Part shown: piece by piece, positions 1 to 64,000 of the stretch
How positions within the stretch are numbered: position 1 is the stretch's first letter
Layout of the letters: each line of letters opens with the position of its first letter
From: an uncultured Pseudomonadales bacterium
GTDB taxonomy: Bacteria > Patescibacteriota > Microgenomatia > UBA1400 > PJMF01
Assembly: GCA_964633875.1 (NCBI GenBank)
Contig: CAZWKL010000001.1
Span: 53,530 to 117,529, forward strand
DNA length: 64,000 nt
Direction of reading: 5' to 3'
Notes under the pieces: generated by a model
What the model was told of the DNA's origin: nothing
The model's database searches: none
The model's input: only the letters and a program-made list of their open reading frames with translations
Made by a program: the position numbers and the translations under genes

Positions 1-1059
1 AATCATGATCCGGATATTTTTAAGACAGAGTTTTTTACGCCGATTATTCAGAAACTCGAAACGGTTAGTGGCGCTCAATATAATCATGATGAGGCTGTAA
101 ACCGCTCGTTTCGGGTGATCGCTGATCACCTGCGGGCAGCAGTAATGCTGGCTGACGATGGTGTTTATCCGGACAACAAAGAGCAAGGCTATTTCTCAAG
201 AAGGCTGGTACGCCGGGCCATTAGGTATGCCAAAATGATTGGTATTACTAAGCCGTTTATTGGTGAACTGGTGGGGATAGTGGCAGAAATTTACCGCGAG
301 CCTTATCCTTCGGTTGTTGCCAATCAAGAAAAAATCAGCGCAATTCTCATTCAGGAAGAATTGAAATTTGAGCGGACTTTAGAAAAAGGTCTGCGGGAAC
401 TGGAAAAAATTGCCAAGCTGGATGGCGAAACGGCTTTTCATCTGTATGAAACTTATGGCTTCCCTTTTGAATTAACTCAAGAAATTGCTGCCGAAAAAGG
501 CCAGCACCTGGAACAAGCTGATTTTGACAAGGCCAAAGCAACGCACGCGGCGGTTTCCAGAACGGCTGCTGCTGGCAAGTTTCGAGGAGGTTTAGCCGAT
601 CAAAGTGAGCAAACCACGCAATTTCATACCGCCACTCATCTTTTGCACGCCGCGCTCAGGCAGGTTTTGGGTCAACATGTGGAGCAAAGAGGCAGCAATA
701 TTACTGAAAAAAGGTTACGTTTTGATTTCACTCACTCGGCGAGCTTGACGGCTGAGGAAAAATCTAAAGTGGAGCAGATGATCAATGATTGGATTAAGGA
801 CGGCTTGCCGGTGGTGCAACAAACTATGAGTAAAGAGGCAGCTTTGAATTCCGGCGCGCTGGCCTTTTTCAGAGAAAAATATGCTGACGAAGTTTCTGTT
901 TTTACCATCGGCAAAGACCGGGACAAGGACTGGATTTCCCGGGAGCTTTGCGGCGGTCCCCATGTGAGTAATACTAATGAGATCACACCGGTGGAAATAT
1001 TTAAAGAGAAATCGGCCGGAGCCGGTATTCGGCGCCTTTACTTGCGCGTCCGCCAATAA
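1..1059 (+). CDS. alaS: Alanine--tRNA ligase, C-terminal part. The gene starts upstream of the window; frame 1 is open from nt 1.
   Basis: The translation from nt 1 is continuous (NHDPDIFKTEFFTP...). The segment RVIADHLRAAVMLADDGVYPDNKEQGYFSRRLVRRAIRY is typical of the AlaRS tRNA-recognition domain. The editing domain is present: HTATHLLHAALRQVLG (HxxxH) and CGGPHV (CGGTH-like). Conserved alaS-ruvX-mltG synteny downstream. Confidence 0.85.
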   Translation, partial: NHDPDIFKTEFFTPIIQKLETVSGAQYNHDEAVNRSFRVIADHLRAAVMLADDGVYPDNKEQGYFSRRLVRRAIRYAKMIGITKPFIGELVGIVAEIYREPYPSVVANQEKISAILIQEELKFERTLEKGLRELEKIAKLDGETAFHLYETYGFPFELTQEIAAEKGQHLEQADFDKAKATHAAVSRTAAAGKFRGGLADQSEQTTQFHTATHLLHAALRQVLGQHVEQRGSNITEKRLRFDFTHSASLTAEEKSKVEQMINDWIKDGLPVVQQTMSKEAALNSGALAFFREKYADEVSVFTIGKDRDKDWISRELCGGPHVSNTNEITPVEIFKEKSAGAGIRRLYLRVRQ

Positions 1060-1120
1060 GATTCTCCAGGCTAACTTAGGCGTTGTACTCAAGAGGCGTT
1101 CTGTATACAATAGAAATGCT

Positions 1121-3448
1121 ATGGACTTGCCCAACCTTTTTTCTGCCTCAAAAACCAGTGAAGTTCCTGAGAAAGTTATTGGTATTTTACTTTCGCAAAC
1201 CAAGGTGCAGGCGCTGCTGCTGAGAATCAGTGAGACTCAGTTGTTGCTGGAAGCCTCTTCAGAGATTATTGAATATACTGACGTGAAAAATTGCGCCATT
1301 CAAACCGATGAAGCCTTGCAACAGCTGGGGCCGGAATCTGAAGCGGTGGATACCGTTGTTTTTGGTTTGGAACACGATTGGGTAGTAAACGGAGAAGTAG
1401 TTGAGCAGCGCCAGCCTCTCTTGAGTAAAATTACGGAAGATTTAGCTCTTAAGCCAGTTGGTTTTATTGATACTTCTGAAGCGCTGATTCAGCACAATCT
1501 GGCTCAAAATAGCCTGTATTCGGGCATTTTCTTGTTGTTGTCGCATACGGCTATGACGGTGAGCTATGTTTCGCAGGGGAATATTAGGGGGGTTGAACAG
1601 GTAGGCCGGTCTGAAAGTATCATTGCTGATTTGAGAGAGGGTTTGGCTAGATTTTCTAAGCAAGTTGAGGACGAGCAGTTTTATTTGCCTGCCAAATTGG
1701 TTTTAGCCTCGTTTGATTTGACTGAAGTTGAGTTAAGTGAAATCCAGCAAAGTTTGTTGGAATTTAACTGGACTGAGCACGCCAGATTTTTACAAATGCC
1801 TACCATTCAGGTGATTACGGATGAGGAGTTTACCTCTGTTGCGGCCATTGAAGCAGCGCGGGCGGCGGCTATCGCTGCCGGTTATTATTCAGCGGCGGCG
1901 GCGGCGGTAAATGGCTCAGTGCTGGCGGCCGAAGCAGCCGCTACCTCCAAAGAAATGGGCTTTTCCGAAATCGCCGCCGCCCCAACTGCCGCCCCCCCCG
2001 AATCAACCTCACCGCTGCCCGTAGAAACAGCAATTGCCGGTTCAGAAGAACCAGACCTATCTCAGTCTGCTGATCTGGAAACGGCGATAGCGCCAGTGGC
2101 AACCTCGTTTGGCGTCCCTATCTCTTCGGACAAAATCAGCGCCGGTGGCAAAACTCTCGAACAATTAGATCAAGAAGCAGAAGCCAAAAACCCCAGTAAA
2201 GTCGCCGACGACACCACTCAGGCAGGTTTCTTTGCCAATCTTAGAGCCAGATGGAACGAACCATACAAGGGCAAGCGCAGTTTGAAATTTTTTATCCTCA
2301 TCGGTTTTACTAGTGGATTATTGGTTATTGCTCTGGTTCTCGCGGCTATAATTTCCTTTTCTGCTCAAGCTGTGGTTGAACTAGAATATAATCTTTTGCC
2401 GGTGATCAAAAATGCCACCATCACTATTGATCCCGATGCCAACACTCCAGACTCAGAAAGACTCATTCTTCCAGGCAAAGCGGTCACTAGGGCTGTTTCC
2501 GGTCAAGAAACAGCCGCTTCTACCGGTACTGCTATTGTTGGCGATAAAGCCAAAGGCACCATTACCATCTACAACAAAACCGCTGCCAGGAAAGTTTTTA
2601 ACAAAGGAACAGTTTTTTCTTCAGGAGAACTGGACTTTACCTTAGATGAAGAAGTGTCAGTAGCTTCTGCCAGTGTTAAGGAGAAACAAGGCGGTAATGA
2701 GACTGAATATGGCAAAGCTGATGCTTCAGTTACCGCTGTTGAGATTGGTGATCAATACAACCTTGATGAAAAAACCGAACTTGCCGTCGATAATTTTGCC
2801 ACAGATACCTACTCTGCCGTGATAGCCAAAGGCGGTTTTATCGGCGGCGCCAGCCGAGAGGTTCAAGTTGTTTCTGCCAATGACTTGGCAAATTTGCAGG
2901 AAGGTTTACGCGCCAAATTACTTGCCCAAGCCAATGAAGAATTTAAAGCAGAATACCACAATGGCGTCCATGTTTTTCCGACAACCAAAATTGTAGATGA
3001 GCAAGCCGAATTTGATGCAGAAGAAACCGACGAAGTAACCAGTTTCTCGCTAACGCTCACCATTACCGCAGAAGCTCTTACTTACAATACCGATGACGCC
3101 CGAATTTTAGCAGCTCAAGTCTTGGCTTCGGAAATACCCGATAACTACGAACTTTCAAACCAAGAACCTCGAGTGATGAGTGATGAAGTTGAAAACAAGG
3201 ATGAGGGCAACAGCTCAATTATCCAACTCAATGCCCAATTTGAAGCCTATGCCCATCCCATTATTGACGAAGCAGCAGTCAAAGAAACCTTGGCAGGCAA
3301 GAAATTAGCTGAAGCTAAAGCCTCCTTTACGCACAATGATGAAGTCAAAAGCGTGGAATTTTACTGGCGGCCCACTTTTGCCTCCATGCTCCGCCAATCT
3401 TTACCCAGTCAGGAAAAAATCACCATCACCGTTAAGACTAAAGAGTAA
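1121..3448 (+). CDS. Membrane protein with a degenerate actin-like (FtsA/PilM-like ASKHA) cytoplasmic domain, an Ala/Pro-rich linker, one TM helix and a large beta-rich extracytoplasmic domain. Function unknown.
   Basis: The ORF track starts at 977 inside alaS; the first ATG after the alaS stop is at 1121 (MDLPNLF...). N-terminal 'KVIGILLSQTKVQALLL' and '...IFLLLSHTAMTVSYVSQGNI' resemble the phosphate-1/phosphate-2 segments of FtsA/PilM, but the DIG motif is lost. The TM helix is FFILIGFTSGLLVIALVLAAIISF (~aa 430). The C-terminal ~380 aa are rich in T/K/V/D beta-strand-like repeats. The stop overlaps the sortase start (TAAAAATG). Confidence 0.4.
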   Translation: MDLPNLFSASKTSEVPEKVIGILLSQTKVQALLLRISETQLLLEASSEIIEYTDVKNCAIQTDEALQQLGPESEAVDTVVFGLEHDWVVNGEVVEQRQPLLSKITEDLALKPVGFIDTSEALIQHNLAQNSLYSGIFLLLSHTAMTVSYVSQGNIRGVEQVGRSESIIADLREGLARFSKQVEDEQFYLPAKLVLASFDLTEVELSEIQQSLLEFNWTEHARFLQMPTIQVITDEEFTSVAAIEAARAAAIAAGYYSAAAAAVNGSVLAAEAAATSKEMGFSEIAAAPTAAPPESTSPLPVETAIAGSEEPDLSQSADLETAIAPVATSFGVPISSDKISAGGKTLEQLDQEAEAKNPSKVADDTTQAGFFANLRARWNEPYKGKRSLKFFILIGFTSGLLVIALVLAAIISFSAQAVVELEYNLLPVIKNATITIDPDANTPDSERLILPGKAVTRAVSGQETAASTGTAIVGDKAKGTITIYNKTAARKVFNKGTVFSSGELDFTLDEEVSVASASVKEKQGGNETEYGKADASVTAVEIGDQYNLDEKTELAVDNFATDTYSAVIAKGGFIGGASREVQVVSANDLANLQEGLRAKLLAQANEEFKAEYHNGVHVFPTTKIVDEQAEFDAEETDEVTSFSLTLTITAEALTYNTDDARILAAQVLASEIPDNYELSNQEPRVMSDEVENKDEGNSSIIQLNAQFEAYAHPIIDEAAVKETLAGKKLAEAKASFTHNDEVKSVEFYWRPTFASMLRQSLPSQEKITITVKTKE

Positions 3449-3450
3449 AA

Positions 3451-4410
3451 ATGATTTTACAGGACAGCCGAATTCCATTAGAAATGCAGGGTCAGCTCAT
3501 TGATCTTTATCGTCGTGCCCTGGAACAAGGTATGCCAATTGACGAGTTGGAGGAAAAAATTGCCAGATATCTTAAGCGTTTCAAGGTCACGGAAGTATAT
3601 GAATCTCTCGAGGTAAAAAACAGGGAAGAAAGACTTAAAAGACAAGTCCCCAAAGCTATAAAATACGGGGCGATTATCTTGCCATTGTTGTTCTTAAGCG
3701 TTGGTCTTTATCTGGTTGGATCGGCAGTGGTACCAATTCTAACTTATTACGTCAAGTCTGATTTGAGCTCATCGGAAACTCTATCGCTCAGGTCGCCAAT
3801 ACCGCGGGAAGAAGTCATTAACTCGGTTCCGACGCTCATCTCTCCCGTGGTTACTCAGGTAGTTGAAGCCAGTGAAATTGCCGCGCCCACCATCATCAAC
3901 GAACAGCTTGATTTTACCAATCTTAATAATTGGTTTAATGTCGATGCTTTGCCTGAATTAGCCGGTCAAAATGCAGAGGAAGAATATTACACACTCGATA
4001 TACCTTCGCTGGAAATCCAGAATGCTCAAGTAGCTATAGGTGGCACTGATTTGAATAAGAGCTTAATTCAGTATCCGGGCACGGCTGATCCTGGCCAGGT
4101 TGGTTCTCCGGTGATTTTTGGTCATTCCGTTTTGCGTCAATTCTACAACCCGAGCGAAAAAAATCCACAGCGCTACAACTCAATTTTCAGCTACATTATG
4201 ACCATGAAGCCGGGGGATAAAATTTACCTTACTCATGGTGAAACTAAATATACCTACGTAGTCAGGGAAAAATTGGAAATCAAGCCTGAGGATGTTCACG
4301 TTCTTAATCAGGATTTTGGTAGCAAAACTCTCAAGCTCATTACTTGTGTCCCGGAAGGCACCTACCTACGGCGGGGTGTAGTAGTGGCAGAATTAGTAGA
4401 ACAAGGCTAG
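3451..4410 (+). CDS. Sortase-family transpeptidase (membrane-anchored)
   Basis: Catalytic TLxTC motif (KLITCVPEGTYLRRGVVVAEL, with the conserved Arg downstream) and IFGHS histidine motif. N-terminal cytoplasmic region plus TM helix (AIILPLLFLSVGLYLVGSAVVPIL). Translationally coupled to the upstream gene. Confidence 0.75.
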   Translation: MILQDSRIPLEMQGQLIDLYRRALEQGMPIDELEEKIARYLKRFKVTEVYESLEVKNREERLKRQVPKAIKYGAIILPLLFLSVGLYLVGSAVVPILTYYVKSDLSSSETLSLRSPIPREEVINSVPTLISPVVTQVVEASEIAAPTIINEQLDFTNLNNWFNVDALPELAGQNAEEEYYTLDIPSLEIQNAQVAIGGTDLNKSLIQYPGTADPGQVGSPVIFGHSVLRQFYNPSEKNPQRYNSIFSYIMTMKPGDKIYLTHGETKYTYVVREKLEIKPEDVHVLNQDFGSKTLKLITCVPEGTYLRRGVVVAELVEQG

Positions 4411-4428
4411 CTGCGGTACAATATTTCT

Positions 4429-4818
4429 ATGTCTGTGTATCTTGCTGTTGATTACGGCACCAAAAGAGTGGGTTTGGCAATTGCCCGTGCGGGTTTAGCA
4501 GAACCATTAGTGATTCTCGATAATTCACCCGAATTGCTCAACCAAATTCAGCAAATTATTGAGGCAGAACAACCCCAGCAGCTGATTGTTGGTCTTTCGG
4601 AGCAAAAAATGGCTGAATTAACAAAAGCATTTGCCCGCGAGCTGGCCGCCAAGACAAAGCTTCCAATCATTTTTGCTGACGAAACTTTGAGTTCTCAGAC
4701 GGTCAGAGAAAAAATTAAAACCAGCAAGAAAAAAGTTCGCACTGGTCATATTGATCATTTCTCAGCAGCCTATTTTCTTCAAGAGTGGCTTGATACTCAC
4801 CAGTCAACTGCTCGCTGA
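4429..4818 (+). CDS. ruvX: Putative pre-16S rRNA nuclease / Holliday-junction resolvase-like YqgF
   Basis: N-terminus MSVYLAVDYGTKRVGLAIA matches the RuvX/YqgF RNase H-fold signature (LGxDxGxKRIGxA). Size 129 aa. Conserved position between alaS and mltG. Confidence 0.8.
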   Translation: MSVYLAVDYGTKRVGLAIARAGLAEPLVILDNSPELLNQIQQIIEAEQPQQLIVGLSEQKMAELTKAFARELAAKTKLPIIFADETLSSQTVREKIKTSKKKVRTGHIDHFSAAYFLQEWLDTHQSTAR

Positions 4819-4844
4819 AAAACTCTTACAATAATGCAAAAAAG

Positions 4845-5099
4845 TTGCGTTATAATAGAATCAAGGTGAAACGCCCGATCATTGCCAGCATCTTGATATG
4901 CTTCATCTTTGCAGCAATTGTCTTTTATGCGGGCTCTCACATCAATTTCCGAGGTGAGCGAAAACCAAGTTCTTATTCAACTGAACTGGCAATTTCTCCT
5001 TCACCATCTTTCGAGGAAAATATTGAGGGGAATATTGCGGAAGCTACAGCGTCAACTCAGTCTTCTTGCGAAAATTTAGCTACTGGCAAAGACTTTTGA
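4845..5099 (+). CDS. Small hypothetical membrane protein (84 aa)
   Basis: Single hydrophobic helix (IIASILICFIFAAIVFYAG). No recognisable family. Real-gene status is uncertain. Confidence 0.25.
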   Translation: MRYNRIKVKRPIIASILICFIFAAIVFYAGSHINFRGERKPSSYSTELAISPSPSFEENIEGNIAEATASTQSSCENLATGKDF

Positions 5100-5121
5100 C
5101 CACCTGCTATACTGATTCCCC

Positions 5122-6111
5122 ATGAGAAAACCGGGGTTAATACCAAAAATTATTTTAGGTTTGGCGGCGTTAATAATTTTGTCAGGGCTTGGTTTGGGAG
5201 TTTACGCCTACCAGCAACTTCAACCGGTAGATCCGAACAATCAAAATGAAGTCAGGTTTGTCATTGCTCCTGGGTCGGGGGTACAAAAAATTGCCAACGA
5301 CTTAAAAAGTTCAGAATTAATCAATCACCCTTTCATTTTTCGGGCCTACGTTACCCTCACTGGCTTAGATAAAAAACTTCAGGCAGGCTCGTTCGAACTT
5401 TCTTCAAGCTTAACTACAGCTGAAATTGCCACCACCCTAACACAAGGTACTCAAGACACCTGGATCAGATTACTTGAAGGCTGGAGAAGGGAAGAAATGG
5501 CTGAGTATTTAGAGCAGCAGGAACTGAACGAATTCTCCAAAGCAGAATTTCTAACCTTGACTGCTACTGCCGAAGGCAAGCTTTACCCTGATACTTATTT
5601 GGTGCCGAAGGACATCACTACTTCTGCATTGGTGAACTTGCTCCTGCGCACTTTTGAACAAAAAGTAGTTGTTGGTTTGGCTGATGAGTTAACCGCATCG
5701 GGCAGAACCTTGCATGAAATCTTGGTTATGGCCTCTCTAATTGAAAGAGAAGCCAGGAGTTTTGAGCAGATGAGACATGTTTCCGGAATTTTGTGGAACA
5801 GAATTGGTATTGGCATGCCTCTCCAGGTGGACGCAACGTTACAATACGCGGTTGGTTATGATGGGGCCAGGCGTTCTTGGTGGCCCCCTCCCTTGGCGGC
5901 TCACAAATCGGCCGCTTCCCCTTACAACACCTACGCCAATCCCGGTCTTCCGCCTGGCCCAATCGCCAATCCAGGCCTGAACGCTTTCAAAGCAGCACTT
6001 GACCCACTTCGGGTTAATGATTTATTCTATTTGCACGCATCCGATGGAAGGATGTATTATGCAGAGACATTAGAAGCACACAACGCGAATGTGAATACAT
6101 ACTTGCGCTAG
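5122..6111 (+). CDS. mltG: Endolytic murein transglycosylase MltG/YceG
   Basis: N-terminal TM anchor, YceG-like core (LQVDATLQYA...) and C-terminal PYNTYANPGLPPGPIANPG...YFYL motif typical of the MltG/YceG family. Conserved alaS-ruvX-mltG neighbourhood. Confidence 0.75.
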   Translation: MRKPGLIPKIILGLAALIILSGLGLGVYAYQQLQPVDPNNQNEVRFVIAPGSGVQKIANDLKSSELINHPFIFRAYVTLTGLDKKLQAGSFELSSSLTTAEIATTLTQGTQDTWIRLLEGWRREEMAEYLEQQELNEFSKAEFLTLTATAEGKLYPDTYLVPKDITTSALVNLLLRTFEQKVVVGLADELTASGRTLHEILVMASLIEREARSFEQMRHVSGILWNRIGIGMPLQVDATLQYAVGYDGARRSWWPPPLAAHKSAASPYNTYANPGLPPGPIANPGLNAFKAALDPLRVNDLFYLHASDGRMYYAETLEAHNANVNTYLR

Positions 6112-6331
6112 TGTTTTGTTGCTGTTATAATTTGTTCTTCACAATAGCAATTTAAATAGTGGGGTTAGTTTCTTGCATACAACCAGACGGGTTTCAGCCA
6201 GTCTTAAACTTTAATTTAGGAGAGAACATACGTCCTGTGTGTGCTCCATTTTTTTGTGTTTTGCAACACCATCTAGCTGGTTAGCTAGCCCACCGACCAG
6301 TACGCAATAAAAGTAGAAGGAGATCAGACCT

Positions 6332-9300
6332 ATGTCAGCTAATCAACGACAGAATTGGGGCCAAAAGCATGATATTTTACCGGAACTTGATCTAGTCAAA
6401 CTGCAAAAAGATAGCTACCGGGAATTTATTGAATTAGGCATTCGCGACTCTCTCGACGTGGTTAATGGCGAAAATGGCATTGAAGATTACACTGGCAAGA
6501 ACTGGGCATTGCGTTTTGGTGAGTACCGTTTTGGCAAGTCCAAATACAATGCTACGGAAGCAAAGAAAAAGGGCGTGACTTATGATGTCCCCCTGTATGT
6601 TGAAGCTACTTTGTTCAATAAAAAAACCGGCGAAGAACAAACTCAAGAAGTTTTCCTGGGCGATTTGCCCAAGATGACCCCTATCGGCACTTTTATTGTC
6701 AATGGCATTGAAAGAGCGGTGGTGACTCAGCTAGTTCGTTCTCCGGGCGTTTTCTTTTCCGGCGCTACTGATTCGGCTACCGGCCGTGAGCTTTTCCAGG
6801 CGGAACTGCGACCCAAGCGAGGCTCATGGCTAGAAATTTCTGTGGGCAAAAAGGACGTCATTACCGTTAAAATTGATCGCCGCCGCAAGATGCCCATCAC
6901 TGTTTTGCTTAGAGCCATGGGTTACAGCAGCAACGAAGAAATTCAAGAACTTTTTAAAGAAGAAATTCAACTTGATGAGTTTAATTTACTGACTAGCACC
7001 CTGGAAAAAGATACCACTGCCTCGAGAGAAGAGGCCTTGATTGAGCTTTATGAAAAGATGCGCCCCGGCGAGCCGGCAGTCTTAGATACTGCTACTGATT
7101 ATCTTAAACAGCTTTTCTTTGATCCTAAGCGTTACGACTTGGGCAAAGTGGGTCGCTACAAGCTCAACCGGCGCCTGAAGCAAGATCACGTTGATCTGGA
7201 GAAAACGGTGCTTGATAAAGAAGACCTGGTAGGCGCCATCAAATACTTGATTAGATTGCAAAATGGCCAAGGTAAAGTTGATGATATTGATCACCTAAGC
7301 AACCGCCGTGTTCGCCAAATTGGTGAGCTGGTTAAGGAGTCAGCTTTCCGGATTGGCCTGATCCGTTTAGAGCGCTCTATCCGCGAAAAGATGTCCTTAA
7401 CTAAGACTGACGAAGTCCTTACTCCCGCTGCCCTCGTCAATGCCCGCCCGCTGATCGCTACGATTTCAGAATTTTTCCGTCGCAACCGCCTTTCCACCAT
7501 TTTAGACCAAACCAATCCACTGGCAGAAATTGATAACCTGCGCCGGCTTTCCGTCATGGGCACGGGTGGTGTGACCAGAGAGCGCGCCTCATTTTCCATG
7601 CGTGACATTAACGCCTCCCAATATTCTCGTATCGACCCGGTTCGTTCGCCTGAAGGACCAAATATCGGCTTGGTGACTTATCTGGCCTTATATGCTCATG
7701 TTAATAAATTTGGTTTTCTTGAAGCGCCCTACCTCCAAGTTGCCAACAAAAAAGGCAAGATGGTAGTTTCTGACCAGGTAGTTTATCTGTCAGCAGACGA
7801 TGAAGAGGACCACAAAATTACTCACGCCAGCATCAGCATCAACGCCAAAAGGCAAATCGAAGATGAATGGGTGCCAATGCGCTTTATGAATGAGTTTATT
7901 GAAGGTCCGGTTGAAGACGTTGAGTATATTGATGTGGTTCCACGTCAAGTGATTGGTACTTCAGCTTCACTCATTCCGTTTATCGCTCATGACGAAGCCA
8001 ACCGTGCCCTGATGGGTACTCACATGCAATGTCAAGCTGTGCCATTGGTGATGCCGCAAGCGCCGATTGTTGGCACTGGTATGGAAGCGGCAGTAGCGGC
8101 TTCAATGGGTAGAACTGTGCAGGCCAAACACTCGGGCAAAGTGGTTTACGTAGATGCCACCAGAATTGAAATTGAACTCAACAAGACTGAGCTAAAAAAA
8201 GCCGAAAAAGATGCCGCCGAAAACTTTTTTGAAGAAAATGAACAAATTGAAGTTGTTGGCGACAGGGAAATTTATCATTTAAGCAAGTTTGCCCGCACTT
8301 CCCAAAGCATGTCTTATTCGCAAAAACCAATTGTGGTTTTAGGCGATACGGTCAAGGCAGGAGATGTTATTATTGACGGCCCCTCTTCCGATCAGGGCGA
8401 GCTGGCTCTGGGCGCTAACCTGGTTATTGCTTACGCCTCTTTCGAAGGACTGGGTTACGAAGACGCGATCGTGATTTCTGACAGATTGGTCAAGCAGGAT
8501 ATTTTAACCTCTATTCAAATTAACGAACACAAAGCCAAAGTCATGGACACCAAACTTGGCCCGGAGGAACTAACCAATGATATTCCCAATGTTTCTGAAA
8601 CTTACCTTAGCAACCTCACGGCAGACGGCATTATTAGGGTAGGATCGGTGGTTAGCGAAGGCGATATTTTGGTAGGTAAAATCGCTCCTAAGGGCGACAC
8701 CGAACTCACGCCCGAAGAAAGACTCTTGAGGGCAATTTTTGGAGAAAAATCCAGGGAAGTGCGTGACACTTCACTGCGGTTGCCTCACGGTGAAAAAGGG
8801 GTGGTAATTGATGTCCAGGTTTTAGATGCTGATCTGGGTGATGAGCTTGACCCGGGCACGATGCAGGAAGTGATTGTCAAAGTAGCGGAAATCCGCAAAA
8901 TCACTGTTGGCGACAAGCTGGCAGGCCGCCATGGCAACAAAGGAGTGATTTCCAAAATTGTTCCCGAGGCTGATATGCCTCATCTCGAGGATGGTATGCC
9001 GGTAGACATTGTTATTTCACCACTTTCGGTTTTGGCCCGGATGAACTTAGGTCAGTTGTTGGAGGCTCATGTGGGCTGGGCAGCTGAAAAACTTGGCTAT
9101 AAAGTTTCCGTCCCTGCTTTTGAAAAATTCAATGAACAGAAAATTTGGGACGAACTGGCCAGGGCTGGTTTGCCTGCTTCAGGCAAAGCCCAACTCATTG
9201 ATGGTAGAACCGGCGAACCATTTGCCGAAGACACCACTGTTGGTATTGGTTATATTCTTAAACTTTCGCACATGGTGGAAGACAAGATGCACGCCCGTTC

Positions 9301-9829
9301 AACTGGTCCGTATTCATTGGTGACTCAGCAGCCTCTGGGCGGTAAAGCCCAGATGGGTGGACAGCGCCTGGGAGAAATGGAAGTTTGGGCGCTTGAAGCT
9401 CACCGCGCCGCTCACACTCTCCAGGAAATGCTGACCATCAAGTCTGATGACGTCACTGGTCGCTCCAAAGCCTTTGAAGCTATTGTTAAGGGTACGGAAA
9501 TTCCGGCTCCCACTGTTCCGGAATCTTTCAAGGTTTTAATGCGCGAACTCAACTCGCTGGGTATAGACATTATCCCTCATGAAGCTCAAGAAATAGAGGA
9601 AGAAGTGGTGGCTGCTGCTGGTGATATTCCTGTCATCGCTGATCCGGCTGCTTTAGCCGCCGCTGCAACCACTGCCACTCCAGTTGCAACCGACGACAAC
9701 ACTCCGGTGGATGAAGACACTGAGGCGGATTTACTCGAGGAATTTGAAGAAGTAGAAGTGGTGGACGAAAACAGAGAACCCACCGACGAAGAAATAGCCT
9801 CTACGGAAGTTGAGGAGGACGAGGATTAA
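6332..9829 (+). CDS. rpoB: DNA-directed RNA polymerase subunit beta, with an unusual ~80-aa acidic C-terminal tail
   Basis: 1165 aa. Hallmark rpoB blocks are present (e.g. GRHGNKGVISKI, NLGQLLE, catalytic-region motifs). RBS GAAGGAG 10 nt upstream of the ATG. Confidence 0.97.
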   Translation: MSANQRQNWGQKHDILPELDLVKLQKDSYREFIELGIRDSLDVVNGENGIEDYTGKNWALRFGEYRFGKSKYNATEAKKKGVTYDVPLYVEATLFNKKTGEEQTQEVFLGDLPKMTPIGTFIVNGIERAVVTQLVRSPGVFFSGATDSATGRELFQAELRPKRGSWLEISVGKKDVITVKIDRRRKMPITVLLRAMGYSSNEEIQELFKEEIQLDEFNLLTSTLEKDTTASREEALIELYEKMRPGEPAVLDTATDYLKQLFFDPKRYDLGKVGRYKLNRRLKQDHVDLEKTVLDKEDLVGAIKYLIRLQNGQGKVDDIDHLSNRRVRQIGELVKESAFRIGLIRLERSIREKMSLTKTDEVLTPAALVNARPLIATISEFFRRNRLSTILDQTNPLAEIDNLRRLSVMGTGGVTRERASFSMRDINASQYSRIDPVRSPEGPNIGLVTYLALYAHVNKFGFLEAPYLQVANKKGKMVVSDQVVYLSADDEEDHKITHASISINAKRQIEDEWVPMRFMNEFIEGPVEDVEYIDVVPRQVIGTSASLIPFIAHDEANRALMGTHMQCQAVPLVMPQAPIVGTGMEAAVAASMGRTVQAKHSGKVVYVDATRIEIELNKTELKKAEKDAAENFFEENEQIEVVGDREIYHLSKFARTSQSMSYSQKPIVVLGDTVKAGDVIIDGPSSDQGELALGANLVIAYASFEGLGYEDAIVISDRLVKQDILTSIQINEHKAKVMDTKLGPEELTNDIPNVSETYLSNLTADGIIRVGSVVSEGDILVGKIAPKGDTELTPEERLLRAIFGEKSREVRDTSLRLPHGEKGVVIDVQVLDADLGDELDPGTMQEVIVKVAEIRKITVGDKLAGRHGNKGVISKIVPEADMPHLEDGMPVDIVISPLSVLARMNLGQLLEAHVGWAAEKLGYKVSVPAFEKFNEQKIWDELARAGLPASGKAQLIDGRTGEPFAEDTTVGIGYILKLSHMVEDKMHARSTGPYSLVTQQPLGGKAQMGGQRLGEMEVWALEAHRAAHTLQEMLTIKSDDVTGRSKAFEAIVKGTEIPAPTVPESFKVLMRELNSLGIDIIPHEAQEIEEEVVAAAGDIPVIADPAALAAAATTATPVATDDNTPVDEDTEADLLEEFEEVEVVDENREPTDEEIASTEVEEDED

Positions 9830-9848
9830 AGATTAAAGGAGCGCCAAT

Positions 9849-12800
9849 ATGAAAAATATCATTGACTTTTCAGCACTAGAAATCAGAATCGCCAACCCGG
9901 AAACGATCAAATCCTGGTCTTATGGTGAGGTAAAGAAACCGGAAACCATCAACTACCGTTCTCTCAAGGCAGAAAAGGACGGATTGTTTGATGAGAAAAT
10001 TTTTGGTCCGATCAAGGATTATGAGTGTCACTGTGGCAAATACAAAGGTATCCGTTATCGCGGTATTGTTTGTGACAAATGTGGCGTAGAGCTAACTCAG
10101 TCCCGGGTTCGCCGTGAGAGAATGGGTCATATTTCTTTGGCCGCGCCAGTGGCTCACATTTGGTATTTTAAGGGTGCGCCTTCAAAATTGTCATTACTTT
10201 TAAATATTTCGCCCAGAAACCTCAACTCCATTATCTACTTCTCCAAGTATTTGGTGCTTGATGTTGATGAAACAGCTAAAGGTCAAGTGATTGATCAACT
10301 CAATGGAGATCTCTTGGCAGCTCAAGAAGAACTGCGAGAAGTGTCTAAAGCTGAGATGCAGCAGGTGACTGATGAACTCAAAGTTGAAAAAGAAAAGCTT
10401 GATGATAAGGTCAGCAACAAAGAAACTCTACAACTCAAAAAAGAAGAAGCTGAGCTGAAAGCCAAAAACAAACTTATCGCTATTAAGCAACAGCTGGAAG
10501 TGCAGCTTGAGCAAACAGACGAGATTTACAAGGCCGTTAAACTAATGGCCAAACGCCTGGAAAAAGGCAACATTCTTTCTGAAGATGAGTACATCAAACT
10601 GATTGAGTATGATGCCATTGATCACTTGCGCGTGGGCATGGGTGCGGAAGCTGTGCTCGAAATGGTACGCGAAGCTGACCTCGACCAGTTGGTTGAGGAA
10701 CTCCGGGCAGAGATGGCTGAAACTAAAGGTGGCCGTCGCATCAAAGCCATTAAGAGACTGAGGGTGGTAGAGGGTTTGAGAAAAGCCAAAATTAAGCCTG
10801 AATGGATGTTTATGACCATTTTACCGGTTATTCCTCCTGATCTCAGACCGATGGTGCAGTTGTCTGGTGGCCGTTTTGCTACTTCTGATTTAAATGATTT
10901 GTACCGCCGGGTGATCAATCGCAACAACCGTTTGAAGCACCTGATTGATCTGGGCGCACCGGAAATTATTCTCCGCAACGAAAAACGGATGTTGCAGGAA
11001 GCGGTTGATTCTTTGATTGACAGCAGCGGAGCTAAGCAATCACGGCGCCGCACTACCAGAAGGGCGCTTAAGTCCCTTTCGGAAATGCTCAAAGGCAAGC
11101 AGGGTCGTTTCCGCCAGAACTTGTTGGGTAAGCGGGTGGACTATTCGGGTCGAAGTGTGATCGTGGTTGGTCCCGAGCTGCAACTCAATGAGTGTGGTTT
11201 GCCCAAAGACATGGCGCTTGAGATGTTCAAACCGTACGTTTTGCGTGAACTGATTGCTCAGGGCATTGCTCCAAATGTGAAGAGTGCCAGGCACTCAATC
11301 GAACGACGCGAGCCGGTGGTTTATGACATTTTAGAAAAAGTGACCAAAAACCATCCGGTTATTCTTAACCGCGCCCCCACGCTTCACAAGCTGGGTATGC
11401 AGGCATTTTTCCCGATTTTGATTGAAGGCAATGCTATTCGTTTGCACCCCTGTGTTTGTGCCGGTTATAATGCCGACTTTGACGGTGACCAGATGGCTGT
11501 TCACGTGCCTTTGACCAAAGAAGCCAGAGAGGAAGCTAAAGACTTGATGATGGCCACCCATAACCTGCTTAAGCCGGCCAACGGCGAGCCCATCACCATC
11601 CCCAACAAAGAAATGGCTATGGGTATTTACTATCACACTCGTCTGGACGAAACTTTACCCAAATACGATCACGTCTTTGCTGCCAAAGAGGAGGCGTATC
11701 ACGCTTTCCAAATTGGCCAAGTTCAGCTCAGACAGCTGATTTCGATCAGGATTAAACCTGGCAAGATCATAGAAACTACTATAGGTAGAATTCAATTTAA
11801 TGATTTACTGCCGGAAAATCTACAATTCATCAATGAGGCCGTTACCTCCAGAAGGATTAAGGAAGTGGTGACCAAAGCTATTCAAACTGAAGAGCGCGAA
11901 GTGGTGACTAAATTAATCGACGATATCAAAGACCTTGGTTTCAAGGGCGCGACCCTTTCTGGCCTTTCTGTTTCAGTGACCGACTGCGAAATGTTGCCCA
12001 ACAAGGAGGAACTCATCAAGCAGGCCAATAGAAAAGCAGAAAAAATCCAGGGTCAGTACCTTGAAGGTTACATTTCCGCAGATGAAAGAAGAAGACTTTT
12101 CTTCGAACTCTGGATTGAAACTACCGAGCAAATTGCTGAAAAAACCTGGGATCTTTACTCAAGTGATAACGCGGTGAAGGTAATGATTGAATCGGGTGGT
12201 ACCCGGGCCTCCAAAGATCAGGTGAAACAACTGGCCGCTATGCGCGGACTGGTAGTCGATCCGCTCGGAAACATTGTGGAAATGCCCACCAAGTCCAACT
12301 TCCGGGAAGGCTTAAGTATTTTTGAGTACGTTGCCTCTGCGCGTGGTTCTAGAAAAGGTTTGACTGATACAGCCATTAAAACTGCCGACGCTGGCTATCT
12401 CACTAGAAGACTCACTGATGTTTCACACGACGTCATTATTCGTCTGGAAGACTGTGGCACTACTGATGGTATCGAGATCACCGACAACACTCGCAAAGAT
12501 ATTTTCCCGACCAGAATTTCCAGCCGGGTTGCTTTAGAAGATATCAAAAAGGGCAAGAAAGTAATTGTAAAAGCAGGGGCAGTGATTACTCCGGAGCTGG
12601 CGCAAGAAATTGTGGCTGCTGGAATTAATACCGTTAAAGTCCGCTCGCCACTGACCTGTGAAGCATCTCAGGGAATGTGTGCCAAATGCTACGGCTGGGA
12701 TTTCTCTACCAGAGACAATATCGAAATTGGTGTGCCGGTAGGGATTATCGCGGCTCAGTCTATTGGTGAACCAGGCACTCAGCTCACCATGAGAACCAAA

Positions 12801-13538
12801 CACTCAGGCGGTATCGTTGGTCTTGACGTGACTCAGGGTCTGCCTCGGGTGGAAGAGTTGCTTGAGGTCCGCAATCCCAAAGCTCAGGCCGTCATTAGTG
12901 AAGTGGCCGGTAAAATTAAAATCACCGAAGAAGAAGACGAGAAAGTTATTACGATTATTCCGGTGGGTGGTACTAAAGATGACGCGGAAGAATACCGCGT
13001 TCCCGCCAACATGCAGCTCAAGGTGGAAACGAGTGACTTGGTTGGGGTGGGTGAACAACTGACCGCGGGATCGGTTAATCTTCAAGAGCTGCTGCAAGTT
13101 AAGGGTTTGCTCCTAACTCAACAGTACGTGGTCGATCAAGTCCAGGCGGTGTATGAGTCCCAGGGTATTCCGATTCACGATAAACACTTTGAAGTCATTG
13201 TACGCAAAATGAGCGACAAGGTTCAGATTGAACAGCCCGGCGACACAGAGTTCCTTACCGGCGAAGTGACTGAAAAAGCGCGCTTCATGGAAGCCAACGA
13301 CGAAGCCATGGCCGCCGGCGGTGAACCCGCTACTGCCAAAGTATTGTTCTTAGGAATTACTCGCTCGGCTCTTTTCACTACTTCATGGTTGTCGGCCGCC
13401 TCCTTCCAGCACACCAAAAATGTTTTGACCGATGCTGCGTCTCAAGGCGCGATTGATGATCTTGAGGGCTTGAAAGAAAATGTGATCATTGGCCGGTTGA
13501 TTCCCACCAGCAAAGAAAGGGCGCAAATTGAGTGGTAA
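9849..13538 (+). CDS. rpoC: DNA-directed RNA polymerase subunit beta'
   Basis: 1229 aa. Zn-finger [20 protein letters not shown], catalytic [12 protein letters not shown] motif and trigger-loop regions are present. Confidence 0.97.
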
Positions 13539-13613
13539 GAACTTGGAGTCTATGTTACAATCATTGCTCATTGCGAACGCTCAAACAGCAGCCAGAAATT
13601 AGAAAGAAAAACA

Positions 13614-14024
13614 ATGCCGACCATTAATCAACTGATCCGTAAGGGTGGACGTAAGCAAAAGCCAGCCAAAATTAAGGCTACGGCTCTGCGTCGCAGCTTC
13701 AACTCGGATACCAACAAAGTCAGCAAGACCGTCAACCCGCAAAAGCGGGGCGTCTGTACCGTGGTCAAAACCATGACTCCCAAGAAACCGAACTCGGCCT
13801 TGCGTAAGGTTGCCAGAGTCAGGTTGTCCAATCGCATGGAAGTGACGGCCTACATTCAAGGCGAAGGTCACAGCTTGGCGGAACACAGCATTGTGTTGGT
13901 TAGAGGCGGCCGGGTTAAAGACTTGCCGGGTGTGAAGTATCACGTCATTCGCGGCAAGTATGACGCATCCGGGGTTGAAGGCAGAAAAACCAGCCGCAGT
14001 AAATACGGAGCCAAACGAGCCTAA
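13614..14024 (+). CDS. rpsL: 30S ribosomal protein S12
   Basis: [14 protein letters not shown]...[13 protein letters not shown]...[14 protein letters not shown]. Canonical S12. Confidence 0.97.
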
Positions 14025-14096
14025 AAAAATTATCAAAACATAAAAAGTATTTATTAGGAGTATTGTCCGCCATAGGCGGACGAGAATGAAACTAAT

Positions 14097-14573
14097 ATGA
14101 GAACAAAAAAAGCCCCGGTTCGGGATATAAAACCAGATGTTAAGCACGATTCCAAAAGAATTGCCAAACTTATCAACTACGTGATGCAGGATGGTAAAAA
14201 AACTGTTGCTCGCAAGCAAGTTTATGCTGCTTTGGATCAAGTTGCTCAAGTCACCAAAAAAGAGCAGCTTGAGATTTTTGAAGAAGTCATTAAAACCATT
14301 ACCCCACAAATGGAAGTTCGTTCCAGGCGTGTAGGTGGCGCGGCTTATCAAGTGCCGATGCCGGTCAGATCCAGACGTGGTTTTGCTTTGGCGCTCAGGT
14401 GGTTGGTTCAGGAAGCCAACAAGCGTTCCAGCAAGGAGTATCGCACTTTTGGGGAAAAATTGGCCGCGGAAATGCTGGACGCTCTCAACAATCAGGGCGG
14501 CGCCGTAGCTAGAAAAGAGACCTCACATCGTATGGCAGAAGCCAACAAAGCCTTTGCTCATTTCCGGTGGTAG
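14097..14573 (+). CDS. rpsG: 30S ribosomal protein S7
   Basis: 158 aa with a canonical S7 core (KRIAKLINYVMQDGKK, MEVRSRRVGGAAYQVP). Str-operon position after rpsL. Confidence 0.95.
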   Translation: MRTKKAPVRDIKPDVKHDSKRIAKLINYVMQDGKKTVARKQVYAALDQVAQVTKKEQLEIFEEVIKTITPQMEVRSRRVGGAAYQVPMPVRSRRGFALALRWLVQEANKRSSKEYRTFGEKLAAEMLDALNNQGGAVARKETSHRMAEANKAFAHFRW

Positions 14574-14631
14574 GTTTGCAATTTTTGCGATACTATAAAA
14601 TTTTGTAACAATTAATGTTTAAAGAGTCAGT

Positions 14632-16767
14632 ATGGTACAAACAATTAAAACATCAGACAGAGACAAGATTCCTCTAGAGAGAATTAGGAATATTGGTATT
14701 ATTGCTCATATTGATGCCGGTAAAACCACTACTTCGGAGCGGATTCTTTTTTATACTGGCCGCACTTATAAAATGGGCGAAGTTCATGAGGGCGCTGCCA
14801 CGATGGACTGGATGGCTCAGGAGCAGGAGCGCGGTATTACCATTGTTTCTGCTGCCACTACTACTTTTTGGACGCCTCATTTTGAAACTCATCTAGAAAA
14901 AAAACCCTACCGTTTCAATATCATTGATACACCAGGACACGTTGATTTTACTGCCGAAGTTGAGCGCAGTTTACGCGTGCTTGACGGTGGCATCACGGTT
15001 TTGGATGCCAGCGAAGGGGTGCAGTCTCAATCCGAAACAGTTTGGCGCCAAGCCGACAAATATAACGTTCCGCGCATTTGCTTTGTCAACAAAATGGACA
15101 AGTTGGGAGCGGACTTTTTTGCCGTTATTCAAGATATTAAAGACAAGTTTGGAGTTAAACCAGTGCCGATGGTTTTGCCGATGGGAGCTGAGAATGAATT
15201 TGAGGGCGTCATTCAGCTTCTCGAGGAAAAAGCCTTGTTCTGGAAAGATAATGCCGTTGATACCGAGCCGGAAATTAAAGCCATTCCGGAAGAGTACCAA
15301 GAGAGAGTGGCAGAACTGAGAGCACAGGTAGTTGAGCAAATTGCTGAAACTGACGACGCGCTTTTGGAGAAATTCTTCAACGAAGAAGCCATTAGCGTGA
15401 ATGAACTCAAAGTAGCTTTACGCAAGGCCGTGATTGATTACAAACTAGTGCCGGTTTACGCGGGCTCATCTCTGAAAAACACTGGCGTCCAGCCGCTTTT
15501 AGACGCAGTGGTAGAGTACTTGCCTTCACCGGTTGATATTGACCATATCACCGGTACGATTCCCGGCAAAGAAGAAGAAATTGAACGCAAACTGGTGCCG
15601 GAAGAAAAAACCAGCGCCTTGGCTTTCAAAATCCAGACCGATCCACACGTGGGCAAGCTCACTTATGTACGTGTCTATTCTGGTATCATTCAATCGGGCA
15701 GCTATATTTACAACACTACTCGGGATACCAAAGAACGCGTCGGCCGCTTGCTCCTCATGCACGCCAACGATCGTGAAGAAATTGACTCCGCCCGCGCTGG
15801 TGAGATCGTGGCTATTGTGGGTTTGAAGAACACCAAAACTGGCGATACTCTGGCCGACGAGCAACACCCCATTGAACTAGAAGGCATTGTCTTTTCTGAT
15901 CCGGTTATTTCTTTGGCGATTGAACCCAGAACCAAGTCAGATCAAGAAAAGATGGGCTTGGCTTTGGCCAAACTAGCGGAAGAAGACCCCACTTTTACTA
16001 TCAAATCCAACCCCGAAACTGGCCAAACCATTATCGGCGGCATGGGTGAACTGCATCTGGAAATTTTGGTTGATAGAATGAAAAGAGAGTTTAGTGTGGA
16101 CGCCAACGTGGGTGCTCCTCAAGTGGCTTATCGCGAAACCATCACTCAACCCTCTCAGGGTGAAGGTAAGTACATCAAGCAATCCGGTGGCCGAGGCCAA
16201 TATGGACACGTTTTTCTCAAGATCGAACCTCAAGACCGAGGCACAGGTTATGAGTTTGTTGATGCCATTACCGGCGGAGTGGTGCCCCGCGAGTTCATCG
16301 CCCCGACCGACAAAGGCATTCAAGAATCACTGGAGCGCGGCTTCCTAGCCGGTTACCCCATGACCGATGTTAAGGTCACTCTTTATGATGGTTCATATCA
16401 TGATGTTGACTCGAGTGAAATGGCTTTTAAGATGGCTGGCTCACTGGGAATGAGAGAAGCGGTCAAGAATGCAGGTATGGTTTTGATTGAGCCGATCATG
16501 AAAGTTGAGGTCACTTCGCCTGAGGAATACATGGGTGATGTGATTGGTGACTTAGGTTCAAGGAGAGCTCAGATTCAAGGTACCAACCAGCGCGGTAACG
16601 TGGCGGTGATTATTGCCTTGGCTCCTTTGGCAGAAATGCAAGGTTATGTTACAATTCTAAGGAGCATGACTAAAGGCCGTGCTTCTTCTGTAATGCTCCC
16701 AAGTCATTACGATATTGTGCCTCAGAATATTACTAAAGCTATTATTGAGGAACAAAATAGAGCTTAA
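14632..16767 (+). CDS. fusA: Elongation factor G
   Basis: 711 aa. G-domain motifs [24 protein letters not shown] domain IV/V signatures. Confidence 0.97.
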
Positions 16768-16902
16768 TTAGCTTGGTTTCGCAAAAAACTGCGGTGGAAG
16801 AACTTTTTTGCTTGTGCAAATTCGGTCTTCTCTTGATAAAATAGTCACTTGTATAAAGTAAGTATTGGAAAATAATACAAAGTATAAAAATTCGGAGGCC
16901 CT

Positions 16903-18099
16903 ATGGCAGACTCACAAAAATTTGTACGTGACAAAACTCACGTAAATATCGGTACCATTGGTCACGTTGACCATGGCAAGACCACCCTTACAGCAGCTAT
17001 TACCCAAACCTTGGCGGCAAAGTTGCCAAGCGAAATCAATAAGCCGTTGAATTATTTGGATATCGATAACGCTCCTGAAGAGGCAGCGCGCGGTGTGACC
17101 ATCAACATCTCACACATTGAGTATGAGACTGAAAAACGTCACTACGCTCACATTGATGCTCCTGGCCACGCTGACTACATCAAAAACATGATTACCGGTG
17201 CTGCCCAGATGGACGGGGCTATTCTCGTGGTCGCTGCTACCGATGGTCCGATGCCTCAGACTCGAGAGCACATTCTTTTGGCTAATCAAGTGAACGTGCC
17301 TAAAATCGTGGTCGCTTTGAACAAAGTCGACATGGTTGATGACGCCGAACTGCTTGACTTAGTCGAGATGGAAGTGCGCGAGCTTTTAACCAAATATGGT
17401 TTTGATGGCGATGAAACTCCGGTTCACCGGGTTAGCGCCCTGAAAGCGCTTGAAGGTGATAAAGAGGCTCAAGAGGGCATTATGGAATTAATGAACACAG
17501 TTGATTCCTATGTTCCTGATCCGGTTCGCGATCTCGACAAGCCATTCCTGATGTCAGTTGAGGATGTTTTCTCAATTAAAGGCCGCGGCACTGTGGTTAC
17601 GGGTCGTATTGATAACGGTGTGGTTAAAGTTGGCGAGGAAATCGAAATCGTTGGTTTGCGCGACTCAAGCAAAACCACCGTTACTGGTGTGGAAATGTTC
17701 CGCAAAATGCTTGATCAAGGTCAAGCAGGCGACAACGTTGGTATTCTGCTTCGCGGCGTTGGTAAAGATGACGTCGAGCGCGGTCAAGTTTTGGCCAAGC
17801 CTGGTTCCATCAAAGCTCACACTGAGTTTGAAGCCGAAGTCTATATCCTCACCAAAGAAGAAGGCGGCCGTCACAAGCCATTTTTCAGCGGTTATAGGCC
17901 ACAGTTTTACATCAGAACCACTGACGTTACCGGTGAGATCACTCTCCCTGATGGGGTAGAGATGGTTATGCCTGGTGACAATGCCAAGATGAAAGTTAAA
18001 CTCATCCAGCCGGTGGCTTTGGACGAAGGCCTGCGCTTTGCTATTCGTGAAGGTGGTCATACTATTGGCGCCGGAGCGATTACCAAGGTGGTTAAATAA
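16903..18099 (+). CDS. tuf: Elongation factor Tu
   Basis: 398 aa with [22 protein letters not shown] motifs. An intrinsic terminator follows the gene. Confidence 0.97.
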
Positions 18100-18112
18100 G
18101 AGCTAGAATTTG

Positions 18113-18150
18113 GTACACCCCGCTGATTTTCAGCGGGGTGTATTTTTTCT
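18113..18150 (+). terminator. Intrinsic terminator downstream of tuf
   Basis: ACACCCCGCTGattttcAGCGGGGTGT hairpin (10-bp stem) followed by ATTTTTTCTT, 15 nt after the tuf stop. Confidence 0.6.
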
Positions 18151-18197
18151 TGATAGTGCAATAAAAACTCAATTAGGGACAAAATAAGGCCAAGGCC

Positions 18198-18226
18198 TTT
18201 ACATCTGGTAGCAGATTTAGTATAAT
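18198..18226 (+). promoter_or_regulatory. Putative sigma70-type promoter of the S10 operon (-35 TTTACA, 17-bp spacer, -10 TATAAT)
   Basis: TTTACAtctggtagcagatttagTATAAT, ~50 nt upstream of the rpsJ ATG, in a 176-bp intergenic region after the tuf terminator. Confidence 0.45.
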
Positions 18227-18275
18227 TCCCGTCTACGAGATATTGACTTAACCAGAGGAAAAAGGAACCTTAACA

Positions 18276-18599
18276 ATGGCTAATAACACGCAATCACAAA
18301 ATAAGATCCGTATTCGGCTCAAGTCATACGATCACCGGGTGATTGATGATGCTGGAAGAAAAATTTTAGAGACTGCCCTTTCTACAGGCGCTAAAGTTGT
18401 TGGTCCAGTGCCATTACCCACACACGTAAAGTGGTTTACCGTGTTGGTATCGCCACACACTGATAAAGATTCTCAGGAACATTATCAGATCAAGACACAT
18501 AAGCGAGTGATTGATATCATCAATCCAACCAATAAAACTATCGACTCGCTCATGCATCTTGAGCTACCGGCTGGTGTGTCAATTCAGATAAAAATGTAA
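18276..18599 (+). CDS. rpsJ: 30S ribosomal protein S10
   Basis: [24 protein letters not shown]... canonical S10. First gene of the S10 operon. Confidence 0.95.
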
Positions 18600-18746
18600 T
18601 TGATTCGCTTGCAGGCAAAAGGCTGCTGTTCAAGCCAATGATGAATAAACTTAATACACAAAAAAAAGCAATTGAATCAGCGCTGCCCGCTCGAGGTGAC
18701 ACTGAAAAAATTGCCTTGCAGGCAATAATTTTGACAGAAAATAGGT

Positions 18747-19553
18747 ATGATCAACGATATATTTGCAACCAAACTAGGAATGACCCAAGCCTGGACCAAA
18801 GATGGCAAGCGCTTGGCCGTTACCCGCTGTAAACTCAGTGATAATATAGTTATTGGTAAAGAAGTTACCGAAGTTCTCAATAAAAACACTCAAAAGCATC
18901 AAACCGTACCCTGCACCATCCTCGAAGTCGGTTACGGTAAGAAAAAACTCAAAAACATGTCAAAACCACTCAGAAACAGATTAGAAAAGAGTGGTTTTAA
19001 TTTTGGAGTCAGTCAAATTCAGGGTATCAGAATTTATGGTCCTGAAGAAAACAGCGAAACAGTCAAAGTTGGCGATATCATTAAGGCCGACTCCGTTTTA
19101 TCTGTGGGTGATATTGTCCAGGTTCAAGGTGTTACCAGCGGTAAAGGCTTTGCCGGCGGCATGAAGCGGCATGGTTTTGCTGGTGGACCGAAAACTCACG
19201 GACAGTCAGACCGCGCCAGAGCAGTTGGTTCTATTGGCGCCGGCACTAGTCCGGGCAGAGTTTGGCCTGGGCAAAAAATGCCAGGTAGAGCTGGAAACAT
19301 TACTGCTACCGTTCGAGGTTTGGTAGTAGTTCATTTAGATCAAGAACAGGGTGAAATTTGGCTGAGCGGTCCAATTCCTGGCGTGATCAACACCAACGTC
19401 AAAATTTCCAAAATGGGCAAAAGTAAAAATGTTGTTTTGGATAAAAAAGCCTCAGGCATTCAGGAGACCGAACCCAAAGAGGTAGTAACTGAAGAAACAG
19501 AGCCAAAAGAGGCGAAACCTGCTGAAAAACCATCAGCAGCGCTTGAGGAATAG
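18747..19553 (+). CDS. rplC: 50S ribosomal protein L3, with a charged C-terminal extension
   Basis: LGMTQAWTKDGKRLAVT...GKGFAGGMKRHGF signature. ~50-aa E/K/P-rich tail. Confidence 0.9.
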   Translation: MINDIFATKLGMTQAWTKDGKRLAVTRCKLSDNIVIGKEVTEVLNKNTQKHQTVPCTILEVGYGKKKLKNMSKPLRNRLEKSGFNFGVSQIQGIRIYGPEENSETVKVGDIIKADSVLSVGDIVQVQGVTSGKGFAGGMKRHGFAGGPKTHGQSDRARAVGSIGAGTSPGRVWPGQKMPGRAGNITATVRGLVVVHLDQEQGEIWLSGPIPGVINTNVKISKMGKSKNVVLDKKASGIQETEPKEVVTEETEPKEAKPAEKPSAALEE

Positions 19554-19557
19554 AAAA

Positions 19558-20307
19558 ATGAAAGTCGTAAGTATTACCAAAACCGGCACCAAAAGTTCCA
19601 TCACTGTCAGTGATGAATTATTTGCGGCGGCTGTAAACAAAGTTGTCCTTGGTCAGGCTATCAGGGTTTATCTTTCCAACCTTCGCCAGGGTACTAGTCA
19701 GGTAAAGACCAGGGGTGAAGTTGCTCGGACTAAAAGGAAATGGTACAAACAAAAAGGCACGGGCAATGCTCGCCATGGCGCCAGAAGTGCTCCAATTTTT
19801 GTGGGTGGCGGTGTGACTCACGGTCCGACCGGACTGGAAAACTGGAGTAAAAAACTTACGACTAAGTTAAAGAAAAAAGCCTTGATTAGCGCCCTGAGCG
19901 CTCAGGCAAAAAATGTTTATGTCATTGACTATATTAAAGACCTTAATGGCAAAACCAAAGAAGCGGTAACAGCGCTGTCTCCAATTTTAGAAGCAAATGA
20001 CAAGTTGTTGGTAATTTTGCCCGAGCGCAACGACTTGGTTGAGCGTGGCTTGAGAAATATTCCTCAAGTCTTGATGAGAACCGCTCATGAAGTTAATGCC
20101 CTTGATGTGGCGTTAGCCAACAAAATCGTGGCTACTAAACAATCAATTGCCGGTCTGGAAACCAGGCTTTTGGGAACCAAATCAGCCGTCAAGCCAGTGG
20201 TTAAACCTACAGCAACAGTTGCGGAAACGAAAACAGCTAAAAAAGCCAAAACCACCCAAGCAGCCAAAACTACCAAAAAAACCAAAGCCACCAAGCAAGA
20301 GAAATAA
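19558..20307 (+). CDS. rplD: 50S ribosomal protein L4, with a Lys/Thr/Ala-rich C-terminal tail
   Basis: The ORF track starts at 19543, overlapping the rplC stop. The ATG at 19558 (MKVVSITK) has a GAGGAA RBS 8 nt upstream. L4 core ([27 protein letters not shown]). Confidence 0.85.
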
Positions 20308-20310
20308 AAT

Positions 20311-20604
20311 ATGAACCCGTATATCATCAAAAAACCACTGATTACCGAAAAAACTGTTGAGTTAGCCAATAAGCAGAATATTTATACTTTTGCCGTTGGC
20401 ACTACTACCAATAAAAATCAGATCAAAGAGGCCATTGAGGAGCTTTACGGCGTTACAGTAGTGGCAATTAACACTGTGGTTAGGCAACCGGAAGAAAAGA
20501 AAACGGGTAAGAAAAGACTAAACACTGTTATGCCAAAGAAAAAAAAGGCTTTGGTCAAGTTAGCTGAAGGTCAAACAATAGATTTGTTTGATATATCAGA
20601 ATAA
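20311..20604 (+). CDS. rplW: 50S ribosomal protein L23
   Basis: 97 aa. MNPYIIKKPLITEKT...; position between rplD and rplB. Confidence 0.85.
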   Translation: MNPYIIKKPLITEKTVELANKQNIYTFAVGTTTNKNQIKEAIEELYGVTVVAINTVVRQPEEKKTGKKRLNTVMPKKKKALVKLAEGQTIDLFDISE

Positions 20605-20626
20605 AATGAGATAATAGAGAGATATT

Positions 20627-21460
20627 ATGTTGAAGAAAAAGAAAGCCACCAGCGCGGGAAGACGTCACCAAGTGACGGTTGACCGCTCTCAACTGCACAA
20701 AGGCAAACCTGAAAAAACTCTTTTGGTTTCAGGTCACAAAAAACGCCAGGGCAGAAATTCAAGCGGTAGGATTACCGTGCGTCATCGTGGTGGTGGAGTC
20801 AAAAAGAAGCTGAGAATAATCGACTGGAAGCGTTCAAAGAGAGACGTTCCAGCTAAGGTTGTTCGTCTGGAATATGATCCAATGCGCAGTGCAAACTTGG
20901 CTTTACTACAGTATGTTGACGGAGAAAAGGCTTATATCCTTGCTCCTCAGGGTCTTGAAGTGGGAAGTCAGGTAATAGCCGGTGACGAAGTTGAGCCCAA
21001 GCCGGGAAATGCTTTGCCATTGAAAAATATTCCTATTGGCATGCTCATTCACAACATCGAAATGAGACCGATGAAAGGGGCGCAAATTGTTAGAGGTGCG
21101 GGTACCGGAGCGATGATTCAATCCAAAGAGGGAGCGTATATTACTGTCCAGTTGCCATCCAAAGAGATGAGGTTGATTCATGAAGACTGTTTCGCTACAA
21201 TCGGCCAGGTTGGCAATCAGGATTGGAAGAACAGAAAAATCGGCAAGGCCGGCAGAAAACGCTTGATGGGTATTCGTCCAACGGTTCGTGGCGTGGCTCA
21301 GCACCCCGGGTCTCACCCGCATGGTGGTGGTGAAGGCAGATCGCCGGTGGGTATGAAGCATCCTAAGACTCCATGGGGCAAACACGCTGGAGGCAAGAAG
21401 ACTCGTAAGAAAAACCACCGTTCTGACCGTTGGATTGTACAAAATAGAAAAGGCAAATAG
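20627..21460 (+). CDS. rplB: 50S ribosomal protein L2
   Basis: 277 aa with GRNSSGRITVRHRGGG, ...HPHGGGEGRSP signatures. Confidence 0.95.
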   Translation: MLKKKKATSAGRRHQVTVDRSQLHKGKPEKTLLVSGHKKRQGRNSSGRITVRHRGGGVKKKLRIIDWKRSKRDVPAKVVRLEYDPMRSANLALLQYVDGEKAYILAPQGLEVGSQVIAGDEVEPKPGNALPLKNIPIGMLIHNIEMRPMKGAQIVRGAGTGAMIQSKEGAYITVQLPSKEMRLIHEDCFATIGQVGNQDWKNRKIGKAGRKRLMGIRPTVRGVAQHPGSHPHGGGEGRSPVGMKHPKTPWGKHAGGKKTRKKNHRSDRWIVQNRKGK

Positions 21461-21472
21461 TAAGAAGAACTT

Positions 21473-21757
21473 ATGTCACGTTCAAGTAAAAAAGGGCCAC
21501 ACATCGACGAAAAACTGCTAGCAAAAGTGATGCAGCAGAAAAATACCGGAGACAAAACTCCGATCAAAACTTGGGCACGCCAGTGCGCCATTTCACCTGA
21601 TTTTGTGGGTCATACTTTTATGGTTCATCAGGGCAAAAATTTTGTTGAGGTTTTTGTGAATGAAGCGATGGTTGGTCATAAGTTGGGGGAGTTTGCCCCA
21701 ACTCGCACTTTTAGAGGTCACGGCAAGATTGTGAAACGTGTGCTAACCAAAACTTAA
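21473..21757 (+). CDS. rpsS: 30S ribosomal protein S19
   Basis: [16 protein letters not shown]...[30 protein letters not shown]. Canonical. Confidence 0.95.
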
Positions 21758-21764
21758 AGGATTT

Positions 21765-22109
21765 ATGTTAATTACGGCTACACAGAAAAATACCAGACAA
21801 GCTCCACGCAAAGTTCGTGAAGTGGCTAACGCTGTTAAAGGTATGGAAATTGAACGAGCGATCAGGCAATTGGCTGTCATGGATAGGCGGGCATCTACGG
21901 TAGTGCTCAAAACCTTGCGCCAAGCTGTGGCTAACGCCACCAACAATCACGGTGCCAAATTTGAAGATTTAACTCTAAAGAACATTACCGTTGATCAAGG
22001 GACAACTTACAAAAGATGGCGCGCAGTTGCCAGAGGTCAGGCTCACGGCATCGAAAAAAAGACCAGTCATGTCAAAGTAGAACTGGAAGTCAAAAAGGAT
22101 GACAAATAA
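21765..22109 (+). CDS. rplV: 50S ribosomal protein L22
   Basis: 114 aa, APRKVREVANAVKG...; conserved order S19-L22-S3. Confidence 0.9.
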   Translation: MLITATQKNTRQAPRKVREVANAVKGMEIERAIRQLAVMDRRASTVVLKTLRQAVANATNNHGAKFEDLTLKNITVDQGTTYKRWRAVARGQAHGIEKKTSHVKVELEVKKDDK

Positions 22110-22111
22110 AT

Positions 22112-22762
22112 ATGGGACAGAAAGTTAACCCCACCGGCTTTAGATTAGGTATCACTTACACCTGGAAGTCAAGGTGGCATGCCGATGAGGCTGACTACTC
22201 CGACAAGGTGTTGGAAGATTACCGTTTGCGCAAATATCTTAATCAAGAATTGGCCAATGCTGGTTTGGTTCAGGTTGATATTGAGCGCTCACTCACAGCC
22301 ATCAAAGTTATTTTACATGTTTCAAGGCCTGGTGTGGTGATCGGCAAGGGCGGCTCTAATTTGGAAAACATCAAAGCCGGGATCGAAAAAATTCTCAATG
22401 TTCAGAAATTGAAAAAGGACAAAGTCAAGATTGATTTGAGAGTGGAGGAAGTTAAGCAGCCCGATTTAAGCGCCAAACTGGTGGCTGAAAGAATTGAACA
22501 GCAACTGATTAAACGCTACCCACACCGTCGTGCTGTTACCCAGGCTTTGGAAAAAGTCATCCAGGCAGGAGCGAAAGGCGTAAAAATTCAATTTTCCGGC
22601 CGTATTGGCGGATCTGAAATTGGCAGAACCGAGAAATATTTTGAAGGCAGTGTACCGACTCAAACATTAAGAGCGGACATTGATTACCACCAAATTCCTG
22701 CTCGTACTAGATCAGGATATGTTGGTATCAAGGTTTGGATTTATAAGGAAGACGTAGTTTAG
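22112..22762 (+). CDS. rpsC: 30S ribosomal protein S3
   Basis: MGQKVNPTGFRLGIT..W.SRW; KH domain. 216 aa. Confidence 0.95.
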   Translation: MGQKVNPTGFRLGITYTWKSRWHADEADYSDKVLEDYRLRKYLNQELANAGLVQVDIERSLTAIKVILHVSRPGVVIGKGGSNLENIKAGIEKILNVQKLKKDKVKIDLRVEEVKQPDLSAKLVAERIEQQLIKRYPHRRAVTQALEKVIQAGAKGVKIQFSGRIGGSEIGRTEKYFEGSVPTQTLRADIDYHQIPARTRSGYVGIKVWIYKEDVV

Positions 22763-22777
22763 TCTAAAAGAGGTAAA

Positions 22778-23182
22778 ATGTTACAACCAAAGAAAACTAA
22801 ATTCAGAAAACAATTCAGGGGCAAGCGAGGCGGCACGGCTCAGCGCGGTACTGAAGTGGTTTTTGGTGAGTTTGGTCTGAAAGCTACTACTCGAGGGTGG
22901 GTTTCAGCCAGGCAAATTGAAGCTGCCCGTAAGAAAATTACTTTTATGACTAAAAGAAGTGGTAAGTACTGGGTGCGGGTGTTTCCCGACAAACCTATCA
23001 CCTCCAAACCGGTAGGTGTCAAGATGGGCTCAGGCAAAGGCGCCATTGATAGTTATGTGGCTGTGGTTAAACCCGGCATGGTTTTGTTTGAACTTGGCGG
23101 TGTCAGCGAAGAGATTGCTAGAGATGCTTTCCGTAAAGCTGCTCACAAGCTGTCCGTACAAACTTCATTTGTCGAGAAATAA
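22778..23182 (+). CDS. rplP: 50S ribosomal protein L16
   Basis: [16 protein letters not shown]...[10 protein letters not shown]. Canonical. Confidence 0.95.
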
Positions 23183-23185
23183 AAT

Positions 23186-23437
23186 ATGAAACAACAGAGA
23201 AATGACATTACTGCTTTGCACACCACCAAAATTTCTGAGTTGGAATCACAACTTCGAGAGCTGGAGGTGCAATTGGCTCAAGCCAGATTGGCCAAAGTTG
23301 CTGGTAAACTTAAAGACACAGCCACAATCAAGAGAACCAGTGATGCCATTGCCCGCATCAAAACGGTGATGAGAGAGCAGGCTTTAGTTGCCGGCCAGGA
23401 TCAGGAAGAAACAACTGAAGCAAAGGATGAAAAATAA
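23186..23437 (+). CDS. rpmC: 50S ribosomal protein L29
   Basis: 83 aa helical protein (LRELEVQLAQARLAKVAGKLKD) at the conserved position after rplP. Confidence 0.85.
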   Translation: MKQQRNDITALHTTKISELESQLRELEVQLAQARLAKVAGKLKDTATIKRTSDAIARIKTVMREQALVAGQDQEETTEAKDEK

Positions 23438-23440
23438 AGT

Positions 23441-23680
23441 ATGAAAAAAACCATGCAAGGTACTGTTCTAGCTTTAGCTGAAAAAACTGCCAAAGTCAGT
23501 GTGGCAACGATGTGGACTCATCCGCTCTATCAAAAAAGCGTCAAGCGCACCAAAAATTATGCTTGTCACGTCGAGGGTATTGGTTTGGCAGTAGGAGATG
23601 AAGTTTTAATCGAATCTTCCCGCCCTGTTAGTAAAACCAAGAAGTTTAAGGTAGTTGCGAAAGTTGGGAAGGCAGCATGA
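23441..23680 (+). CDS. rpsQ: 30S ribosomal protein S17
   Basis: 79 aa. [17 protein letters not shown]...[17 protein letters not shown]. Confidence 0.9.
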
Positions 23681-24051
23681 TCCAATTAAGGTCCGTATTA
23701 CATGTTGCTGATAACAGCGGAGCCAAAAGAATTCGGGTAATCCAAGTTCATGGTGGCTCCAAGCGCCGGTTTGGTCATATTGGCGATATCGTCACCGCCT
23801 CAGTGATTGTGGCCGACGCCGGTGGCAACCTGAAAAAAGGTGAAATTGTTAAAGCCGTGGTGGTGAGAACCAGAAAAGAAAAAAGACGATCATCTGGTGA
23901 GTACATTAGATTTGATGACAACGCAGCCGTGATTATTGAGTCAATTAGCAGTCCAAGTCCGGTGGGCACTCGGGTTTTCGGTCCGATCGCCCGCGAGGTC
24001 AAAAACAGAGGTTTTAATAAAATAGCTAGTTTAGCGCCGGAGGTATTGTAG
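23677..24051 (+). CDS. rplN: 50S ribosomal protein L14
   Basis: [24 protein letters not shown]...; 4-nt overlap with rpsQ. Confidence 0.95.
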
Positions 24052-24058
24052 GAGAGAT

Positions 24059-24400
24059 ATGAAATTTCAAGTTGGCGACCAAGTCAAGATCACTACAGGC
24101 AAAGACAAAGGCAAAACAGGCACTATTACCAGAGTAATTCCTGGGAAAAACGAGGTGGTAGTAGCAGGTATCAACCTCTATGCTAAACACACTCGTCCGA
24201 TGGCTGGTCGGCCGGGAGAAAAAGTGGTCTTGGAAAGACCGCTTGAGGCTGCTAAAATTGCCATTCTCAACGACCAGAGTCAGCTTGACAGGATTGGTTA
24301 CTCGGTAGACAAAAAAGGTAACAAAACTAGAATATTTAAAAAAACCGGCAAAGTCATTCCGGAACCAAAGAAACCAACGGAAGAAAAAAGCAAGAAATAA
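24059..24400 (+). CDS. rplX: 50S ribosomal protein L24
   Basis: KOW motif (KVGDQVKITTGKDKGKTG). 113 aa with a basic tail. Confidence 0.9.
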   Translation: MKFQVGDQVKITTGKDKGKTGTITRVIPGKNEVVVAGINLYAKHTRPMAGRPGEKVVLERPLEAAKIAILNDQSQLDRIGYSVDKKGNKTRIFKKTGKVIPEPKKPTEEKSKK

Positions 24401-24410
24401 TTGGTAATCT

Positions 24411-24965
24411 ATGTCAACATTAAGAGAAATTTATACCAGCGAAATAGTCCCAGCTCTCCAAAAAGAGTTTGGCTACAAAACTACCTACGCAGTTCCTAAA
24501 TTGGAAAAGATCGTAGTCAATATTAGTGTGGCCGATCCGCAAGAGCCTCGTCAGCGCTCTCAGGTGATCGACAACATTGTGGAACAATTCAGACAAATTA
24601 CCGGTCAGCAGCCTCAGATTACCAAAGCCAGAAAATCAATCGCTGGCTTCAAACTCAGGCAAGGCGATCCGCTTGGAGTGATGGTGACTCTGCGTGGCAA
24701 AAGAATGTGGGAATTTTTGGAAAAACTTATCAGCATTGCTCTGCCACGGGTCAAAGATTTTCGCGGTGTTTCGGCTAAAGCCTTTGATGGTCAAGGTAAT
24801 TACAGCCTTGGCATTGAAGAACAGATTATCTTTCCGGAAATCAACTATGACCAGATTGAGAGCGTCAGAGGTTTGCAGGCCGTTATTGTGACCACAGCTA
24901 AGACAAACAAAGAGAGTTTTTCACTTTTGCAAAAATTAGGCTTACCATTTGAGAAAGAAGAATAA
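24411..24965 (+). CDS. rplE: 50S ribosomal protein L5
   Basis: 184 aa; ...[29 protein letters not shown]... Canonical L5. Confidence 0.95.
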
Positions 24966-24967
24966 TC

Positions 24968-25198
24968 ATGGCCAAGAAATCAAAAATCATCAAATCAAAT
25001 AGATTAATCGCCAAGCGCAAAGCTCTTAAAGCGTCAGGCGAACCCAGAGTAAACAAAGTATCGACTCGAGGAGTAAACCGTTGTAAAATAACAGGTCGAC
25101 CAAGAGGGTACATGCGCTATTTTGGTCTGAGTAGGCTAACTTTCAGGGAATTAGCAAGTAAAGGCGAGCTTCCTGGGGTAGTAAAAGCAAGTAAGTAA
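24968..25198 (+). CDS. rpsN: 30S ribosomal protein S14, short form lacking the Cys4 zinc ribbon
   Basis: 76 aa at the L5-S14-S8 position ([34 protein letters not shown]). Only one Cys, so not the zinc-binding type-Z form. Confidence 0.85.
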
Positions 25199-25201
25199 TG
25201 T

Positions 25202-25591
25202 ATGACTGATCCAATCGCAGATTTAATCATCAGAATCAAAAACGCCTTTATGGCCAGCAATAAAGAGGTGTTGGTGCCGTACTCAAAAATCAAAAAGAGT
25301 ATTGCCGATATTCTGATGAGCGAGGGCTATGCTGAAAAAGTTGAAGTGATTGAAGGTAAGCCATTTGCTCAAATTAAAATTACCCTCCGCTATGTGGGCA
25401 GAGTGCCGGCGGTAACTGACGTCAAACGTTTATCAAAACCAGGCAGGAGACTTTACACTACGGCTAACGATATACCAAGAGCTTTGGGCGGCTACGGCAT
25501 CACCATCCTTTCTACCAGCAAAGGAGTGATGACCGACTCGAACGCCAGAAAGCAAAACCTGGGAGGAGAGCTTTTGTGCCAGGTTTGGTAA
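25202..25591 (+). CDS. rpsH: 30S ribosomal protein S8
   Basis: MTDPIADLIIRIKNA... canonical S8. 129 aa. Confidence 0.95.
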   Translation: MTDPIADLIIRIKNAFMASNKEVLVPYSKIKKSIADILMSEGYAEKVEVIEGKPFAQIKITLRYVGRVPAVTDVKRLSKPGRRLYTTANDIPRALGGYGITILSTSKGVMTDSNARKQNLGGELLCQVW

Positions 25592-25622
25592 AGACTTGGT
25601 AAAGGCTTAAAGGAAAAACATC

Positions 25623-26159
25623 ATGTCAAGAATCGGCAATACACCAATCAAAATACCCAGCGGCGTTACCGTCAACGTAGCCGGTGAGGTGGTGGAAGTC
25701 AAAGGCCCTAAAGGCCAACTGCAGGCCCCCATGTTTAAAGGCATTGAAGTGAAGGTGACGGATGGCGAAGTAGTGGTAGCTCGCAAAAATGATGATGATC
25801 AAACCAGAGCTTTTCATGGCTTGGCCAGAAATTTGATCAAAAACCATGTAGTTGGCGTGACTGAGGGTTACAAAAAGACTCTCAAATTAGTTGGCACCGG
25901 CTACAGAGTCCAGGCTAAAGGAACAGGCATTAGTATGTCCCTGGGTCTTTCTCATGATGTTGAGTTCCAACCAGAGGCAGGAGTTACTGTCAAAACCGAA
26001 GGCAATGACACCATTCACATTGAGGGCATTGATAAACAACGGGTTGGCCAGGTTGCAGCCGATATCCGTAAGGCCCGGCCACCAGAGCGCTATAAAGGTA
26101 AAGGCATCAGGTATGAAGATGAAGTGGTGAGAATCAAACCAGGAAAGACAGTTGCTTAA
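25623..26159 (+). CDS. rplF: 50S ribosomal protein L6
   Basis: MSRIGNTPIKIPSGVTV...; two-domain L6. 178 aa. Confidence 0.95.
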   Translation: MSRIGNTPIKIPSGVTVNVAGEVVEVKGPKGQLQAPMFKGIEVKVTDGEVVVARKNDDDQTRAFHGLARNLIKNHVVGVTEGYKKTLKLVGTGYRVQAKGTGISMSLGLSHDVEFQPEAGVTVKTEGNDTIHIEGIDKQRVGQVAADIRKARPPERYKGKGIRYEDEVVRIKPGKTVA

Positions 26160-26177
26160 AGTAGTTAAGAAATTAGT

Positions 26178-26543
26178 ATGCCAAAAATCGCTCATAACAC
26201 CACCAAAGTAGAACGAAGAAAAAGACGCGTTGGCGCTCAGTTGTTTGGCACAGCCAAGCGACCAAGAGTGAGCGTTAGGCGTTCAAATAAGTTTGTTTTC
26301 TTACAAGCAGTTGATGACTCGGCAGGCCAAACTGTGGCTTCAGCCCATGACAAGCAAGTCAAGTCCGCCGGCAAAAAAGCCATAACCAAGACCGAAACGG
26401 CTAAGCTGAGCGCCCAGTCTTTGGCTCAACAGCTCAAGCAAAAGAAAATCGGCGCGGTCATTTTTGACAGAGGTCAGTACAAATATCACGGCAGGGTTCA
26501 AACTGTAGCTCAGACTCTTCGTGATGAAGGCATAAAAGTTTAG
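26178..26543 (+). CDS. rplR: 50S ribosomal protein L18
   Basis: 121 aa, RPRVSVRRSNKFVFLQAVDD...; conserved order L6-L18-S5. Confidence 0.9.
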   Translation: MPKIAHNTTKVERRKRRVGAQLFGTAKRPRVSVRRSNKFVFLQAVDDSAGQTVASAHDKQVKSAGKKAITKTETAKLSAQSLAQQLKQKKIGAVIFDRGQYKYHGRVQTVAQTLRDEGIKV

Positions 26544-26550
26544 GAATTAT

Positions 26551-27282
26551 ATGGCAAACCCACGCGAACAAAACGAATTTGAAGAGAAAGTCATTCAAGT
26601 CTCTCGTGTTTCCAAAAAAACCAAAGGCGGTAACAAAATCGGCTTTTCTGTTTTGATGGTTGTCGGCGACAAAAAAGGTCGCGTTGGAGTGGGTTTGGGC
26701 AAAGCACCAGACGTAGTTTCAGCTATTCGCAAGGGGATTAAAAAAGCTAAGAAAAAAATGATTGATGTCCCTTTGGATGGGACCACTATTCCTTTCCCGA
26801 TTGAGGTTAAGGAAGGCGCTGGCAGAATTCTGCTGAAACCTGCGCCGCAGGGCTCAGGTGTGATTGCCGGAGGTCCGGTGCGCGCGGTGGTGGAAGCCGC
26901 GGGTATTAGAGATATCTCCAGTAAAATCATGGGTTCTGAAAATCAAGCTTCTAATGTTTATGCTACTTTTGCAGCGATGCAGCAAATCAAGAAAATTGTC
27001 GAACTGAAAAGCATTAAGCTGAGGTCAATTGCCGATATTGAAGCAGAAGAAGATAAAAAGCAAGAAGAACTTCAGGAAAAACATAAGAAACGGGCTGAAG
27101 AAAAGCAAGAGAAAGAAATACAAGAGCGAGTTGCCAAAAAGTCGGCGGCTAAGAAACTGGCGGCCAAAAAACCGGCAACTAAAAAAGTAGCGGCTAAAAA
27201 GCCCGTTGGCAAAAAGCCCGCCGCCAAGAAACCCGCCGCCAAAACGGCCAAAAAAGCCGCAAAAAAAACCGAACAGAAATAA
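26551..27282 (+). CDS. rpsE: 30S ribosomal protein S5, with a ~90-aa histone-H1-like Lys/Ala-rich C-terminal extension
   Basis: S5 core (VIQVSRVSKKTKGGNKIGFSVLMVVGD..GRVGVGLGKA.., GAGVIAGGPVRAVVEAAGI). The tail is AKKSAAKKLAAKKPATKKVAAKKPVGKKPAAKKPAAKTAKKAAKK. Confidence 0.9.
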   Translation: MANPREQNEFEEKVIQVSRVSKKTKGGNKIGFSVLMVVGDKKGRVGVGLGKAPDVVSAIRKGIKKAKKKMIDVPLDGTTIPFPIEVKEGAGRILLKPAPQGSGVIAGGPVRAVVEAAGIRDISSKIMGSENQASNVYATFAAMQQIKKIVELKSIKLRSIADIEAEEDKKQEELQEKHKKRAEEKQEKEIQERVAKKSAAKKLAAKKPATKKVAAKKPVGKKPAAKKPAAKTAKKAAKKTEQK

Positions 27283-27293
27283 GGACTTAAATC

Positions 27294-27731
27294 ATGTCAC
27301 TTTTAAATCAACTACCGAGCATCAAAGCTAACAGCAAAAAGCGTGTTGGCAGAGGCTATGGCTCAGCCAAAGGCGGCCACACCGCCGGCAGAGGCCAAAA
27401 AGGCCAAAAATCCCGTGGAGGAAGCAAAATTCCTCTTTGGTTTGAGGGTGGACAGCTGCCTTTAATCAAAAGACTGCCGTTTTTGCGAGGTAAAGGCAGG
27501 TTTAACGTGGTTCGCCCCACCGCAGAAATCACCTTAAACACCATTGAAAAAATGCAGGCAACGGAAATTTCCTTAGCCAGCCTCAAGGCAGAAAAAGTGA
27601 TTGATGTCAGGTTCAAAAAGGCAAAAATTATTGCCACCGGTAAATTAACTCGAAAAGTTCAGGTCAAAGGCATCAAAGCTTCCCAGGCTGCAGCAGCAGC
27701 AATCGAAGCGCTCGGTGGATCAGTTGAATAG
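27294..27731 (+). CDS. rplO: 50S ribosomal protein L15. It directly follows rpsE; there is no L30 gene.
   Basis: 145 aa, [23 protein letters not shown]. The intergenic gap from rpsE is only 11 nt, so there is no room for rpmD. Confidence 0.9.
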
Positions 27732-27790
27732 TTGTTCAGCCTTTGCAGTTGAGTTATACTAACCACCTGGCGGTTTCACCAGAAACAAAC

Positions 27791-29074
27791 ATGAAAAGAT
27801 TTACTGCCTTTATTAAAAAAGTAACGCAGAACCGGGACCTCCGGAAAAAGCTGCTGTTTACCGCAGGCATATTTTTAGTATACCGTTTTTTGGCTCACGT
27901 CCCCCTGCCTTCCATTGATATCGCCCAACTCAGAACGCTTTTTGCCTCCAACCAATTTTTGAGCTTGCTCAATATTTTTTCCGGTGGCACTTTGGCTAAT
28001 TTTTCCGTGGTGGCTTTGGGAATCAACCCCTACATTACCGCCTCAATTATTATGCAGTTGATGGGTATGGTGGTGCCGCAGATCAAAGAAATGCAGAAAG
28101 AAGGCGAGTCGGGCCGGGAAAAAGTCAATCAATACACCCGGATGCTGACAGTGCCTCTAGCGGTGGCGCAGAGTGTTTCGGTACTGGCGCTTCTGCGGGC
28201 GCAAGGCCTGGTGCAAAGCACCGAACCAATCGCCATTATTGCCATGATTATCACCCTGGTAGCCGGCGCCATGATTATCACTTGGCTTGGCGAACTGGTT
28301 TCTCAATATGGACTGGGTAATGGCATCTCAATTATTCTTTTGGGTGCTATTATCAGCCAGCTTCCCACTGCCGCTGGCCAGGTTTTAGCCATTACCACTA
28401 CTGATCAATTACTGACCATGATTTCCTTTATTGCAGTGTTCTTGTTGATTATCGCAGTTGTAGTTTTTATGAACGAATCAATTCGTAAGATACCGGTGCA
28501 GTATGCCAAGCGCCAGCGTGGCAGCAGAGTTTACGGTGGCCAAATGTCTCACTTACCGGTGAAAGTGAATGTGGCCGGAGTGATGCCAATTATCTTTGCT
28601 GTGACGATCATGATCGTGCCCTCATTTTTAGCCAGAATTTTGCTTGCCAGTGGCAACACCCGCTTGCTTGATATCGGCCAGTGGCTAACGCTCAATTTCA
28701 GCGAAACTTCTACGCTTTACATGGTAGTGTACTTTTTAGTGGTCTTTTTCTTTAGTTATTTCTCAGCTTTAATTTTCTTCAATACCGAAGATATTTCGGA
28801 GGAACTGAAGAAAAGTGGCGCCTTTATCCCCGGCATCAGACCGGGAGGCCCAACCAAAAAATACCTCGAATTTGTCGTGACCAGAATTACTTTCGCGGGT
28901 GCAATTTTTCTCAGTACCATTGCCATCCTGCCTTCCATAGCTCAGATATTTACCGGTATTACTGCCTTGGCCATCAGCGGTACGAGTGTGCTGATTGTGG
29001 TGTCGGTTATTTTGGAAACCGCCAAACAGGCAGAAAGTATGGTTATAGACCAAAACTATGACCAGTACAGGTAA
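27791..29074 (+). CDS. secY: Preprotein translocase subunit SecY
   Basis: 10-TM protein with a SecY N-terminus (LRKKLLFTAGIFLVYRFLAHVPLP). The ORF track starts at 27743; the ATG at 27791 (MKRF...) was chosen. Confidence 0.9.
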   Translation: MKRFTAFIKKVTQNRDLRKKLLFTAGIFLVYRFLAHVPLPSIDIAQLRTLFASNQFLSLLNIFSGGTLANFSVVALGINPYITASIIMQLMGMVVPQIKEMQKEGESGREKVNQYTRMLTVPLAVAQSVSVLALLRAQGLVQSTEPIAIIAMIITLVAGAMIITWLGELVSQYGLGNGISIILLGAIISQLPTAAGQVLAITTTDQLLTMISFIAVFLLIIAVVVFMNESIRKIPVQYAKRQRGSRVYGGQMSHLPVKVNVAGVMPIIFAVTIMIVPSFLARILLASGNTRLLDIGQWLTLNFSETSTLYMVVYFLVVFFFSYFSALIFFNTEDISEELKKSGAFIPGIRPGGPTKKYLEFVVTRITFAGAIFLSTIAILPSIAQIFTGITALAISGTSVLIVVSVILETAKQAESMVIDQNYDQYR

Positions 29075-29124
29075 GTATGAATTACAAATCACCGTCTTTT
29101 TCAAGGCAAACATAGGAGAAAATA

Positions 29125-29676
29125 ATGCGATTGATCTTAATCGGCATCCAGGGTGCCGGCAAATCAACCCAGGGTAATTATTTGTCTGAACGCTACAAAA
29201 TTCCCTACCTTTCGTCAGGGCATATTTTTCGGGAAATGGCTCGGGAAAAAACTCAACTTGGCCGTTGGCTGAAGGAAACGATTAATTCCGGCGCGCTGGT
29301 GCCAGACGACACCGTTTTGGAAGTAGTACTAACTTATTTGGAAAAACCTGAGTACGCCAATGGTTATATTTTGGATGGATTTCCCCGGACCGTCACTCAA
29401 GCTTCGGCTTTTAATGGCGGCGTTGATAAAGTCGTTTACATTGAGGTTTCTCAAAAAGAAGCGCTTTGGCGGATTTCCGGCCGCGAGGAAGAGCGCGACG
29501 ACGAAACGCTCAAGGCTATCAGAAAAAGGATTGAGCTCTTTTACGAAGTCACCAAACCGGTGCTCGGTTTTTACGAAGAGCAAGGCAAGCTGATTACTAT
29601 CGACGGTGAGCAGCCGATCGAGAAAGTTTCGGCAGATATTGTGGCCGCTTTGGATGAACATTTTAGCAACAAATAA
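29125..29676 (+). CDS. adk: Adenylate kinase (short form, no zinc lid)
   Basis: MRLILIGIQGAGKSTQG P-loop. 183 aa. Conserved secY-adk-map order. Confidence 0.9.
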   Translation: MRLILIGIQGAGKSTQGNYLSERYKIPYLSSGHIFREMAREKTQLGRWLKETINSGALVPDDTVLEVVLTYLEKPEYANGYILDGFPRTVTQASAFNGGVDKVVYIEVSQKEALWRISGREEERDDETLKAIRKRIELFYEVTKPVLGFYEEQGKLITIDGEQPIEKVSADIVAALDEHFSNK

Positions 29677-29752
29677 CTGGAAAAAATTAAACGGGCGGCA
29701 AGCGAGATTGGTTTTGTCGCCTGTTTTTGTACAATAAGGATTGTGTAGGATT

Positions 29753-30511
29753 ATGCAGGATTTGGATAAAAAATTGGCTAAAAAAATAACGGCCATGCGT
29801 GAAGGTGGCCGGGTTTTAGGCAAAATTAAGCGCCAACTGGTGGATTTTTGCCAACCAGGTTTGGCTTTTGAAGCAGTAGAAGCCCAGGCGCAAGAGCTGA
29901 TCAGAGCAGCGAGTATGACACCGAGTTTTTCCACCGTGCCCGGCTACTACTGGGCCACTTGCATCATGAAAAATGAAGAAATTTGTCATGGCATTCCGGT
30001 GGATAAAACCATGGAGGATGGCGATTTAATCACCATTGATGTGGGTTTGATCAATCAGGGCTACCACCTTGATACCACGATCTCTTTTGGCGTGGGCCAA
30101 GTGAGCGGAAAAATGCAGCGTTTTTTGGAAGATGGCCAAAGTATTTTGCGCAAGGCTATCAATCGAGCTAAAGTTGGCAGCTCAGTTTACGATATCAGCT
30201 ACCAGATGGATAAGGGGCTGCAGAAAAAGGGCTATGGCGTGGTTTATCAGCTCACCGGGCATGGTATTGGCGAAGAACTACACATGGAGCCGGAAATTCC
30301 GGTTTTTGCCCATAAACCCCACAAAAAGATTATCCTTCAAGCAGGTCAAACTTTGGCCATTGAAGTCATGTACACCATGGGTAAGCCTCAGCTAGTGACA
30401 GCTGCCGACGGCTGGACTTACAAGACGGCTGATGGCTCGCTTTCGGGCATGTTTGAAGAAACGGTCTTAGTGACTGAAAATGGCCCGGAGATACTGACAA
30501 AAGCCAATTAA
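29753..30511 (+). CDS. map: Methionine aminopeptidase, type I
   Basis: Metal ligands and pita-bread fold motifs (DLITIDVGLINQGYHLDTT, HGIGEELHMEPEI, ...LAIEVM). The ORF track starts at 29741; the ATG at 29753 is equally possible. Confidence 0.9.
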   Translation: MQDLDKKLAKKITAMREGGRVLGKIKRQLVDFCQPGLAFEAVEAQAQELIRAASMTPSFSTVPGYYWATCIMKNEEICHGIPVDKTMEDGDLITIDVGLINQGYHLDTTISFGVGQVSGKMQRFLEDGQSILRKAINRAKVGSSVYDISYQMDKGLQKKGYGVVYQLTGHGIGEELHMEPEIPVFAHKPHKKIILQAGQTLAIEVMYTMGKPQLVTAADGWTYKTADGSLSGMFEETVLVTENGPEILTKAN

Positions 30512-30534
30512 TTTGCTATAATAAGCGCTTCGTT

Positions 30535-30858
30535 ATGGGAAAAGTACAAGAACACAAACGATCAGCTAAAACCAAAAAACAGGTGGATACAACCGGTAAA
30601 AAGGCAGACCGCCCCGACCGGTTTGAAATTGAGGGTGTGGTGGAACAATGCCTGCCCAACACTATGTTTAGGGTGAAAATTACCGACTCTGAAGTAGAGC
30701 CGATGGTTGGTCGTGAAGTGCTGGGCACTTTAGTGGGTAAAATGAGGCTTTACCGAATCAGAGTGATGCCAGGCGACTACATCAAGGGCTATATCACAAA
30801 ATATGACCTCAATAAGTGTAAAATCACCTATAGGTCAACGAAAAGTGGTTCGCAGTAA
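30535..30858 (+). CDS. infA: Translation initiation factor IF-1, with a ~30-aa basic N-terminal extension
   Basis: S1-like core ([20 protein letters not shown]...[33 protein letters not shown]). Confidence 0.85.
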
Positions 30859-30923
30859 AATTACTGCTTTTAATTTTCATATTTCTGAGGTATAGTTCAA
30901 GCCTGCTCGACAAAGAAAGCAAC

Positions 30924-31040
30924 ATGAAAGTTAAGTCATCTATTAAGAAAATGTGCTTGCACTGCAAGATTATCCGCCGCAAAGGTGTGGTGCGGGTAGT
31001 GTGTCCGGTGTATCCTAAGCACAAGCAAAGGCAAGGCTAA
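30924..31040 (+). CDS. rpmJ: 50S ribosomal protein L36
   Basis: Not in the ORF track (<60 aa). Translation read directly from the sequence: [38 protein letters not shown] (C-x2-C...C-x5-H zinc ribbon). Conserved infA-rpmJ-rpsM order. Coordinates are from the displayed sequence, +/-1 nt. Confidence 0.85.
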
Positions 31041-31049
31041 AGGAACAAT

Positions 31050-31457
31050 ATGCCCCGTATCGTTGGAATCGACATACCTGATGAAAAGAAGATTCTGTAC
31101 TCGTTGCAGTATCTTTATGGTGTGGGCCCGACTCGCGCCAAGAAAATTCTTGCTCAAGCCCAGGTAGGCGAAAACAAAAGAGCCAGAGATCTTGATGCCA
31201 ATGAGCTCAACCGGATTCAGCGCGCTCTGGACGACTACATGCTTGAGGGTGATCTGAGAAGAGATGTTAATGATAATGTTGACCGCTTGAAAAGAATTCG
31301 TTCCTATCGGGGTTTGCGCCACAAAATGGGGCTTCCCACCCGCGGCCAACGCACCCGGACCAACTCCAGAAACGCTCGTGGCGCTTCAGGACAAAGAAGG
31401 ACAGTTGGTTCAATGACCAAGGAAATGGCGGCCAAGTTAGAAGCGGCCAAGAAGTAA
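31050..31457 (+). CDS. rpsM: 30S ribosomal protein S13
   Basis: MPRIVGIDIPDEKKILYSLQYLYGVGPTRAKKIL... Canonical. Confidence 0.95.
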   Translation: MPRIVGIDIPDEKKILYSLQYLYGVGPTRAKKILAQAQVGENKRARDLDANELNRIQRALDDYMLEGDLRRDVNDNVDRLKRIRSYRGLRHKMGLPTRGQRTRTNSRNARGASGQRRTVGSMTKEMAAKLEAAKK

Positions 31458-31470
31458 GATCGGGCAAAAT

Positions 31471-31872
31471 ATGGCAAAACAACAAATTAAAAAGAAAACC
31501 ACTCCGCGCAAAAACAACGCCGTCGTTCCTAAAGGCAGAATGTATGTCACTGCCACTTTTAACAGTACTTTAGTCAGTATTACCGATGACAAAGGCAACG
31601 TGTTGTGTTGGTCAACTGCCGGCGAGTCAGGTTTTTCCGGCTCAAGGAAGTCTACGCCCTACGCGGCCACAGTGACGGTAGAAAACGCGGTCAACAAAGC
31701 CAGAGGCTACGGCATGAACGCTATGGATGTTTTCCTCAAAGGCCCAGGACCAGGACGGGATGTGGCGCTGAGAGTATTGCGGGCACAAGGAATTAGAGTG
31801 CCGATGATTGTAGACAAAACCCCAGACCCTCACAATGGTACCAGACCAAGAAAAGCCAAGCACAACAAATAA
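31471..31872 (+). CDS. rpsK: 30S ribosomal protein S11
   Basis: 133 aa; ...ATFNSTLVSITDDKGNVLCWSTAGESGFSGSRKSTPYAA... Canonical S11. Confidence 0.95.
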   Translation: MAKQQIKKKTTPRKNNAVVPKGRMYVTATFNSTLVSITDDKGNVLCWSTAGESGFSGSRKSTPYAATVTVENAVNKARGYGMNAMDVFLKGPGPGRDVALRVLRAQGIRVPMIVDKTPDPHNGTRPRKAKHNK

Positions 31873-31892
31873 CGGCAGTTCAAAAAGGATAT

Positions 31893-32498
31893 ATGGCACG
31901 CTATACAGGACCAAAAAACAAATTATCTCGGCAAATCGGTGAAGACCTTGGACTCAAGGCCAATCCGCTTAAGGTTGCCAGAAGGATGAGAATTCGCCCG
32001 GGCCAACATGGAGCCAGGGGGCGGAGAAAGCTGTCTGAGTATGGTATCCAGCTTAAGGAAAAACAAAAAGTTAAATATATTTACGGCATTTTGGAAAAGC
32101 AGCTCCACAGTTTGTATGAAGAAGCTAGCAAAAATCCCACCGCTACCGGCTCGGCTCTCTTGAGCTTGCTTGAGAGAAGGCTGGACAACGTGGTTTACCG
32201 CATGGGTTGGGCACCAACCAGGTCGGCAGCCAGACAGATAGTTTCGCATGGCCATGTGCGAATTAATGATAGAAAAATGAATGTGCCGTCTTATCGAGTT
32301 CAAGTTGATGATATTATCACTCTTTCGGATAAAGCCATGAAAATTCCTGTAGTGCTTCAACAACTAGAAGCCCAAGCAGAAACCAAGGACTGGTTGGAAA
32401 GAAAGAACGCAGTTGGCAAAGTTGCCAGATTGCCCGAAAGAGACGATATTACCGAAGGCATTGAGGAGCAGTTGGTAGTCGAGTACTACAGTCGCTAA
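31893..32498 (+). CDS. rpsD: 30S ribosomal protein S4
   Basis: MARYTGPKNKLSRQIGEDL...; S4 domain. 201 aa. Confidence 0.95.
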   Translation: MARYTGPKNKLSRQIGEDLGLKANPLKVARRMRIRPGQHGARGRRKLSEYGIQLKEKQKVKYIYGILEKQLHSLYEEASKNPTATGSALLSLLERRLDNVVYRMGWAPTRSAARQIVSHGHVRINDRKMNVPSYRVQVDDIITLSDKAMKIPVVLQQLEAQAETKDWLERKNAVGKVARLPERDDITEGIEEQLVVEYYSR

Positions 32499-32595
32499 AG
32501 GAACTTAATTAGTAAGTAGTAAAAAGTATTAACTTATCCGGACACGGATTTTCCCCGCCCCAGGCGGAGAAGAGGAGAAACAAGGAGAAAACATT

Positions 32596-33540
32596 ATGAG
32601 TCAAGATATCTCAAACTACCCGGTCATGAACCCAACCTTCCAGATGGAAGAGAAAAAACTGGCCGACAACCAAGCTATTGTGACGATTGAGCCACTTGAA
32701 AGCGGCTATGGTCACACCGTTGGCAATGCCTTGAGGCGGGTACTTTTAACTTCTTTGCCCGGACATGCCATTACTCAGGTGAGGGTTGAGGGCGCTGAGC
32801 ACCTCTACAGCACTTTGGAAGGCATGACCGAAGATGTGTTCGAATTATCGCTTAACATCAAGCAAATTAGAGTAAAATCGACTAGTAATGATCCGGGAAC
32901 ACTGAGACTTTCAGTTCAGGGTCCTGCTCAAGTCACTGCAGCTGACATTGAAGCTTCGGCCGGTTTTGAAATTCTCAACCCCGAGCTTCACTTGGCTACT
33001 TTAACAGCTAAAACCAATCTCGATCTGGAGATGACGGTTGAGGCAGGTTTGGGTTACGAAGTAGCTGATGAAAAAAAGGCCAGCGCCATTGGCGACATTA
33101 TTGTTGACGCACTCTATTCACCCATTGTTAAAGTTTCCTATGAAGTGGAACAAACCCGGGTGGGCCGCCGCACCGACTACGACAAAATTATTCTGGATAT
33201 TACTACTGACGGCAGCATCGAACCAATCGAAGCGGTCAAACAGGCAGCCAGGATTTTGGCCAAGCAATTTGTGCAAGTTTTTGAGCCCGTAGTAATTGAA
33301 GAAGAAGTGCATGAAGATGAACTTTCGCCTGAGGAGGCAGAAGTTTTGCGACTGACTGTGGAAGAACTGGATCTCCCCACCAGGATTGCCAATGCCCTGA
33401 GAAAAGGTGGTTTCAAAACAGTGGGTGACTTGGCCGGCGCGGATAAAGATGTAGTGGCGAAGGTGAAAAACTTAGGAGAGAAAAGCGTTGATGTTATCAA
33501 CAGCGCCTTGCAAAAGAAAGGCGTAAGCCTGGGAGAATAA
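32596..33540 (+). CDS. rpoA: DNA-directed RNA polymerase subunit alpha
   Basis: 314 aa. N-terminal dimerisation domain (IEPLESGYGHTVGNALRRVLLTSLPG) and C-terminal domain (VEELDLPTRIANAL...GFKTVGDL). Confidence 0.95.
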   Translation: MSQDISNYPVMNPTFQMEEKKLADNQAIVTIEPLESGYGHTVGNALRRVLLTSLPGHAITQVRVEGAEHLYSTLEGMTEDVFELSLNIKQIRVKSTSNDPGTLRLSVQGPAQVTAADIEASAGFEILNPELHLATLTAKTNLDLEMTVEAGLGYEVADEKKASAIGDIIVDALYSPIVKVSYEVEQTRVGRRTDYDKIILDITTDGSIEPIEAVKQAARILAKQFVQVFEPVVIEEEVHEDELSPEEAEVLRLTVEELDLPTRIANALRKGGFKTVGDLAGADKDVVAKVKNLGEKSVDVINSALQKKGVSLGE

Positions 33541-33541
33541 G

Positions 33542-34027
33542 ATGAGACACAGAGTACAAAAGCGCAAGTTTAACCGCGACACCAACAATCGCAAAGCCTT
33601 GTTGAGGAACTTGGTTCGTCAGTTGGTTGAGCATGGTTCAATTACTACCAGCGAAGCCAAAGCTAAAGAAACTAAAAGAGTAGCTGACAAATTAATTGGC
33701 AAAGCTAAAACTGACAACTTGGCTACCAGAAGAAAGTTGCACACTTTTTTTGGCAAGCGCGATGTGGTCAATACTTTAATTGAGCGGGTAGCACCGGTGT
33801 TTACCAAAAGAAAATCTGGTTTTACCAGAATTGTGAAAATTGGTAGTCGTCGTGGCGACAACAGCCCGGTGGTAAAACTCGAACTGGTGGAGCAACGAGA
33901 GTTATTGCATACTTTGCGAAATCCTGAAGCGAAAGTAGCAGCTAAAACCACCAAATCTGTCAAGACCACTAAAACTATCAGGGCGGCCACCAAGACAACT
34001 AAAACAACCAAGAAGAAGGCGGCATAA
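33542..34027 (+). CDS. rplQ: 50S ribosomal protein L17, with a Lys/Thr-rich C-terminal tail
   Basis: MRHRVQKRKFNRDTNNRKALLRNLVRQLVEHGSITTSEAKAKE... The tail is AKTTKSVKTTKTIRAATKTTKTTKKKAA. Confidence 0.9.
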   Translation: MRHRVQKRKFNRDTNNRKALLRNLVRQLVEHGSITTSEAKAKETKRVADKLIGKAKTDNLATRRKLHTFFGKRDVVNTLIERVAPVFTKRKSGFTRIVKIGSRRGDNSPVVKLELVEQRELLHTLRNPEAKVAAKTTKSVKTTKTIRAATKTTKTTKKKAA

Positions 34028-34030
34028 ATT

Positions 34031-34468
34031 ATGCAAAAAACTTACATGCACAAACCGGCTGATGTGAAAAGAGAATGGCACTTGATGGATGCTCAAGATC
34101 AGGTATTGGGTCGTTTCGCTACTCAGGTGGCAGAGAAACTCATCGGCAAGCACAAAAAAGAATTCACCCCTCATGTTGACGGCGGTGATTATGTGGTGGT
34201 TATTAACGCGGTTGAGATTGCGGTGACCGGCAACAAGAGAACTGACAAAAAATATTACCGTCATTCAGGTTTTCCCGGCGGCTTGAAAGTTCGCACTTTT
34301 GACGAACTTCAGCAGAAATTTCCTGAAAAAATTATTGAATTAGCCGTTAAAAACATGCTACCTAAAAATAAGCATCAAGATGAGCGCATGACTCGACTCA
34401 AAGTCTACGCTGGTAGTGAGCATAAGCATCAGAGCCAACTCACCGCTAAGGACAAGGGAGCAAAATAA
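34031..34468 (+). CDS. rplM: 50S ribosomal protein L13
   Basis: MQKTYMHKPADVKREWHLMDAQDQVLGRFATQVAEKLIGKHK... Canonical. Confidence 0.95.
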   Translation: MQKTYMHKPADVKREWHLMDAQDQVLGRFATQVAEKLIGKHKKEFTPHVDGGDYVVVINAVEIAVTGNKRTDKKYYRHSGFPGGLKVRTFDELQQKFPEKIIELAVKNMLPKNKHQDERMTRLKVYAGSEHKHQSQLTAKDKGAK

Positions 34469-34475
34469 GGAAAGT

Positions 34476-34991
34476 ATGGCATTAAAATTAGGCAAAAAAC
34501 AAAACCGCGTTAAGAAAATTATTAAGAAAGCCAGCCAAACCAATGTTCGCGCGGCGGGAGCAGACAGCGCTGTTAATTCCAACCTTACTCTGCCAACAGG
34601 TAGATTTACTGAGGGTCTGGGTCGTAGGAAAGTGGCTATAGCCAGGGTCAGGCTTTACGAGTCTAAGGGCGATTTTGTAGTTAATGGCCAATTAGTCACC
34701 GATTATTTTGCCGGAGTGATGAATGTAGTCAAGCTTTATAATCAGCCGTTTGAAATTACCAATACTAAAGACAAATTTGCCGTCACCGTGAAAGTGAGTG
34801 GTTCCGGACTGCCAGCGCAATTAGAAGCAATGGTTCACGGTATTGCTCGCGCTTTGGTTGAGTATGATCCGGAAAATCGGCCTCTTTTGAAACAAGCGGG
34901 CTTGCTCACCAGAGATCCGAGAATGAAGGAAACGCGCAAACCTGGCAGGGGCGGTAAAGCCAGACGCAAGCGTCAATCACCAAAGCGGTAA
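34476..34991 (+). CDS. rpsI: 30S ribosomal protein S9, with an N-terminal extension
   Basis: S9 core ending ...GGKARRKRQSPKR. The ORF track starts at 34416, overlapping rplM. The ATG at 34476 (MALKLGKK) has an AAGGAAAG RBS. The 3' end overlaps the convergent gene 34977..35378 by 15 nt. Confidence 0.88.
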   Translation: MALKLGKKQNRVKKIIKKASQTNVRAAGADSAVNSNLTLPTGRFTEGLGRRKVAIARVRLYESKGDFVVNGQLVTDYFAGVMNVVKLYNQPFEITNTKDKFAVTVKVSGSGLPAQLEAMVHGIARALVEYDPENRPLLKQAGLLTRDPRMKETRKPGRGGKARRKRQSPKR

Positions 34992-35378
34992 GGTGGGAAT
35001 TTTCCAGTCGCCTTTGGGATATCTTCTCTTGAGGTAGGCCATCATGTCATCCATAGTCCAAGTTTGCGTATCATCAAGCTCGTTTTTGTTTATTCTGGGA
35101 TTGGTGTAAACTTTGCCATTGCCCAACTGAATTTTGGTTACTCCTGGAGGCAAATGCTGAAAAATGATCACTCTGTACACGTTTTCGACTAATGGGCTTA
35201 AAGGAATTTTTGAACCTGTTTCTTCGTCAAAATAAAATCCAGAATTCAGCGCTCTGATGGCCTCATCAATTTTCAACGCCATTTGAATAATTTTTGCCTC
35301 TTGCTCTTCCCCCACATCCACCGCGTGAGGTTTTTTAGTAGGCAAGTTAAAATTTATTCCAAATATCTCAACCATCAA
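34977..35378 (-). CDS. Hypothetical soluble protein (133 aa), the terminal gene of the ABC-2 operon
   Basis: No TM segments and no recognisable family. Its start lies 10 nt downstream of the stop of the preceding permease, so it is probably co-transcribed. Confidence 0.35.
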   Translation of the reverse strand: MMVEIFGINFNLPTKKPHAVDVGEEQEAKIIQMALKIDEAIRALNSGFYFDEETGSKIPLSPLVENVYRVIIFQHLPPGVTKIQLGNGKVYTNPRINKNELDDTQTWTMDDMMAYLKRRYPKGDWKIPTLPLW

Positions 35379-35387
35379 TGCCTTTCT

Positions 35388-36215
35388 TTAACTACTAGCA
35401 CTACTATACCTTTTTAGGCTCCAATTCCAAAGCCAAAGGCTAAAAGTAAAAAAGCCAATTCCAAAAAAGCTGGCCATGACACCAGTGTAGGTGGGTGGCT
35501 GGTTGATGAGAATTTGACTGGGAATGGTGATCATCATGCCTACTGGTACCAAGAAAAACAATGCCAAGCGAATTGGTTCCAGGTAAATGGTGACGGGAAA
35601 CCGAGCCATGTCCATCAGGTCGCGATAAAGCCAGGTGGCGCCATCGATTTCGGTGGTGAGGATGCCGATGGCTAGGATGATGATGTGTAGCGCTGCAGCA
35701 ATGAGGAAAGCATTGGCGAGCAGAAGCAAGTACCAGGCTAGTGAAGCAACGGTGATGGTTAGCTCAAGCTGCAGCGCAATCCAAATACTAATCACCGTAG
35801 TAGGAATGACAAAAACAGCATCATTGAAATCGGGGTGGCCAGTGAGGGTTTGAAAAAGCGTATTAACTGGCTTGGCCAGGAGAAAATCCAACTCACCGCG
35901 CCTAACTTGTTGAGAAAACATGTACACTCCTCGGAAAAACACCTGAGACATCAAATCAATGAACTGATAGGTTAGGAAAAAGACAATCATTTCGTCAGTG
36001 GTGTAACCGGCAAAAGTATCAATAGTTTCTCTGATCAAAAACAAAACCAAAAGCGACATGGCAAACCTGATCACTTTGCCGGTGAAAAATAACGAATTTG
36101 TCCAACGATTGACAAAAGTTTGTTGCAGCACGTTGCTGGCCAGAATTCTCCAGACTTTAAAGTGGGTTTTCAGTCGTTTTAAGTTCATTATATTCCTATT
36201 GTCCGGCAGCATCAT
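35388..36215 (-). CDS. ABC-2-family transporter permease paralog F (6 TM)
   Basis: ~265-aa polytopic membrane protein sharing with five neighbours a conserved G-E/K-L-D-F-[YL]-L-x-[KR]-P loop (GELDFLLAKPVN) and a C-terminal ...YSSASS motif. Resembles COG4587/COG3694 'ABC-type uncharacterized transport system' permeases. Confidence 0.6.
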   Translation of the reverse strand: MMLPDNRNIMNLKRLKTHFKVWRILASNVLQQTFVNRWTNSLFFTGKVIRFAMSLLVLFLIRETIDTFAGYTTDEMIVFFLTYQFIDLMSQVFFRGVYMFSQQVRRGELDFLLAKPVNTLFQTLTGHPDFNDAVFVIPTTVISIWIALQLELTITVASLAWYLLLLANAFLIAAALHIIILAIGILTTEIDGATWLYRDLMDMARFPVTIYLEPIRLALFFLVPVGMMITIPSQILINQPPTYTGVMASFFGIGFFTFSLWLWNWSLKRYSSASS

Positions 36216-36987
36216 AACTTTTCAAGCCCCGGCCCCAAATATATTTCACCAGCCAGCCAAAAAATACAATCCAAGCCAAGAGCGTGAGCGTGTGTGTGAG
36301 CAATTCCTGGGGATTGAGTTTATCAAGAAACAACTGAGTCTGCATAAAGGCAAAATAAGGGAACGGAGTCATAAAAATAATCTTTTGCAGTAGTTCTGGC
36401 AAAATATTGAGAGGGAAGAGTTTGCCGGCAGTGATGTTAATGATCATGAAAAAGAGAAACCTTGGACCCCAAGTGTCCGGACTCCAAAAACCAAAAGCGC
36501 CAAAAAGCAAAGTAATCAGAAAATTCAAAATAATGCCACCCATCATCCAAACCAGAAATAGCAAAAAATTGTTTAAGCCAGGCAAAAAGATGACCGGCTG
36601 AAAAATCAAAAATAGTAGGGAAGTTTCAATGACCAAAAACCCGACATTTTTTAATTTATCGGCAATTTCTTGAGTGGCAAAATAGCCATAAACATTCATT
36701 GGTTTAATTAAAAACTGACTTAACTCACCGGAATAAACAATATTGGCTAAATTATTGAGAGCGGTAGCAATAATCGCGCTTTGCAAAAAAGCGGCCAGAA
36801 AAATATAGGTGATCATTTCTTGCTGATTGTAGGCAAAAGCGCTCTCAGTGGCGCCAAAAATGACCGTCCAGAGGGTCAGCGCCATGATGGTGGAGAGAAA
36901 CTGGCGAAAGCGCCACATCAAGATACTGGCCCGGTAGACCAGACCGTTTTCCCAAGCCACTTTGGTTAAAACCCAATATTTTCGCAT
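36196..36987 (-). CDS. ABC-2-family transporter permease paralog E
   Basis: Same architecture. Loop GELSQFLIKPMN; C-terminus ...KSYDAAGQ. 20-nt overlap with paralog F. Confidence 0.6.
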   Translation of the reverse strand: MRKYWVLTKVAWENGLVYRASILMWRFRQFLSTIMALTLWTVIFGATESAFAYNQQEMITYIFLAAFLQSAIIATALNNLANIVYSGELSQFLIKPMNVYGYFATQEIADKLKNVGFLVIETSLLFLIFQPVIFLPGLNNFLLFLVWMMGGIILNFLITLLFGAFGFWSPDTWGPRFLFFMIINITAGKLFPLNILPELLQKIIFMTPFPYFAFMQTQLFLDKLNPQELLTHTLTLLAWIVFFGWLVKYIWGRGLKSYDAAGQ

Positions 36988-37004
36988 GATGATTACCGCG
37001 CAGC

Positions 37005-37080
37005 CCTTTTTTCACCCTTTTTCACAGATTTTCACGCTTTTTGACCCAGGCTTTCACGCTTTTTTCACAACTTTTCACGC
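37005..37080. repeat. Seven phased (T)nTCAC / GTGA(A)n heptamer repeats at 10-12-bp spacing, lying between the ATPase stop and the permease E start
   Basis: Plus strand: cccTTTTTTCACccTTTTTCACagaTTTTCACgcTTTTTGACccaggcTTTCACgcTTTTTTCACaacTTTTCACgc. TTCAC cores at 37011, 37021, 37031, (37041 TTGAC), 37053, 37064 and 37074. The last copy overlaps the ATPase stop codon (TGA at 37077..37075 on the minus strand). Confidence 0.6.
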
Positions 37081-38079
37081 CGCTTGAGTATCACTGAAGA
37101 CTTCACGGATAATGGCCTCAATTGGCGGCTCTTCAATATTCAAATCTTCTACCGGCAGCTTGTTGAGAATCTTGCCTGCCTGGGTAGTGGCTTGTTTGCG
37201 CGGCACCAGCAAAGTAGCCGTGTAAGCAGAACCGTCTTGGTGGTACTCTTTGATCTCACCAAATTTTTTGAGGTCTTTTTCTTTGACTTCCTGGCTAAAA
37301 ACCAGGGACAGAATTTTGTTGCGGGCGTACTTGTCAATAATATTTTGCAGCTTGCCGTCAAAAACTTTTTTGCCCTCATCAATAATAATGGCCCGCTCAC
37401 ACAGCTCCTTGACGTCGTCCATGTAGTGACTGGTGAGAATAATGGTAGCGCCGAACTCTTGGTTGTACTGCTTGATGAAATCGCGCAGAGTTTTCTGCAT
37501 CACTACGTCCAGGCCAATGGTCGGCTCATCCAGAAACAGCACTTTAGGATTGTGCAGCAGGGCGGCGATCAGTTCGCACTTCATTCTCTGGCCGAGTGAA
37601 AGCTTGCGCACCTGGACATTGAGAATTTTACGCACATCCAGCAAATCCACCAGTTTGTCGAGTGTTTTTTGGAACTCTTGATCAGGAATTTCGTAAATGG
37701 CTTTGTTGAGCAAGAAAGTTTCCATGGCCGGCAGGTCCCACCAGAGTTGATTTTTTTGGCCCATCACCAGCGCAAACTGCTTTTGAAACTCCGGTTTGCG
37801 ATCCCAAGGGTTGTAGCCGAGTACACTAACCGCGCCGCCGGAAGGATAGAGCAAGCCCGAGAGCACTTTCAGGGTAGTAGTTTTGCCGGCGCCGTTTTGG
37901 CCAATAAAGCCCACTACTTCACCTTCAAAAATTTCAAAACTAATGTCATCGACCGCCCTGACGGTTTCGTACTCGCGGTGCCAGAGCGACTTAATCGAAC
38001 CCCAAAGCCCCGGCTCTTTGTGATAAACCTTAAAGTGTTTTTTGAGATTTTTGACAGAAATGATTGTTTTTTTCGACAT
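37075..38079 (-). CDS. ABC transporter ATP-binding protein (COG4586-like) with a C-terminal extension
   Basis: Walker A GQNGAGKTT. Q-loop, signature LSLGQRMKCELIAAL, Walker B LFLDEPTIGLD and the H-loop are present. 334 aa (~90 aa beyond the NBD). It sits in the middle of six permease genes. Confidence 0.85.
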   Translation of the reverse strand: MSKKTIISVKNLKKHFKVYHKEPGLWGSIKSLWHREYETVRAVDDISFEIFEGEVVGFIGQNGAGKTTTLKVLSGLLYPSGGAVSVLGYNPWDRKPEFQKQFALVMGQKNQLWWDLPAMETFLLNKAIYEIPDQEFQKTLDKLVDLLDVRKILNVQVRKLSLGQRMKCELIAALLHNPKVLFLDEPTIGLDVVMQKTLRDFIKQYNQEFGATIILTSHYMDDVKELCERAIIIDEGKKVFDGKLQNIIDKYARNKILSLVFSQEVKEKDLKKFGEIKEYHQDGSAYTATLLVPRKQATTQAGKILNKLPVEDLNIEEPPIEAIIREVFSDTQAA

Positions 38080-38106
38080 AGATATTGTTGTATTGTAACG
38101 TAATTT

Positions 38107-38907
38107 TTACGAGCTTGCTGAGGAATATTGCTTCAAACTGTGTTGCCACACGATTTTGCTGAGAGTGACGCTACCCACCGCTGCCACTGCCGACAAGAGC
38201 AGTAGCCACCAACTACCCCTGCCCAGCAAAAACAAAGTGGGAATATAGCCGAAAAAGGCCATTGGAATCAAGGTAACCGCCACCAGCTGAAAACTGAAGG
38301 GAAACAACGGCTGGGGATATTGGCCAAAATCGCTGATTTTCATGAAAACTTCAAAAACTTGCGAAGCTCTGGTGAGGTAGAAAGCCATGGAAGAATACAA
38401 AGACACAATGCCGTAGCAAACCACGATCCCCAGTACAAACGCCACCAAAAACATTAACAGGCCAGCCGGCGTAATCACCGCTTTTAAAGTAAACATTTGG
38501 TAAAAAAGCAGCAGCGCCAAGCTTATCATCAACACAAATTGCTCCACTTCCGGCTTGGAGTAAAACGACATAAATTGAGAATCAACCGGTTTGGTCAGGT
38601 AAAAATCCAACTTTCCTTGCCGAATATCGAAATAAACAAACTCCCGTGCGCCTTTCATAAAAAGTACAAAACAGCAGGTAAAAATTAGGTGAAAAACCAG
38701 AAAGAGCAAATAGCCCTCTGCTTCCGACCAGCCAGCCACCACAGGAGTAATGGTGTAAGCAATCTTGACCATAAAAAACATCACCACAACGTAGGCGGGA
38801 GCGTAAAGCGACTGCACCACAAAGTTGACCTTGTAAGCCATGATGGCGTTGAGGTGATAAATGAAAAATTTTCGGTAAAGATTGAGGTACTTGAGCGCTT
38901 TTTTCAT
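38107..38907 (-). CDS. ABC-2-family transporter permease paralog D
   Basis: Loop GKLDFYLTKPVD; C-terminus ...LKQYSSASS. 6 predicted TM helices. Confidence 0.6.
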   Translation of the reverse strand: MKKALKYLNLYRKFFIYHLNAIMAYKVNFVVQSLYAPAYVVVMFFMVKIAYTITPVVAGWSEAEGYLLFLVFHLIFTCCFVLFMKGAREFVYFDIRQGKLDFYLTKPVDSQFMSFYSKPEVEQFVLMISLALLLFYQMFTLKAVITPAGLLMFLVAFVLGIVVCYGIVSLYSSMAFYLTRASQVFEVFMKISDFGQYPQPLFPFSFQLVAVTLIPMAFFGYIPTLFLLGRGSWWLLLLSAVAAVGSVTLSKIVWQHSLKQYSSASS

Positions 38908-39702
38908 TTAAATACCCGTGCTTTCATAACTTTTAGAGCCGGCGCGCCAAAGTAAGTCGCGCAAGTAAGTGACGACAACGATCCAGCCGCAAAGAATCCC
39001 CAACCCCGCCAGAGCGGTAGTTTTTGGCAGTTCGTGATTCATCATCTGAATGGGCGTGTAAGCCAGGTGTTGAAAAGGCAGAAAGAAAGAGATCTGCTGA
39101 AACAACTGAGGAAAAAAGCTAATCGGTACCAAAACACCTGACAAAAATCTAATAACGATCAGCAGCGACCAGCGGATAGCAAAAACATCGTTAAACCAGA
39201 AACACAAGCCGGAAATCAAGCTGTACAAACTGAAAGTGAAAATAAAAATTATCGGCATGAAGAGCAAGAGCAAGGCAAAATCACCCAAGCCGGCGTTGAG
39301 TGAGTAGCCCAACAGATACAAAATTGGCAAGATCACCAGGAACTTAAATAAAGTTTCTAAAATTATCGTCCCGCTTTCAAAAGAGAAGTAATGCCAGACG
39401 GGCGAAATGGGTTTGAGCAAAAACTTGGACAAGTAGCCCAGCTTGATATCTTCATCAATGTACCAAGTGTGTAGGTTGGACAAACTGTACAGAATGGCCG
39501 CCAGGAAAAAATAGCGCACGGTTTGGTCTGAGGCCATGATTTGATTGTCACCGCTTTTTTGCACGCCAATCCAAACCAGCGACATCAAAATTACCATGGT
39601 GGCGTACTTGAGTGTCCGCAGCACAAAGTCGAAGCGATACTGCATCGTGTCTTGAATGCTGATTTTGGTGACCAAAAGATACTTTTTCATTTTTTGCGCC
39701 AA
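38908..39702 (-). CDS. ABC-2-family transporter permease paralog C
   Basis: Loop GYLSKFLLKPIS; C-terminus ...SKSYESTGI. Directly abuts paralog D with a 0-nt gap. Confidence 0.6.
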   Translation of the reverse strand: MAQKMKKYLLVTKISIQDTMQYRFDFVLRTLKYATMVILMSLVWIGVQKSGDNQIMASDQTVRYFFLAAILYSLSNLHTWYIDEDIKLGYLSKFLLKPISPVWHYFSFESGTIILETLFKFLVILPILYLLGYSLNAGLGDFALLLLFMPIIFIFTFSLYSLISGLCFWFNDVFAIRWSLLIVIRFLSGVLVPISFFPQLFQQISFFLPFQHLAYTPIQMMNHELPKTTALAGLGILCGWIVVVTYLRDLLWRAGSKSYESTGI

Positions 39703-39723
39703 TCAAGGTACCAAGCAAGGCCT

Positions 39724-40527
39724 TTAATTCCCCACGCTGGTGTATTTTTTGATTGAAATTTTGTAAAACCAACCTGCGAAAATTATAAACCCTAAAGTAA
39801 AAATCAAGAAATACAATATGAGGGCGTAATTTTCTCTGCCCAGCAAAGCCTCGCTCGGCAAACTAGTCACTAAAGCCAAGGGGAAAAGAGTGGTAAAAAC
39901 AAACGAGGCCACGCCAGTGTAAATTGAGCGGGGAAACTGATAAATATCCCTCAGAGAAGGCATAATACTAGTGACGTTATCCAGTCTCTCAAACCAAAAG
40001 GCGATCGTGGCCGTTACAAACCAGCCGGTGTAAAGGAAAATTAAGCTGATCAACACTAAAGCAATGAAAAGGGCGATGTGTACGATAGAAAGCTCGATCT
40101 GCAGGTTTTTAAGCGCCCAAATGAGCACAAATATGCCAATAAGGAGCCTGGGAACGTTGTCATAGCTGTTGCGGTGAACCAATAAGAGGTAAGTGGTGTT
40201 GATTGGCCGGATGAGTAGGTCGGAGAGTTGGCCGGAATAAATCATCCGCCGGAAACGCATCATGTTGGGCGCGAACCAACCCCAAGTGAAAGCATCCAGG
40301 ATAGTGTAGGTGGCCACCACCAAGTAAAGTTCCATCTCGCTCCAGCCGGCGATGTTGTCATTGACACCAATCAACAGCCTGAAGAAAAAGAAATTAAAAG
40401 CTGTCCACATCACCGAGACAAAGCTCCAGAAGAAAAAATCAGTCCGGTAGGTCATCATTTGCATTAGCATCAGCTTGCGAAAGTGCCAAAAAAGTTGCCA
40501 GTATTTTTTCAGTCCCTTGTTTGTCAT
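39724..40527 (-). CDS. ABC-2-family transporter permease paralog B
   Basis: Loop GQLSDLLIRPIN; C-terminus ...KKYTSVGN. Directly abuts paralog A. Confidence 0.6.
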   Translation of the reverse strand: MTNKGLKKYWQLFWHFRKLMLMQMMTYRTDFFFWSFVSVMWTAFNFFFFRLLIGVNDNIAGWSEMELYLVVATYTILDAFTWGWFAPNMMRFRRMIYSGQLSDLLIRPINTTYLLLVHRNSYDNVPRLLIGIFVLIWALKNLQIELSIVHIALFIALVLISLIFLYTGWFVTATIAFWFERLDNVTSIMPSLRDIYQFPRSIYTGVASFVFTTLFPLALVTSLPSEALLGRENYALILYFLIFTLGFIIFAGWFYKISIKKYTSVGN

Positions 40528-41325
40528 TTAGCCTCCCACAGAAGAATACTGTAGCCTGGCTTTTTTCCAGACGAAAGCGGTCAAGGCAAGCATACCTAAA
40601 ATTACTCCGGTCATATAAAGATAATCAAATGGAACTAAACTGTACTGTCCCTGCAAGAGCATAACAGGGACGACAAACAAGTACTTGAAGGGCAGCAGCT
40701 CGACGATGTTACGCATCAGTTCAGGCAGAAAAATCACTGGCATAATGCTGCCGCTGAATAGCGCCACTGTTACCCACTTAAAGTGCTCCAATCCGTTGGA
40801 GCCTTCCAGCCAGAAAGTTAGCAGCACAATCCAGAGGCCAAAAATAAATTGGATCAGGTGGGCGGCGAAAAGGACCAGCAAAAATTGCGGCGCGTTGGCA
40901 AAAAAGTCCGGTAGGCTGAAGCCGGGAATGAAGAAGTTGATAATGAAAACTAGCAGGCCCAGGACGGGCAAAAAGAGCAAGAAAGCAAAAAACTTGCTGG
41001 CCACGCTGGAAGTATAGATTTCCAACAGGTAAGAGAAAGGTCGAATCAGGTAGAAATCGATTTTGCCGTCGCGGATTTGTTCAGCCCGCCAGCCTTCAAA
41101 GTGAACAACAGTCAAGCGGTCAATCACCGCCACCATCACGTAATACTGCATCACCTGGATCAGCGAGTAGTCTTGAATGGTGGCCGCGCCACGGTAGATA
41201 GCCTGCCAGATAAAAATCATGGTGATGTAGGGGACCAAGTCCATCAACAGCCACAAAAAAGTTTCCGCCCTGAACTGCAGAGAGGTCATCAGACTGAGCC
41301 GGAAAAAAGCCAGGTATTTTTTCAT
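40528..41325 (-). CDS. ABC-2-family transporter permease paralog A, the first gene of the operon
   Basis: Loop GKIDFYLIRPFS; C-terminus ...RLQYSSVGG. 6 TM helices. Confidence 0.6.
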   Translation of the reverse strand: MKKYLAFFRLSLMTSLQFRAETFLWLLMDLVPYITMIFIWQAIYRGAATIQDYSLIQVMQYYVMVAVIDRLTVVHFEGWRAEQIRDGKIDFYLIRPFSYLLEIYTSSVASKFFAFLLFLPVLGLLVFIINFFIPGFSLPDFFANAPQFLLVLFAAHLIQFIFGLWIVLLTFWLEGSNGLEHFKWVTVALFSGSIMPVIFLPELMRNIVELLPFKYLFVVPVMLLQGQYSLVPFDYLYMTGVILGMLALTAFVWKKARLQYSSVGG

Positions 41326-41385
41326 GATTGGTCAGCGCTATCAGGGTGTAATGAGGCAGCACTAATTTAATTATTGTAGCAGCAA

Positions 41386-41422
41386 AAACCCCGACAGGCG
41401 CCGGGGTTATTTTTGGTTTTTT
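41386..41422 (-). terminator. Bidirectional intrinsic terminator (hairpin ACCCCG-N8-CGGGGT flanked by T/A runs), terminating hup
   Basis: Plus strand aaaaACCCCGacaggcgcCGGGGTtatttttggtttttt. On the minus strand the same hairpin is followed by TTTTTGCTGC. Located 17 nt downstream of the hup stop. Confidence 0.5.
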
Positions 41423-41438
41423 AGTTTTGGGCGCGGTT

Positions 41439-41714
41439 TTACCAAACCTTCACTTTGAGCGGTTTGCCGACGCGGAAATTGACCACCCGGTGACCTTTGA
41501 TAGTCTGGCGCTTGTTCTCATCGCCAAAAGGCACCACTTCTTTATCGCCAACTTGGCCGATATAAAAGGTCCCGAATCCGGAAATGACTACTTTTTCTCC
41601 TTTTTGCAGTGATCTGCTGATCTCCTCAAAAAGCGCTTCAATGGCATCGTCTGCCGCTCTTTTGGTGAGGTGAGCTTTTTTGGCAACGATTGAAACAAGC
41701 TGAGATTTTGTCAT
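41439..41714 (-). CDS. hup: DNA-binding protein HU
   Basis: 91 aa: MTKSQLVSIVAKKAHLTKRAADDAIEALFEEI...GEKVVISGFGTFYIGQ...VNFRVGKPLK. HU/IHF fold signature (GFGxF, arm with R/K/P). Confidence 0.85.
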   Translation of the reverse strand: MTKSQLVSIVAKKAHLTKRAADDAIEALFEEISRSLQKGEKVVISGFGTFYIGQVGDKEVVPFGDENKRQTIKGHRVVNFRVGKPLKVKVW

Positions 41715-41760
41715 GTAAACTTTCTAGATTACTTATTTGTACTTAGCTGCTGAACTATGA

Positions 41761-41788
41761 ATTATAGCGGTTGAGCATTGAATGTAAA
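41761..41788 (-). promoter_or_regulatory. Putative sigma70-type promoter for hup (-35 TTTACA, 16-bp spacer, -10 TATAAT on the minus strand)
   Basis: Minus-strand reading: TTTACAttcaatgctcaaccgcTATAAT. The predicted transcription start is ~40 nt upstream of the hup ATG (41714). Confidence 0.45.
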
Positions 41789-41829
41789 GGGCAATTTCCG
41801 CGATAGCAAGCGCATTTATTATGTGTTTA

Positions 41830-42225
41830 TTATATATAATTGTGCCGTTTTAAGAAAGCGATAAATGCTCCCAGCAAATCGTAGCCGAGATCGCGAAAAG
41901 TGCCGTATCTGCCTGGTACGAAGGACTGGTGAAACTCATCCGACAAGGCGTAAAGGAAGGTAATGAAAAAAGCGATTTGCCAGATTTGGAAAGGGCCGTG
42001 TTTTTTCTGGGGGATGGTTTGTTGAATACCCCAATGCAGGAGCAGAAAAAGGACAGCATAAACAAAAATATGGGCTAGTTTTTTGAAGGCATAATCGCTC
42101 CAGGAAACAGCCAGTCCGGGCAGATTGGTTTGGGAGGAAAGCAGGAAGATGAAAATGGCCCAGAGTACGGAAGGTCCGAAGGCTTTAGCCCACAGCGCTA
42201 ATGATTTGAACAATTCTTTTTTCAT
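41830..42225 (-). CDS. VanZ-like family membrane protein
   Basis: Motif ALSDEFHQSFVPGRYGTFRDLGYD matches the VanZ signature (DExxQxFxPGR...D). 3-4 TM helices. The ORF track extends to 42264; the ATG at 42225 (MKKELFK) was chosen. Overlaps the 3' end of the upstream gene. Confidence 0.6.
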   Translation of the reverse strand: MKKELFKSLALWAKAFGPSVLWAIFIFLLSSQTNLPGLAVSWSDYAFKKLAHIFVYAVLFLLLHWGIQQTIPQKKHGPFQIWQIAFFITFLYALSDEFHQSFVPGRYGTFRDLGYDLLGAFIAFLKRHNYI

Positions 42226-43354
42226 ACAGTAACAAAACTCCGCTGGAGCTAATTGCGAACCCACCTAGTATAACATTTAGCAAGCTTTTCTGTGAGGGTG
42301 GTTGAGCCGGCGTCTTGGCGTAGATGGCCTTGCCGGTAGCTTGGGTTGGAGCATTGTTTTCAGAGGCGTTCTCAGGGGTGGCGGTGAAGTCAGGCAGTGG
42401 CTGGTTGGGGCTGGGGGTGGAAGTTTGGTGGGTGGTGGAGTTGGTGGGGGCGGTGGGGTTGGTGGAATTGGCGGTGGAACCTGGCTGGTTTTCGGTGGTG
42501 GAGCTGGTAGAGTTTTGGCCGCCAGGCGAGGTTTGCTGTGGGTAGATGGTTTCACCCTTGGTACAGCCAGAGTAACTGGCGGTGGCAACAGTCTCGCCGG
42601 TGGGGGTTTCGATAAAGACTGAATCGCCGGTGTTGTTGAGCATGGCCTGCTGCCAGGAGGTTTTCTGGGTTTGGCCTGGGGGGATGGCGCCTGAGAGGCC
42701 ACGGAAGTTGTTTTGTTCATCCCGGATTTTCCAGTTTTCCAGGTTGAGGGTGGTAGGGCCGTGATTTTTGATGATGATCCATTCCGGCTGGTTTTCCAAA
42801 GGGCAGGGGTGGATTTCTTCGATGGTGAGTTGAGGCGGAGCGGAACTGGGTGGCGGACTGGTGGATGGTGAAGGTGTGGGGGTGGTGGCAGCGGTGGGAG
42901 GAGGTGTGGGTGTGGGGAGCAGGTTGGGACTGCCGGGAGTGGGGTCGGTGAGGAGGAAGACATTTTCGTTGGTGGCGCGGCGGCTCCAGCTTTTGCCGGG
43001 GGTGGAAGTTTCGTACTGCATGGCGTCGATTTGTTCGCCACTGGCATTGTAAAGCACCACGCCGTCCGCGCCATTATTCAGCTTCATGGAAGATAGCTCA
43101 AAAACTGCGTAGCCACCGGCTTCCAGCGTCAGGTTGCCAATGGTGTAAATCAGAGCCGGCGAAGCCAGTTGGTCGTAGAGCGTCCAGCCAGTGAGATTCA
43201 CCGGCTCAATATCGGGATTGTGCAGCTCCACCCACTCCGGCCCGTCTTGGGGCTGGGGAAAAACTTCGGAGATGACGGGGGCAGCGGAGGCCGAGATGGG
43301 GAGAAGCAAGAAAAAGCACAATGCAATCGGAAAGATGAGCAACAAATGCGTCAT
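42185..43354 (-). CDS. Secreted protein with two lamin-tail domains (LTD), a Pro/Thr linker, an S/T/N-rich low-complexity region and a C-terminal hydrophobic anchor
   Basis: Signal peptide (LLIFPIALCFFLLLPISASA). LTD1 is ISEVFPQP..EWVELHNP..VNLTGWTLYD...NNGADGVVLYNASGEQIDAMQY. LTD2 is IEEIHPCP..EWIIIKNHG..LNLENWKIRD...NNTGDSVFIETPTGETV. The linker is PTPTPPPTAATTPTPSPSTSPPPSS. C-terminus ...LLNVILGGFAISSSGVLLLYEKRIV. Confidence 0.6.
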   Translation of the reverse strand: MTHLLLIFPIALCFFLLLPISASAAPVISEVFPQPQDGPEWVELHNPDIEPVNLTGWTLYDQLASPALIYTIGNLTLEAGGYAVFELSSMKLNNGADGVVLYNASGEQIDAMQYETSTPGKSWSRRATNENVFLLTDPTPGSPNLLPTPTPPPTAATTPTPSPSTSPPPSSAPPQLTIEEIHPCPLENQPEWIIIKNHGPTTLNLENWKIRDEQNNFRGLSGAIPPGQTQKTSWQQAMLNNTGDSVFIETPTGETVATASYSGCTKGETIYPQQTSPGGQNSTSSTTENQPGSTANSTNPTAPTNSTTHQTSTPSPNQPLPDFTATPENASENNAPTQATGKAIYAKTPAQPPSQKSLLNVILGGFAISSSGVLLLYEKRIVQIISAVG

Positions 43355-43407
43355 GGCTCTTTGATAGCACCAATTTCTGGCTTTAAGTGTAGAGGGACCG
43401 GAGTTCT

Positions 43408-45612
43408 CTAATGATGTCCCAAGATGTTCACAGAGTCTGAAGAGTCGGGATATTGAAGATTGAGATCATAAAGCAGGTTATACATCGTTACTTGAGCACG
43501 GAAAATGGGAGGGTAATCGGCGGAGCCGACAAAAAACTCTTCTTTAAATACCCCAGGCTCCACTTCTTTTTTGCTATAGATCATGGGTTTTATTTCAGCG
43601 TTGAAATATTGCAAAACCTCATCCCAATCTTCGCGGGCAATATCCCGCCGCATGTGCCAACTATCAAGCATTAAATAAACCAATTGGGTGAAGAAATAAT
43701 GAGGATCTTCTGTTGCTGGCCTGGAAAGCAAACCTTTCTCAAGCATGATTTGATTTAATGCCGGCATTTTTTCTTGATCATGTAAAAGTCCGGCAAAGTC
43801 ATAGAAGAGACGATTAACTAAATTATTGTTGAAATGATCTAAAATTTGCTCCCATTTCTCCGGCGGCACATTAGGCCAGACACCACCATCTCTCCAGAAC
43901 ATCTTTTCAAAGATATGATAAGCAGCATTCATATCATTTCCAGGATGAGTAGTCAGAATTCCGGCTTCAAGGAGCATGTTGGCGAAAGTTTCCAGTGACT
44001 GAGTAACCGAGGCCGGCGCATATGGTGGATCAATAGTAATATCTCTGGCAAATTCCTGATCGTCAACCAGATCTGTAAGTGGGGCAATTTCTCTGATAGC
44101 ACACGTTTTGTAGATATGCCAAGCTAGATTACTTCGGTCGTTTGCATTGAAATCTCCGGCGATATCAGAAAGGCGCTTAGTTACTAGAATGCTGGTGATT
44201 GCTTGAAACAAGCTGTTGTATTCATGTGGACCTTCCGTCCGCAGCACTTCCGAGTAAGCTACTCTCAGTTGTTTGGCTTCATCCTCATATTTCACTAATT
44301 TACTCTGCAAATCAAACAAAAGCTTCAATTCTTCGGTGTTATTTTCATTTAGCGCTTGTTTGAGTAGGAATGGTAAAAATTTCGGATTTCTTATTTGTTG
44401 AGAAACAAGTTTTTTTACAAAGCCTATAAAATTTTGACTGGCTTCTTCTCGCATGTGCTCGACAGTGCGCTGATAGGCAAACTCAGGATTGGTGGGGATT
44501 TCAGAAACCTTGTGCCAGGCATCTGTGTAATTAAGCAATTGCCACTCGTGCATTGGGTCAGTGATACCGATTTCATTAAGTGCGTCAGGGTTGCCTTCGG
44601 CAAATGGCTGCAGCCGGTTGGCATACCGCTCAAGATAAGTTGCTGCTAATTGTCTCATTTCTTCCCTGGTTTGCTGCACTCTCTCACGTTTGCTGGTGGC
44701 TTCCTTATAAGCCCGAGCTGCTTCAGGAAAATTTTGCTCAAACAAGATTGTCAAAGCAGTATTGGGATATCGGTCAAAGGCAGCCGCTCGTTCACCTGGT
44801 TCCATATCCATCATGCCGGTGGTTGGTTGCTCACGAAATCTGATTAAGTCGTAGTGTCTGATACCTTCATCGGGCAAGGCTTCATTGATTCCTCCGGGAA
44901 GATTGACGCCTATCTCAGCCAGTCTTTCTTTAATAATTAAAGCAGAGCCTCCTGGAGCCAGAGCAGAAACAGCTTTAATTTCTACTCCCATCGCTCTAGC
45001 GCCGGTGACGCCGACTTTTTGAATAATTGAAACATTGACATCCATATTGGAGATATCTTTAGGTTCAGAAAAGCCACCGATGTTTTCGGCGCTGATTTGC
45101 AGGGTTGAAACCAGAGTAATAAAGTCAAGATTGGCTGCATTTGCTAGCAAATGCAGTTTGTCGACAAAACCAGCAAAATAATCTTCAAAACTTTCTCCTT
45201 CGCGCTTTTCCGCTTCGTAGCAATTTCTGGCTAGAATCTTGAGGTGAATCGCTGACCCTTCAATCACTTCTCCTTGAGGAGTTTCTTTTCTTCTTGCCCA
45301 GGTACTGAGAGGGAAGAGGTGTTCTTTACCTTGGAAATGCTTTAGCCACAGTTGGTGTAGGGTAGGAGCTGAAACTTCGTAAGCACCACTACCCTCCGGC
45401 GGATAAGGACGTTTGAGAGCGGCTGCGGCGCCAGCCCTGAACTCCGGATTTCCCACCAGCCTGGTGACAGGATAACCGGCAACTGCAGTACCGACAAGGG
45501 CTGCCGCTGCTTTGAGAAAAGTTCTGCGAGACACTCCTGGTTTTTGAGTTTCTTCCTCAGGCTTAGGTCCCCGATCTTTTTTTCTGGAGCGCTTGGTTTC
45601 TGTTGGCATCAC
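43408..45612 (-). CDS. Hypothetical 734-aa exported or membrane-anchored protein with a twin-arginine-type signal (SRRTFLKAAAALVGTAVAG)
   Basis: Basic N-terminus followed by a canonical S-R-R-x-F-L-K motif plus a hydrophobic h-region. No recognisable catalytic motifs. 1-nt overlap with the upstream GT-C gene. Confidence 0.4.
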   Translation of the reverse strand: MMPTETKRSRKKDRGPKPEEETQKPGVSRRTFLKAAAALVGTAVAGYPVTRLVGNPEFRAGAAAALKRPYPPEGSGAYEVSAPTLHQLWLKHFQGKEHLFPLSTWARRKETPQGEVIEGSAIHLKILARNCYEAEKREGESFEDYFAGFVDKLHLLANAANLDFITLVSTLQISAENIGGFSEPKDISNMDVNVSIIQKVGVTGARAMGVEIKAVSALAPGGSALIIKERLAEIGVNLPGGINEALPDEGIRHYDLIRFREQPTTGMMDMEPGERAAAFDRYPNTALTILFEQNFPEAARAYKEATSKRERVQQTREEMRQLAATYLERYANRLQPFAEGNPDALNEIGITDPMHEWQLLNYTDAWHKVSEIPTNPEFAYQRTVEHMREEASQNFIGFVKKLVSQQIRNPKFLPFLLKQALNENNTEELKLLFDLQSKLVKYEDEAKQLRVAYSEVLRTEGPHEYNSLFQAITSILVTKRLSDIAGDFNANDRSNLAWHIYKTCAIREIAPLTDLVDDQEFARDITIDPPYAPASVTQSLETFANMLLEAGILTTHPGNDMNAAYHIFEKMFWRDGGVWPNVPPEKWEQILDHFNNNLVNRLFYDFAGLLHDQEKMPALNQIMLEKGLLSRPATEDPHYFFTQLVYLMLDSWHMRRDIAREDWDEVLQYFNAEIKPMIYSKKEVEPGVFKEEFFVGSADYPPIFRAQVTMYNLLYDLNLQYPDSSDSVNILGHH

Positions 45613-48600
45613 TATTCATGGTATGAGAATTTGGGGTTAAAAGCAATGTTGATTAGTAGAATTGCTGTGGTGGTTAAAATCAGGAATCCAGCAAATTCAA
45701 GTAATTGGGGCCAGAAAAAAACGATTACATGATAAGAACCCTCAGGAAGAACCCATGCATTGGCCCAACCATTATAGATGACATGATCTAAAAGGTGTAG
45801 ATTTGACAAATTGATAGCTATCCAGCCATTTTCATAAGTTTGTGATAGGGCAACCAGGCCGATATCTGGATTGTCGACCTTAAAACCATATTGATATGTA
45901 CCAACTTTCCATAAATTACTGATTTTGGCATGATTTATAATTTTCTCGGATTCACTTTGTGGTTTGATCACAATCCTACTTATAAAATCGAGCGGAACAG
46001 GATAAATTTCAATGTTTTCAATAATATTTTCACTGATTTCAGAGCCAAATGATCGGTTTTCCCAACTCAAATAATAGCCCTCATTTTCCAAATAAGGCCA
46101 TGGCAAAATTCCATAACTTATTTCTCGAGAGCTGTCGGGAATTAGTTCTTCAAGATCCGAGCGTCCGGCAGCGATGTTTTGCAGGTTTAGTTTAATTGTT
46201 CTACCGGAGATATTCTCAATTTGCCACCTCATTAGATACGAGCTGTGTTGATTTAGATCGAAAAGGTCAGCGCCATCGCAGGCAACACCCAAATCAACAC
46301 TTTGATAAACAACATTATCTGCAACTATTTTTTTAATTGATTCGTTTTTTCGCATTAAATCACAATTTGACACACTATTGGGGTTGGCGAATTCAGGACT
46401 GTAAGGTATGGAGCTGATCTGAATAACTAATTCAGAGCTAGGCTTCAAATCAACTGTGTGTTCTTGAGTCATAGAATCCCATGACTCAGTTGATAAAGAA
46501 ATTGATGCGACTCTATTAGAGTCGATAAACCTCTGGTCTTCTTCTTCTTCTATCTCAGCAAAATTAAAGGCAGATATTACTACGGGTCTATTTATTTGAA
46601 GATTAGCTTCGGTTTGAATAGTTTGTCCTTGTTGGATCTCAATTTGTTTTTCACCTATTTCTATAATAACGTTTTGAAACTCTAGTGGTATTGGTAAAGC
46701 GACGGAGGGGAGGGATGGCAGAGCAAATTGATCAGAGCCAGTTTTTATAATGATCTGTTGATTAAAATCGACTGTCACTAAACCATTTGTAAAATTGAGA
46801 CTAATCTGAGCCATATGTTCTTCTCCTTGTGCTAATGGCGGAAGAATTAATTTTGCATTATCAGTTAGTTCAGCTATGTTTTCCTTGATAATAAGCTGAT
46901 TATGTCCATATTCAACAAAAGGCGTTTGATCTTTTAGGTAATCTGCAAATGGGTACATTATTGGCTGTTTATCTATAAATAGATTGTGGTTACCAGACAC
47001 ATATGGGCCGTTGCCTTGATAGATAGGATCTCGCTTGCTGTAAGTGACATCGCCAATTGCTAAAACTAATGAGTCGGGAACGTAGACGAAAGATTTGCTT
47101 CCCACCAAGAGCCTAACATCATAAATTGATAGAAAATTCTCCTGCCAAGCAGGTTTCAAGCCTATTTCAGCTAATAAGTTTTTAATTTCTGGTTTTTTAA
47201 CTGTATCAGTGTTGTCATTAGGATTAATAATACTTTCATCTAAAAGTAGATAGGAGATATCAAATTTTTCTAGCGTTTCTATAAAGGTTTGTGGGTCATT
47301 TCCATATAAGGCTGCAGAAAGTTCTTTGTAGAGAGTTTCATTATGAGGATTCCAGCGGTCAAAGTCTCTGACTGTCATTGGTTGATTCATGCCAAACCAG
47401 ATAAATCCAGCTCCTTCGTAACCCCAATCATAAAATTCCCAACCTATAGGAGTTTGCAATGGTAAGTTAATTATTCTGGCTTGATCGGGCTGTGTTTCCA
47501 GCCAGTCATAAAGGGAAAAATAAGGTTGAGGAATATCATTTAATAATTTTTTGTTGATAAGCTGACCTTGCAATAGGGGTAAACCATACAAGCCCAAAAC
47601 AAAACTAACAAGGAATACTAAGGAAATGTTAATTGCCAAAGATACTTTAATAATTTTTCTAATAAATTTCATAACTTCATTCATAAAAACTGAAAAATAA
47701 ACTGAGGTTGAGAACATAAGTAAAAGAGAAAACTTAGTGAAAGGAGTCCTCAGTCCTTCTCTAAAGATAGCAACATTATCTCTTAACCAACCGAAAATAT
47801 AATTAAAAGGCGGATTCATATTCATCAGCATAAATATGGATAAGAGTATGATTGGCAGCAAAGCTGTTTCCACCTTCTTTTTTTTAAGCACACTGACTGT
47901 CAACCCAATCAAAGAAAAAGCGAAAATTGCATATCCAATTGAAATTATCCAAATATTGCCAATGTGTTCTTTCCACTGCGGTAGTAAATCGCCGAATCTA
48001 CCATCATTTTTGAGATCTAGCCAGTTGAAAAGGAAATTTCGGAAAATAGCTACATCTTGAATTTTTCCGAAATTAGCGTTGTGTAAGAATGATTCTGGAG
48101 AAAAAAGTCGGTTAATGTGTGAATTAGCAGGAATTTTAGCCGCATCTGTTAATAAAAAGTACAGATTTGGCAGTAACCAAAAACTATTGGCTGCTAAGGT
48201 TGCACCAATAACAAACAGGCTTTTTTTGAAGAAATTTCTTTTTCGTTCTTCCAGATTTAAAACTATTAAAAACAAAATCAGAGCTCCGAAGTAAGCGAAC
48301 CAAAGTTGAGAGGCATAAGCCATTGGAGTGGAGAAGAGGGAAATAACAAAAAATGCAAGTAAATATTTTGGATTTTCTGAATATAAAGACTTTATTGTGA
48401 ACAAGAAGAGCCAGCCCAAAACTGAGTATTGAACCGCGAACATCTCAAACACTACGTAAAAATGTTGGACAGTTCCAAGATTGAAAATATAAACTAAAGC
48501 TCCTAAAAATGCCGAAGCATGAATAATGTATCCTGATTTTTCTTCAAAAATCCCATTTTTAATAAAATAATAAATTCCCAACGGACCCATAATAAAACAG

Positions 48601-48926
48601 AGATAAACAAACCCAAGTCTGAGAAAATGGTCTGGTAAGACAAATGATCCGAGCCATAGAGTAATAATTCTGGGTAAGTCACTCATATGCGAGTGAGCAG
48701 CTACTGCACCCAAACCCTGATCTTGTCTCCAAACTCCAAAAATAACATTAGAAATTTGTGAGGGGAAATTAAATTCCGGATGCAATGTATCCCAGCCAGT
48801 CAGCCATTTTCCCGGAACGTAGTTTGTGATAATAATCAGTAAAGTAATCAGGAAAATTGATGCTGGCCAAAAAAAATTATTAAACCACTTTTTAGTGGGG
48901 ATATGGGCAGCAATATTTTTCATCAT
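45612..48926 (-). CDS. Large polytopic membrane glycosyltransferase-like protein (GT-C fold; YfhO/AftD/PMT-like architecture). ~13 N-terminal TM helices, a ~550-aa extracytoplasmic domain and a C-terminal TM helix.
   Basis: 1104 aa. N-terminal 500 aa are strongly hydrophobic with short loops. The C-terminal soluble region ends with the TM helix FAGFLILTTTAILLINIAF. Immediately downstream of, and overlapping (4 nt), a GT2 polyprenyl-phosphate sugar synthase-like gene. This is the classic donor-synthase/GT-C pairing. Confidence 0.5.
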   Translation of the reverse strand: MMKNIAAHIPTKKWFNNFFWPASIFLITLLIIITNYVPGKWLTGWDTLHPEFNFPSQISNVIFGVWRQDQGLGAVAAHSHMSDLPRIITLWLGSFVLPDHFLRLGFVYLCFIMGPLGIYYFIKNGIFEEKSGYIIHASAFLGALVYIFNLGTVQHFYVVFEMFAVQYSVLGWLFLFTIKSLYSENPKYLLAFFVISLFSTPMAYASQLWFAYFGALILFLIVLNLEERKRNFFKKSLFVIGATLAANSFWLLPNLYFLLTDAAKIPANSHINRLFSPESFLHNANFGKIQDVAIFRNFLFNWLDLKNDGRFGDLLPQWKEHIGNIWIISIGYAIFAFSLIGLTVSVLKKKKVETALLPIILLSIFMLMNMNPPFNYIFGWLRDNVAIFREGLRTPFTKFSLLLMFSTSVYFSVFMNEVMKFIRKIIKVSLAINISLVFLVSFVLGLYGLPLLQGQLINKKLLNDIPQPYFSLYDWLETQPDQARIINLPLQTPIGWEFYDWGYEGAGFIWFGMNQPMTVRDFDRWNPHNETLYKELSAALYGNDPQTFIETLEKFDISYLLLDESIINPNDNTDTVKKPEIKNLLAEIGLKPAWQENFLSIYDVRLLVGSKSFVYVPDSLVLAIGDVTYSKRDPIYQGNGPYVSGNHNLFIDKQPIMYPFADYLKDQTPFVEYGHNQLIIKENIAELTDNAKLILPPLAQGEEHMAQISLNFTNGLVTVDFNQQIIIKTGSDQFALPSLPSVALPIPLEFQNVIIEIGEKQIEIQQGQTIQTEANLQINRPVVISAFNFAEIEEEEDQRFIDSNRVASISLSTESWDSMTQEHTVDLKPSSELVIQISSIPYSPEFANPNSVSNCDLMRKNESIKKIVADNVVYQSVDLGVACDGADLFDLNQHSSYLMRWQIENISGRTIKLNLQNIAAGRSDLEELIPDSSREISYGILPWPYLENEGYYLSWENRSFGSEISENIIENIEIYPVPLDFISRIVIKPQSESEKIINHAKISNLWKVGTYQYGFKVDNPDIGLVALSQTYENGWIAINLSNLHLLDHVIYNGWANAWVLPEGSYHVIVFFWPQLLEFAGFLILTTTAILLINIAFNPKFSYHE

Positions 48927-49702
48927 CTATTCAAAAGAGCCAGTCTAATAACTGAACTAGCTCTAGAAAGCTGCAAAGAGAGGTCTTGTTTAAACAGTTG
49001 CCACTGCAAGTTAAGGGTCTCTGCTACAGCTTTTAAAATTACCTTGGTACTATTACCGGTAGGCTGACCAATAAATCTTTGGTAATGTTGAACACCAACC
49101 TGAGTAATATTAAAGCGCATTCTATAGGTTTTGAGAAGCATCTCTGTAGAGATCATGGCCCCATCAGAGAAAAGTGGTTCAATTTCAACCAAAACTCTCT
49201 TGTGGATAAGTTTAAAGGCACAATCAATGTCTTTAACTTCCTTGGGGAAATTAAGCATAATTCGATTCCAAACTTTTAAAGCAGAGGTAAGTAGATGCCG
49301 TTTCCAACCTTCAGCTCTTTCTAAACGGTATCCAATGACAAGATCACTTTCATCAACGTACTCTATAAAGTGGATAATTTCTGAAATGTCGAATTGTAAG
49401 TCACTGTCAGTGAAGAAAACCCATTCATATTGAGCTTCCTTAAAACCTCTTTTCAGAGCTCCGCCGTAACCTCGGTTTGTTTGAGTCACTACTCTTACTT
49501 TTGGATATTTCTTAGCTAGGCGCTTACTAATTTGCAGAGTTGAGTCGGTGCTTCCATCGTTTATGATGACTATTTCGAATTTTTTAGCTACTTTTGAAGC
49601 AACCGCCAGAGCTTGCTTGACAACTTCCTCAATATTTCCTGCTTCGTTATAAGCCGGAAAGAAAATCGATAATTCTGATAATCGCTTGAGTTTAGTTTTC
49701 AT
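48923..49702 (-). CDS. Family-2 glycosyltransferase, polyprenyl-phosphate (dolichol-P-mannose synthase-like) type
   Basis: LSIFFPAYNEAGNIEEVV...FEIVIINDGSTDSTLQI...NRGYGGALKRGF...VFFTDSDLQFD. DxD and GT-A fold motifs typical of DPM1/GtrB/ArnC-like enzymes. 259 aa. Confidence 0.8.
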   Translation of the reverse strand: MKTKLKRLSELSIFFPAYNEAGNIEEVVKQALAVASKVAKKFEIVIINDGSTDSTLQISKRLAKKYPKVRVVTQTNRGYGGALKRGFKEAQYEWVFFTDSDLQFDISEIIHFIEYVDESDLVIGYRLERAEGWKRHLLTSALKVWNRIMLNFPKEVKDIDCAFKLIHKRVLVEIEPLFSDGAMISTEMLLKTYRMRFNITQVGVQHYQRFIGQPTGNSTKVILKAVAETLNLQWQLFKQDLSLQLSRASSVIRLALLNR

Positions 49703-49926
49703 CTGATATTTTTTTCCTCAAGGCATTTTTTATATAAGTCTTGAACAGGATACCAGACTGCAGCACCATCTTCTTCTGTGATGCTATAACGTGAACTTTG
49801 GGCACACTGAAACTTGGCTTCATTCTCAATTTCTTTTTCTTTTAATTCAGAAAATCTAATGATAGCGAAAACAATTGCTCCTACAAGAGAAAATATGCCA
49901 ATTAAGATTAGTAGACCTTGTTTCAT
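49699..49926 (-). CDS. Small single-TM protein (75 aa) overlapping the start of the GT2 gene
   Basis: MKQGLLILIGIFSLVGAIVFAIIRFSELKEKEIENEAKFQ... One TM helix and two Cys. 4-nt overlap suggests translational coupling to the GT2 gene. Confidence 0.35.
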   Translation of the reverse strand: MKQGLLILIGIFSLVGAIVFAIIRFSELKEKEIENEAKFQCAQSSRYSITEEDGAAVWYPVQDLYKKCLEEKNIR

Positions 49927-50022
49927 ATTACTTTCTCATGAATAAAGCTACTTATTAAAAATGCAAGTATGAGGTTTTCAAAAAGGCCAAGGCAATTTTT
50001 GCCTTGGCCTTTTTAGTTGCGC

Positions 50023-51294
50023 TTAAGGAGTTGACACCGTTTCGGCACGAATCAATCTAAATTGATACCTTGGTGTTCCATCTTCGTGGTTGCCCCATTG
50101 CATTCTTTCCACAGTCACTACAGTAACCTTTTCGCAGTTTTCTGGTAAGTCGCACTGACCAATGAAACCTGTTTCAGGGACTCCTTGACCAAGTCTGGCT
50201 CGATAATGATTTATCAGTCTTTGTTCTGTTTCTTGAACGTGATCAGGTTCACCGTTCCAAATTCGACCCCAACCTTGGAATCCAGCCTCAACGTGAACTG
50301 AATTGGTGGGAAATCTATATACATTATCAGTTCTGTTAATGATAAGCACTAATACGGCTCGTCCTGGTCCGCCCTCGACTCGCCCAATTCCCGGCAGTTC
50401 AGCATATTCTCCAGTATGAACCATCCAGCTATACATAGGAACCTGAGGACCAGACTCATGATTGGAATACTGGTTGTAATCATTAGTTCCATCCGTGTAT
50501 CCTGCCAATGGTGGAAAACCATTTAACTCGGCATTTAAGTAAGCTTGGAAATCTGCTGCGTTATCAGGAATTGGATCAAGCACTTTCGGTTCAATATCAC
50601 TCAATCTTAGTTCTGAATCAGGAGTGAAACCTTCTGCAGCAGAGAGATCAATTTCAGAAACGTTGCTGTCAGAGTCCATTAATTGAAACATGCTGTTTTC
50701 ACCCTCTGCCGCGCTAGCATAAGGCTGATCCCAATATGAAGCTTCTCCTGATGGTGCGGAAATAGTTTCGGTAGTTGTTACAGTAGTTGTTGAAACAACA
50801 TCTAATGAATTCTCTTCTATTTTTTCAGTACTTGGTGTTTCTGCAACAACTTCTTCTTCTATATCCGTATTTTCTAAAGATTCTAACTCAGCCCGATCTG
50901 TGTCAGCGCCAGTCACTTCTTCAGCTTCTTTGATTACATCAGTTTCTACCTCCTCTAATATTTCCAGATCAACCTGAGGGGTGGCTTGCGCCTCAGCCTC
51001 AATAGCGGCAACTCGTTCCTCTACGGAACCAAGCCGTTCGTTCAATTGATTCAAATTGGTCTCAAGCCCTGCTTCCACTCTATCCGCAGCTTGTCTGGCA
51101 GCCTCATCTGCTATAAGAGCCGAGTTTTGATCACTACTGTCACGACAGGCAACGGTAGTGGCAATGACAGTTAAACCTAGAGCACCGGCGGCGACATTTT
51201 TTCCATCCAACCCTCTGTTTTCTGGTTTTTCTGGGAAACGTTGTGACATGATTTTTTCCTTATAATTACTAACATTCAATGTGATTGGATCCAA
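50023..51294 (-). CDS. Secreted or possibly lipidated hypothetical protein with a coiled-coil, an acidic low-complexity region and a C-terminal globular domain
   Basis: N-terminal signal (VAAGALGLTVIATTVAC, with a possible lipobox TVAC). Coiled-coil (AARQAADRVEAGLETNLNQLNERLGSVEERVAAIEAE). D/E-rich segment. No family recognised. Confidence 0.4.
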   Translation of the reverse strand: MDPITLNVSNYKEKIMSQRFPEKPENRGLDGKNVAAGALGLTVIATTVACRDSSDQNSALIADEAARQAADRVEAGLETNLNQLNERLGSVEERVAAIEAEAQATPQVDLEILEEVETDVIKEAEEVTGADTDRAELESLENTDIEEEVVAETPSTEKIEENSLDVVSTTTVTTTETISAPSGEASYWDQPYASAAEGENSMFQLMDSDSNVSEIDLSAAEGFTPDSELRLSDIEPKVLDPIPDNAADFQAYLNAELNGFPPLAGYTDGTNDYNQYSNHESGPQVPMYSWMVHTGEYAELPGIGRVEGGPGRAVLVLIINRTDNVYRFPTNSVHVEAGFQGWGRIWNGEPDHVQETEQRLINHYRARLGQGVPETGFIGQCDLPENCEKVTVVTVERMQWGNHEDGTPRYQFRLIRAETVSTP

Positions 51295-51387
51295 TCACAT
51301 TATTATATTTATATCAAAGTATATAATATCATTATATGGCTGTTCTTGTCAATAGTTTAATATTTAGATAAATATATAATAAGAACT

Positions 51388-54300
51388 CTATTGGAGTTCA
51401 GTAAACAAATCTTCTAACTCGGAAAGATCAATTTCAGCAAATATGTTTTTGATCAACTTATTAATGCCCACAGTCGGTTTAGAACCTGAGAAGGCTAGAG
51501 CTTGCGCCTGATGCCTGAGCGTGTCAGTTAAGTAGATAGCAAAACTATTTCTAACTCTATCGAGATAAGCGAGCAATTTACCTCTCAACTTTTCCTGCTC
51601 GTCTTTATCGACTAAGTTGAAATCAAACGCAAGCTGATTGTTTGGTTGTTTGTCCTGATAAGCTTGATATTTTTGCCAAAATTCGGTTAAAATCTGCCCC
51701 AATTCAGATTCACCGACCTGAAAAATCCGCAGTCGCTGATTCATCAACTCTGCCAGTATTTTTTGAGCTAACCTGGTTTGTTCGATTGATTTGAGAGTGC
51801 TAGCCAACTGGTTATACTCAGCATCATCAGCTAATGCAATAATTTTTTCAAGCACTTGACTAGTCAGGCGTGACGCCGATCCGGGTTCCAGAGCATTTCT
51901 CAACTTGGTAACTAATTTCTGCACCCTTGATTTATTGATGACTTCTTTAATTTCGAGACCATTAAAGTGTATGCTACGAGAACCAGGTTCACCGTTTCTG
52001 GCCGCTCTACCAGACATTTGTTTAATCAATCTATTAATCCAGCCCGCCGTAGCCGAAGTTGCTTGAGGACAAACGATGACGTGTAAACCACCGTTTTCAA
52101 TGATCGTTTCGGTTTGGTCCGGCAAATTAAAAGCTGCAAGGATAGCCTCGAGGGTTTCGTTTGAGATTCCTGTACCGGCAAAAATTTGTTTTAGAACCAG
52201 CTCATCGTTGATAGTTAAAATTCGATCAGTAAGCACTTGAGCTCGTTGTTTAAGGGCCTTATCTATTGATTTCAACAAGCTATTTTCCGAGGCCTCTGGG
52301 AATCGAGTCTTCATCTCTGCAAGGATTGTAATTTTCTCTAGTTCCAACAGTTCGCTAATACTGTTTTGAAGTGTATTGGCAAAAATTTCCTTGACATTAC
52401 CGCCTAAAACTACATCTGTACCTCGGCCGGCCATATTGGTAGCGATCACTATTTTCCCATATCCTTCGGAATCTAGCCTGGCAGCTTCGTTAATAATCAG
52501 CGATTCTTCTTTTGCATTTTCTGGCCGACCATTTAAGAGTTCGTGAACTATGCCAGATTTTTTTAAAGCCGCACTAATGCGCTCTGATTGCTCAATGGTT
52601 TGAGTGGCAACCAAAATTGGCCTACCTGCTTGACTTATGGTCTGAATTTCTTGAACAATCGCTTGGATTTGACCGGATTCATCGTCATGAATTTGTGGTG
52701 AAAAAGTGTTGATTTCTCTAAAAACCTGGTCGCCAACACGATATTCCAGAACAACACTACCATCACTGTTTTGAACAGCCGAGGCAATCAGCGGCTCTTT
52801 AGCGCCGACCTTATTAAGTAGTTGAAATAAGTGGTGAGGAGGAAAACTGACAGCTTTAGTATGGAACAAGTGTGCGAACATCTCTGTAATCTGAGGAGTT
52901 AAGCTGCCGCTCATGCCGGCTACCTTGTGGTGATTTTCAGCATAAAATCCAAACAGAGTGGTCACCGCTGAAACTTCTGGTTGCTCCATTAATGGCAACC
53001 CTTCCTTAATGCTGAGAGCGCCATGTAAACCTTGGGTATAATGGCTATTCGGTTGAATTCTACCGGTAGTTGGGTCAATAATAATTACTTGGTCATCCAC
53101 AACGATATAATCTACGTCTCGCTGCAACGAATAATTTGCTTTTAGGGCTAGTTGAAGATGGGCTTGAAATTCGTCATTTTGCCAGATTTCCTCTTGATCT
53201 GGGTTGAGTCCGAGAGTGTGCAATTGAGGTGAATGCTTCATTCTGCTGGCGATTAAATCCCAACCCTCATCGGTTAAAGAAATGCTACGATCATTGGCAT
53301 GGAAATCATAATGATGGTCGGCAGCGTGATATTTTTTTTCCAAAGCAGAAAATTCTTCCTGGGTTACTCTGAGTTGCTTTTCTAGAACTTGTTTCTGGTA
53401 GTTATCCGACTTTAGAGTAGCTTGTTCGGCGCGCTTGGTTAGTAACGCGATTTTATCATCTAATTGATTGAGCTTTCGCCCTAAAGAGTACTTGTCTGTA
53501 AGACCTATCACTATTTTTTGGCAAGCCGCAAGCAATGGTTCGTTGATGGGCTCAATTAACTGATCGGCCAAGATAAGCGGGCTAGTTTGATCAACGATCG
53601 AATCAACTTCATCAAAAATGATGAATCTTGGCATTAGTGGTTTCCCGTGCTTGTAGTCAAGCCTAATTTCATCTGATTTTTTGGCGCACTGATCACGGAG
53701 ATAGGCAAAGGGCAAGGCATTATTTTCGCAATAAACAATATCGGCGCTTAAAGCCATTCTGGGGGTGCAAGGTATAGGTGCATTTTGTTGCGGGCTTTTA
53801 TTATCGGCTTGATCCGAGTTTGGGGGGACAAGTATAAAAGCTAGCTCATCATCTTTGCCTAAAAAAGCCGCACTCAAACCTAAGGCGTTATAAATTTTTC
53901 CCATTTTTTCCATGTCTCTTCTGCCAAGGTAATCATTGGGCACCACAATATGTACGCCTTGATCAATTAAAGAGTTGAGAATGGCAGCTGTAGCCGCGAT
54001 AATGGTTTTGCCAGTGCCAGTGGGAATGTCAGCCATCGAGCCTTCGTGTAGAGCTAAACTTGCTGCCAACTGAACGTCATAAGGTTTTAGGTTTAGCTCT
54101 TGGTGAAAAACCTCCCTCACGAGAGCGAAAACTCGTGGAGCATATTCGGTTAGACGTTGATCGATCAGCTGGTCACTAGCTTCGGGATTAGAGGCAAGCC
54201 AGGTTGTCAATTCCTGGCGAATTTTTTCAAAAACAGCTTTGGGCTGTAGTGGTTCAGCCTCGGCTGGTTTAAGCAGCTGAGCCTGAGCCTCAACTTCAGT

Positions 54301-54558
54301 GAGAAAAGGCCGTATGGCTGCAGGGTCAAAATTAGCAACAGTGTCGCCAAAACCCCAGGGATTAACTGATGACTCAGTTTTGAGCTTATTTTTAATAACC
54401 TTAAGCCAGTTTTTAACTTCCGGAAAAAGGGAGCGTGGTTCGCTAATTTCTCTTCTGAGTCGGTCCGGACTGATCATATAGGGAGCAGGTTGCTGCTTAA
54501 AGTATATATCAGAAGTTTGATGATGGGCTATGTTGAACCGTCTAATTACTCGAAACAA
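51388..54558 (-). CDS. Highly divergent SecA-family preprotein translocase ATPase paralog (SecA2-like), 1056 aa
   Basis: SecA DEAD-motor blocks: PYDVQLAASLALHEGSMADIPTGTGKTIIAATAAILNSL..GVHIVVPNDYLGRRDMEKM (SecA has TGEGKT...VHVVTVNDYLA.RD); ADIVYCENNALPFAYLRD...FDEVDSIVDQTSPLILAD (SecA [37 protein letters not shown]); MSGSLTPQITEMF..LFHTKAVSFP (GMTGTA..E..EF...Y.L.VV.IPT); ATNMAGRGTDVVLGGN (identical to SecA motif VI). The listed start at 54558 is a TTG codon; the first ATG is at 54477 (MISPDRL). The N-terminus is ~55-80 aa longer than canonical SecA and there is an insertion after motif II. Confidence 0.75.
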   Translation of the reverse strand: MFRVIRRFNIAHHQTSDIYFKQQPAPYMISPDRLRREISEPRSLFPEVKNWLKVIKNKLKTESSVNPWGFGDTVANFDPAAIRPFLTEVEAQAQLLKPAEAEPLQPKAVFEKIRQELTTWLASNPEASDQLIDQRLTEYAPRVFALVREVFHQELNLKPYDVQLAASLALHEGSMADIPTGTGKTIIAATAAILNSLIDQGVHIVVPNDYLGRRDMEKMGKIYNALGLSAAFLGKDDELAFILVPPNSDQADNKSPQQNAPIPCTPRMALSADIVYCENNALPFAYLRDQCAKKSDEIRLDYKHGKPLMPRFIIFDEVDSIVDQTSPLILADQLIEPINEPLLAACQKIVIGLTDKYSLGRKLNQLDDKIALLTKRAEQATLKSDNYQKQVLEKQLRVTQEEFSALEKKYHAADHHYDFHANDRSISLTDEGWDLIASRMKHSPQLHTLGLNPDQEEIWQNDEFQAHLQLALKANYSLQRDVDYIVVDDQVIIIDPTTGRIQPNSHYTQGLHGALSIKEGLPLMEQPEVSAVTTLFGFYAENHHKVAGMSGSLTPQITEMFAHLFHTKAVSFPPHHLFQLLNKVGAKEPLIASAVQNSDGSVVLEYRVGDQVFREINTFSPQIHDDESGQIQAIVQEIQTISQAGRPILVATQTIEQSERISAALKKSGIVHELLNGRPENAKEESLIINEAARLDSEGYGKIVIATNMAGRGTDVVLGGNVKEIFANTLQNSISELLELEKITILAEMKTRFPEASENSLLKSIDKALKQRAQVLTDRILTINDELVLKQIFAGTGISNETLEAILAAFNLPDQTETIIENGGLHVIVCPQATSATAGWINRLIKQMSGRAARNGEPGSRSIHFNGLEIKEVINKSRVQKLVTKLRNALEPGSASRLTSQVLEKIIALADDAEYNQLASTLKSIEQTRLAQKILAELMNQRLRIFQVGESELGQILTEFWQKYQAYQDKQPNNQLAFDFNLVDKDEQEKLRGKLLAYLDRVRNSFAIYLTDTLRHQAQALAFSGSKPTVGINKLIKNIFAEIDLSELEDLFTELQ

Positions 54559-54609
54559 CCCGTATATTTCCAGGAGTCAAGAGTCTTTAGCATGTTGAAA
54601 CGCAGTTAA

Positions 54610-54972
54610 TTATTTGATTTTTCTTTTAACAGCGTAAGCGCCGACACCGGTGGTTAAAATACCAACTACCGCCAGTGTTGATTGCAGGTCTAAACTTGTG
54701 TAAACTTCTGAGGCATCGTGCACTCTTGCCAGTACCCGACCGCCAGCTTTAGCAACTTTCTGCTTCTGCTTGCAAACTTGCTCAGCTTTGGTTTTGCAGT
54801 TGGTAACTTGACCGTAAGCGCCGGCCTCACACTCGGTTTCGACCACCTGCTTACATTCTTGCTCTTGCTTGGCCAGGACATCATTATCGTCCTCAGCTTT
54901 GACGTTACCGGTAGTACCGGCCACGGCAGCCAGGGCTATCAACAGAGCCAAAAACATTTGTTTAATCTTCAT
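54610..54972 (-). CDS. Small exported protein with two C-x7-C pairs and a C-terminal hydrophobic segment plus KRKIK tail (cell-wall-sorting-signal-like or membrane anchor)
   Basis: Signal peptide MKIKQMFLALLIALAAVAGTTGNVKA. CKQVVETEC ... CKTKAEQVC. C-terminus LAVVGILTTGVGAYAVKRKIK. Driven by a consensus promoter (see the 55051..55079 feature). Confidence 0.4.
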   Translation of the reverse strand: MKIKQMFLALLIALAAVAGTTGNVKAEDDNDVLAKQEQECKQVVETECEAGAYGQVTNCKTKAEQVCKQKQKVAKAGGRVLARVHDASEVYTSLDLQSTLAVVGILTTGVGAYAVKRKIK

Positions 54973-55050
54973 AATATTTCTTTCAGCAAGGTGGGGCAGA
55001 TTCTTGGCTTGAAGGTAAAAAATAGTTTCAAATTATTACAATTAAGAGGC

Positions 55051-55079
55051 ATTATAAGCGCGGCATGGCCCTTTGTCAA
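55051..55079 (-). promoter_or_regulatory. Consensus sigma70 promoter (-35 TTGACA, 17-bp spacer, -10 TATAAT) reading into the minus-strand locus
   Basis: Minus strand: TTGACAaagggccatgccgcgctTATAAT. Perfect hexamers, ~70 nt upstream of the ATG at 54972. Confidence 0.55.
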
Positions 55080-55096
55080 TAGTTATAGGGCTGTGA

Positions 55097-55287
55097 GGAA
55101 ATGGTAATAGTTGTGTCAGAACGACTCGCAGCCCAAACCTTACAGTAACCAAGCCTCTAGACGACTACGAAAAAGAACTGGCCGACTTTCTTGAAAAAGG
55201 AGAGTATGTTAGTGATCCTAATTTTGCTGAGACTAAAGCCATGATCGAAGAGGCCGCTAAAAGGAATTTAAGCAGCACCTCAGATTA
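55097..55287 (+). pseudogene. Remnant of a BrnA-like (COG3514/DUF4415-type) antitoxin gene, lacking a start codon and the C-terminal ribbon-helix-helix part
   Basis: The frame translates to ...TKPLDDYEKELADFLEKGEYVSDPNFAETKAMIEEAAKRNLSSTSD*. This resembles the N-terminal EExELLEAFEKGExxSVxNxEExKxxxxEAAK region of BrnA-family antitoxins. There is no ATG/GTG/TTG in frame after the upstream stop, and the stop comes before the expected DNA-binding half. Family assignment is from memory only. Confidence 0.3.
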
Positions 55288-55330
55288 AAACTACACTTCT
55301 TGCAAGCTTAGAATGTTAAAATGTGCTTAA

Positions 55331-56362
55331 TTGCAAAATAAGGACATTACTATGGTGCCAAAAAACCGACCACAAGAAAGTGAATTAATTTTATATCGCA
55401 CTGCTGAGGGTGATATTACCGTAGATGTACTTTTTAAAGATGAAACAGTTTGGTTAACTCAAAAAAGAATGGCAGAACTATTTGATGTTGATAGGTCTGT
55501 AATTACAAAGCATCTAAAAAATATTTTTAGTGAAGGTGAGCTGAGTCAAAAAGCAGTTAGTGCAATTTTTGCACATACTGCTTCAGATGGTAAGACATAT
55601 AATACCAATTTCTACAACTTGGACGCAATCATCTCTCTTGGCTACAGGGTTAACTCCTCCCGAGCTACCCAATTTCGTATTTGGGCCACAAAAACACTAC
55701 GCAACTACATTATTAAAGGTTTTGCCATTGATGAAGCCAGGCTAAAAAATGGCTCACACTTTGGTAAAGACTACTTTGCCGAGTTACTCGAGAAAATTAG
55801 AGAAATTCGCGCCAGTGAGCGACGATTTTACCAAAAAATTACCGATTTGTACGCACAGGCAAGCATAGATTATGACCCAAAAGCGAAAATAACTCGAGAG
55901 TTTTTTGCCTCTGTTCAAAACAAACTGCACTGGGCAATTACGGGCAACACGGCAGCAGAGATTATTGCTGATCGAGCTGATGCTAATCAACCAAATATGG
56001 GTTTAAATACCTGGAAGAATGCGCCTAAGGGGAAAATTTTAAAAAGCGATACTCAGGTGGCAAAAAATTATTTATCACCAGATGAGCTGCAGAAGCTAAA
56101 TAGGATCGTTTCTATGTATTTAGATTATGCCGAATTGCAAGCAGAGCGACAGGTACCAATGAAAATGATGGATTGGATTGAACGATTAGATGCGTTTTTG
56201 CAGTTTAACGAATATGAGATACTAGATAATCCTGGTGAAGTTTCTACTGTGGTAGCAAAAAAATTAGCTAGTGATGAATATGATGAGTTTAGAGTTAAAC
56301 AAGATGAAGAATTTGAATCAGATTTTGATCAAGCTGTAAAGAAATTTTTGAAAAAAGCGTAG
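55331..56362 (+). CDS. RhuM-family protein (virulence-associated / DNA-binding, often found in defence and restriction-modification islands)
   Basis: N-terminal ELILYRTAEGDITVDVLFKDETVWLTQKRMAELFDVDRSVITKHLKNIFSEGEL...NFYNLDAIISLGYRVNSSRATQFRIWATKTLRNYIIKGFAIDEARLKNG matches the conserved RhuM core (xLYQTEDGxxxIxVxxxxETVWLxQxQMAELF...HxKNIxxEGEL...YNLDxIISVGYRVxSxRGTQFRxWAT). Confidence 0.8.
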   Translation: MQNKDITMVPKNRPQESELILYRTAEGDITVDVLFKDETVWLTQKRMAELFDVDRSVITKHLKNIFSEGELSQKAVSAIFAHTASDGKTYNTNFYNLDAIISLGYRVNSSRATQFRIWATKTLRNYIIKGFAIDEARLKNGSHFGKDYFAELLEKIREIRASERRFYQKITDLYAQASIDYDPKAKITREFFASVQNKLHWAITGNTAAEIIADRADANQPNMGLNTWKNAPKGKILKSDTQVAKNYLSPDELQKLNRIVSMYLDYAELQAERQVPMKMMDWIERLDAFLQFNEYEILDNPGEVSTVVAKKLASDEYDEFRVKQDEEFESDFDQAVKKFLKKA

Positions 56363-56501
56363 GACGTCCAAGCTTCACCAGCTATTCTCGTTTGTAATGA
56401 CGGAATGGCAGATTGGTTATACCAGCAAGCGAGAAACTTCTCCGGTTGTTTCTTTCGTTACCAAATCACCCTTGTCTTAAAACAACCCAAAAAAGTCCAT
56501 C

Positions 56502-56780
56502 ATGCACATCACCAACTGGCAAACCCACAAACAGCGCCTGCTTGCCAACCCGGCCTTCAAAAAGGAGCTGGACGATCTGGAGCTTAACTATCAAGTGGCT
56601 CGTTTGCTCATCGAGGCCCGGATTAAGAAAGGCCTAACTCAGCAGGAACTGGCTGCTTTAATCAACACCAAACAAGCGGTCATTTCTCGGGTAGAAACCG
56701 GTCAAACTATGCCGTCTTTATCGCTGCTCAAACGGTTGGCCGGAGCTTTGGGGACCACATTCAAACTAGAAATAAAATAA
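56502..56780 (+). CDS. XRE-family HTH DNA-binding protein, HigA-like antitoxin without an intact cognate toxin
   Basis: GLTQQELAALINTKQAVISRVETGQTMPSLSLLKRLAGALG is a classic HTH_XRE. The N-terminal WQTHKQRLLANPAFKKELDDLELNYQVARLLIEAR is typical of antitoxins paired with RelE/HigB-like toxins. Only ~140 nt of non-coding DNA lies upstream. Confidence 0.7.
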   Translation: MHITNWQTHKQRLLANPAFKKELDDLELNYQVARLLIEARIKKGLTQQELAALINTKQAVISRVETGQTMPSLSLLKRLAGALGTTFKLEIK

Positions 56781-56785
56781 CGCCT

Positions 56786-58069
56786 CTACTTCAAGTGCCA
56801 ATAAACACTCATATAATTGTCATCGTGGAAAATGAAAACGCCGTTGCCGCCGTCTCCCAGACAGTTTCTGCAAAAATAAGCCTCGCCGTCCTGGACCGCC
56901 TTAACCGAGTGTGAGCTCATGCCCACCATGTCCAGCGCCGGGTGAGTGTTGCCACCGTACATCCAGTTGTAACAAGTATTGCTGCCGTAGTTTTGAGTAA
57001 TCCGCACATCACTCATCGGCCAGTCCCAACTGCCTTTACCAGAGCTGGTGGAACCACTCGGATCATGCCCGCAGCCGGTAGACCAAGTCACTGTTTTGGA
57101 CTTCAACTTGTCCAACGGATTAATGTGATTACTGTAGTACCAGCCCCAACTACCGGTGTTCTGAAACTGCTTAACGTTATAGCGGTAAATACTAAAATGC
57201 AGGTGAGCGCCGGTAGAGAAGCCGGAATTGCCCATGGTACCAATAGTTTCGCCGCGCTTAACTTTGACCTCATTGCCTTCACGAATCACCACGTTGGCCG
57301 CGCCGGAAATCTGAGCTAACTCTTTTCTAGCCTGGGCCAATAGCTCCTGATACCTGGTTTCGTTGCTTTTGGTGACGTTAAGAATCGCTTCCTGCTCTTG
57401 TTTGCTGGCCGCCAACTCCTGGCGTTTGCCCTCAAGCTGCTGCCGCTTTTCCAGCACTTCATCTTGCTTCACTTCCTTGAGCGATTTTTGCTCATCAAAA
57501 TGCAGCCGCTGTGACTCAGCCCGCGTCATGGCGTAGGCGGTTTGCTCACCGGCTTTGGCCAGATACTTGTACTGAGTCACGAACGAATTAAACGAGTCCG
57601 ACTCGAGCAGTAGTGACAGCGGATTGGTTTGGGTGCGCTTATACTGAGCCTTGACCCGATTAACCAACATCGTCGAGAGCCTGTCCAGGGAAACTCCCAG
57701 GCCGTTAATCCGCTCAGTTAGCTCGGAAATTTCTCTTTCCAGGGTGTTAATTTCAGCCAGCAGCTGATTGATTTGCACTTGCTGAAGGTTGATTTGGCCG
57801 TTGAGAACGCTGATGGTGTTGGTGAGGGTGTTTTTTTCGTTACTAATCACCCCGAGCACTTTTTCCAGACAGGCCGTTTTTTTGTTGTAGCAGGCCATTT
57901 TTTCGTCAGCGTCGTCTTCTTTTTCGCACTTATACTTAGCCTCGCAATCTTCGTTGGCCCGAGCTTTTTGCGTGGAAATACCGGAAAAAATTAAGGTGAA
58001 GCCGAAAAATACTAAAAATACTGCCAGGATTTTGGGGAAAGTGAAGAGTTTGTCGGCAGTGCTTCGCAT
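56786..58069 (-). CDS. EnvC-like murein hydrolase activator / M23 (LytM) peptidase with an N-terminal anchor and long coiled-coil. The M23 domain appears circularly permuted.
   Basis: N-terminal TM/signal plus ~220-aa coiled-coil. M23 C-terminal half (VKVKRGETIGTMGNSGFSTGAHLHFSIY, i.e. ...G.TG.STGPHLHFE) occurs first. ~55 residues later comes the M23 N-terminal half (WDWPMSDVRITQNYG...THPALDMVG..VKAVQDGEAY.....GNGVFIFHDDNYMSVYWHLK*), and the protein ends exactly at the YxHL motif. Operon partner of ftsEX. Confidence 0.8.
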   Translation of the reverse strand: MRSTADKLFTFPKILAVFLVFFGFTLIFSGISTQKARANEDCEAKYKCEKEDDADEKMACYNKKTACLEKVLGVISNEKNTLTNTISVLNGQINLQQVQINQLLAEINTLEREISELTERINGLGVSLDRLSTMLVNRVKAQYKRTQTNPLSLLLESDSFNSFVTQYKYLAKAGEQTAYAMTRAESQRLHFDEQKSLKEVKQDEVLEKRQQLEGKRQELAASKQEQEAILNVTKSNETRYQELLAQARKELAQISGAANVVIREGNEVKVKRGETIGTMGNSGFSTGAHLHFSIYRYNVKQFQNTGSWGWYYSNHINPLDKLKSKTVTWSTGCGHDPSGSTSSGKGSWDWPMSDVRITQNYGSNTCYNWMYGGNTHPALDMVGMSSHSVKAVQDGEAYFCRNCLGDGGNGVFIFHDDNYMSVYWHLK

Positions 58070-58112
58070 GGTAATACTTTTTTAGTTTACTTGAGAGAGA
58101 AAGTCAAGGGCT

Positions 58113-58982
58113 CTAGCGGCGAATTAGTCTACCCACCGCCAGCAAGCCTGCCATTCCCCCCAACAGCATCCCCGCGCCAACTCCGATAGCCAGTTGAGTC
58201 AACAAAATCTCAATTGAAACCGGCAGCAGCTGCACCTCGCCCAGGAAATCTTGAATCCAGGGGGTGAGATAAAGCAGGACGGCGTACATACTAACCCAGC
58301 CAACGAGCGCCCCGGTCAGCCCATAAATCATGCCCTCGAGCATGAACGGCGCTTTGATGTAGCTTTTGGTAGCGCCAATCAGGCGCATAATGTTGATAGC
58401 CGTTTTTTTGGAAGAAGCTTTCATGGTAATGATGACAAAAATAATCAAGAAAGAGATGAAAGCCAGAATACCGGCCACCGCCAGACCTACTTGCCTGATA
58501 CTTCTGGTCCAGTGCGACAGTTGCTCGACCACGCTTTCCTGGAAATCGACATCTTCCACGCTGCGCAACCCCTCAAGATCGGACTTGACTTGCTGAAGAT
58601 AGGCAATATCGGTGGCGGCCACTTCAATGCTGGCGGGCAAAATATCCGCCGTCACCAGTTCCAGCAGTAGCGGCTCGTCTTGGTTGTTGGCTTGGTAAAT
58701 GTCCAGCGCTTCTTCTTTGGTGACCACCGTGACTTGTTCCACGTAAGGTTTGGCTGTCATGATCTCGGCAGCGCTGGTAATGGCGTTCTCTTCGGCGTCA
58801 ATCTCAAAAAAGGCGATAATTTGCGGCTGAGTTTCGAAGTGCTCCAAAACTACGTTGGTGCCCAGGATCATCAGCGAGAAACTGAAAGCCACAAAAAAAG
58901 TCACCGTCACCATCATAATCGAAACTAAAGCCTGGTAAGGCGATCTTCGGATGGTAGTTAGGGCAGTGGTCAGTGCTTGCAT
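58113..58982 (-). CDS. ftsX: Cell-division ABC transporter permease FtsX
   Basis: 289 aa. 4 TM helices with a large first extracytoplasmic loop. Conserved ftsE-ftsX order; 4-nt gap to ftsE. Confidence 0.85.
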   Translation of the reverse strand: MQALTTALTTIRRSPYQALVSIMMVTVTFFVAFSFSLMILGTNVVLEHFETQPQIIAFFEIDAEENAITSAAEIMTAKPYVEQVTVVTKEEALDIYQANNQDEPLLLELVTADILPASIEVAATDIAYLQQVKSDLEGLRSVEDVDFQESVVEQLSHWTRSIRQVGLAVAGILAFISFLIIFVIITMKASSKKTAINIMRLIGATKSYIKAPFMLEGMIYGLTGALVGWVSMYAVLLYLTPWIQDFLGEVQLLPVSIEILLTQLAIGVGAGMLLGGMAGLLAVGRLIRR

Positions 58983-58985
58983 GGC

Positions 58986-59903
58986 TTAATTTTCTTCTTC
59001 CTCTTTGTTGGCTTTTTTCTCTTTTGGTAGCTTGGATTTTTTGGATTTTTCGGGCTTGGAGTCGCTGGGTTTGGCTTTTGCAGGCTCGATCTCATCAGCG
59101 GCCGGCTTCTTTTTCTTTAAAACCAGATCCGGAGGTTTGAAAGTTTCACCCCAAATATTTTCTGTTTTAATGTCGGCAGGATCCTCATCGGTGCCGGCAG
59201 TACTGGCAGGCTCCTTTTCCTTTTTAACCTTCTTCTTACCGCCGGCATCCTTCACAATTTGGCCTTTTTCCAAGAAAATTGTTCTCATGCCGGCCAGCTC
59301 ACTCATGATTTCCTGGTCGTGGGTGGCGAAAATCACTGTAGTGCCCAGCTCATTGATTTTGTGGATCAGACGGGCAATTTTCAGGGAAGTGTCTTTATCA
59401 AGGTTGCCGGTCGGTTCGTCCGCAAAAATAATGCTGGGACCGGTAGCCAGCGCCCTGGCAATACTAATCCTTTGCGCCTCGCCACCTGAGAGCTGAGTGG
59501 GGAAAAGTTGAGCTTTATCCGTGAGTTCTACCAGTTTCAACAAGTCCGTTACCCGCTCTTCAATTTCATCACTCTTTTTACCGATAATCATCAGCGGCAA
59601 GGCAATGTTTTCCCAAACATTTAGTTCATGAAGCAGGCGGTAATTTTGAAAAATCACCCCGATTTTCCTCCGATGTTCATGTAGTTGTGAGTTTTTCAGT
59701 TGATTGACGCTGTAATCTTCAAAAAGAATTTCTCCCGCTGTGGGTGTGTACTCCTTGGTAATCAAGCGCATCAGGGTGGTTTTGCCGCTACCCGAGTGGC
59801 CGGTGATGAAAACAAAATCACCCGGATCTACTGAAAAACTAACGTCTTTAACGCCGTAAGAATCTTCAGTGAATTGTTTGGTAACATTGTCAAAAATTAG
59901 CAT
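58986..59903 (-). CDS. ftsE: Cell-division ATP-binding protein FtsE, with a ~85-aa Lys/Glu-rich C-terminal tail
   Basis: Walker A GHSGSGKTTL; signature LSGGEAQRISIARAL; Walker B IIFADEPTGNLD. Tail ...KKKVKKEKEPAS...KSKKSKLPKEKKANKEEEEN. Confidence 0.9.
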   Translation of the reverse strand: MLIFDNVTKQFTEDSYGVKDVSFSVDPGDFVFITGHSGSGKTTLMRLITKEYTPTAGEILFEDYSVNQLKNSQLHEHRRKIGVIFQNYRLLHELNVWENIALPLMIIGKKSDEIEERVTDLLKLVELTDKAQLFPTQLSGGEAQRISIARALATGPSIIFADEPTGNLDKDTSLKIARLIHKINELGTTVIFATHDQEIMSELAGMRTIFLEKGQIVKDAGGKKKVKKEKEPASTAGTDEDPADIKTENIWGETFKPPDLVLKKKKPAADEIEPAKAKPSDSKPEKSKKSKLPKEKKANKEEEEN

Positions 59904-59918
59904 AAAGGCAGGACGGTT

Positions 59919-60482
59919 TTATTCTATCAGTTGTGCTTCTCCTTCAACGTTGAGGACTTCCACTCGACCAACATCCATCAGCCAACCGGCTTTTTGACCT
60001 TTGAAAGTTTCTCCCCAAACCCTCACTTCCATACCCACCAACTTGTCCAGATCAGTGACTGAGGACGTTAAATAAACGGTTTGAGCTTTGCCACCGGGTC
60101 TGAGCAGGCTATGGGAGCCTTCGCCGTCAATGCCGCCTGACTCAAGATAGCCCTGGGCGGAATCTTTGAAAGTTTGCTCGTCGGCGCTGCCAAAAACATC
60201 ACCGGCCTTGACATCGTCCTCAGCTACTCGCTTAATGACTCCGTCCTTGGGCACACCGGTATCATTGCTGTGAACCATACGGTTGGCGGCATAACCGGTG
60301 CCAACTCCAGCCAAGATGGCGATAATTCCAAACATCACAATTGGTTTTTTCAGAAATTTATTGAGTTTTTTCATAGGCGAAACTTGATTATCATTGATTT
60401 GTTCGGTGGGGTCAACCACTGGCTGAGCCGGCTCATTTTCCGGCATAGTTGATGGTGGGGTGGTGAGATCTAGTTTTCGCAT
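59919..60482 (-). CDS. Hypothetical membrane-anchored protein (187 aa)
   Basis: N-terminal cytoplasmic segment, one TM helix (IVMFGIIAILAGVGTGYAA), and an extracytoplasmic domain with no recognisable motifs. Confidence 0.35.
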   Translation of the reverse strand: MRKLDLTTPPSTMPENEPAQPVVDPTEQINDNQVSPMKKLNKFLKKPIVMFGIIAILAGVGTGYAANRMVHSNDTGVPKDGVIKRVAEDDVKAGDVFGSADEQTFKDSAQGYLESGGIDGEGSHSLLRPGGKAQTVYLTSSVTDLDKLVGMEVRVWGETFKGQKAGWLMDVGRVEVLNVEGEAQLIE

Positions 60483-60543
60483 ATATCCTTAGTATAAAGA
60501 ACTCGTTGTAAAATGCCAATCAGCTTTCTTTTGTTCCTACTAT

Positions 60544-61638
60544 TTATAATTTGATTTCTTCCGCGATAAATTCGTCAAGATTACCGTCTAAAACACCGGC
60601 TGTATCGCTGGTTTCCACCTGGGTGCGGGTGTCTTTGACCAGATGATAAGGATGAAGGACGTAATTGCGAATTTGGTTGCCCCAACTGGCTTGGTGATGC
60701 TCGCCTTTTTCTTCTTTGAGTTCGCGGTCCAGTCTGGCTTCTTCCAGTTTGGCCAGCTGAGCCTTGAGTTTTTGCAGGGCGCGCTGCTTGTTTTGCACTT
60801 GCGTTCTTTCTTCCCGGCACTTGACCGTAATGCCGGTAGGCAAGTGGGTGAGCTCAACGGCGGTGGCTACTTTGTTGACATTTTGGCCGCCGGCGCCGCC
60901 CGCCCGGGAAAAATTCCAGGAGAGATCGTTTTCGTTGAGCTCGATTTCGTCCGAAGTTTCGTCAATCAGCGGCAGCACTTCTACCAGGGCAAAAGAAGTT
61001 TGGCGCAAGTTGTCGGCGTTAAAGGGACTTTGCCGCACCAGCCGGTGAGTGCCGGCCTCGCCCTTGAGGTAACCATAAGCGTAGTCCGCCTCAACCGCGT
61101 ACTCTGCCGCCTTAATGCCGGCTTCTTCCCCTCTGGACTCAGAGAGCAGGGTGTACTGCCAGTTTTTTTTGTCGAAGTAGCGCAGGTACATCCGGCGCAG
61201 CATCTCCGCCCAGTCCATAGCTTCAGTGCCGCCTTGCCCGGAGTGAACGGACAGAATGGCGCCGTTTTCGTCGAACTCGCCACTCAAGTAATGCCTCAGT
61301 TCCAGCTCTTTCAAGCCGGACTCCAGTTTTTTTAAGGTTTGTTGGAACTCTTGGTTGAGCTCTTCGTTTTCGTTGGCTGCCTCGCCTAGTAGCTCGAGGT
61401 AAGCTTGGGTGTCTTGGGTGAGGTTTTGTACTCGGTCAAAAAGCTCGATTTTATTTTTAAGACTGGCCAGCCGCCTCATGATGGCTTTGGCTTCCGGTTG
61501 CTGCCAAAAGTCGGGCGCGTAAGTTTGTTTTTCCAGTTCTTGAACTTGGTTTTTGAAGCTGGACAAGTCGCCGGTGTTTAAGTACTGCTCGGCTTTTTCG
61601 ATCAGCAGGGTGGCGGCTTCTCTTGGCAATGAGTTCAT
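60544..61638 (-). CDS. prfB: Peptide chain release factor 2 (no programmed +1 frameshift)
   Basis: GGQ motif ([12 protein letters not shown]) and SPF tripeptide anticodon motif (RQSPFNADN) identify RF2. The ORF is uninterrupted from its ATG. Confidence 0.9.
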
Positions 61639-61643
61639 ACGAG

Positions 61644-63338
61644 TTATTGTAACACTAGGTCTGGCATTTGCAGCAGAGTGTCGGTTTCCAGGTTAAACTC
61701 GATTTCCTGGTTTGGGGTGGTGATTTTGACCGGAATGGTCCTAATGCCGGGCTGTTTTTGGATGGCTAACTGGGTGGGAGAGTTTGAGGTAGCGGCAGGC
61801 TTTTTCAGGTGAATTTTAAGTTGGCCGGAGCTATTTTCCGGCAAAGTAAGCAGAAAACCGATTTGTTTTAACTTGGTGTTTTCGGGGGTGGTGATAAAAG
61901 TGGTGTCAAAGTTGGTAATGGCCTGATCTTGATACTCAACTTTTTCCACTTCCCAGGCGGCTGGTAGCAGCACTCGCTGATAATTAACATAACCGTTGTG
62001 CGGCGCTTCCTGGATCGAGCTGCTGGCCTCAATCAAAAAAATTTCTTGTTGAGTTTTGGGCTGATTATGGTTGGTAAAGTTGATGTTGAGTTGCATTGCT
62101 GCCGGCTGCCAGACAAGATCATAGTTTCTGGTAATACCGACATTGGCTTTGTTGATGCCGACATTTGACTCAAGCAAGTAAAAGTACTCTTCTGCCTGGT
62201 AATTGTTGAGCCGGCCCGAAGCACCCAAGGCCTCAATGGCTGGCTGAAGGGCCTCGTTGGGGCTGTAGGCCAGCAGTTGCTTGGTGTTGATACCGTTGAG
62301 AAGAATTTGCCCTGCTTCCAACTTTTTTTCGTTTGGCAACTGAGTGAGCGCCAGCTGAAATTGCAACCAAGCCAGTTCCAGCAAGTGCTTTTTTTGAGCG
62401 CTGCCGGGAAAGAAAGTGTCGCGACCCGAGCGCAGAGCGGTGCTAAGGGATTCCGGTGTTAGGTTGGTGTCGTAGTCTAGGACCCGCACCGGCCCGGTCA
62501 TGGCCAGCAAGTCTTCAACCAAAGGCAAATTAAGAGCTACCATGCCGCCAAGATGCTTTTTGCCGGCAATTTCAAAGAAATCCAGCATCTGTTGGCCGCT
62601 TTCCCGAAAATCGGCTTGCCAGTTGGCATCGGGTAATCTCAAACCTTTATTTCCGGCCAAGTACTCCCGCACTCCCGGTGGTGGCTCTATATATCCCGTA
62701 AACTGGCCGTCGGCATCATAAATGTCTTCCACCACTAGGTTAGTAATTCGGCCATTTTCCATCGTTACCAAGGCATAGGAGCCGGGAAAACCACCCGTTG
62801 CCCTTAGCTCATCGCTGTTTTGCAGCACCACTACCCAAGCTTGGCTGTTTTGACTCAAGTAGTTGAGCAGAGCAGTGACTGCCGTCAGTTTTTGCTGGTA
62901 TGCTTTGAAATCGTGGTTTTTTAGCAGCGGCCGCAAGATTACCGCTCTATCCAGATTTGTCAGCAAAGGTTGTAAATCTGGCTCAACTTGATTAAGCAAC
63001 CGGGCGGCCGCTGCTAAATCCAGCACCACTTCAGGCTCGTTGGCCGGCAGTACTTCAGCCAACTGCTCTTGCAACTCAGGCCACTGTTTGAGTAACCGCA
63101 GGCTGTTTTTCCAAACCTCAACCACTGGTACCCGGCGCAGAGAAACCACCGACAAAACTTCAACTCCCGGCGCGGCCACTTTTCCCCACCCAACAGCGCC
63201 ATCAAGATCGTTACTTTGCCAGCGCTGCACCGCTACACCACTGGCCGCGCCGGCCAATAAAACCAGCACACCTAGCAAAACCACCAGCGTCAAAGCAATT
63301 TTTCGCCCAATAGGCACAAATAATTGAAAATTCATCAA
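61644..63338 (-). CDS. Large hypothetical exported/membrane-anchored protein (564 aa), possibly DUF4012-like
   Basis: N-terminal TM ([24 protein letters not shown]). Internal [22 protein letters not shown] motif, which I recall as characteristic of DUF4012 proteins (unverified). Located where secA often lies (upstream of prfB). Confidence 0.4.
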
Positions 63339-63366
63339 CTCAAGTATACATCAATATGTGTCAAGC

Positions 63367-64000
63367 CTAACGATAGACAGCCTGAGTAATCTGGTCGCCT
63401 TGGCTCAATTGAGTCACCACGTCCATGCCCGAGGTCACCCGGCCAAAAACCGCGTGCTTGCCGTCCAACCACGGCGTAGCCTCCAGAGTGATAAACACCT
63501 GGCTGCCACCGGTATTAGGGCCGCTGTTAGCCATCGACAAAATGCCGGCGCCATCATGTTTCAACTCCGGATGAAACTCGTCGGCAATAGCATAGCCCGG
63601 GCCGCCGGTTCCCCATCCAGCCTCAGTGCCGGCTTCTTTGGTGAGCGGATCGCCAAACTGAACCACAAAATCCGGCACTACCCGGTGGATCACAATGCCG
63701 TCATAATACCCACTCTTGACCAAATTCAGGAAATTGGTCGTTGTCAGCGGCGCCTGTTCAGTGAAAAGCTCAATCACCACTTCGCCTTTAGTAGTGGTCA
63801 GCACCACTTGGCTGGCCACAATTTGTTCAAAATCCTCCAAATTTTTCAAGGCTTTATTAGGCATAAGACTACCTCCGTTATTCTGTTGATAATTGATATT
63901 ATTGCCCTCGATATCCGTTTCTAAACTGTAGCTTTCAGAATCACTAAAGGTCAACTCATTTGGTTCCGGTTGAGGCGGAGTACAAGCAGACAAAACCAAA
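63367..64000 (-). CDS. ppiB: Cyclophilin-type peptidyl-prolyl cis-trans isomerase, probably a lipoprotein. Partial: the 5' end lies beyond the window.
   Basis: HRVVPDFVVQFGDP...GGPGYAIADEFHPELKHDGAGILSMANSGPNTGGSQVFITLEATPWLDGKHAVFGRV. Possible lipobox LSAC near the N-terminus. The ORF runs to the window edge. Confidence 0.85.
   Translation of the reverse strand, partial: LVLSACTPPQPEPNELTFSDSESYSLETDIEGNNINYQQNNGGSLMPNKALKNLEDFEQIVASQVVLTTTKGEVVIELFTEQAPLTTTNFLNLVKSGYYDGIVIHRVVPDFVVQFGDPLTKEAGTEAGWGTGGPGYAIADEFHPELKHDGAGILSMANSGPNTGGSQVFITLEATPWLDGKHAVFGRVTSGMDVVTQLSQGDQITQAVYR

Follow-up and report, generated by a model that had tools for sequence, protein, structure and literature searches.

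A conserved gene pair between alaS and ruvX-mltG

Within the window, by which we mean the whole stretch of 64,000 nucleotides that was analysed, two adjacent genes of this ultra-small bacterium of the CPR (Patescibacteria) lie between alaS and ruvX-mltG (Table 1). Gene 1 encodes a 775-aa protein and gene 2 a sortase. The close coupling of their reading frames described in an earlier note on this DNA is borne out: at the junction, TAAAAATG (GAG TAA AA ATG, 3443-3453), gene 2 starts 2 nt past the stop codon of gene 1. The start of gene 1 was set at 1121, where all homologues begin with MDLPNLFS; the longest open reading frame would start at 977. The small transmembrane ORF between ruvX and mltG was found only in the window and in locus L001, with a longer variant in L030, and its C-terminal LATG is not conserved. 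The GC content and skew of the locus are not atypical for the window.

Table 1. Features of the gene 1-sortase locus, with the evidence for each. Positions are those of the window; residues are those of the encoded protein.
Feature	Position	Strand	Evidence
alaS, 3' part	115..1059	+	PF01411 5.7e-45 and PF07973; precedes gene 1 in nearly all related loci
Gene 1 (775 aa), bitopic membrane protein: ASKHA pseudo-ATPase, linker, TM helix, Baseplate-J-like ectodomain	1121..3448	+	ORF; full-length homologues; AlphaFold2
Gene 1, cytoplasmic ASKHA (actin-like) domain, residues about 15-262	1163..1906	+	pLDDT about 90; Foldseek; hhalign
Gene 1, disordered A/P/E-rich cytoplasmic linker, residues 263-387	1907..2281	+	pLDDT <50 for 263-344 and 356-369
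Gene 1, conserved short linear motif [TS]SFG[IV]PI within linker, residues 328-334	2102..2122	+	Homologue counts
Gene 1, single TM helix, predicted N-in/C-out, residues 388-414	2282..2362	+	AlphaFold2 helix 388-414
Gene 1, predicted extracellular Baseplate-J-like domain, residues 415-775	2363..3445	+	Domain-only AlphaFold2 model, pLDDT 88; Foldseek
Gene 2 (319 aa), membrane-anchored sortase	3451..4410	+	PF04203 2.4e-21
Gene 2, cytoplasmic N-terminal extension with LYRxAL motif, residues 1-71	3451..3663	+	Conserved in close homologues
Gene 2, TM helix, residues about 72-101	3664..3753	+	Hydrophobic; invariant G85 and P95; basic residues before
Gene 2, extracellular family-signature motif D-[YF]-T-N-x-x-N-W-[FY], residues 154-162, in the TM-to-catalytic linker	3910..3936	+	Alignment
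Gene 2, catalytic domain, residues 182-316 (His225 4123-4125, Cys299 4345-4347, Arg308 4372-4374)	3994..4398	+	Pfam match; invariant triad
ruvX/yqgF, conserved downstream neighbour	4429..4818	+	PF03652 2e-25; synteny
Small TM ORF (84 aa), lineage-specific filler outside the conserved module	4845..5099	+	Homologue comparison
mltG/yceG, conserved neighbour, peptidoglycan strand terminase family	5122..6111	+	PF02618 6.8e-71, TIGR00247; synteny

The earlier note treated the pair as a local insertion into an alaS-ruvX-mltG neighbourhood that it took to be shared by most bacteria. Such adjacency is typically found in Gram-positive lineages, not in most bacteria, and the arrangement with the pair in place is ancient and lineage-wide, being kept in every related genome examined. 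Of the fused gene 1 loci whose sequence continues far enough, 71/71 have the sortase directly next, at a spacing of mostly -8 to +26 nt, and this linkage holds for homologues at 19-25% identity; absence or dispersal of the two genes in relatives, which had been named as evidence against the original reading, is not what we found. The two genes constitute an envelope module of Microgenomatia-type Patescibacteria that is ancient, obligately linked and kept across a large uncultured lineage. At E<=1e-3 the family of gene 1 comprises 12,019 representative clusters; neither Pfam nor NCBIfam has a model for it, and the literature searched yielded no description of it.

The usual neighbours in about 70 loci are alaS, the sortase, ruvX, mltG, rpoB and rpoC, joined elsewhere by PBP and FtsK genes and by a protein with HTH_25, a domain known from RodZ. 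At one locus the pair lies away from alaS, with the sortase still adjoining and a class A PBP next. As a counterpoint, an operon with alaS, ruvX and rpoB could reflect housekeeping co-expression rather than joint function.

Domain architecture of gene 1

Structure prediction with AlphaFold2 and Foldseek searches show gene 1 to be a bitopic membrane protein (full-length model pLDDT 78). Its actin-like (ASKHA) domain is followed in turn by a disordered linker, one transmembrane helix and an outside domain. On the N-terminal side of the helix is a basic stretch, KGKRSLK, and by the positive-inside rule we infer an N-in/C-out orientation. The single membrane crossing and the large outside domain had been recognised correctly in the earlier note, but not the crossing segment: the A/P-rich linker is placed in the cytoplasm, and the helix that follows it crosses the membrane. 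Across the homologue alignment this linker is variable in both length and sequence, with a conserved short motif in its midst (G331 in 70, F330 in 63 and S329 in 62 of the 71 homologues).

The N-terminal domain adopts a two-lobed RNase-H-like fold with 406 PDB matches at E<=1e-3 in Foldseek, the top ones including Ppx/GppA (2e-8), PilM (5.6e-7), BT_3980 (TMt 0.52), EutJ (0.50) and YeaZ; minimal ASKHA proteins match it no worse than PilM does. The suggestion that this is an actin-like domain with a lost nucleotide site holds up well, as the phosphate-1 (DxG), phosphate-2 (DxGGGTT) and adenosine (GGG[AS]) motifs are all degenerate. In the hhalign register, DIGT, DVGGGTTD and GGGA of a Saccharibacterial FtsA-like protein stand opposite LLSQ, LLSHTAMT and roughly SFD of gene 1, and none of the three loops has a glycine that is conserved among the 71 homologues. 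An Asp at residue 26, three downstream of the phosphate-1 position, is present in 52 of these homologues and is Gln in the window protein.

The closest relative in sequence is this same Saccharibacterial protein. The N-domain profile aligned with it over 236 columns (hhalign prob 87.6, E 3.5e-6), against a prob of 0.17 for the E. coli FtsA control; the two have an LPxR..L…W…PF…P motif in common, and tblastn led from the Saccharibacterial protein to the gene 1 homologue in locus L080 (E 5e-5). The Saccharibacterial protein is in turn 24% identical to E. coli FtsA from end to end (E 9e-14), and its best family match is TIGR01174 ftsA (1e-34), at 120 bits against a cutoff of 176. At four Saccharibacterial loci the FtsA-like gene stands by itself, with its motifs intact, and ends 1-2 nt before a gene for a protein homologous to the gene 1 ectodomain (hhalign 99.6%), and this split pair occupies the same alaS…ruvX-mltG position. 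Since the two genes are separate at that position, gene 1 is their fused, degenerate counterpart. By these sequence comparisons, the head of gene 1 derives from the CPR FtsA-like protein by degeneration: it has kept the ASKHA core and has lost the 1C subdomain and the ATP motifs.

Consideration of FtsA itself brings out both the likeness and the differences. In each protein a flexible linker connects the ASKHA core to a membrane anchor. Gene 1 differs in its degenerate nucleotide motifs, in the lack of any match of the protein or its isolated N-domain to the FtsA models of Pfam and NCBIfam (PF14450, TIGR01174), and in the absence of the 1C (SHS2) subdomain; its N-domain has only about 250 aa, and hhalign skips ~100 residues (roughly 100-200) of the Saccharibacterial protein. 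The C-terminal amphipathic helix of FtsA is also absent from gene 1, which has instead a true transmembrane helix continuing into a covalently fused extracellular domain of 360 aa. By contrast, the Saccharibacterial FtsA-like protein does end in …IKEKLNRLLRI.

The outside domain was described in the earlier note merely as beta-rich, which overlooked a homology to Baseplate-J proteins along its whole length. In Foldseek the ectodomain-only model gave full-length matches, over 344-387 columns, to baseplate chains of the diffocin triplex (TRI, 8v3w; 8e-6), phi812 (9euf_I), Mu (gp47, 9ki1), A-1(L) (8kea) and Pa193, and the top BFVD matches of the protein were Baseplate-J-like phage proteins. Domain hinges keep the TM-scores down to about 0.2, and the likeness is one at the level of the fold. 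In sequence, PF04865 gave weak matches in 17 of 23 homologues (best 5e-8), located in the barrel region, and precomputed annotation lists it for P0019, P0020 and P0022, flagged as weak for P0019. The window protein matched 0 Pfam families at E<=1, so that the gathering score of PF04865 is not reached, and it has no NCBIfam match. The predicted structure gives the ectodomain a Baseplate-J fold and the domain order of a wedge protein, with the same beta-barrel and alpha/beta domains over about 350 residues as in Baseplate J, Mu gp47 and the diffocin triplex wedge (PF04865). In contrast to these proteins, gene 1 is cellular, membrane-anchored and encoded in a housekeeping operon.

The sortase and its candidate substrates

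Gene 2 scores 76 bits against the PF04203 cutoff of 26.6, and more than 1,300 homologues are 50-58% identical to it over its full length. His225, Cys299 and Arg308 are invariant in the sortase alignment A3, in keeping with the intact catalytic residues that the earlier note had recognised; the cytoplasmic N-terminus, put there at ~90 aa, is about 71 aa long. By its sequence, gene 2 is a sortase with intact catalytic residues, anchored in the same membrane and with the same topology as gene 1. The N-terminal extension is clade-specific, being absent from the 241-244 aa sortases of loci L078, L079 and L081; it is therefore not a universal interface, and no universal cytoplasmic interface is evident. 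On the outer side, D154, N160 and W161 of the signature motif are invariant, also in homologues at 27% identity.

The classing by class-specific features that the earlier note had envisaged yielded no assignment, as every such NCBIfam model fell below its cutoff (class E 41.5/160, C 38/160, D 30/165 and F 17.5/166 bits) and only the generic model TIGR01076 passed (41.9 vs 39.35). Among PDB entries, class A SrtA is closest to it in sequence; one source labels the homologue P0100 a 'class C sortase'. Gene 2 resembles the class A/E housekeeping sortases in its PF04203 domain, His-Cys-Arg triad and type II membrane anchoring, and differs from them in the invariant APIP and D-Y-T-N-x-x-N-W-F motifs of its 80-aa linker and, in the close clade, in the 71-aa cytoplasmic extension. 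A sortase has been reported from the Microgenomates genome Ch65 (PMC7143001).

No LPxTG-type sorting signal was found in the 64-kb window. The ORFs 54610-54972 and 42185-43354, put forward earlier as possible substrates, each have a C-terminal transmembrane helix and basic tail, with no LPxTG-like motif in either. A canonical C-terminal signal, TLPESG followed by a transmembrane helix and KSKN, occurs in the related loci L056 (84-581) and L057 (155-640). Gene 1 itself ends in a folded beta-strand, with no hydrophobic segment, basic tail or sorting signal at its C-terminus in the alignment or the AlphaFold2 model, and the homologue alignment contains no conserved LPxTG-like motif in the ectodomain. 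The lack of a C-terminal sorting signal makes a partner role more plausible than a substrate role, as the earlier note had argued.

There is a parallel in the Actinobacterial SrtA and SafA, where a housekeeping-type sortase gene is likewise strictly linked to the gene of a membrane protein that is not a substrate (PMC9282373). SafA is a small transmembrane protein with an FPW motif that blocks signal-peptidase cleavage (PMC9282373); gene 1, a three-part protein of 775 aa, has no sequence relation to it.

Proposed role of the pair and alternative explanations

We tentatively propose, at a probability just short of even, that gene 1 is an envelope-spanning scaffold that places a housekeeping sortase where the wall is synthesised or the cell divides, a partnership supported by the gene linkage. 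The transmembrane helix takes the place of the amphipathic membrane anchor of FtsA, and the flexible linker with its [TS]SFG[IV]PI motif joins the head to this helix. Gene 1 would act as a nucleotide-independent scaffold that connects an extracellular platform to a positional cue in the cytoplasm; the cue may be an FtsA/FtsZ-type cytoskeleton, self-assembly or a partner of the linker motif. Gene 1 could recruit, stabilise or regulate the sortase. With the sortase so positioned, surface proteins of the LPxTG/LPxSG type would be joined to nascent peptidoglycan in the places where MltG, PBPs and FtsK are at work.

The sortase may instead be merely co-transcribed, with gene 1 a component of the divisome or elongasome, possibly one that stands in for FtsA in this lineage, is anchored in the membrane, tethers FtsZ and cooperates with MltG. 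The Saccharibacterial genes speak for this explanation: the FtsA-like and ectodomain genes keep the alaS…ruvX-mltG position with no sortase there, which implies a sortase-independent core function for the ectodomain protein, and conservation of the FtsA-like protein is extreme, with 86-90% identity in more than 100 clusters. The annotated ftsA of TM7x, moreover, does not adjoin ftsZ (PMC10768705). Against it stands the near-zero spacing of gene 1 and the sortase at all 71 loci, down to homologues at 19-25% identity, and the linkage outlasts a move away from alaS, which is unusual for unrelated neighbours. On balance we regard mere co-transcription as unlikely.

The Baseplate-J fold along the whole ectodomain could also point to a domesticated phage tail or wedge used for host contact or penetration by an epibiont, with the sortase anchoring accessory surface proteins to it; every CPR bacterium in cultivation is an episymbiont (PMC11623550). 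However, none of about 80 loci contains gp25-like or TssG-like partners or other tail, sheath or spike genes, and the usual neighbours in the roughly 70 loci named above do not make up a tail or CIS cluster with gp25/gpW-like and gpI/TssG-like partners. The core housekeeping context, the unremarkable base composition, and ectodomain core motifs that are invariant rather than diversifying likewise make such a surface attachment device improbable.

The earlier note called gene 1 reminiscent of PilM-PilN, though much larger; the actin relative that matters here is the FtsA-like protein of CPR bacteria. Both systems combine an ASKHA part in the cytoplasm with a bitopic part whose outside domain is alpha/beta, and PilM is a significant structural match. 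A PilM-PilN-type alignment fusion, or a sortase-pilus assembly platform with gene 2 as a pilus-specific sortase, would also agree with the class C label of P0100. Gene 1 is, however, a fusion, in place of peptide-mediated binding, its ectodomain is of the Baseplate-J and not the PilN/PilO type, and it has no match to PilM_2/TIGR01175. There is no pil operon: no pil genes lie in the window neighbourhood, and no pilin, pilB/C/T or pilN/O genes near any locus. The at least equal matches of minimal ASKHA proteins, the sequence affinity (hhalign, BLAST) to an FtsA-like protein whose best match is TIGR01174, the class C score far under its cutoff and the class A SrtA matches of the sortase leave a pilus function highly improbable. 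The idea that the sortase uses a non-canonical signal inside gene 1 to process or cross-link it has the strict gene linkage as its only point in favour, and it is very hard to reconcile with the N-in/C-out topology, the folded C-terminus, the ectodomain devoid of a conserved LPxTG-like motif and the canonical LPESG signal that exists in the lineage.

Taken together, gene 1 and its sortase are a real, ancient and uncharacterised pair built from known folds, and they are probably part of the poorly understood cell-wall or division machinery of this lineage. Beyond the scaffold proposed above, it is conceivable, though doubtful, that an FtsA of the Microgenomatia was turned into a nucleotide-blind head with a domesticated phage Baseplate-J wedge on the outside, which with its obligatory sortase would make up a CPR-specific envelope-spanning machine. 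If this were true, the two proteins would tie wall or surface assembly on the outside directly to the division cytoskeleton in the cytoplasm, possibly in the form of a ring given the six-fold assembly of Baseplate-J proteins, and the machine would replace divisome parts that are missing from these minimal cells.

Domain structure of gene 1 and the descent of its halves

The two genes that the earlier note had placed between alaS and ruvX, gene 1 and the sortase gene 2, do sit there, and their stop and start codons are coupled as it had proposed (GAG TAA AA ATG). The longest ORF form of gene 1 starts at 977, within alaS; we take the true start to be 1121 because MDLPNLFS opens all of the homologues. 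Base composition of the region is ordinary relative to the window, and a promoter and terminator scan of the region performed no better than on shuffled sequence. A TACAAT (-10-like) box is found 7-11 nt 5' of the ATG of both gene 1 (window 1100-1120, tgTATACAATagaaatgctATG) and ruvX (window 4412-4428, ggTACAATatttctATG), and there is no obvious Shine-Dalgarno sequence in either stretch; the gene 1 and ruvX transcripts may have very short leaders or be leaderless.

Features of the window, with the domains of gene 1 as delimited in the AlphaFold2 model
Feature	Position	Strand	Remarks
alaS, 3' part	115-1059	+	
Gene 1, 775 aa	1121-3448	+	
Gene 1 N-domain	residues about 15-262		well folded, pLDDT about 90
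Gene 1 linker	residues 263-387		disordered, A/P/E-rich
Gene 1 TM segment	residues 388-414		one long helix, KGKRSLK before it
Gene 1 C-terminal domain	residues 415-775		well folded, beta-rich
Gene 2 (sortase), 319 aa	3451-4410	+	
ruvX	4429-4818	+	
ORF84, small 84-aa TM ORF	4845-5099	+	
mltG	5122-6111	+	rpoB and rpoC next
Six tandem paralogous membrane-protein genes	35388-41325	-	about 265 aa each
ABC ATPase gene	37075-38079		mid-array
Array member scanned	40528-41325		PF06182 (ABC-2 permease)
Lamin-tail gene	42185-43354	-	secreted product; two lamin-tail domains, Pro/Thr/Ser-rich stalk, C-terminal TM helix
Genes for 734-aa and 1104-aa proteins	43408-48926	-	next to lamin-tail gene
Small Cys-rich secreted protein	54610-54972		C-terminal anchor
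RhuM-family 'virulence protein'	55331-56362	+	PF13310, 4e-110

Scans of the whole gene 1 protein gave zero Pfam or NCBIfam matches, and its anatomy was read from an AlphaFold2 model built with 23 homologues as input (mean pLDDT 78). Because the model shows a TM helix, preceded by KGKRSLK, between the linker and the C-terminal domain, the predicted topology is N-in/C-out. The A/P-rich linker had been taken for the part that crosses the membrane; it is instead cytoplasmic, with a separate helix as the TM segment, and carries a strongly conserved motif, [TS]SFG[IV]PI (G331 in 70 of 71 homologues).

A Foldseek search of the PDB with the N-domain bore out the proposed actin-like fold, returning hundreds of ASKHA matches, among them Ppx/GppA (2e-8), BT_3980 (TMt 0.52), EutJ, YeaZ and PilM (6e-7). 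Because these matches spread over many ASKHA proteins, structure alone would indicate a minimal ASKHA core, and not FtsA or PilM specifically.

Similarity to the gene 1 ectodomain led to Saccharibacterial loci (L075-L077 and L082) in which the protein is split. Here a separate 420-425-aa gene lies 1-2 nt 5' of a gene whose 549-563-aa product joins a small cytoplasmic domain, through a TM helix, to the ectodomain seen in gene 1 (hhalign 99.6%, E 5e-25 against the gene 1 family), and the pair occupies the same alaS…ruvX-mltG position as the fused gene. The product of the separate gene retains DIGT, DVGGGTTD and GGGA intact, together with a C-terminal amphipathic helix; it matches PF14450 (1e-13) and, as its best family, TIGR01174 ftsA (1e-34), can be aligned over its full length with E. 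coli FtsA at 24% identity (E 9e-14), and is conserved at 86-90% identity across more than 100 clusters.

The gene 1 profile aligns with this FtsA-like protein over 236 columns (hhalign probability 87.6%, E 3.5e-6), passing over its 1C subdomain, while the control alignment with E. coli FtsA gave a probability of 0.17%. An LPxR..L…W…PF…P motif is common to both; among 71 homologues of gene 1, W217 is conserved in 67, F223 in 68 and P227 in all. With the FtsA-like protein as the query, tblastn directly matched the N-domain encoded by the gene 1 homologue of locus L080 (E 5e-5). In the hhalign register, the window protein has LLSQ, LLSHTAMT and SFD where FtsA has its nucleotide motifs, and none of the three glycine loops is conserved in the 71 homologues, in agreement with the suggested loss of the phosphate-binding motif. 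Some distant members retain D-[IV]-G at phosphate-2, consistent with a genuine ATPase having decayed step by step.

Homology and synteny together show that gene 1 corresponds, in fused form, to the two Saccharibacterial genes. Its FtsA-like portion has lost both 1C subdomain and ATP site, and the position of FtsA's amphipathic anchor is taken by a genuine TM helix. The direction of the event, fusion versus fission of FtsA-like and ectodomain genes, we infer. A canonical ftsA was found neither in the window nor in the related loci searched; in TM7x the annotated ftsA is not adjacent to ftsZ (PMC10768705).

The ectodomain protein of the split loci has its own small cytoplasmic N-domain, alpha/beta-looking (MQKDVIYIDVDDDVTAIIGKIKK…VVAIVPPKRAGALQS…; L076, 5500-5800) and present also in L075, L077 and L082. 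This domain has no family match and stands where the fused form has the ASKHA domain; it may be an FtsA-binding element.

The outside domain of gene 1 is a Baseplate-J homologue. PF04865 weakly matches 17 of 23 gene 1 homologues (best 5e-8), and the family profile has weak PDB matches to diffocin TRI-2 and Mu gp47; synaptobrevin TM matches in the PDB sequence-profile search were dismissed as chance. In BFVD the top fold matches are 'Baseplate J-like' phage proteins. A model of the ectodomain by itself (pLDDT 88) aligns over 344-387 columns with the wedge proteins of diffocin (8e-6), phi812 and Mu (gp47), with further alignments to those of cyanophage A-1(L), Pa193 and phiCD508; RMSDs run high and TM-scores reach only about 0.2, as hinged multi-domain chains would lead one to expect. 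Taken alone, the beta-barrel resembles the GlxA barrel and EF-Tu domain II.

Conservation of the gene pair

A genome scan yielded 77 loci, nearly all from Patescibacteria or 'Pacebacteria' MAGs, and by tblastn the order alaS, gene 1, sortase, ruvX, mltG, rpoB holds in nearly all that are long enough. In the 75 loci that extend 900 nt or more beyond the 3' end of gene 1, a sortase lies immediately 3' in 71 of 71 fused loci (gaps mostly -8 to +26 nt); the four without an adjacent sortase are those of Saccharibacteria with the split form. Further recurrent neighbours are FtsK and a protein carrying the HTH_25 domain familiar from RodZ. The arrangement had been read as a local insertion, but the synteny is lineage-wide among the related loci; this, a composition not atypical for the window and the lack of phage genes led us to reject a prophage or insertion origin.

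Searched against 1.84 billion representatives, the gene 1 family profile matched 12,019 clusters at E<=1e-3; 4,009 of these reach E<=1e-30. The 150 matches listed all differ little in length (691-825 aa), and the majority span the whole profile; homologues are called 'hypothetical protein' where their source names them. Few gene pairs in the Microgenomatia-type loci that we examined are as strictly conserved as gene 1 and its sortase.

Between ruvX and mltG lies an insertion spot whose content differs among genomes. It holds a conserved 191-204-aa protein, macro-domain-like by eye, in some (the 191-aa ORF in L007, L009, L017, L031 and L032), membrane ORFs of 455-471 aa and 321-329 aa in others (L011, L016, L022, L027 and L035), and elsewhere a 515-aa P-loop protein or nothing (gap 14-200 nt). 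In the distant relative L080 (11599-15064) rpoB is apparently split into a 414-aa product (Rpb2_1/2) and a 733-aa product (Rpb2_3 to Rpb2_7). The title 'uncultured Pseudomonadales bacterium' is given to many MAG records with a typical Patescibacteria locus; one other record goes under Methylococcaceae, and another is a complete genome of 'candidate division TM6' (examples overall: L001, L003, L007; L060; L011); the record taxonomy of these assemblies is evidently unreliable.

The sortase and its candidate substrates

Gene 2 matches PF04203 (2e-21), and its His225, Cys299 (LITC) and Arg308 are invariant, so that the catalytic residues are intact as the earlier note had read them. It falls below cutoff for the class-specific NCBIfam sortase models of every class, and among PDB sequences it comes closest to class A SrtA (about 1e-7). 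The 80-aa stretch between the TM segment and the catalytic domain contains family-invariant APIP and D-[YF]-T-N-x-x-N-W-[FY] motifs, retained down to 27% identity. The 71-aa cytoplasmic extension (LYRxAL) is restricted to a closer clade; the sortases of distant pairs have 241-244 aa.

No ORF within the 64-kb window combines an LPxTG-like motif with a hydrophobic segment and a basic tail. The two substrates that had been suggested, the small Cys-rich protein and the double lamin-tail-domain protein, end in a TM helix and basic tail without such a motif. When some 1.1 Mb of related loci were screened for sorting signals, only an orthologous pair in L056 and L057 was positive; because these carry a canonical signal (TLPESG, TM helix, KSKN), an LPxSG/TG-type specificity is plausible for the sortase. 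ORF84, which ends in NLATGKDF and occurs in the window and L001 only, with a longer variant in L030, was rejected as an LAxTG substrate: L001 has LDTG in place of the motif, which is not followed by a hydrophobic tail.

Elsewhere in the window, five of the six array members share a similar K-x-Y-x-S/A-x-G tail. The 1104-aa protein weakly matches GT-C (AftD-like), and its gene is adjoined by one for a GT2 glycosyltransferase; the genes at 42185-48926 may form a locus for surface glycans or glycoproteins. The RhuM-family gene adjoins that of the Cys-rich protein, and this region (54610-56362) may be a mobile or accessory islet amid housekeeping genes.

A possible role for the pair

Our data establish the architecture of gene 1, the descent of both halves and the loss of the ATP site. 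Judged from sequence, its pairing with a sortase that is catalytically intact by motifs is strict and ancient, in a neighbourhood of wall and division genes. By analogy with SafA-SrtA of Actinobacteria, a precedent for a sortase partner (PMC9282373), we infer that gene 1 could be a nucleotide-independent, envelope-spanning scaffold that would position or stabilize the housekeeping sortase at sites of peptidoglycan synthesis.

That the two genes are simply co-transcribed is unlikely; the pair is kept at 19-25% identity (L078, L079, L081), and in L079 it lies away from alaS, with a class A PBP downstream. We consider a host-attachment device, for which the ectodomain homology might speak, improbable; no other tail or baseplate gene is present in any locus examined. 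A pilus platform is more doubtful again, PilM being one of many ASKHA matches; the CPR 'Pam pilus' of a recent preprint is a different locus. Gene 1 is very improbable as a non-canonical sortase substrate: its C-terminus is a folded strand with no sorting signal, in line with the absence of an LPxTG-type signal claimed earlier. The main caveat to a sortase-positioning scaffold is that the split form functions without a sortase neighbour, which implies a core role for the ectodomain protein itself, probably tied to FtsA because of its 1-2 nt coupling to the FtsA-like gene.

All three folds of the module are already known, while their combination is absent from Pfam, NCBIfam and the literature searched; in the same sources we found no description of an FtsA-to-pseudoenzyme fusion, a cellular Baseplate-J ectodomain or an obligate sortase pairing. 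The CPR/Patescibacteria possibly make up a large share of bacterial diversity, and to our knowledge almost nothing is known of their division and envelope building. Gene 1 represents a very large, uncharacterized CPR family, and the Saccharibacterial split version offers a testable entry point in bacteria that can by now be cultivated and manipulated genetically. This example documents how an actin-family ATPase degenerated into a pseudo-enzyme once fused and how the phage Baseplate-J fold is put to cellular use; it also adds, after SafA, a second housekeeping sortase with a dedicated membrane partner.

Follow-up and report, generated by a model that had tools for sequence, protein, structure and literature searches.

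The minus strand of a patescibacterial (candidate-phyla-radiation) genome carries, at positions 34977-41325 of the window (the whole 64-kb stretch of DNA analysed), genes for a single ABC ATPase, for six permeases of the PF06182 family and for an orphan protein of 133 aa, S. Rather than six equivalent paralogs, the permeases are three pairs (A/B, C/D and E/F), each composed of a type 1 and a type 2 subunit. We consider it fairly probable that these pairs make up three alternative heterodimeric transporters, A·B, C·D and E·F, which use a common ATPase homodimer in a modular type V (ABC-2) system.

The gene cluster and its boundaries

Along the minus strand the gene order is A, B, C, D, ATPase, E, F, S; this order and the coordinates, as given in an earlier note on this DNA, were confirmed from the ORFs. 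The type 1 subunits are permeases A (265 aa, 40528-41325), C (264 aa from a TTG, 38908-39702) and E (263 aa, 36196-36987), and the type 2 subunits are B (267 aa, 39724-40527), D (266 aa, 38107-38907) and F (266 aa, 35388-36188). The true start of C is probably the ATG at 39690, as in locus L010, which gives a protein of 260 aa. Genes within a pair are contiguous (A/B and C/D, 0 nt; E/F, 7 nt), and A to D immediately precede the ATPase gene (334 aa, 37075-38079) on its strand, separated by 0-33 nt. A 20-nt overlap between E and F had been reported; it exists for the longest F ORF, which reaches 36215, but gene callers begin F at ATG 36188, leaving the 7-nt gap. Similarly, the inter-gene gaps of 0-27 nt described before do not extend to the spacer between the ATPase gene and E, which measures 87 nt. 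This spacer contains a GTGAAAA repeat array (37009-37078, minus strand) made of five exact copies and one GTGAAAG, about 10-11 nt apart, the first copy including the ATPase stop codon. Five of the 22 occurrences of GTGAAAA in the whole window are thus packed into 70 nt. The array is expanded in L010 and absent from all other relatives.

Upstream, the cluster is bordered by hup (HU DNA-binding protein; 41439-41714, minus strand), identified from its ORF, from PF00216 recorded on its orthologs and from synteny. It is kept as the upstream neighbour in every related locus, and a promoter-like site lies at 41788-41761 (11/12 matches). Between hup and permease A, a GC-rich hairpin (AACCCCG...CGGGGTT, 41387-41408) flanked by T-runs on both strands is terminator-like; the hairpin and T-run are indeed present after hup, where the earlier note had placed a hup terminator. 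Separation of hup from A is not universal, since L003 and L018 lack the hairpin spacer and their hup is adjacent to A or overlaps it. At the other end, the convergent gene rpsI (ribosomal protein S9; 34476-34991, plus strand; ORF called as 171 aa with PF00380, and synteny) forms the downstream edge in the clade of the window.

S (132-133 aa, 34977-35378, minus strand) is the last gene of the cluster, and its 3′ end runs 15 nt into that of rpsI, a CDS overlap that is real. S has no family match in Pfam, NCBIfam or PHROG, in keeping with the absence of a recognised homolog already remarked upon, and only two homologs were found among 5.8 billion proteins. Its dN/dS of 0.23 indicates that S is coding. 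A structural model (pLDDT 71.6) gave no PDB fold match. S occurs only in the window, in L010 and in L005/L012, in a variable slot. The proposal that it belongs to the system, as a regulator, substrate or immunity factor, is therefore not upheld: confined to the closest relatives, S is not part of what is conserved; it is lineage-specific and probably not a transporter component.

Six permeases of one family in three type 1/type 2 pairs

All six permeases score above the gathering threshold of Pfam PF06182 (ABC2_membrane_6; 59.9-145 versus 22 bits). Matches extend over most of the 229-position model (A 1-229, B 2-229, C 35-229, D 4-229, E 2-229, F 3-229), and scores alternate between weak and strong along the operon (A 63.6, B 145, C 59.9, D 118.7, E 70.5 and F 124.7 bits). 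The permeases thus belong to one anciently diverged ABC-2 family, as had been proposed, and are not unrelated proteins sharing mere hydrophobicity. We found no characterised member of PF06182.

Identity among the six paralogs is 17-28%. A cytoplasmic loop motif noticed previously, G-x-[LI]-[DS]-x-x-L-x-[KR]-P, is nevertheless carried by 6/6. Its G, L and P are among just eight columns conserved at 80% or more in an alignment of 109 homologs, and are 97-100% conserved in these 109 permeases from all six orthogroups. The C-terminal tail Y-[ST]-S-[AV]-[SG]-[SGN], also described as common to all, is found in A, B, D and F but not in C (YESTGI) or E (YDAAGQ); only its Tyr is family-wide among the 109 homologs.

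No PDB chain was matched at the sequence level. An AlphaFold2 monomer model was obtained for permease B, the sole permease modelled (pLDDT 88.2, pTM 0.87), and its predicted fold matches the Wzm/TarG type of type V ABC exporters: Foldseek retrieved 6oih_C, 7k2t_B, 9cfl_A and 6jbh_C with TM-scores of 0.56-0.62 and a probability of 1.00, ABCG25 and ABCG2 appearing lower in the list. In this model the loop motif comes directly after the second long helix.

All-vs-all BLAST sorts the permeases into {A,C,E} and {B,D,F}, the best paralogs of A being C and E. Comparison with the Radiobacillus deserti operon gives the same division: its p1 best matches type 1 (A orthologs, 94 bits) and its p2 type 2 (B, 93 bits). 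Simple neighbour-joining trees, computed without support values, match each other for the two subunit types, with three deep clades in each; where a locus has only one pair, that pair groups in the E/F clade. BLAST and trees together thus resolve the three COG4587/COG3694-like pairs for which the earlier note had suggested looking. In depth, the paralog clades equal the split from the Bacillales pair.

Orthologs of each pair exist in other Patescibacteria, in species between which B is only 38-54% identical. Orthologs of A are found at 34-46% identity in L003, L005 and L007, those of C in L003, L010, L018, L029, L030, L031, L035 and L039-L059, and those of E in almost all related loci, including those with a single pair; F has more than 100 ortholog clusters at 47-67% identity. 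Relative to L010, dN/dS is 0.068 for A, 0.043 for B, 0.039 for C, 0.076 for D, 0.122 for E, 0.110 for F and 0.017 for the ATPase. All seven transporter genes are therefore under strong purifying selection (0.02-0.12). The ATPase is far more conserved than its partners, with a mean distance of 0.29 compared to 0.62-0.86 for the permeases.

Low pairwise identity could have suggested one working pair, the other genes being decaying, lineage-specific leftovers. This is extremely improbable given dN/dS values of 0.04-0.12 for every permease, intact ORFs and motifs, conserved cross-species orthogroups for each pair and clades as deep as the Bacillales split; no disrupted, pseudogene-like copies are present.

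Related loci and the probable use of a single ATPase

About 60 related loci were surveyed at the same site adjoining hup, a locus that all sampled genomes have as a fixed part of the core. Permease:ATPase ratios form a graded series: 2:1 (N-E-F, where N is the ATPase gene), 4:1 (AB or CD added), 6:1 and 8:1. The layouts seen include AB-N-EF, CD-N-EF, AB-CD-N, AB-CD-N-EF and N-EF. N-E-F is the ancestral core, of canonical N-P1-P2 order, and A/B and C/D are ancient added modules. Extra pairs are always gained or lost as units, sited between hup and the ATPase gene, and no unpaired extra subunit was seen in the loci surveyed. The earlier note had called a 6:1 arrangement unusual. Elsewhere the ordinary layout is indeed one ATPase with two permeases (the Radiobacillus operon, PMC6003355, the 2:1 Patescibacteria loci), but 6:1 is no isolated case, with at least seven distinct loci showing it, and one locus has 8:1. 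In the latter (L086) a single ATPase gene accompanies eight PF06182 genes, two of the pairs being on the opposite strand; a second ABC ATPase was sought there within 18 kb and none was found. One pair is inverted in another locus (L103), and in L030 a GT-C gene of the PMT family lies between E and F and overlaps both.

The ATPase of the window (PF00005, 92.8 bits) is 73-99% identical across the clade. Its translation carries all catalytic motifs (Walker A GQNGAGKT, signature LSLGQ, Walker B LFLDEPT, H-loop TSH), and it is predicted to be catalytically competent. At the locus level, 2-8 permease genes come with one ATPase gene, and the opposite-strand pairs of L086 and L103 have no ATPase gene of their own. 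This distribution, with one to four pairs per ATPase gene, lends support to the common motor previously suggested, one motor probably driving several distinct transporters.

The extra pairs might instead use ATPases encoded elsewhere, the linked gene serving E/F only and the 6:1 ratio being an accident of placement. Genome data here amount to 64 kb, unlinked ATPases are normal in some ABC families (PMC7658222), and the canonical N-E-F order is complete by itself. We hold this explanation improbable in view of the position of A to D, on the same strand and tightly packed against the ATPase gene. Moreover, L003 and L014 have the layout AB-CD-N with no E/F at all, so that in these two loci A/B, C/D or both must depend on the ATPase present. 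The genomes are small, and neither the window nor the loci examined (18-20 kb) showed a second ATPase of this type.

How the subunits associate is a separate question. The earlier note envisaged combinatorial heterodimers; any type 1 subunit pairing with any type 2 would give up to nine heterodimers on the common ATPase and wider specificities. The presumed docking motif and the C-terminal Tyr are kept in all six permeases, so that none appears barred from the motor, and all six are probably co-expressed from one strand. Such free mixing is nonetheless unlikely, and less to be expected than fixed pairs: neighbouring type 1 and type 2 genes are always acquired, lost and duplicated together, the trees of the two types mirror each other, and genes inside pairs abut. 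Distance correlations with the ATPase controlled are also higher within pairs (A-B 0.81, E-F 0.73) than across them (0.50-0.68), which weakly favours partner co-evolution inside pairs, gene adjacency being a confounder and the values carrying no significance test.

The note's other suggestion, a multi-subunit complex, would join the six permeases and several ATPase copies in a single large machine. A tight and presumably co-transcribed gene cluster is compatible with it, but we regard it as very improbable. Relatives have from one to four pairs in differing subsets (AB+EF, CD+EF, AB+CD), and the nearest folds, Wzm/Wzt and TarGH, have two membrane and two ATPase domains, as solved ABC transporters do.

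In the arrangement of fixed pairs on a common motor that we prefer, the ATPase gene product would form a homodimer supplying nucleotide-binding domains to all three membrane modules, each module being built from a type 1 and a type 2 subunit of the PF06182 family. Each pair would then be a transporter in its own right when joined to the ATPase homodimer. A/B and C/D, placed between hup and the ATPase gene, are each inherited as a unit. The loop motif, lying between TM2 and TM3 on the cytoplasmic side, may act as the coupling element docking on the common ATPase, by analogy with the coupling helix of other type V transporters.

Relation to known systems and possible role

The locus has a known counterpart in the canonical operon of one ATPase and two permeases (COG4586 + COG4587 + COG3694), with the same PF06182 family and the same two permease subtypes. 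In the Radiobacillus deserti operon, the ATPase is 39% identical to that of the window and the N-P1-P2 order corresponds to N-E-F. What is distinct is the presence of three pairs per ATPase gene: the canonical system has exactly one P1 and one P2, whereas here there are three of each, the two extra pairs being upstream of the ATPase. Among Firmicutes there are COG4587/COG3694 operons preceded by a ppGpp riboswitch (ykkC subtype 2a; PMC6003355); here, no Rfam match was obtained at E<=1 between 33000 and 43500.

Wzm/Wzt and TarGH, the best structural matches to the B model, align over about 250-280 residues with similar size and helix layout, although Wzm and TarG share only 12-17% sequence identity with B. 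They are homodimers from one gene, whereas the membrane module here is a predicted heterodimer; Wzt moreover has a carbohydrate-binding domain, and none was recognised by Pfam in the present ATPase. DrrA and ABCA nucleotide-binding domains are the nearest to this ATPase. Its best NCBIfam match is the drrA subfamily, yet the score (201.5 bits) is below the TIGR01188 cut-off (312.45), and the nearest solved sequences are NBD1 of ABCA3, ABCA4 and ABCA1 (E-values 1e-49 to 1e-38). The permeases belong to neither the DrrB nor the ABCA membrane domains.

In group II ECF transporters, a common EcfAA'T module energises several membrane modules. Shared ATPases are also documented for type I ABC importers (MsiK, MsmK and MsmX; PMC7658222, PMC4519317). 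The principle of one ATPase serving several membrane modules is the same, but these multitask systems are importers with other membrane folds, as opposed to the exporter-type ABC-2 class found here. Multitask importer ATPase genes are usually unlinked from permease operons, whereas motor and modules lie here in one cluster.

A LanFEG unit likewise combines one ATPase with two different ABC-2 permeases, and the earlier note had named bacteriocin/lantibiotic-immunity-like systems among those with such expansions. A role of this sort finds no support here. With the TIGR03740 lantibiotic-protection model the ATPase reaches 117.5 bits (cut-off 309.75), its DrrA score also being far below threshold, and no lantibiotic or bacteriocin genes were found in the neighbourhood. 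The present locus has a fixed, core and syntenic position and is not a mobile accessory cluster.

Divergence of the subunits to 17-28% identity outside the motif fits different cargo specificities. As a weak guess, the transporters may flip or export a lipid of the envelope, or else a sugar or glycan linked to polyprenyl. One hint is that the locus is a constant, core feature of the sampled genomes. The site adjoins a ribosomal-protein cluster, and the neighbourhood encodes a GT2, a weak, below-cut-off GT-C-like match, VanZ and a surface protein that has a lamin-tail domain (LTD) and linkers rich in Pro, Thr and Ser, together with SecA, FtsEX and ribosomal proteins. A link to glycosylation is drawn from this neighbourhood, in small genomes of generally high synteny, and from a single insertion in one locus, that of the PMT-family gene in L030.

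Taken further, the cluster could be a plug-in system in which one to four interchangeable heterodimeric modules move distinct lipids or polyprenyl-phosphate-linked sugars or glycans on one conserved ATPase, a speculative reading to which we attach a low probability. If it were true, the system could supply the missing flippase step for nearby GT-C/PMT-type surface glycosylation or, alternatively, could serve lipid scavenging from hosts by cells unable to make lipids.

A gene cluster of three permease pairs and one ATPase

The ORF listing of window 33500-43000 agrees with the coordinates and gene order of the earlier note: eight minus-strand genes follow one another, namely permease A (40528-41325, 265 aa), permease B (39724-40527, 267 aa), permease C (38908-39702, 264 aa; start probably the ATG at 39690), permease D (38107-38907, 266 aa), the ATPase N (37075-38079, 334 aa), permease E (36196-36987, 263 aa), permease F (35388-36215, 275 aa as longest ORF) and a small orphan protein, S (34977-35378, 133 aa). 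In Pfam, A to F all match PF06182 (ABC2_membrane_6), far over the gathering score, and N matches PF00005. Apart from the start of C, two details required correction. Gaps of 0-27 nt had been claimed throughout, but N and E are separated by 87 nt; the 20-nt overlap of E and F exists for the longest ORF only, since the called F start at 36188 (266 aa) leaves a gap of 7 nt. Behind hup there is indeed a hairpin with a T-run, and S does overlap rpsI by 15 nt. The longest rpsI ORF (34416-34991, plus strand) encodes 191 aa from a GTG start, with an N-terminal extension; gene callers give 171 aa, for which the start would be 34476. Neither a riboswitch nor any other RNA was found in 33000-43500 using Rfam, and Shine-Dalgarno sites before each start show no pattern accounting for the ATPase:permease stoichiometry.

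All-vs-all BLAST divides the six permeases into two groups, type 1 (A, C and E; E-values among members 1e-20 to 1e-33) and type 2 (B, D and F; 1e-22 to 1e-24), with far weaker matches between types (1e-5 to 1e-12). Along the cluster, the gene order therefore reads (1,2)(1,2)-N-(1,2), with within-pair gaps of 0, 0 and 7 nt for A/B, C/D and E/F. On these comparisons, the six permeases are best described as three pairs rather than as six equivalent paralogs, and the COG4587/COG3694-like pairing that had been proposed for checking is recovered by both BLAST and NJ trees. Common membership of PF06182, paralog identities of 17-28% across all six and three deep clades bear out the claim of old duplications within one family. 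NCBIfam holds no model covering these permeases.

Could some of the copies be decaying, pseudogene-like duplicates? This is ruled out by the dN/dS values obtained against the sister species (L010), which lie between 0.017 and 0.122 for all seven transporter genes; none of them is a decaying copy. Distance correlations controlled for N are higher within pairs (A-B 0.81, E-F 0.73) than across pairs (0.50-0.68), which agrees with fixed partners, gene adjacency being a confounder of this comparison.

The 87-nt spacer between N and E contains a GTGAAAA array (37009-37078, minus strand) of five exact copies and one GTGAAAG, about 10-11 nt apart, so that five of the 22 occurrences of GTGAAAA in the whole window lie inside 70 nt. 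L010 carries about eight copies of the repeat (about 5600-5700); no other relative has the spacer, the ATPase stop being directly followed there by the E start. Downstream of the array, E, F and S (34977-36987, compared with L010 5666-7708) show dS of 0.9-1.2 and protein identities of 64-85%, versus 0.44-0.76 and 88-99% for A to D and the ATPase. This contrast suggests a separate history, by recombination, of the segment downstream of the spacer.

Gain and loss of pairs in related loci

The ordinary layout of such systems is indeed one ATPase and two permeases, as the earlier note had it. Radiobacillus deserti has an operon N-P1-P2 in which P1 is closest to type 1 and P2 to type 2 subunits, and Firmicutes ppGpp-riboswitch operons combine one natA-like ATPase gene with functionally uncharacterised COG3694 and COG4587 genes (PMC6003355). 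Literature searches on PF06182, the COG numbers and Patescibacteria ABC-2 transporters yielded no functional study, this riboswitch association being the sole relevant result. The N-E-F part of our locus belongs to this canonical three-gene system; the locus as a whole does not, because it carries three pairs.

Layouts were compared among Patescibacteria and Bacillales loci. In the three relatives first examined, through B homologs and their contigs, A/B orthologs are always present, C/D orthologs occur in L003, and E/F orthologs in L005 and L007. Species-representative genomes were then scanned with a B-ortholog alignment free of Bacillales sequences, giving 24 Patescibacteria loci (Pacebacteria, Woesebacteria or Microgenomates-like by title; one is Minisyncoccota at NCBI), all with the synteny VanZ > hup > cluster < rpsI < rplM. 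Sixteen of these are AB-N-EF and four AB-CD-N-EF (L010, L018, L029 and L030), to which L031, cut after N, is added; one is AB-CD-N (L014, on the same contig as L003), and two are truncated after B (L025, L027). Another locus with six permease genes per ATPase gene (6:1), L035, lies on a 1.41-Mb contig. Many of the MAGs among L010, L011, L013, L014, L016, L019, L022, L025 and L029-L031 are titled '(uncultured) Pseudomonadales bacterium'; these titles look like mislabels, as the locus genes and synteny match Patescibacteria, Pacebacteria and Woesebacteria records of the same scan.

A metagenome scan with F orthologs provided 80 further loci, annotated by family HMM and BLAST. Once duplicates and loci incomplete between hup and F were set aside (with L070 and L074 entered by hand, the E gene of each having been missed by the automatic filter), we obtained 19 loci of 2:1 layout (hup-N-E-F), 12 of 4:1 (AB-N-EF or CD-N-EF), two of 6:1 (L043, on the same contig as L035, and L103) and one of 8:1 (L086). 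The 2:1 loci are mostly more distant relatives (F 39-45% identical); three nearer ones are L053, L062 and L070 (50-58%). A Pfam check of L086 (2879-10786) confirmed eight PF06182 genes, arranged as four weak/strong pairs of which two are on the opposite strand; there is a single ATPase gene, no second ABC ATPase having been found in the 18 kb examined. In L103 (3748-10783), one pair among the six permease genes is inverted. The 6+1 layout exists in several relatives, others being 2:1, 4:1 or 8:1. The 6:1 arrangement is not a one-off, and multi-pair layouts recur in Patescibacteria beyond this one genome.

The NJ tree of type 1 subunits has the same shape as that of type 2 subunits, each with three deep clades, and the E/F clade takes in the sole pair of the 2:1 loci. 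We conclude from these comparisons that N-E-F is the ancestral core, that whole-pair duplication was the source of the extra pairs, and that these pairs, which sit between hup and N, were kept or lost as units. The dispersal of 6:1 loci among 4:1 loci on an NJ tree of A+B+N suggests that C/D was lost repeatedly.

Several loci depart in detail. In L028 (2784-10022), A and B lie about 7 kb apart with unrelated genes of mixed orientation between them (M19 dipeptidase, APH-type kinase and others), so a pair can be split with both genes retained. Permease A of L020 (9193-9992) appears as two overlapping ORFs, a break caused by a frameshift, pseudogenisation or faulty assembly. L086 has a 23S-rRNA-intervening-sequence-protein gene (PF05635) between the ATPase gene and E. 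The hup stop abuts or overlaps the permease A start in L003 (6915-7190, 7190-7990) and L018 (8895-9170, 9164-9982), and in relatives of this kind one transcript may cover both hup and the transporter genes, unlike in the window, where a terminator-like hairpin separates the two.

What lies between F and rpsI differs from locus to locus. Many loci have nothing in this slot; it is 1.1-1.4 kb long in L019, L020 and L033, and is occupied by an opposite-strand gene of 696 aa in L035 and by a Mutator-type transposase gene downstream of F in L030. S, as noted earlier, has no recognised family (no Pfam, NCBIfam or PHROG match), and no solved structural analog was found for its model (pLDDT 71.6). It is coding but fast-evolving: dN/dS against L010 is 0.23, and it is 64% identical there where N is 99%. 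With two homologs among 5.8 billion proteins, and presence among related loci restricted to the window, L010 and L005/L012, S was rejected as a conserved component of the system and is most plausibly lineage-specific cargo of the slot.

Fold, putative ATPase docking and a proposed shared motor

The AlphaFold2 model of permease B (pLDDT 88.2, pTM 0.87) matches Wzm (6oih, 7k2t, 6m96) and TarG (9cfl, 6jbh) with TM-scores of 0.56-0.62 and probability 1.00, ABCG proteins coming lower in the list. The predicted fold of B is thus that of type V (ABC-2) exporters. A permease-alignment profile searched against PDB sequences gave nothing meaningful, the lone match (LRRTM, E=0.08) being noise. The helix layout was taken from the model, Kyte-Doolittle hydropathy being too crude for counting transmembrane helices.

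All six permeases contain G-x-[LI]-[DS]-x-x-L-x-[KR]-P, the loop motif that had been described earlier as common to them. The C-terminal tail held up less well: as first written it occurs in A, B, D and F and is missing from C and E, its general part being the Tyr only. In a comparison of 109 permeases that represent all six orthogroups, no more than eight columns reach 80% conservation (Y9, R28, G99, L105, P108, P199, P216 and Y262 in B numbering), and three of these make up the loop motif. In the B model, the motif directly follows the second long helix, the place where, in other type V transporters, the coupling helix meets the ATPase. By this analogy, it would be the ATPase-docking element shared by all six permeases. 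N, with mean distances of 0.29 versus 0.62-0.86, is much more conserved than the permeases, and its translation has intact Walker A, signature, Walker B and H-loop. Its nearest NCBIfam model is the DrrA subfamily, with a score under the cut-off, and its nearest solved structures are NBD1 of ABCA3, ABCA4 and ABCA1.

We infer from the gene-level facts that one common ATPase would serve three transporters as alternatives to one another (N2·A·B, N2·C·D and N2·E·F), because the two genes of a pair behave as one unit, relatives have the canonical 1+2 unit by itself, the ATPase gene of L003/L014 accompanies A/B and C/D only, and the opposite-strand pairs of L086 and L103 come without an ATPase gene of their own. 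ATPase sharing is established for ECF transporters. It has also been documented in type I importers (PMC7658222, PMC4519317). The working principle would be the same here; the differences are the exporter-type membrane domains and the motor and modules lying in one cluster. Our literature search found no description of a shared ATPase for exporter-type (type V, ABC-2) systems, nor of a shared motor with its modules within a single cluster.

Candidate cargo and biological meaning

The earlier note had pointed to expansions of this sort in ABC-2 exporters, efflux and bacteriocin/lantibiotic-immunity-like systems. The fixed core position, the lack of bacteriocin genes nearby and scores below cut-off for the lantibiotic immunity, DrrAB (DrrA) and GldA models, memberships that were accordingly rejected, speak against an accessory role in immunity or drug resistance. 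Four weak hints point instead to envelope lipids or lipid-linked glycans, a cargo assignment that we regard as rather unlikely to be right: the Wzm/TarG-like fold of the B model, the ABCA-like character of N, the same-strand genes upstream, and a glycosyltransferase gene inside L030. The upstream genes, beyond hup (41830-49702, minus strand), include VanZ, a lamin-tail domain (LTD) surface protein with long Pro/Thr/Ser-rich linkers, a GT2 glycosyltransferase and a membrane protein of 1104 aa that faintly matches the GT-C enzyme AftD. A 734-aa protein also encoded there has a faint TAT-signal match, below cut-off. G+C at 46-50 kb falls to 0.36, compared with about 0.45 elsewhere. In L030, a 437-aa PMT-family GT-C gene (14196-15509; PF02366, 25.9 bits) is inserted between E and F, in their orientation and overlapping each of them.

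About 6 kb of an ultra-small genome is given to this cluster, whose place on the chromosome is among the most conserved. This outlay suggests a housekeeping role in the envelope, and little is understood of how these organisms build their membrane and surface. PF06182 is widespread yet without known substrate, and the naturally occurring layouts between 2:1 and 8:1 offer a ready-made comparative experiment, in which modules are gained and lost by lineage. If the ATPase is shared as proposed, six co-resident subunits must fit the same ATPase, and the locus would therefore be a good system for the ATPase-coupling code of type V transporters.

Follow-up and report, generated by a model that had tools for sequence, protein, structure and literature searches.

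Organisation of the locus

Within the window (the whole 64,000-nt stretch of DNA that was analysed), three minus-strand open reading frames encode, in order of transcription, a 75-aa protein, a 259-aa GT2 glycosyltransferase, and a 1104-aa membrane protein. The stop codon of the 75-aa gene and the start codon of the GT2 gene meet in an ATGA overlap (49699..49702, ATCAGATGAAAACT), and a second ATGA (48923..48926, AATAGATGATGAAA) joins the GT2 stop codon to the start of the 1104-aa gene. Both junctions were read directly, and the three reading frames and their couplings are as the initial annotation had described them. Given that a second in-frame ATG follows the first in the 1104-aa gene, its overlap with the GT2 gene is either 4 nt or 1 nt. 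Each of the three genes has homologues in other genomes (30–72% identity) and, on the strength of these sequence matches, we regard all three as real. The features discussed below are as follows:

49979..50015, minus strand: intrinsic-terminator-like hairpin at the end of the upstream 423-aa gene (RNA fold and T-run)
49699..49926, minus strand: 75-aa single-pass membrane protein (ORF, hydropathy, family alignment, AlphaFold)
48923..49702, minus strand: 259-aa GT2 with GT-A fold, DPMS/ArnC/GtrB type (PF00535, PDB matches)
49394..49408, minus strand: DSDLQ of the GT2 (aa 99–103), DXD metal/nucleotide-sugar motif (reading and DPMS alignment)
45612..48926, minus strand: 1104-aa predicted AftD-like GT-C membrane glycosyltransferase, whole gene (AlphaFold, Foldseek, profiles)
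47571..48926, minus strand: membrane domain of the 1104-aa protein (aa 1–452), 11 TM helices (AlphaFold helix list)
48771..48797, minus strand: GWDTLHPEF (aa 44–52) in the first extracytoplasmic loop of the 1104-aa protein (conservation, position after TM1)
45729..47570, minus strand: predicted extracytoplasmic domain of the 1104-aa protein, aa 453–1066 (secondary structure, Foldseek, Cys conservation)
45612..45728, minus strand: C-terminal TM anchor, short cytoplasmic tail, and stop codon of the 1104-aa protein (hydropathy and model)
43408..45612, minus strand: 734-aa protein with twin-arginine (TAT) signal (start/stop-coupled to the GT-C gene)

The hairpin that lies between the upstream 423-aa gene and the 75-aa gene is highly stable (−26.1 kcal/mol, z = −5.39, with equal stability in 0 of 200 shuffles) and is followed by a T-run, indicating that the 75-aa gene opens the transcription unit. 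At the other end, the 734-aa gene is start/stop-coupled to the GT-C gene (junction TAGTGATG, again by direct reading) and is probably part of the same operon. Its tblastn matches were confined to copies of the same genome, and as it is not conserved beside GT-C homologues elsewhere, we have not counted it as a core component. Neither the 734-aa TAT protein nor the upstream 423-aa protein has relatives in PDB or Pfam. Two genes downstream of the GT-C gene (42185..43354) lies a lamin-tail-domain (LTD) protein with a signal peptide, long Pro/Thr/Ser-rich linkers, and a C-terminal TM anchor. Searches for Rfam RNA elements in the window found none, and the operon holds no flippase gene of the GtrA or Wzx type, with none of the GtrA type nearby either.

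The three gene products

The GT2 matches PF00535 (7.7e-30), and its best PDB relatives are the Pyrococcus furiosus DPMS (5mlz, 1.8e-16), ArnC (1e-13), and GtrB/sll0501 (8e-11), with the match to these enzymes covering the GT-A catalytic domain. The motifs by which it had been placed with DPM1, GtrB, and ArnC, namely FPAYNE (aa 14–19), INDGSTD (aa 46–52), and DSDLQ (aa 99–103), are all present, the last being aligned to DADLQ of the P. furiosus enzyme, so both the motifs and the relationship stand. DPMS carries four C-terminal TM helices, and ArnC and GtrB carry two each; in the GT2 studied here, no segment reaches the hydropathy threshold for a TM helix, and the enzyme resembles the TM-less subtype represented by human DPM1, PpgS, and GacI, all of which act alongside a second, membrane-bound protein. 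Its 21 NCBIfam matches all fall far below their cut-offs (e.g., ArnC, 60.6 bits versus 529; PpgS, 36 versus 370, E 4e-9), and none reaches the equivalog threshold by which a sugar specificity would be assigned. From these relationships, we infer that the GT2 is a polyprenyl-phosphate sugar synthase.

The AlphaFold model of the 1104-aa protein (pLDDT 92.6, pTM 0.91) was compared with PDB using Foldseek, which returned AftD (6w98) first in a full-length alignment (E 1e-18), followed by PglB (5e-6) and STT3 (9e-6), all three with a probability of 1.00. Judged by this model, the protein has a GT-C fold and is neither a transporter nor a peptidase, the outcomes that had been named as incompatible with a GT-C assignment. 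The wider resemblance proposed in the initial annotation, to AftD, YfhO, and PMT-class enzymes, holds for AftD; membership of YfhO, PMT, or ArnT was rejected, as their Pfam models match 0 of the 44 family members. PF11847 (GT-C_AftD) itself matches the 1104-aa protein below threshold (8.7e-4, aa 324–568, 17.8 bits versus a cut-off of 26) and matches six of the 44 members at E ≤ 0.01 (best 3.3e-6). A profile restricted to the TM domain (16 sequences, aa 1–470) matched no solved GT-C among the PDB sequences; the kinship of this domain with AftD is one of fold only.

The overall architecture is close to that first described, with some differences in count and size. AlphaFold secondary structure gives 11 N-terminal TM helices (not ~13), an extracytoplasmic region of ~614 aa (aa 453–1066, not ~550 aa), and the expected C-terminal TM helix (aa 1073–1096), after which the chain ends within eight residues. 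Short K/R-rich loops at aa 226–235, 345–349, and 420–427 fit the predicted topology, with the N-terminus inside. The outside domain begins with a mixed alpha/beta GT-C soluble domain that extends to ~aa 640 and continues as beta-sandwich modules, for which the Foldseek matches are CBM-type beta-sandwiches (Vip3/Cry domains, SGBP-B, and Xyn30D). When the family profile was compared with PDB, the last beta-sandwich matched AftD residues 1155–1255 (2.1e-4, motif NGW..GWVLP.G); this 101-aa AftD fragment, taken from the PDB alignment, retrieved only three short fragments from the protein database. The protein had also been called unusually large, which does not hold given that AftD has ~1400 aa and that lengths within the family run from 870 to 1277 aa.

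The acidic motif sought in the first extracytoplasmic loop is present in a modified form, D-x-x-H-x-E, with no classical DxD. It lies directly after TM1 as a near-invariant GWD46TLH49PE51F, in which D46, H49, and E51 reach at least 90% conservation across 83 sequences and show no variation in an alignment of 16. D46 may be the acid that serves in catalysis or metal binding in this GT-C fold. The 36 invariant residues of the family all fall in predicted outward loops, outer helix ends, or the outside domain. Two cysteines of the outside domain, C855 and C883, are invariant, and the strongly conserved polar or charged residues comprise D46, H49, E51, R86, E161, E278, E390, R393, K398, R520, D523, and R524. 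Experimentally essential residues in AftD are K39, D41, E251, K361, and D474 (AftD paper). The conserved outside-loop residues, together with the adjoining DPMS-type GT2, suggest that the 1104-aa protein may take its sugar, at the extracytoplasmic face, from a polyprenyl-phosphate-linked donor.

The 75-aa product is a putative small partner not noticed before. It has one strongly hydrophobic segment (TM helix, aa 5–23) and, C-terminal to it, a small domain marked by the conserved motif NEAxxQC41AQSSRY...VxY59P60...Y65xxC68L. C41 is invariant in the family alignment, P60, Y65, and C68 are near-invariant, and the number of cysteines is exactly two in 57 of 63 members. The AlphaFold model (pLDDT 93.8), for which the representative search supplied the homologues (76 family representatives at E ≤ 1e-3), consists of a helix (aa 2–44), a hairpin (aa 46–60), and a second helix (aa 62–71). 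A fold search with this model gave nothing significant (best E 0.47), and Pfam and NCBIfam gave no match beyond a sub-threshold DUF5392, with no DUF2304. The two conserved cysteines and a modestly higher net charge N-terminally suggest that the folded part is outside; the two-cysteine domain probably faces outward. Proteins of the GtrA type have ~120 aa and three to four TM helices. The GtrA-like or flippase-associated role once suggested for the 75-aa protein was rejected on its size, its single TM helix, and the absent family match; it has a two-cysteine domain and accompanies the GT-C gene at loci without an adjacent GT2.

Distribution and gene neighbourhood of the family

The 1104-aa protein belongs to a big, unannotated GT-C family in Patescibacteria (Microgenomates-type genomes), with more than 786 relatives and 267 loci in species-representative genomes. 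Orthologs of the GT2 (51–63% identity) adjoin the GT-C gene in no more than 10 of the 81 species loci (12%), or in 8 of the 24 loci with a full-length GT-C alignment, and the remaining 71 loci have no ortholog within ~6 kb. This low rate of adjacency suggests that, for most members, the donor synthase is encoded elsewhere or the donor is a different one. The description of the two large genes as a donor-synthase/transferase pair therefore stands with regard to folds and families, while the pairing itself is drawn from a gene order kept in that minority of loci.

Co-occurrence of the three-gene cassette, proposed earlier as a check, was examined over the same loci. A small-protein gene lies beside the GT-C gene, on the same strand, in 21 of the 81, and in 16 of these it is directly beside it (gaps of 9–121 nt) with no GT2 nearby. 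Starting in reverse from the small-protein members, a GT2 and/or a GT-C relative was found beside the gene in every informative contig. Here and in L086, the small gene runs 4 nt into the start of the GT2 gene, and in L091/L092 it overlaps the start of a different GT2 type.

Genes resembling DUF4185/GH183 lie beside the GT-C gene in six loci (L003, L012, L018, L029, L032, and L083), with DUF4185 scores that are below the Pfam cut-off (37.5, 35.8, and 21.2 bits versus 39.5), and L003, L012, L029, and L032 hold both a GT2 and a DUF4185-like gene in one cassette. GH183 is a family of endo-D-arabinanases (PMC10115798), and these neighbours hint at a furanose polymer, the usual donor for which is not GT2-made. 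LTD homologues are found downstream of the GT-C gene in nine of the 81 loci, confined to the closest lineage and together with VanZ, HU, and ABC-2 genes, a pattern that is explained by inherited synteny. Taken as a set, the recurrent neighbours of the GT-C gene are DUF4185-like hydrolases together with secreted, anchored proteins of two families.

Proposed function and relation to known systems

Our preferred reading, to which we assign a probability of roughly two in three, is that the operon serves to attach a sugar to a membrane lipid on the inside, from which the GT-C enzyme passes it on to a polymer at the outer surface of the cell. The gene structure, folds, families, conservation, and linkage reported above are its observed basis, upon which we propose the enzymatic steps, topology, sugar and acceptor identity, and physical interactions. 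At the cytoplasmic face, the TM-less GT2 would join the sugar of a nucleotide sugar to polyprenyl phosphate, yielding a polyprenyl-monophospho-sugar, which a flippase encoded outside the operon would bring to the outer leaflet. Outside the membrane, the 1104-aa AftD-like GT-C would then hand the sugar on to its acceptor, for which a glycopolymer of the cell envelope, bound by the CBM-like beta-sandwich modules, is the most likely candidate. Its active site would lie between the outward loops (D46/H49/E51, R86, E161, E278, and E390/R393/K398) and the soluble GT-C domain (R520/D523/R524 and N529/E530). The 75-aa single-pass partner would associate with the GT-C enzyme, its Cys-stapled mini-domain most likely turned outward. 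Against this reading stand the GT2 adjacency in just 12% of loci, the lack of a flippase gene in the operon, the failure of the TM-domain profile to match a solved GT-C, the departure of the loop motif from a classical DxD, the DUF4185/GH183-like neighbours with their hint of a furanose polymer, and the narrow basis (a modest charge bias and the cysteine pair) for turning the small protein outward.

The role of the small protein is where a competing explanation carries the most weight, namely that it tethers or activates the TM-less GT2, as GacJ and Rv3632 do for GacI and PpgS and as DPM3 does for human DPM1. We consider this unlikely but credible, given that the GT2 lacks a TM helix, that the small gene overlaps GT2 starts here and in L086 (and those of a different GT2 type in L091/L092), and that there is precedent for TM-less GT-A enzymes being activated by small membrane proteins. 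However, the 16 loci with the small gene beside the GT-C gene and no GT2 nearby argue against it, the cysteine pair and charge bias suggest that the folded part is outside and away from a cytoplasmic GT2, and the protein shares neither family nor fold with GacJ (DUF2304, three TM helices) and has no above-threshold Pfam match. It is also possible, though we think improbable, that the GT2 and GT-C genes are mere neighbours, with the GT2 serving another pathway and the GT-C using a different donor, such as a polyprenyl-phospho-pentofuranose. This would accord with the 71 loci lacking a nearby GT2 ortholog, with the DUF4185/GH183-like genes in six loci, and with AftD, the closest structural relative, using decaprenyl-phospho-arabinose, which is not GT2-made. 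Yet the GT2s that do occur beside the GT-C gene, in several species, are true orthologs, sited immediately upstream of it and often with a start/stop overlap. Four of the six cassettes with a DUF4185-like gene also hold the GT2; the DUF4185 scores are themselves under the Pfam cut-off, and pairing with a GT-C is the rule for DPMS/ArnC/GtrB-type GT2s (PMC8035078).

A further explanation, to which we give a similarly low standing, keeps the GT2-made lipid-sugar and makes the 1104-aa enzyme a PMT/OST-like protein glycosyltransferase acting on surface proteins such as the LTD neighbour. PglB and STT3 are indeed the next structural matches after AftD, and the anchored LTD protein with its PT-rich linkers lies two genes downstream and has homologues in nine loci; however, the full-length match is to the polysaccharide-acting AftD (E 1e-18 versus ~1e-5 for the OSTs), the outside domain has several CBM-like beta-sandwiches as in AftD, and inherited synteny in the closest lineage accounts for the LTD neighbour. 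Very improbable, in our view, is that the protein has kept the GT-C fold while serving, with no catalysis, as a scaffold or an anchor that binds glycans: the sub-threshold Pfam AftD score and the missing classical DxD would fit this, but the conserved polar and charged residues cluster in the outward loops, which is where the active sites of GT-C enzymes are found.

Under the preferred reading, the system is most likely of a well-known kind, here drawn from an unannotated enzyme family with a previously unnoticed tiny partner. As a GT-A lipid-sugar synthase and a GT-C transferase form a textbook mechanism, the value lies in annotation and leads rather than in a new principle: a structure-based function for a large family of ~1000-aa "hypothetical proteins", a probable donor synthase named for one GT-C subfamily, and, as possible pointers to the acceptor polymer, a small partner protein and a set of recurrent neighbours. 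To our knowledge, there are hardly any experimental data on the cell envelopes of the candidate phyla radiation. A bolder proposal, which we hold as doubtful speculation, is that the Microgenomates-type AftD-like GT-C is lineage-wide, forms an obligate heterodimer with a new type of single-pass, disulfide-stapled subunit of 75–80 aa, and builds or decorates a furanose-containing, arabinan-like wall polymer. Such a polymer is suggested by the secreted hydrolases of DUF4185/GH183-like type that recur in these cassettes. If true, envelope chemistry so far held to be a Mycobacteriales hallmark would extend to Microgenomates-type Patescibacteria.

Among known systems, the best whole-length structural match to the 1104-aa protein is AftD, the alpha-1,3-arabinofuranosyltransferase D of Mycobacteriales (6w98/6wbx; PF11847). 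The TM helix count is the same (TM1–11 plus TM12 in AftD, 11 plus 1 here), both proteins have a soluble GT-C domain, beta-sandwich/CBM modules, and a re-entry TM helix, and both have a conserved Asp after TM1 (D41 in AftD, D46 here). In contrast, identity is ~10%, the 1104-aa protein is ~300 aa shorter, and it lacks the TM13–16 four-helix bundle by which AftD binds acyl carrier protein. The hosts also differ, the genome here being that of a member of Patescibacteria with no known arabinogalactan, and whereas the AftD donor, decaprenyl-phospho-arabinose, is not GT2-made (AftD paper), the adjoining donor synthase here is a GT2.

The same logic and gene arrangement are seen in the CsbB/YfhO/GtcA and GtlA/GtlB systems of teichoic-acid glycosylation in Firmicutes, in which a DPMS/GtrB-type GT2 makes a C55-P-sugar and an adjacent large GT-C, equipped with an extracellular domain, delivers it to a monoderm wall polymer (PMC5836110, PMC7389260, PMC8035078). 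However, CsbB-type GT2s carry C-terminal TM helices, whereas the GT2 here has none, the 1104-aa protein has no YfhO or PMT_2 Pfam match, and its small partner is unrelated to GtcA. The arrangement of a TM-less GT-A, an adjoining small membrane protein, and an outside-acting GT-C is shared with GacI/GacJ/GacK/GacL of Streptococcus pyogenes and PpgS/Rv3632/Rv3779 of Mycobacterium tuberculosis. Extracytoplasmic glycosylation by GT-A and GT-C enzymes, including TM-less GT-As with a small membrane partner, has been reviewed (PMC8035078), and GacI/GacJ/GacL has been shown to be such a system; GacJ and Rv3632 belong to DUF2304, have three TM helices, and bind to the GT-A on its cytoplasmic side (10.1101/180810). 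The 75-aa protein, with one TM helix and a probably extracytoplasmic two-cysteine domain, differs from these and tracks the GT-C more than the GT2; it may nonetheless be a functional analogue of GacJ and Rv3632.

Gene layout and chromosomal setting

Three minus-strand open reading frames (ORFs) make up the cassette, as the initial annotation had described, with ATGA start/stop overlaps read at both junctions, and a fourth gene follows:

49699..49926, minus strand, 75-aa small protein (ORF call)
48923..49702, minus strand, 259-aa GT2 (ORF call)
45612..48926, minus strand, 1104-aa GT-C-like membrane protein (ORF call)
43408..45612, minus strand, 734-aa protein with a twin-arginine (TAT) signal, its start coupled to the stop of the 1104-aa gene (TAGTGATG)

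At the GT2/1104-aa junction, a tandem ATG pair makes the overlap either 4 nt or 1 nt. Given that the preceding gene terminates in a 17-bp hairpin and T-run, ~50 nt upstream (-26.1 kcal/mol, z = -5.4), the 75-aa gene opens the transcription unit. Relatives of the 734-aa protein were not detected in Pfam, NCBIfam, PDB, or the 81 related loci, and by sequence it appears to be an orphan particular to the source organism.

GC3 is markedly lower in the three cassette genes (0.31, 0.33, and 0.24) than in most other window genes sampled (0.40–0.66; rpoB/C 0.47–0.50), membrane-protein genes among them (ABC-2 0.57–0.64, FtsX 0.63); weak expression, or lateral transfer from a relative of lower GC, could account for this. 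The rest of the window is an ordinary stretch of chromosome, comprising rpoB/rpoC-sized genes, ribosomal proteins, a SecA-like gene, a sortase, YceG, FtsX/FtsE, and RF-1. We did note an unusually repetitive transporter array (35388..41325, minus strand) of six ABC2_membrane_6 permease genes in a row plus one ABC ATPase gene, kept in part at one syntenic locus (L003). Separately, a RhuM-family 'virulence protein' gene (55331..56362, plus strand; E 3.9e-110) could have been inserted as a mobile or defence-related element, as it is the sole plus-strand gene found among the minus-strand housekeeping genes there.

The GT-C-like protein and the GT2

The relatives of the 1104-aa protein (>786, every one unnamed or "hypothetical") belong to Microgenomates-type Patescibacteria (Levy-, Woese-, Chisholm-, Roizman-, Davies-, and Shapirobacteria, and WWE3). 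By sequence, phmmer gave a marginal match to the C-terminal region of AftD, and the family profile separately matched AftD residues 1155–1255 (E 2.1e-4; motif NGW..GWVLP.G), while a profile of the TM domain only found no solved GT-C. The match to PF11847 (GT-C_AftD; aa 324–568, E 8.7e-4) fell short of the threshold, with 17.8 bits where the cut-off is 26, and was shared by just 6/44 relatives (E<=0.01), and formal membership in the Pfam AftD family was rejected on these grounds.

The AlphaFold2 model, built from an 83-sequence alignment (pLDDT 92.6, pTM 0.91), places the protein in the GT-C fold, as had been proposed. The first Foldseek match in the PDB was AftD of Mycobacterium abscessus (6w98, E 1e-18), with an alignment covering both proteins, followed by PglB (5e-6) and yeast and human STT3 (~1e-5). 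The helix list of the model gives the following plan:

N-terminal membrane part, 11 TM helices
aa 453–1066, outside region
aa 1073–1096, single C-terminal TM helix

Short K/R-rich loops (aa 226–235, 345–349, 420–427) fall on the predicted cytoplasmic side and all 36 invariant residues of the family on the predicted outside, among them R86, E161, E278, E390, R393, K398, R520, D523, R524, N529, E530, and the pair C855/C883. The beta-rich part matched carbohydrate-binding beta-sandwiches (Vip3/Cry domains, SGBP-B, Xyn30D). Across the family, the N-terminal 640 aa and last 100 aa are kept and the middle beta-sandwich region is variable, which fits variable acceptor recognition.

The GT2 matched Pfam Glycos_transf_2 (7.7e-30) and, among solved structures, was closest to the dolichol-phosphate mannose synthase (DPMS) of Pyrococcus furiosus (5mlz, 1.8e-16), then ArnC (~1e-13) and the GtrB homologue sll0501 (8e-11), with its DSDLQ in register with DADLQ of DPMS. 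As no NCBIfam equivalog cut-off was approached, its sugar cannot be named. DPMS, ArnC, and GtrB carry C-terminal TM helices, whereas hydropathy found no hydrophobic segment in this GT2, which is similar in this respect to the TM-less GacI and PpgS.

The small protein and recurrent neighbours

A word-indexed search with the 75-aa protein returned two close relatives only; tblastn and an HMM from its hits placed the family in 21 of the 81 species-representative loci carrying a GT-C relative. The small gene lies upstream of the GT-C gene, on the same strand, in 20 of these 21: 9–121 nt away, or with the GT2, the GT2 and a DUF4185-like gene, or another secreted protein in between; in the remaining locus (L075), it is immediately downstream. 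An exhaustive HMMER search gave 76 cluster representatives (nearly all 62–140 aa), and wherever flanks sufficed on their contigs, a GT2 and/or GT-C relative adjoins the small gene:

L086, small-GT2-GT-C
L087, small-GT-C
L093/L094, two tandem small-protein copies, then GT-C
L091, small, a different GT2 type, and a convergent GT-C-like C-terminus

The tandem copies (L093:5001-5646, L094:3397-4042) are two-cysteine paralogues of 140 aa and 73 aa, the first with a long proline-rich N-terminal extension.

Members share a TM helix and, after it, the motif NEAxxQC41AQSSRY...V.Y59P60...Y65..C68L, and 57/63 have exactly two cysteines. The AlphaFold model (pLDDT 93.8; helix aa 2–44, hairpin 46–60, short helix 62–71) would allow a disulfide between C41 and C68. 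The N-terminal side carries the higher net charge (+1.75 vs +0.54), and the folded part is probably outward-facing. With a single TM helix and a hairpin-helix domain matching no solved fold in the fold search, the suggested GtrA-like identity was not borne out; this is a genuine, hitherto unrecognised small membrane protein tied to the GT-C family.

DUF4185/GH43-like secreted proteins, one with a TAT signal, occur in or beside the GT2/GT-C cassette in 6/81 loci (L003, L012, L018, L029, L032, L083), for example:

L003:4827-5960, minus strand, DUF4185/GH43-like gene
L012:3752-5068, plus strand, DUF4185/GH43-like gene
L029:4823-5947, plus strand, DUF4185/GH43-like gene

They score 21–37.5 bits, under the Pfam cut-off of 39.5. 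DUF4185 corresponds to GH183, a family of endo-D-arabinanases (PMC10115798), and such genes beside an AftD-like enzyme offer a speculative hint of arabinan-like chemistry. Two anchored or secreted families repeatedly occupy the position just ahead of the small/GT-C genes: one of 371 aa in 23 loci (e.g., L004:4789-5904) and that of the window's 423-aa gene (50023..51294, minus strand) in 11. Neither has a Pfam or PDB match, and BLASTP between them found nothing; they may share a domain, as both match one stretch of L093. Many contigs with the GT-C family and its usual neighbours (L008-L011, L016, L023, L024, others) are titled 'uncultured Gammaproteobacteria/Pseudomonadales/Bacteroidota/Clostridia/Nanoarchaeota', which look like placeholder or mis-assigned MAG taxonomy rather than true hosts.

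Proposed pathway and related systems

The relatives of the GT2 and the AftD-like fold support the original interpretation of a donor synthase with a GT-C transferase. We infer that the cytoplasmic GT-A enzyme would make a polyprenyl-P-sugar, some flippase would carry it across the membrane, and the AftD-like enzyme would hand the sugar on to a glycopolymer of the envelope that its CBM-like modules recognise, with the small single-pass protein as a putative accessory; the sugar, acceptor, and interactions are likewise part of this inferred model.

A GT2 ortholog (51–63% identity) lies beside the GT-C gene in 10/81 loci (8 of the 24 where the GT-C aligns full length), the small protein in 21/81 (9/24), and both in 5/81; close metagenomic relatives (L086) have the identical three-gene order as well. 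From these counts and this order, the pairing is real yet lineage-restricted. The acidic motif sought in the first extracytoplasmic loop of the large protein is present as GWD46TLH49PE51F, directly after TM1, with D46, H49, and E51 near-invariant, and GT-C enzymes have their catalytic/metal-binding acid in the corresponding region (PMC8035078).

As less likely alternatives, the GT2 and GT-C may be unrelated neighbours, the GT-C donor coming from a source other than a GT2, or, with the lowest probability, the large protein may be a non-catalytic scaffold.

The large enzyme could also glycosylate proteins. A candidate glycoprotein substrate is the following, for which inherited synteny fits equally:

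42185..43354, minus strand, 389-aa protein with two lamin-tail domains, signal peptide, and C-terminal TM anchor

Its long Pro/Thr/Ser-rich linkers account for the unusually high GC (0.57) of the gene, and in 9 loci, all of the lineage that shares VanZ, HU, and ABC-2 synteny, homologues with lamin-tail domains are encoded downstream of GT-C. As for the small protein, TM-less GacI and PpgS operate together with a small membrane protein (10.1101/180810; PMC8035078), and it may, as a rival reading, act on the TM-less GT2 here in the manner of GacJ or DPM3.

The analysis thereby gives a large CPR protein family an annotation based on structure, adds a new small partner protein, and offers a lead on arabinan-like chemistry that is speculative but testable. 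By fold and architecture, AftD is the closest known system: the 1104-aa protein shares its plan of TM1-11, soluble domains, and TM12 but lacks the TM13-16 bundle that binds acyl carrier protein (AftD paper). By logic and gene pairing, the closest are CsbB/YfhO and GtlA/GtlB, and by the combination of a TM-less GT-A enzyme with a small membrane protein, GacI/J/L or PpgS/Rv3632/Rv3779.
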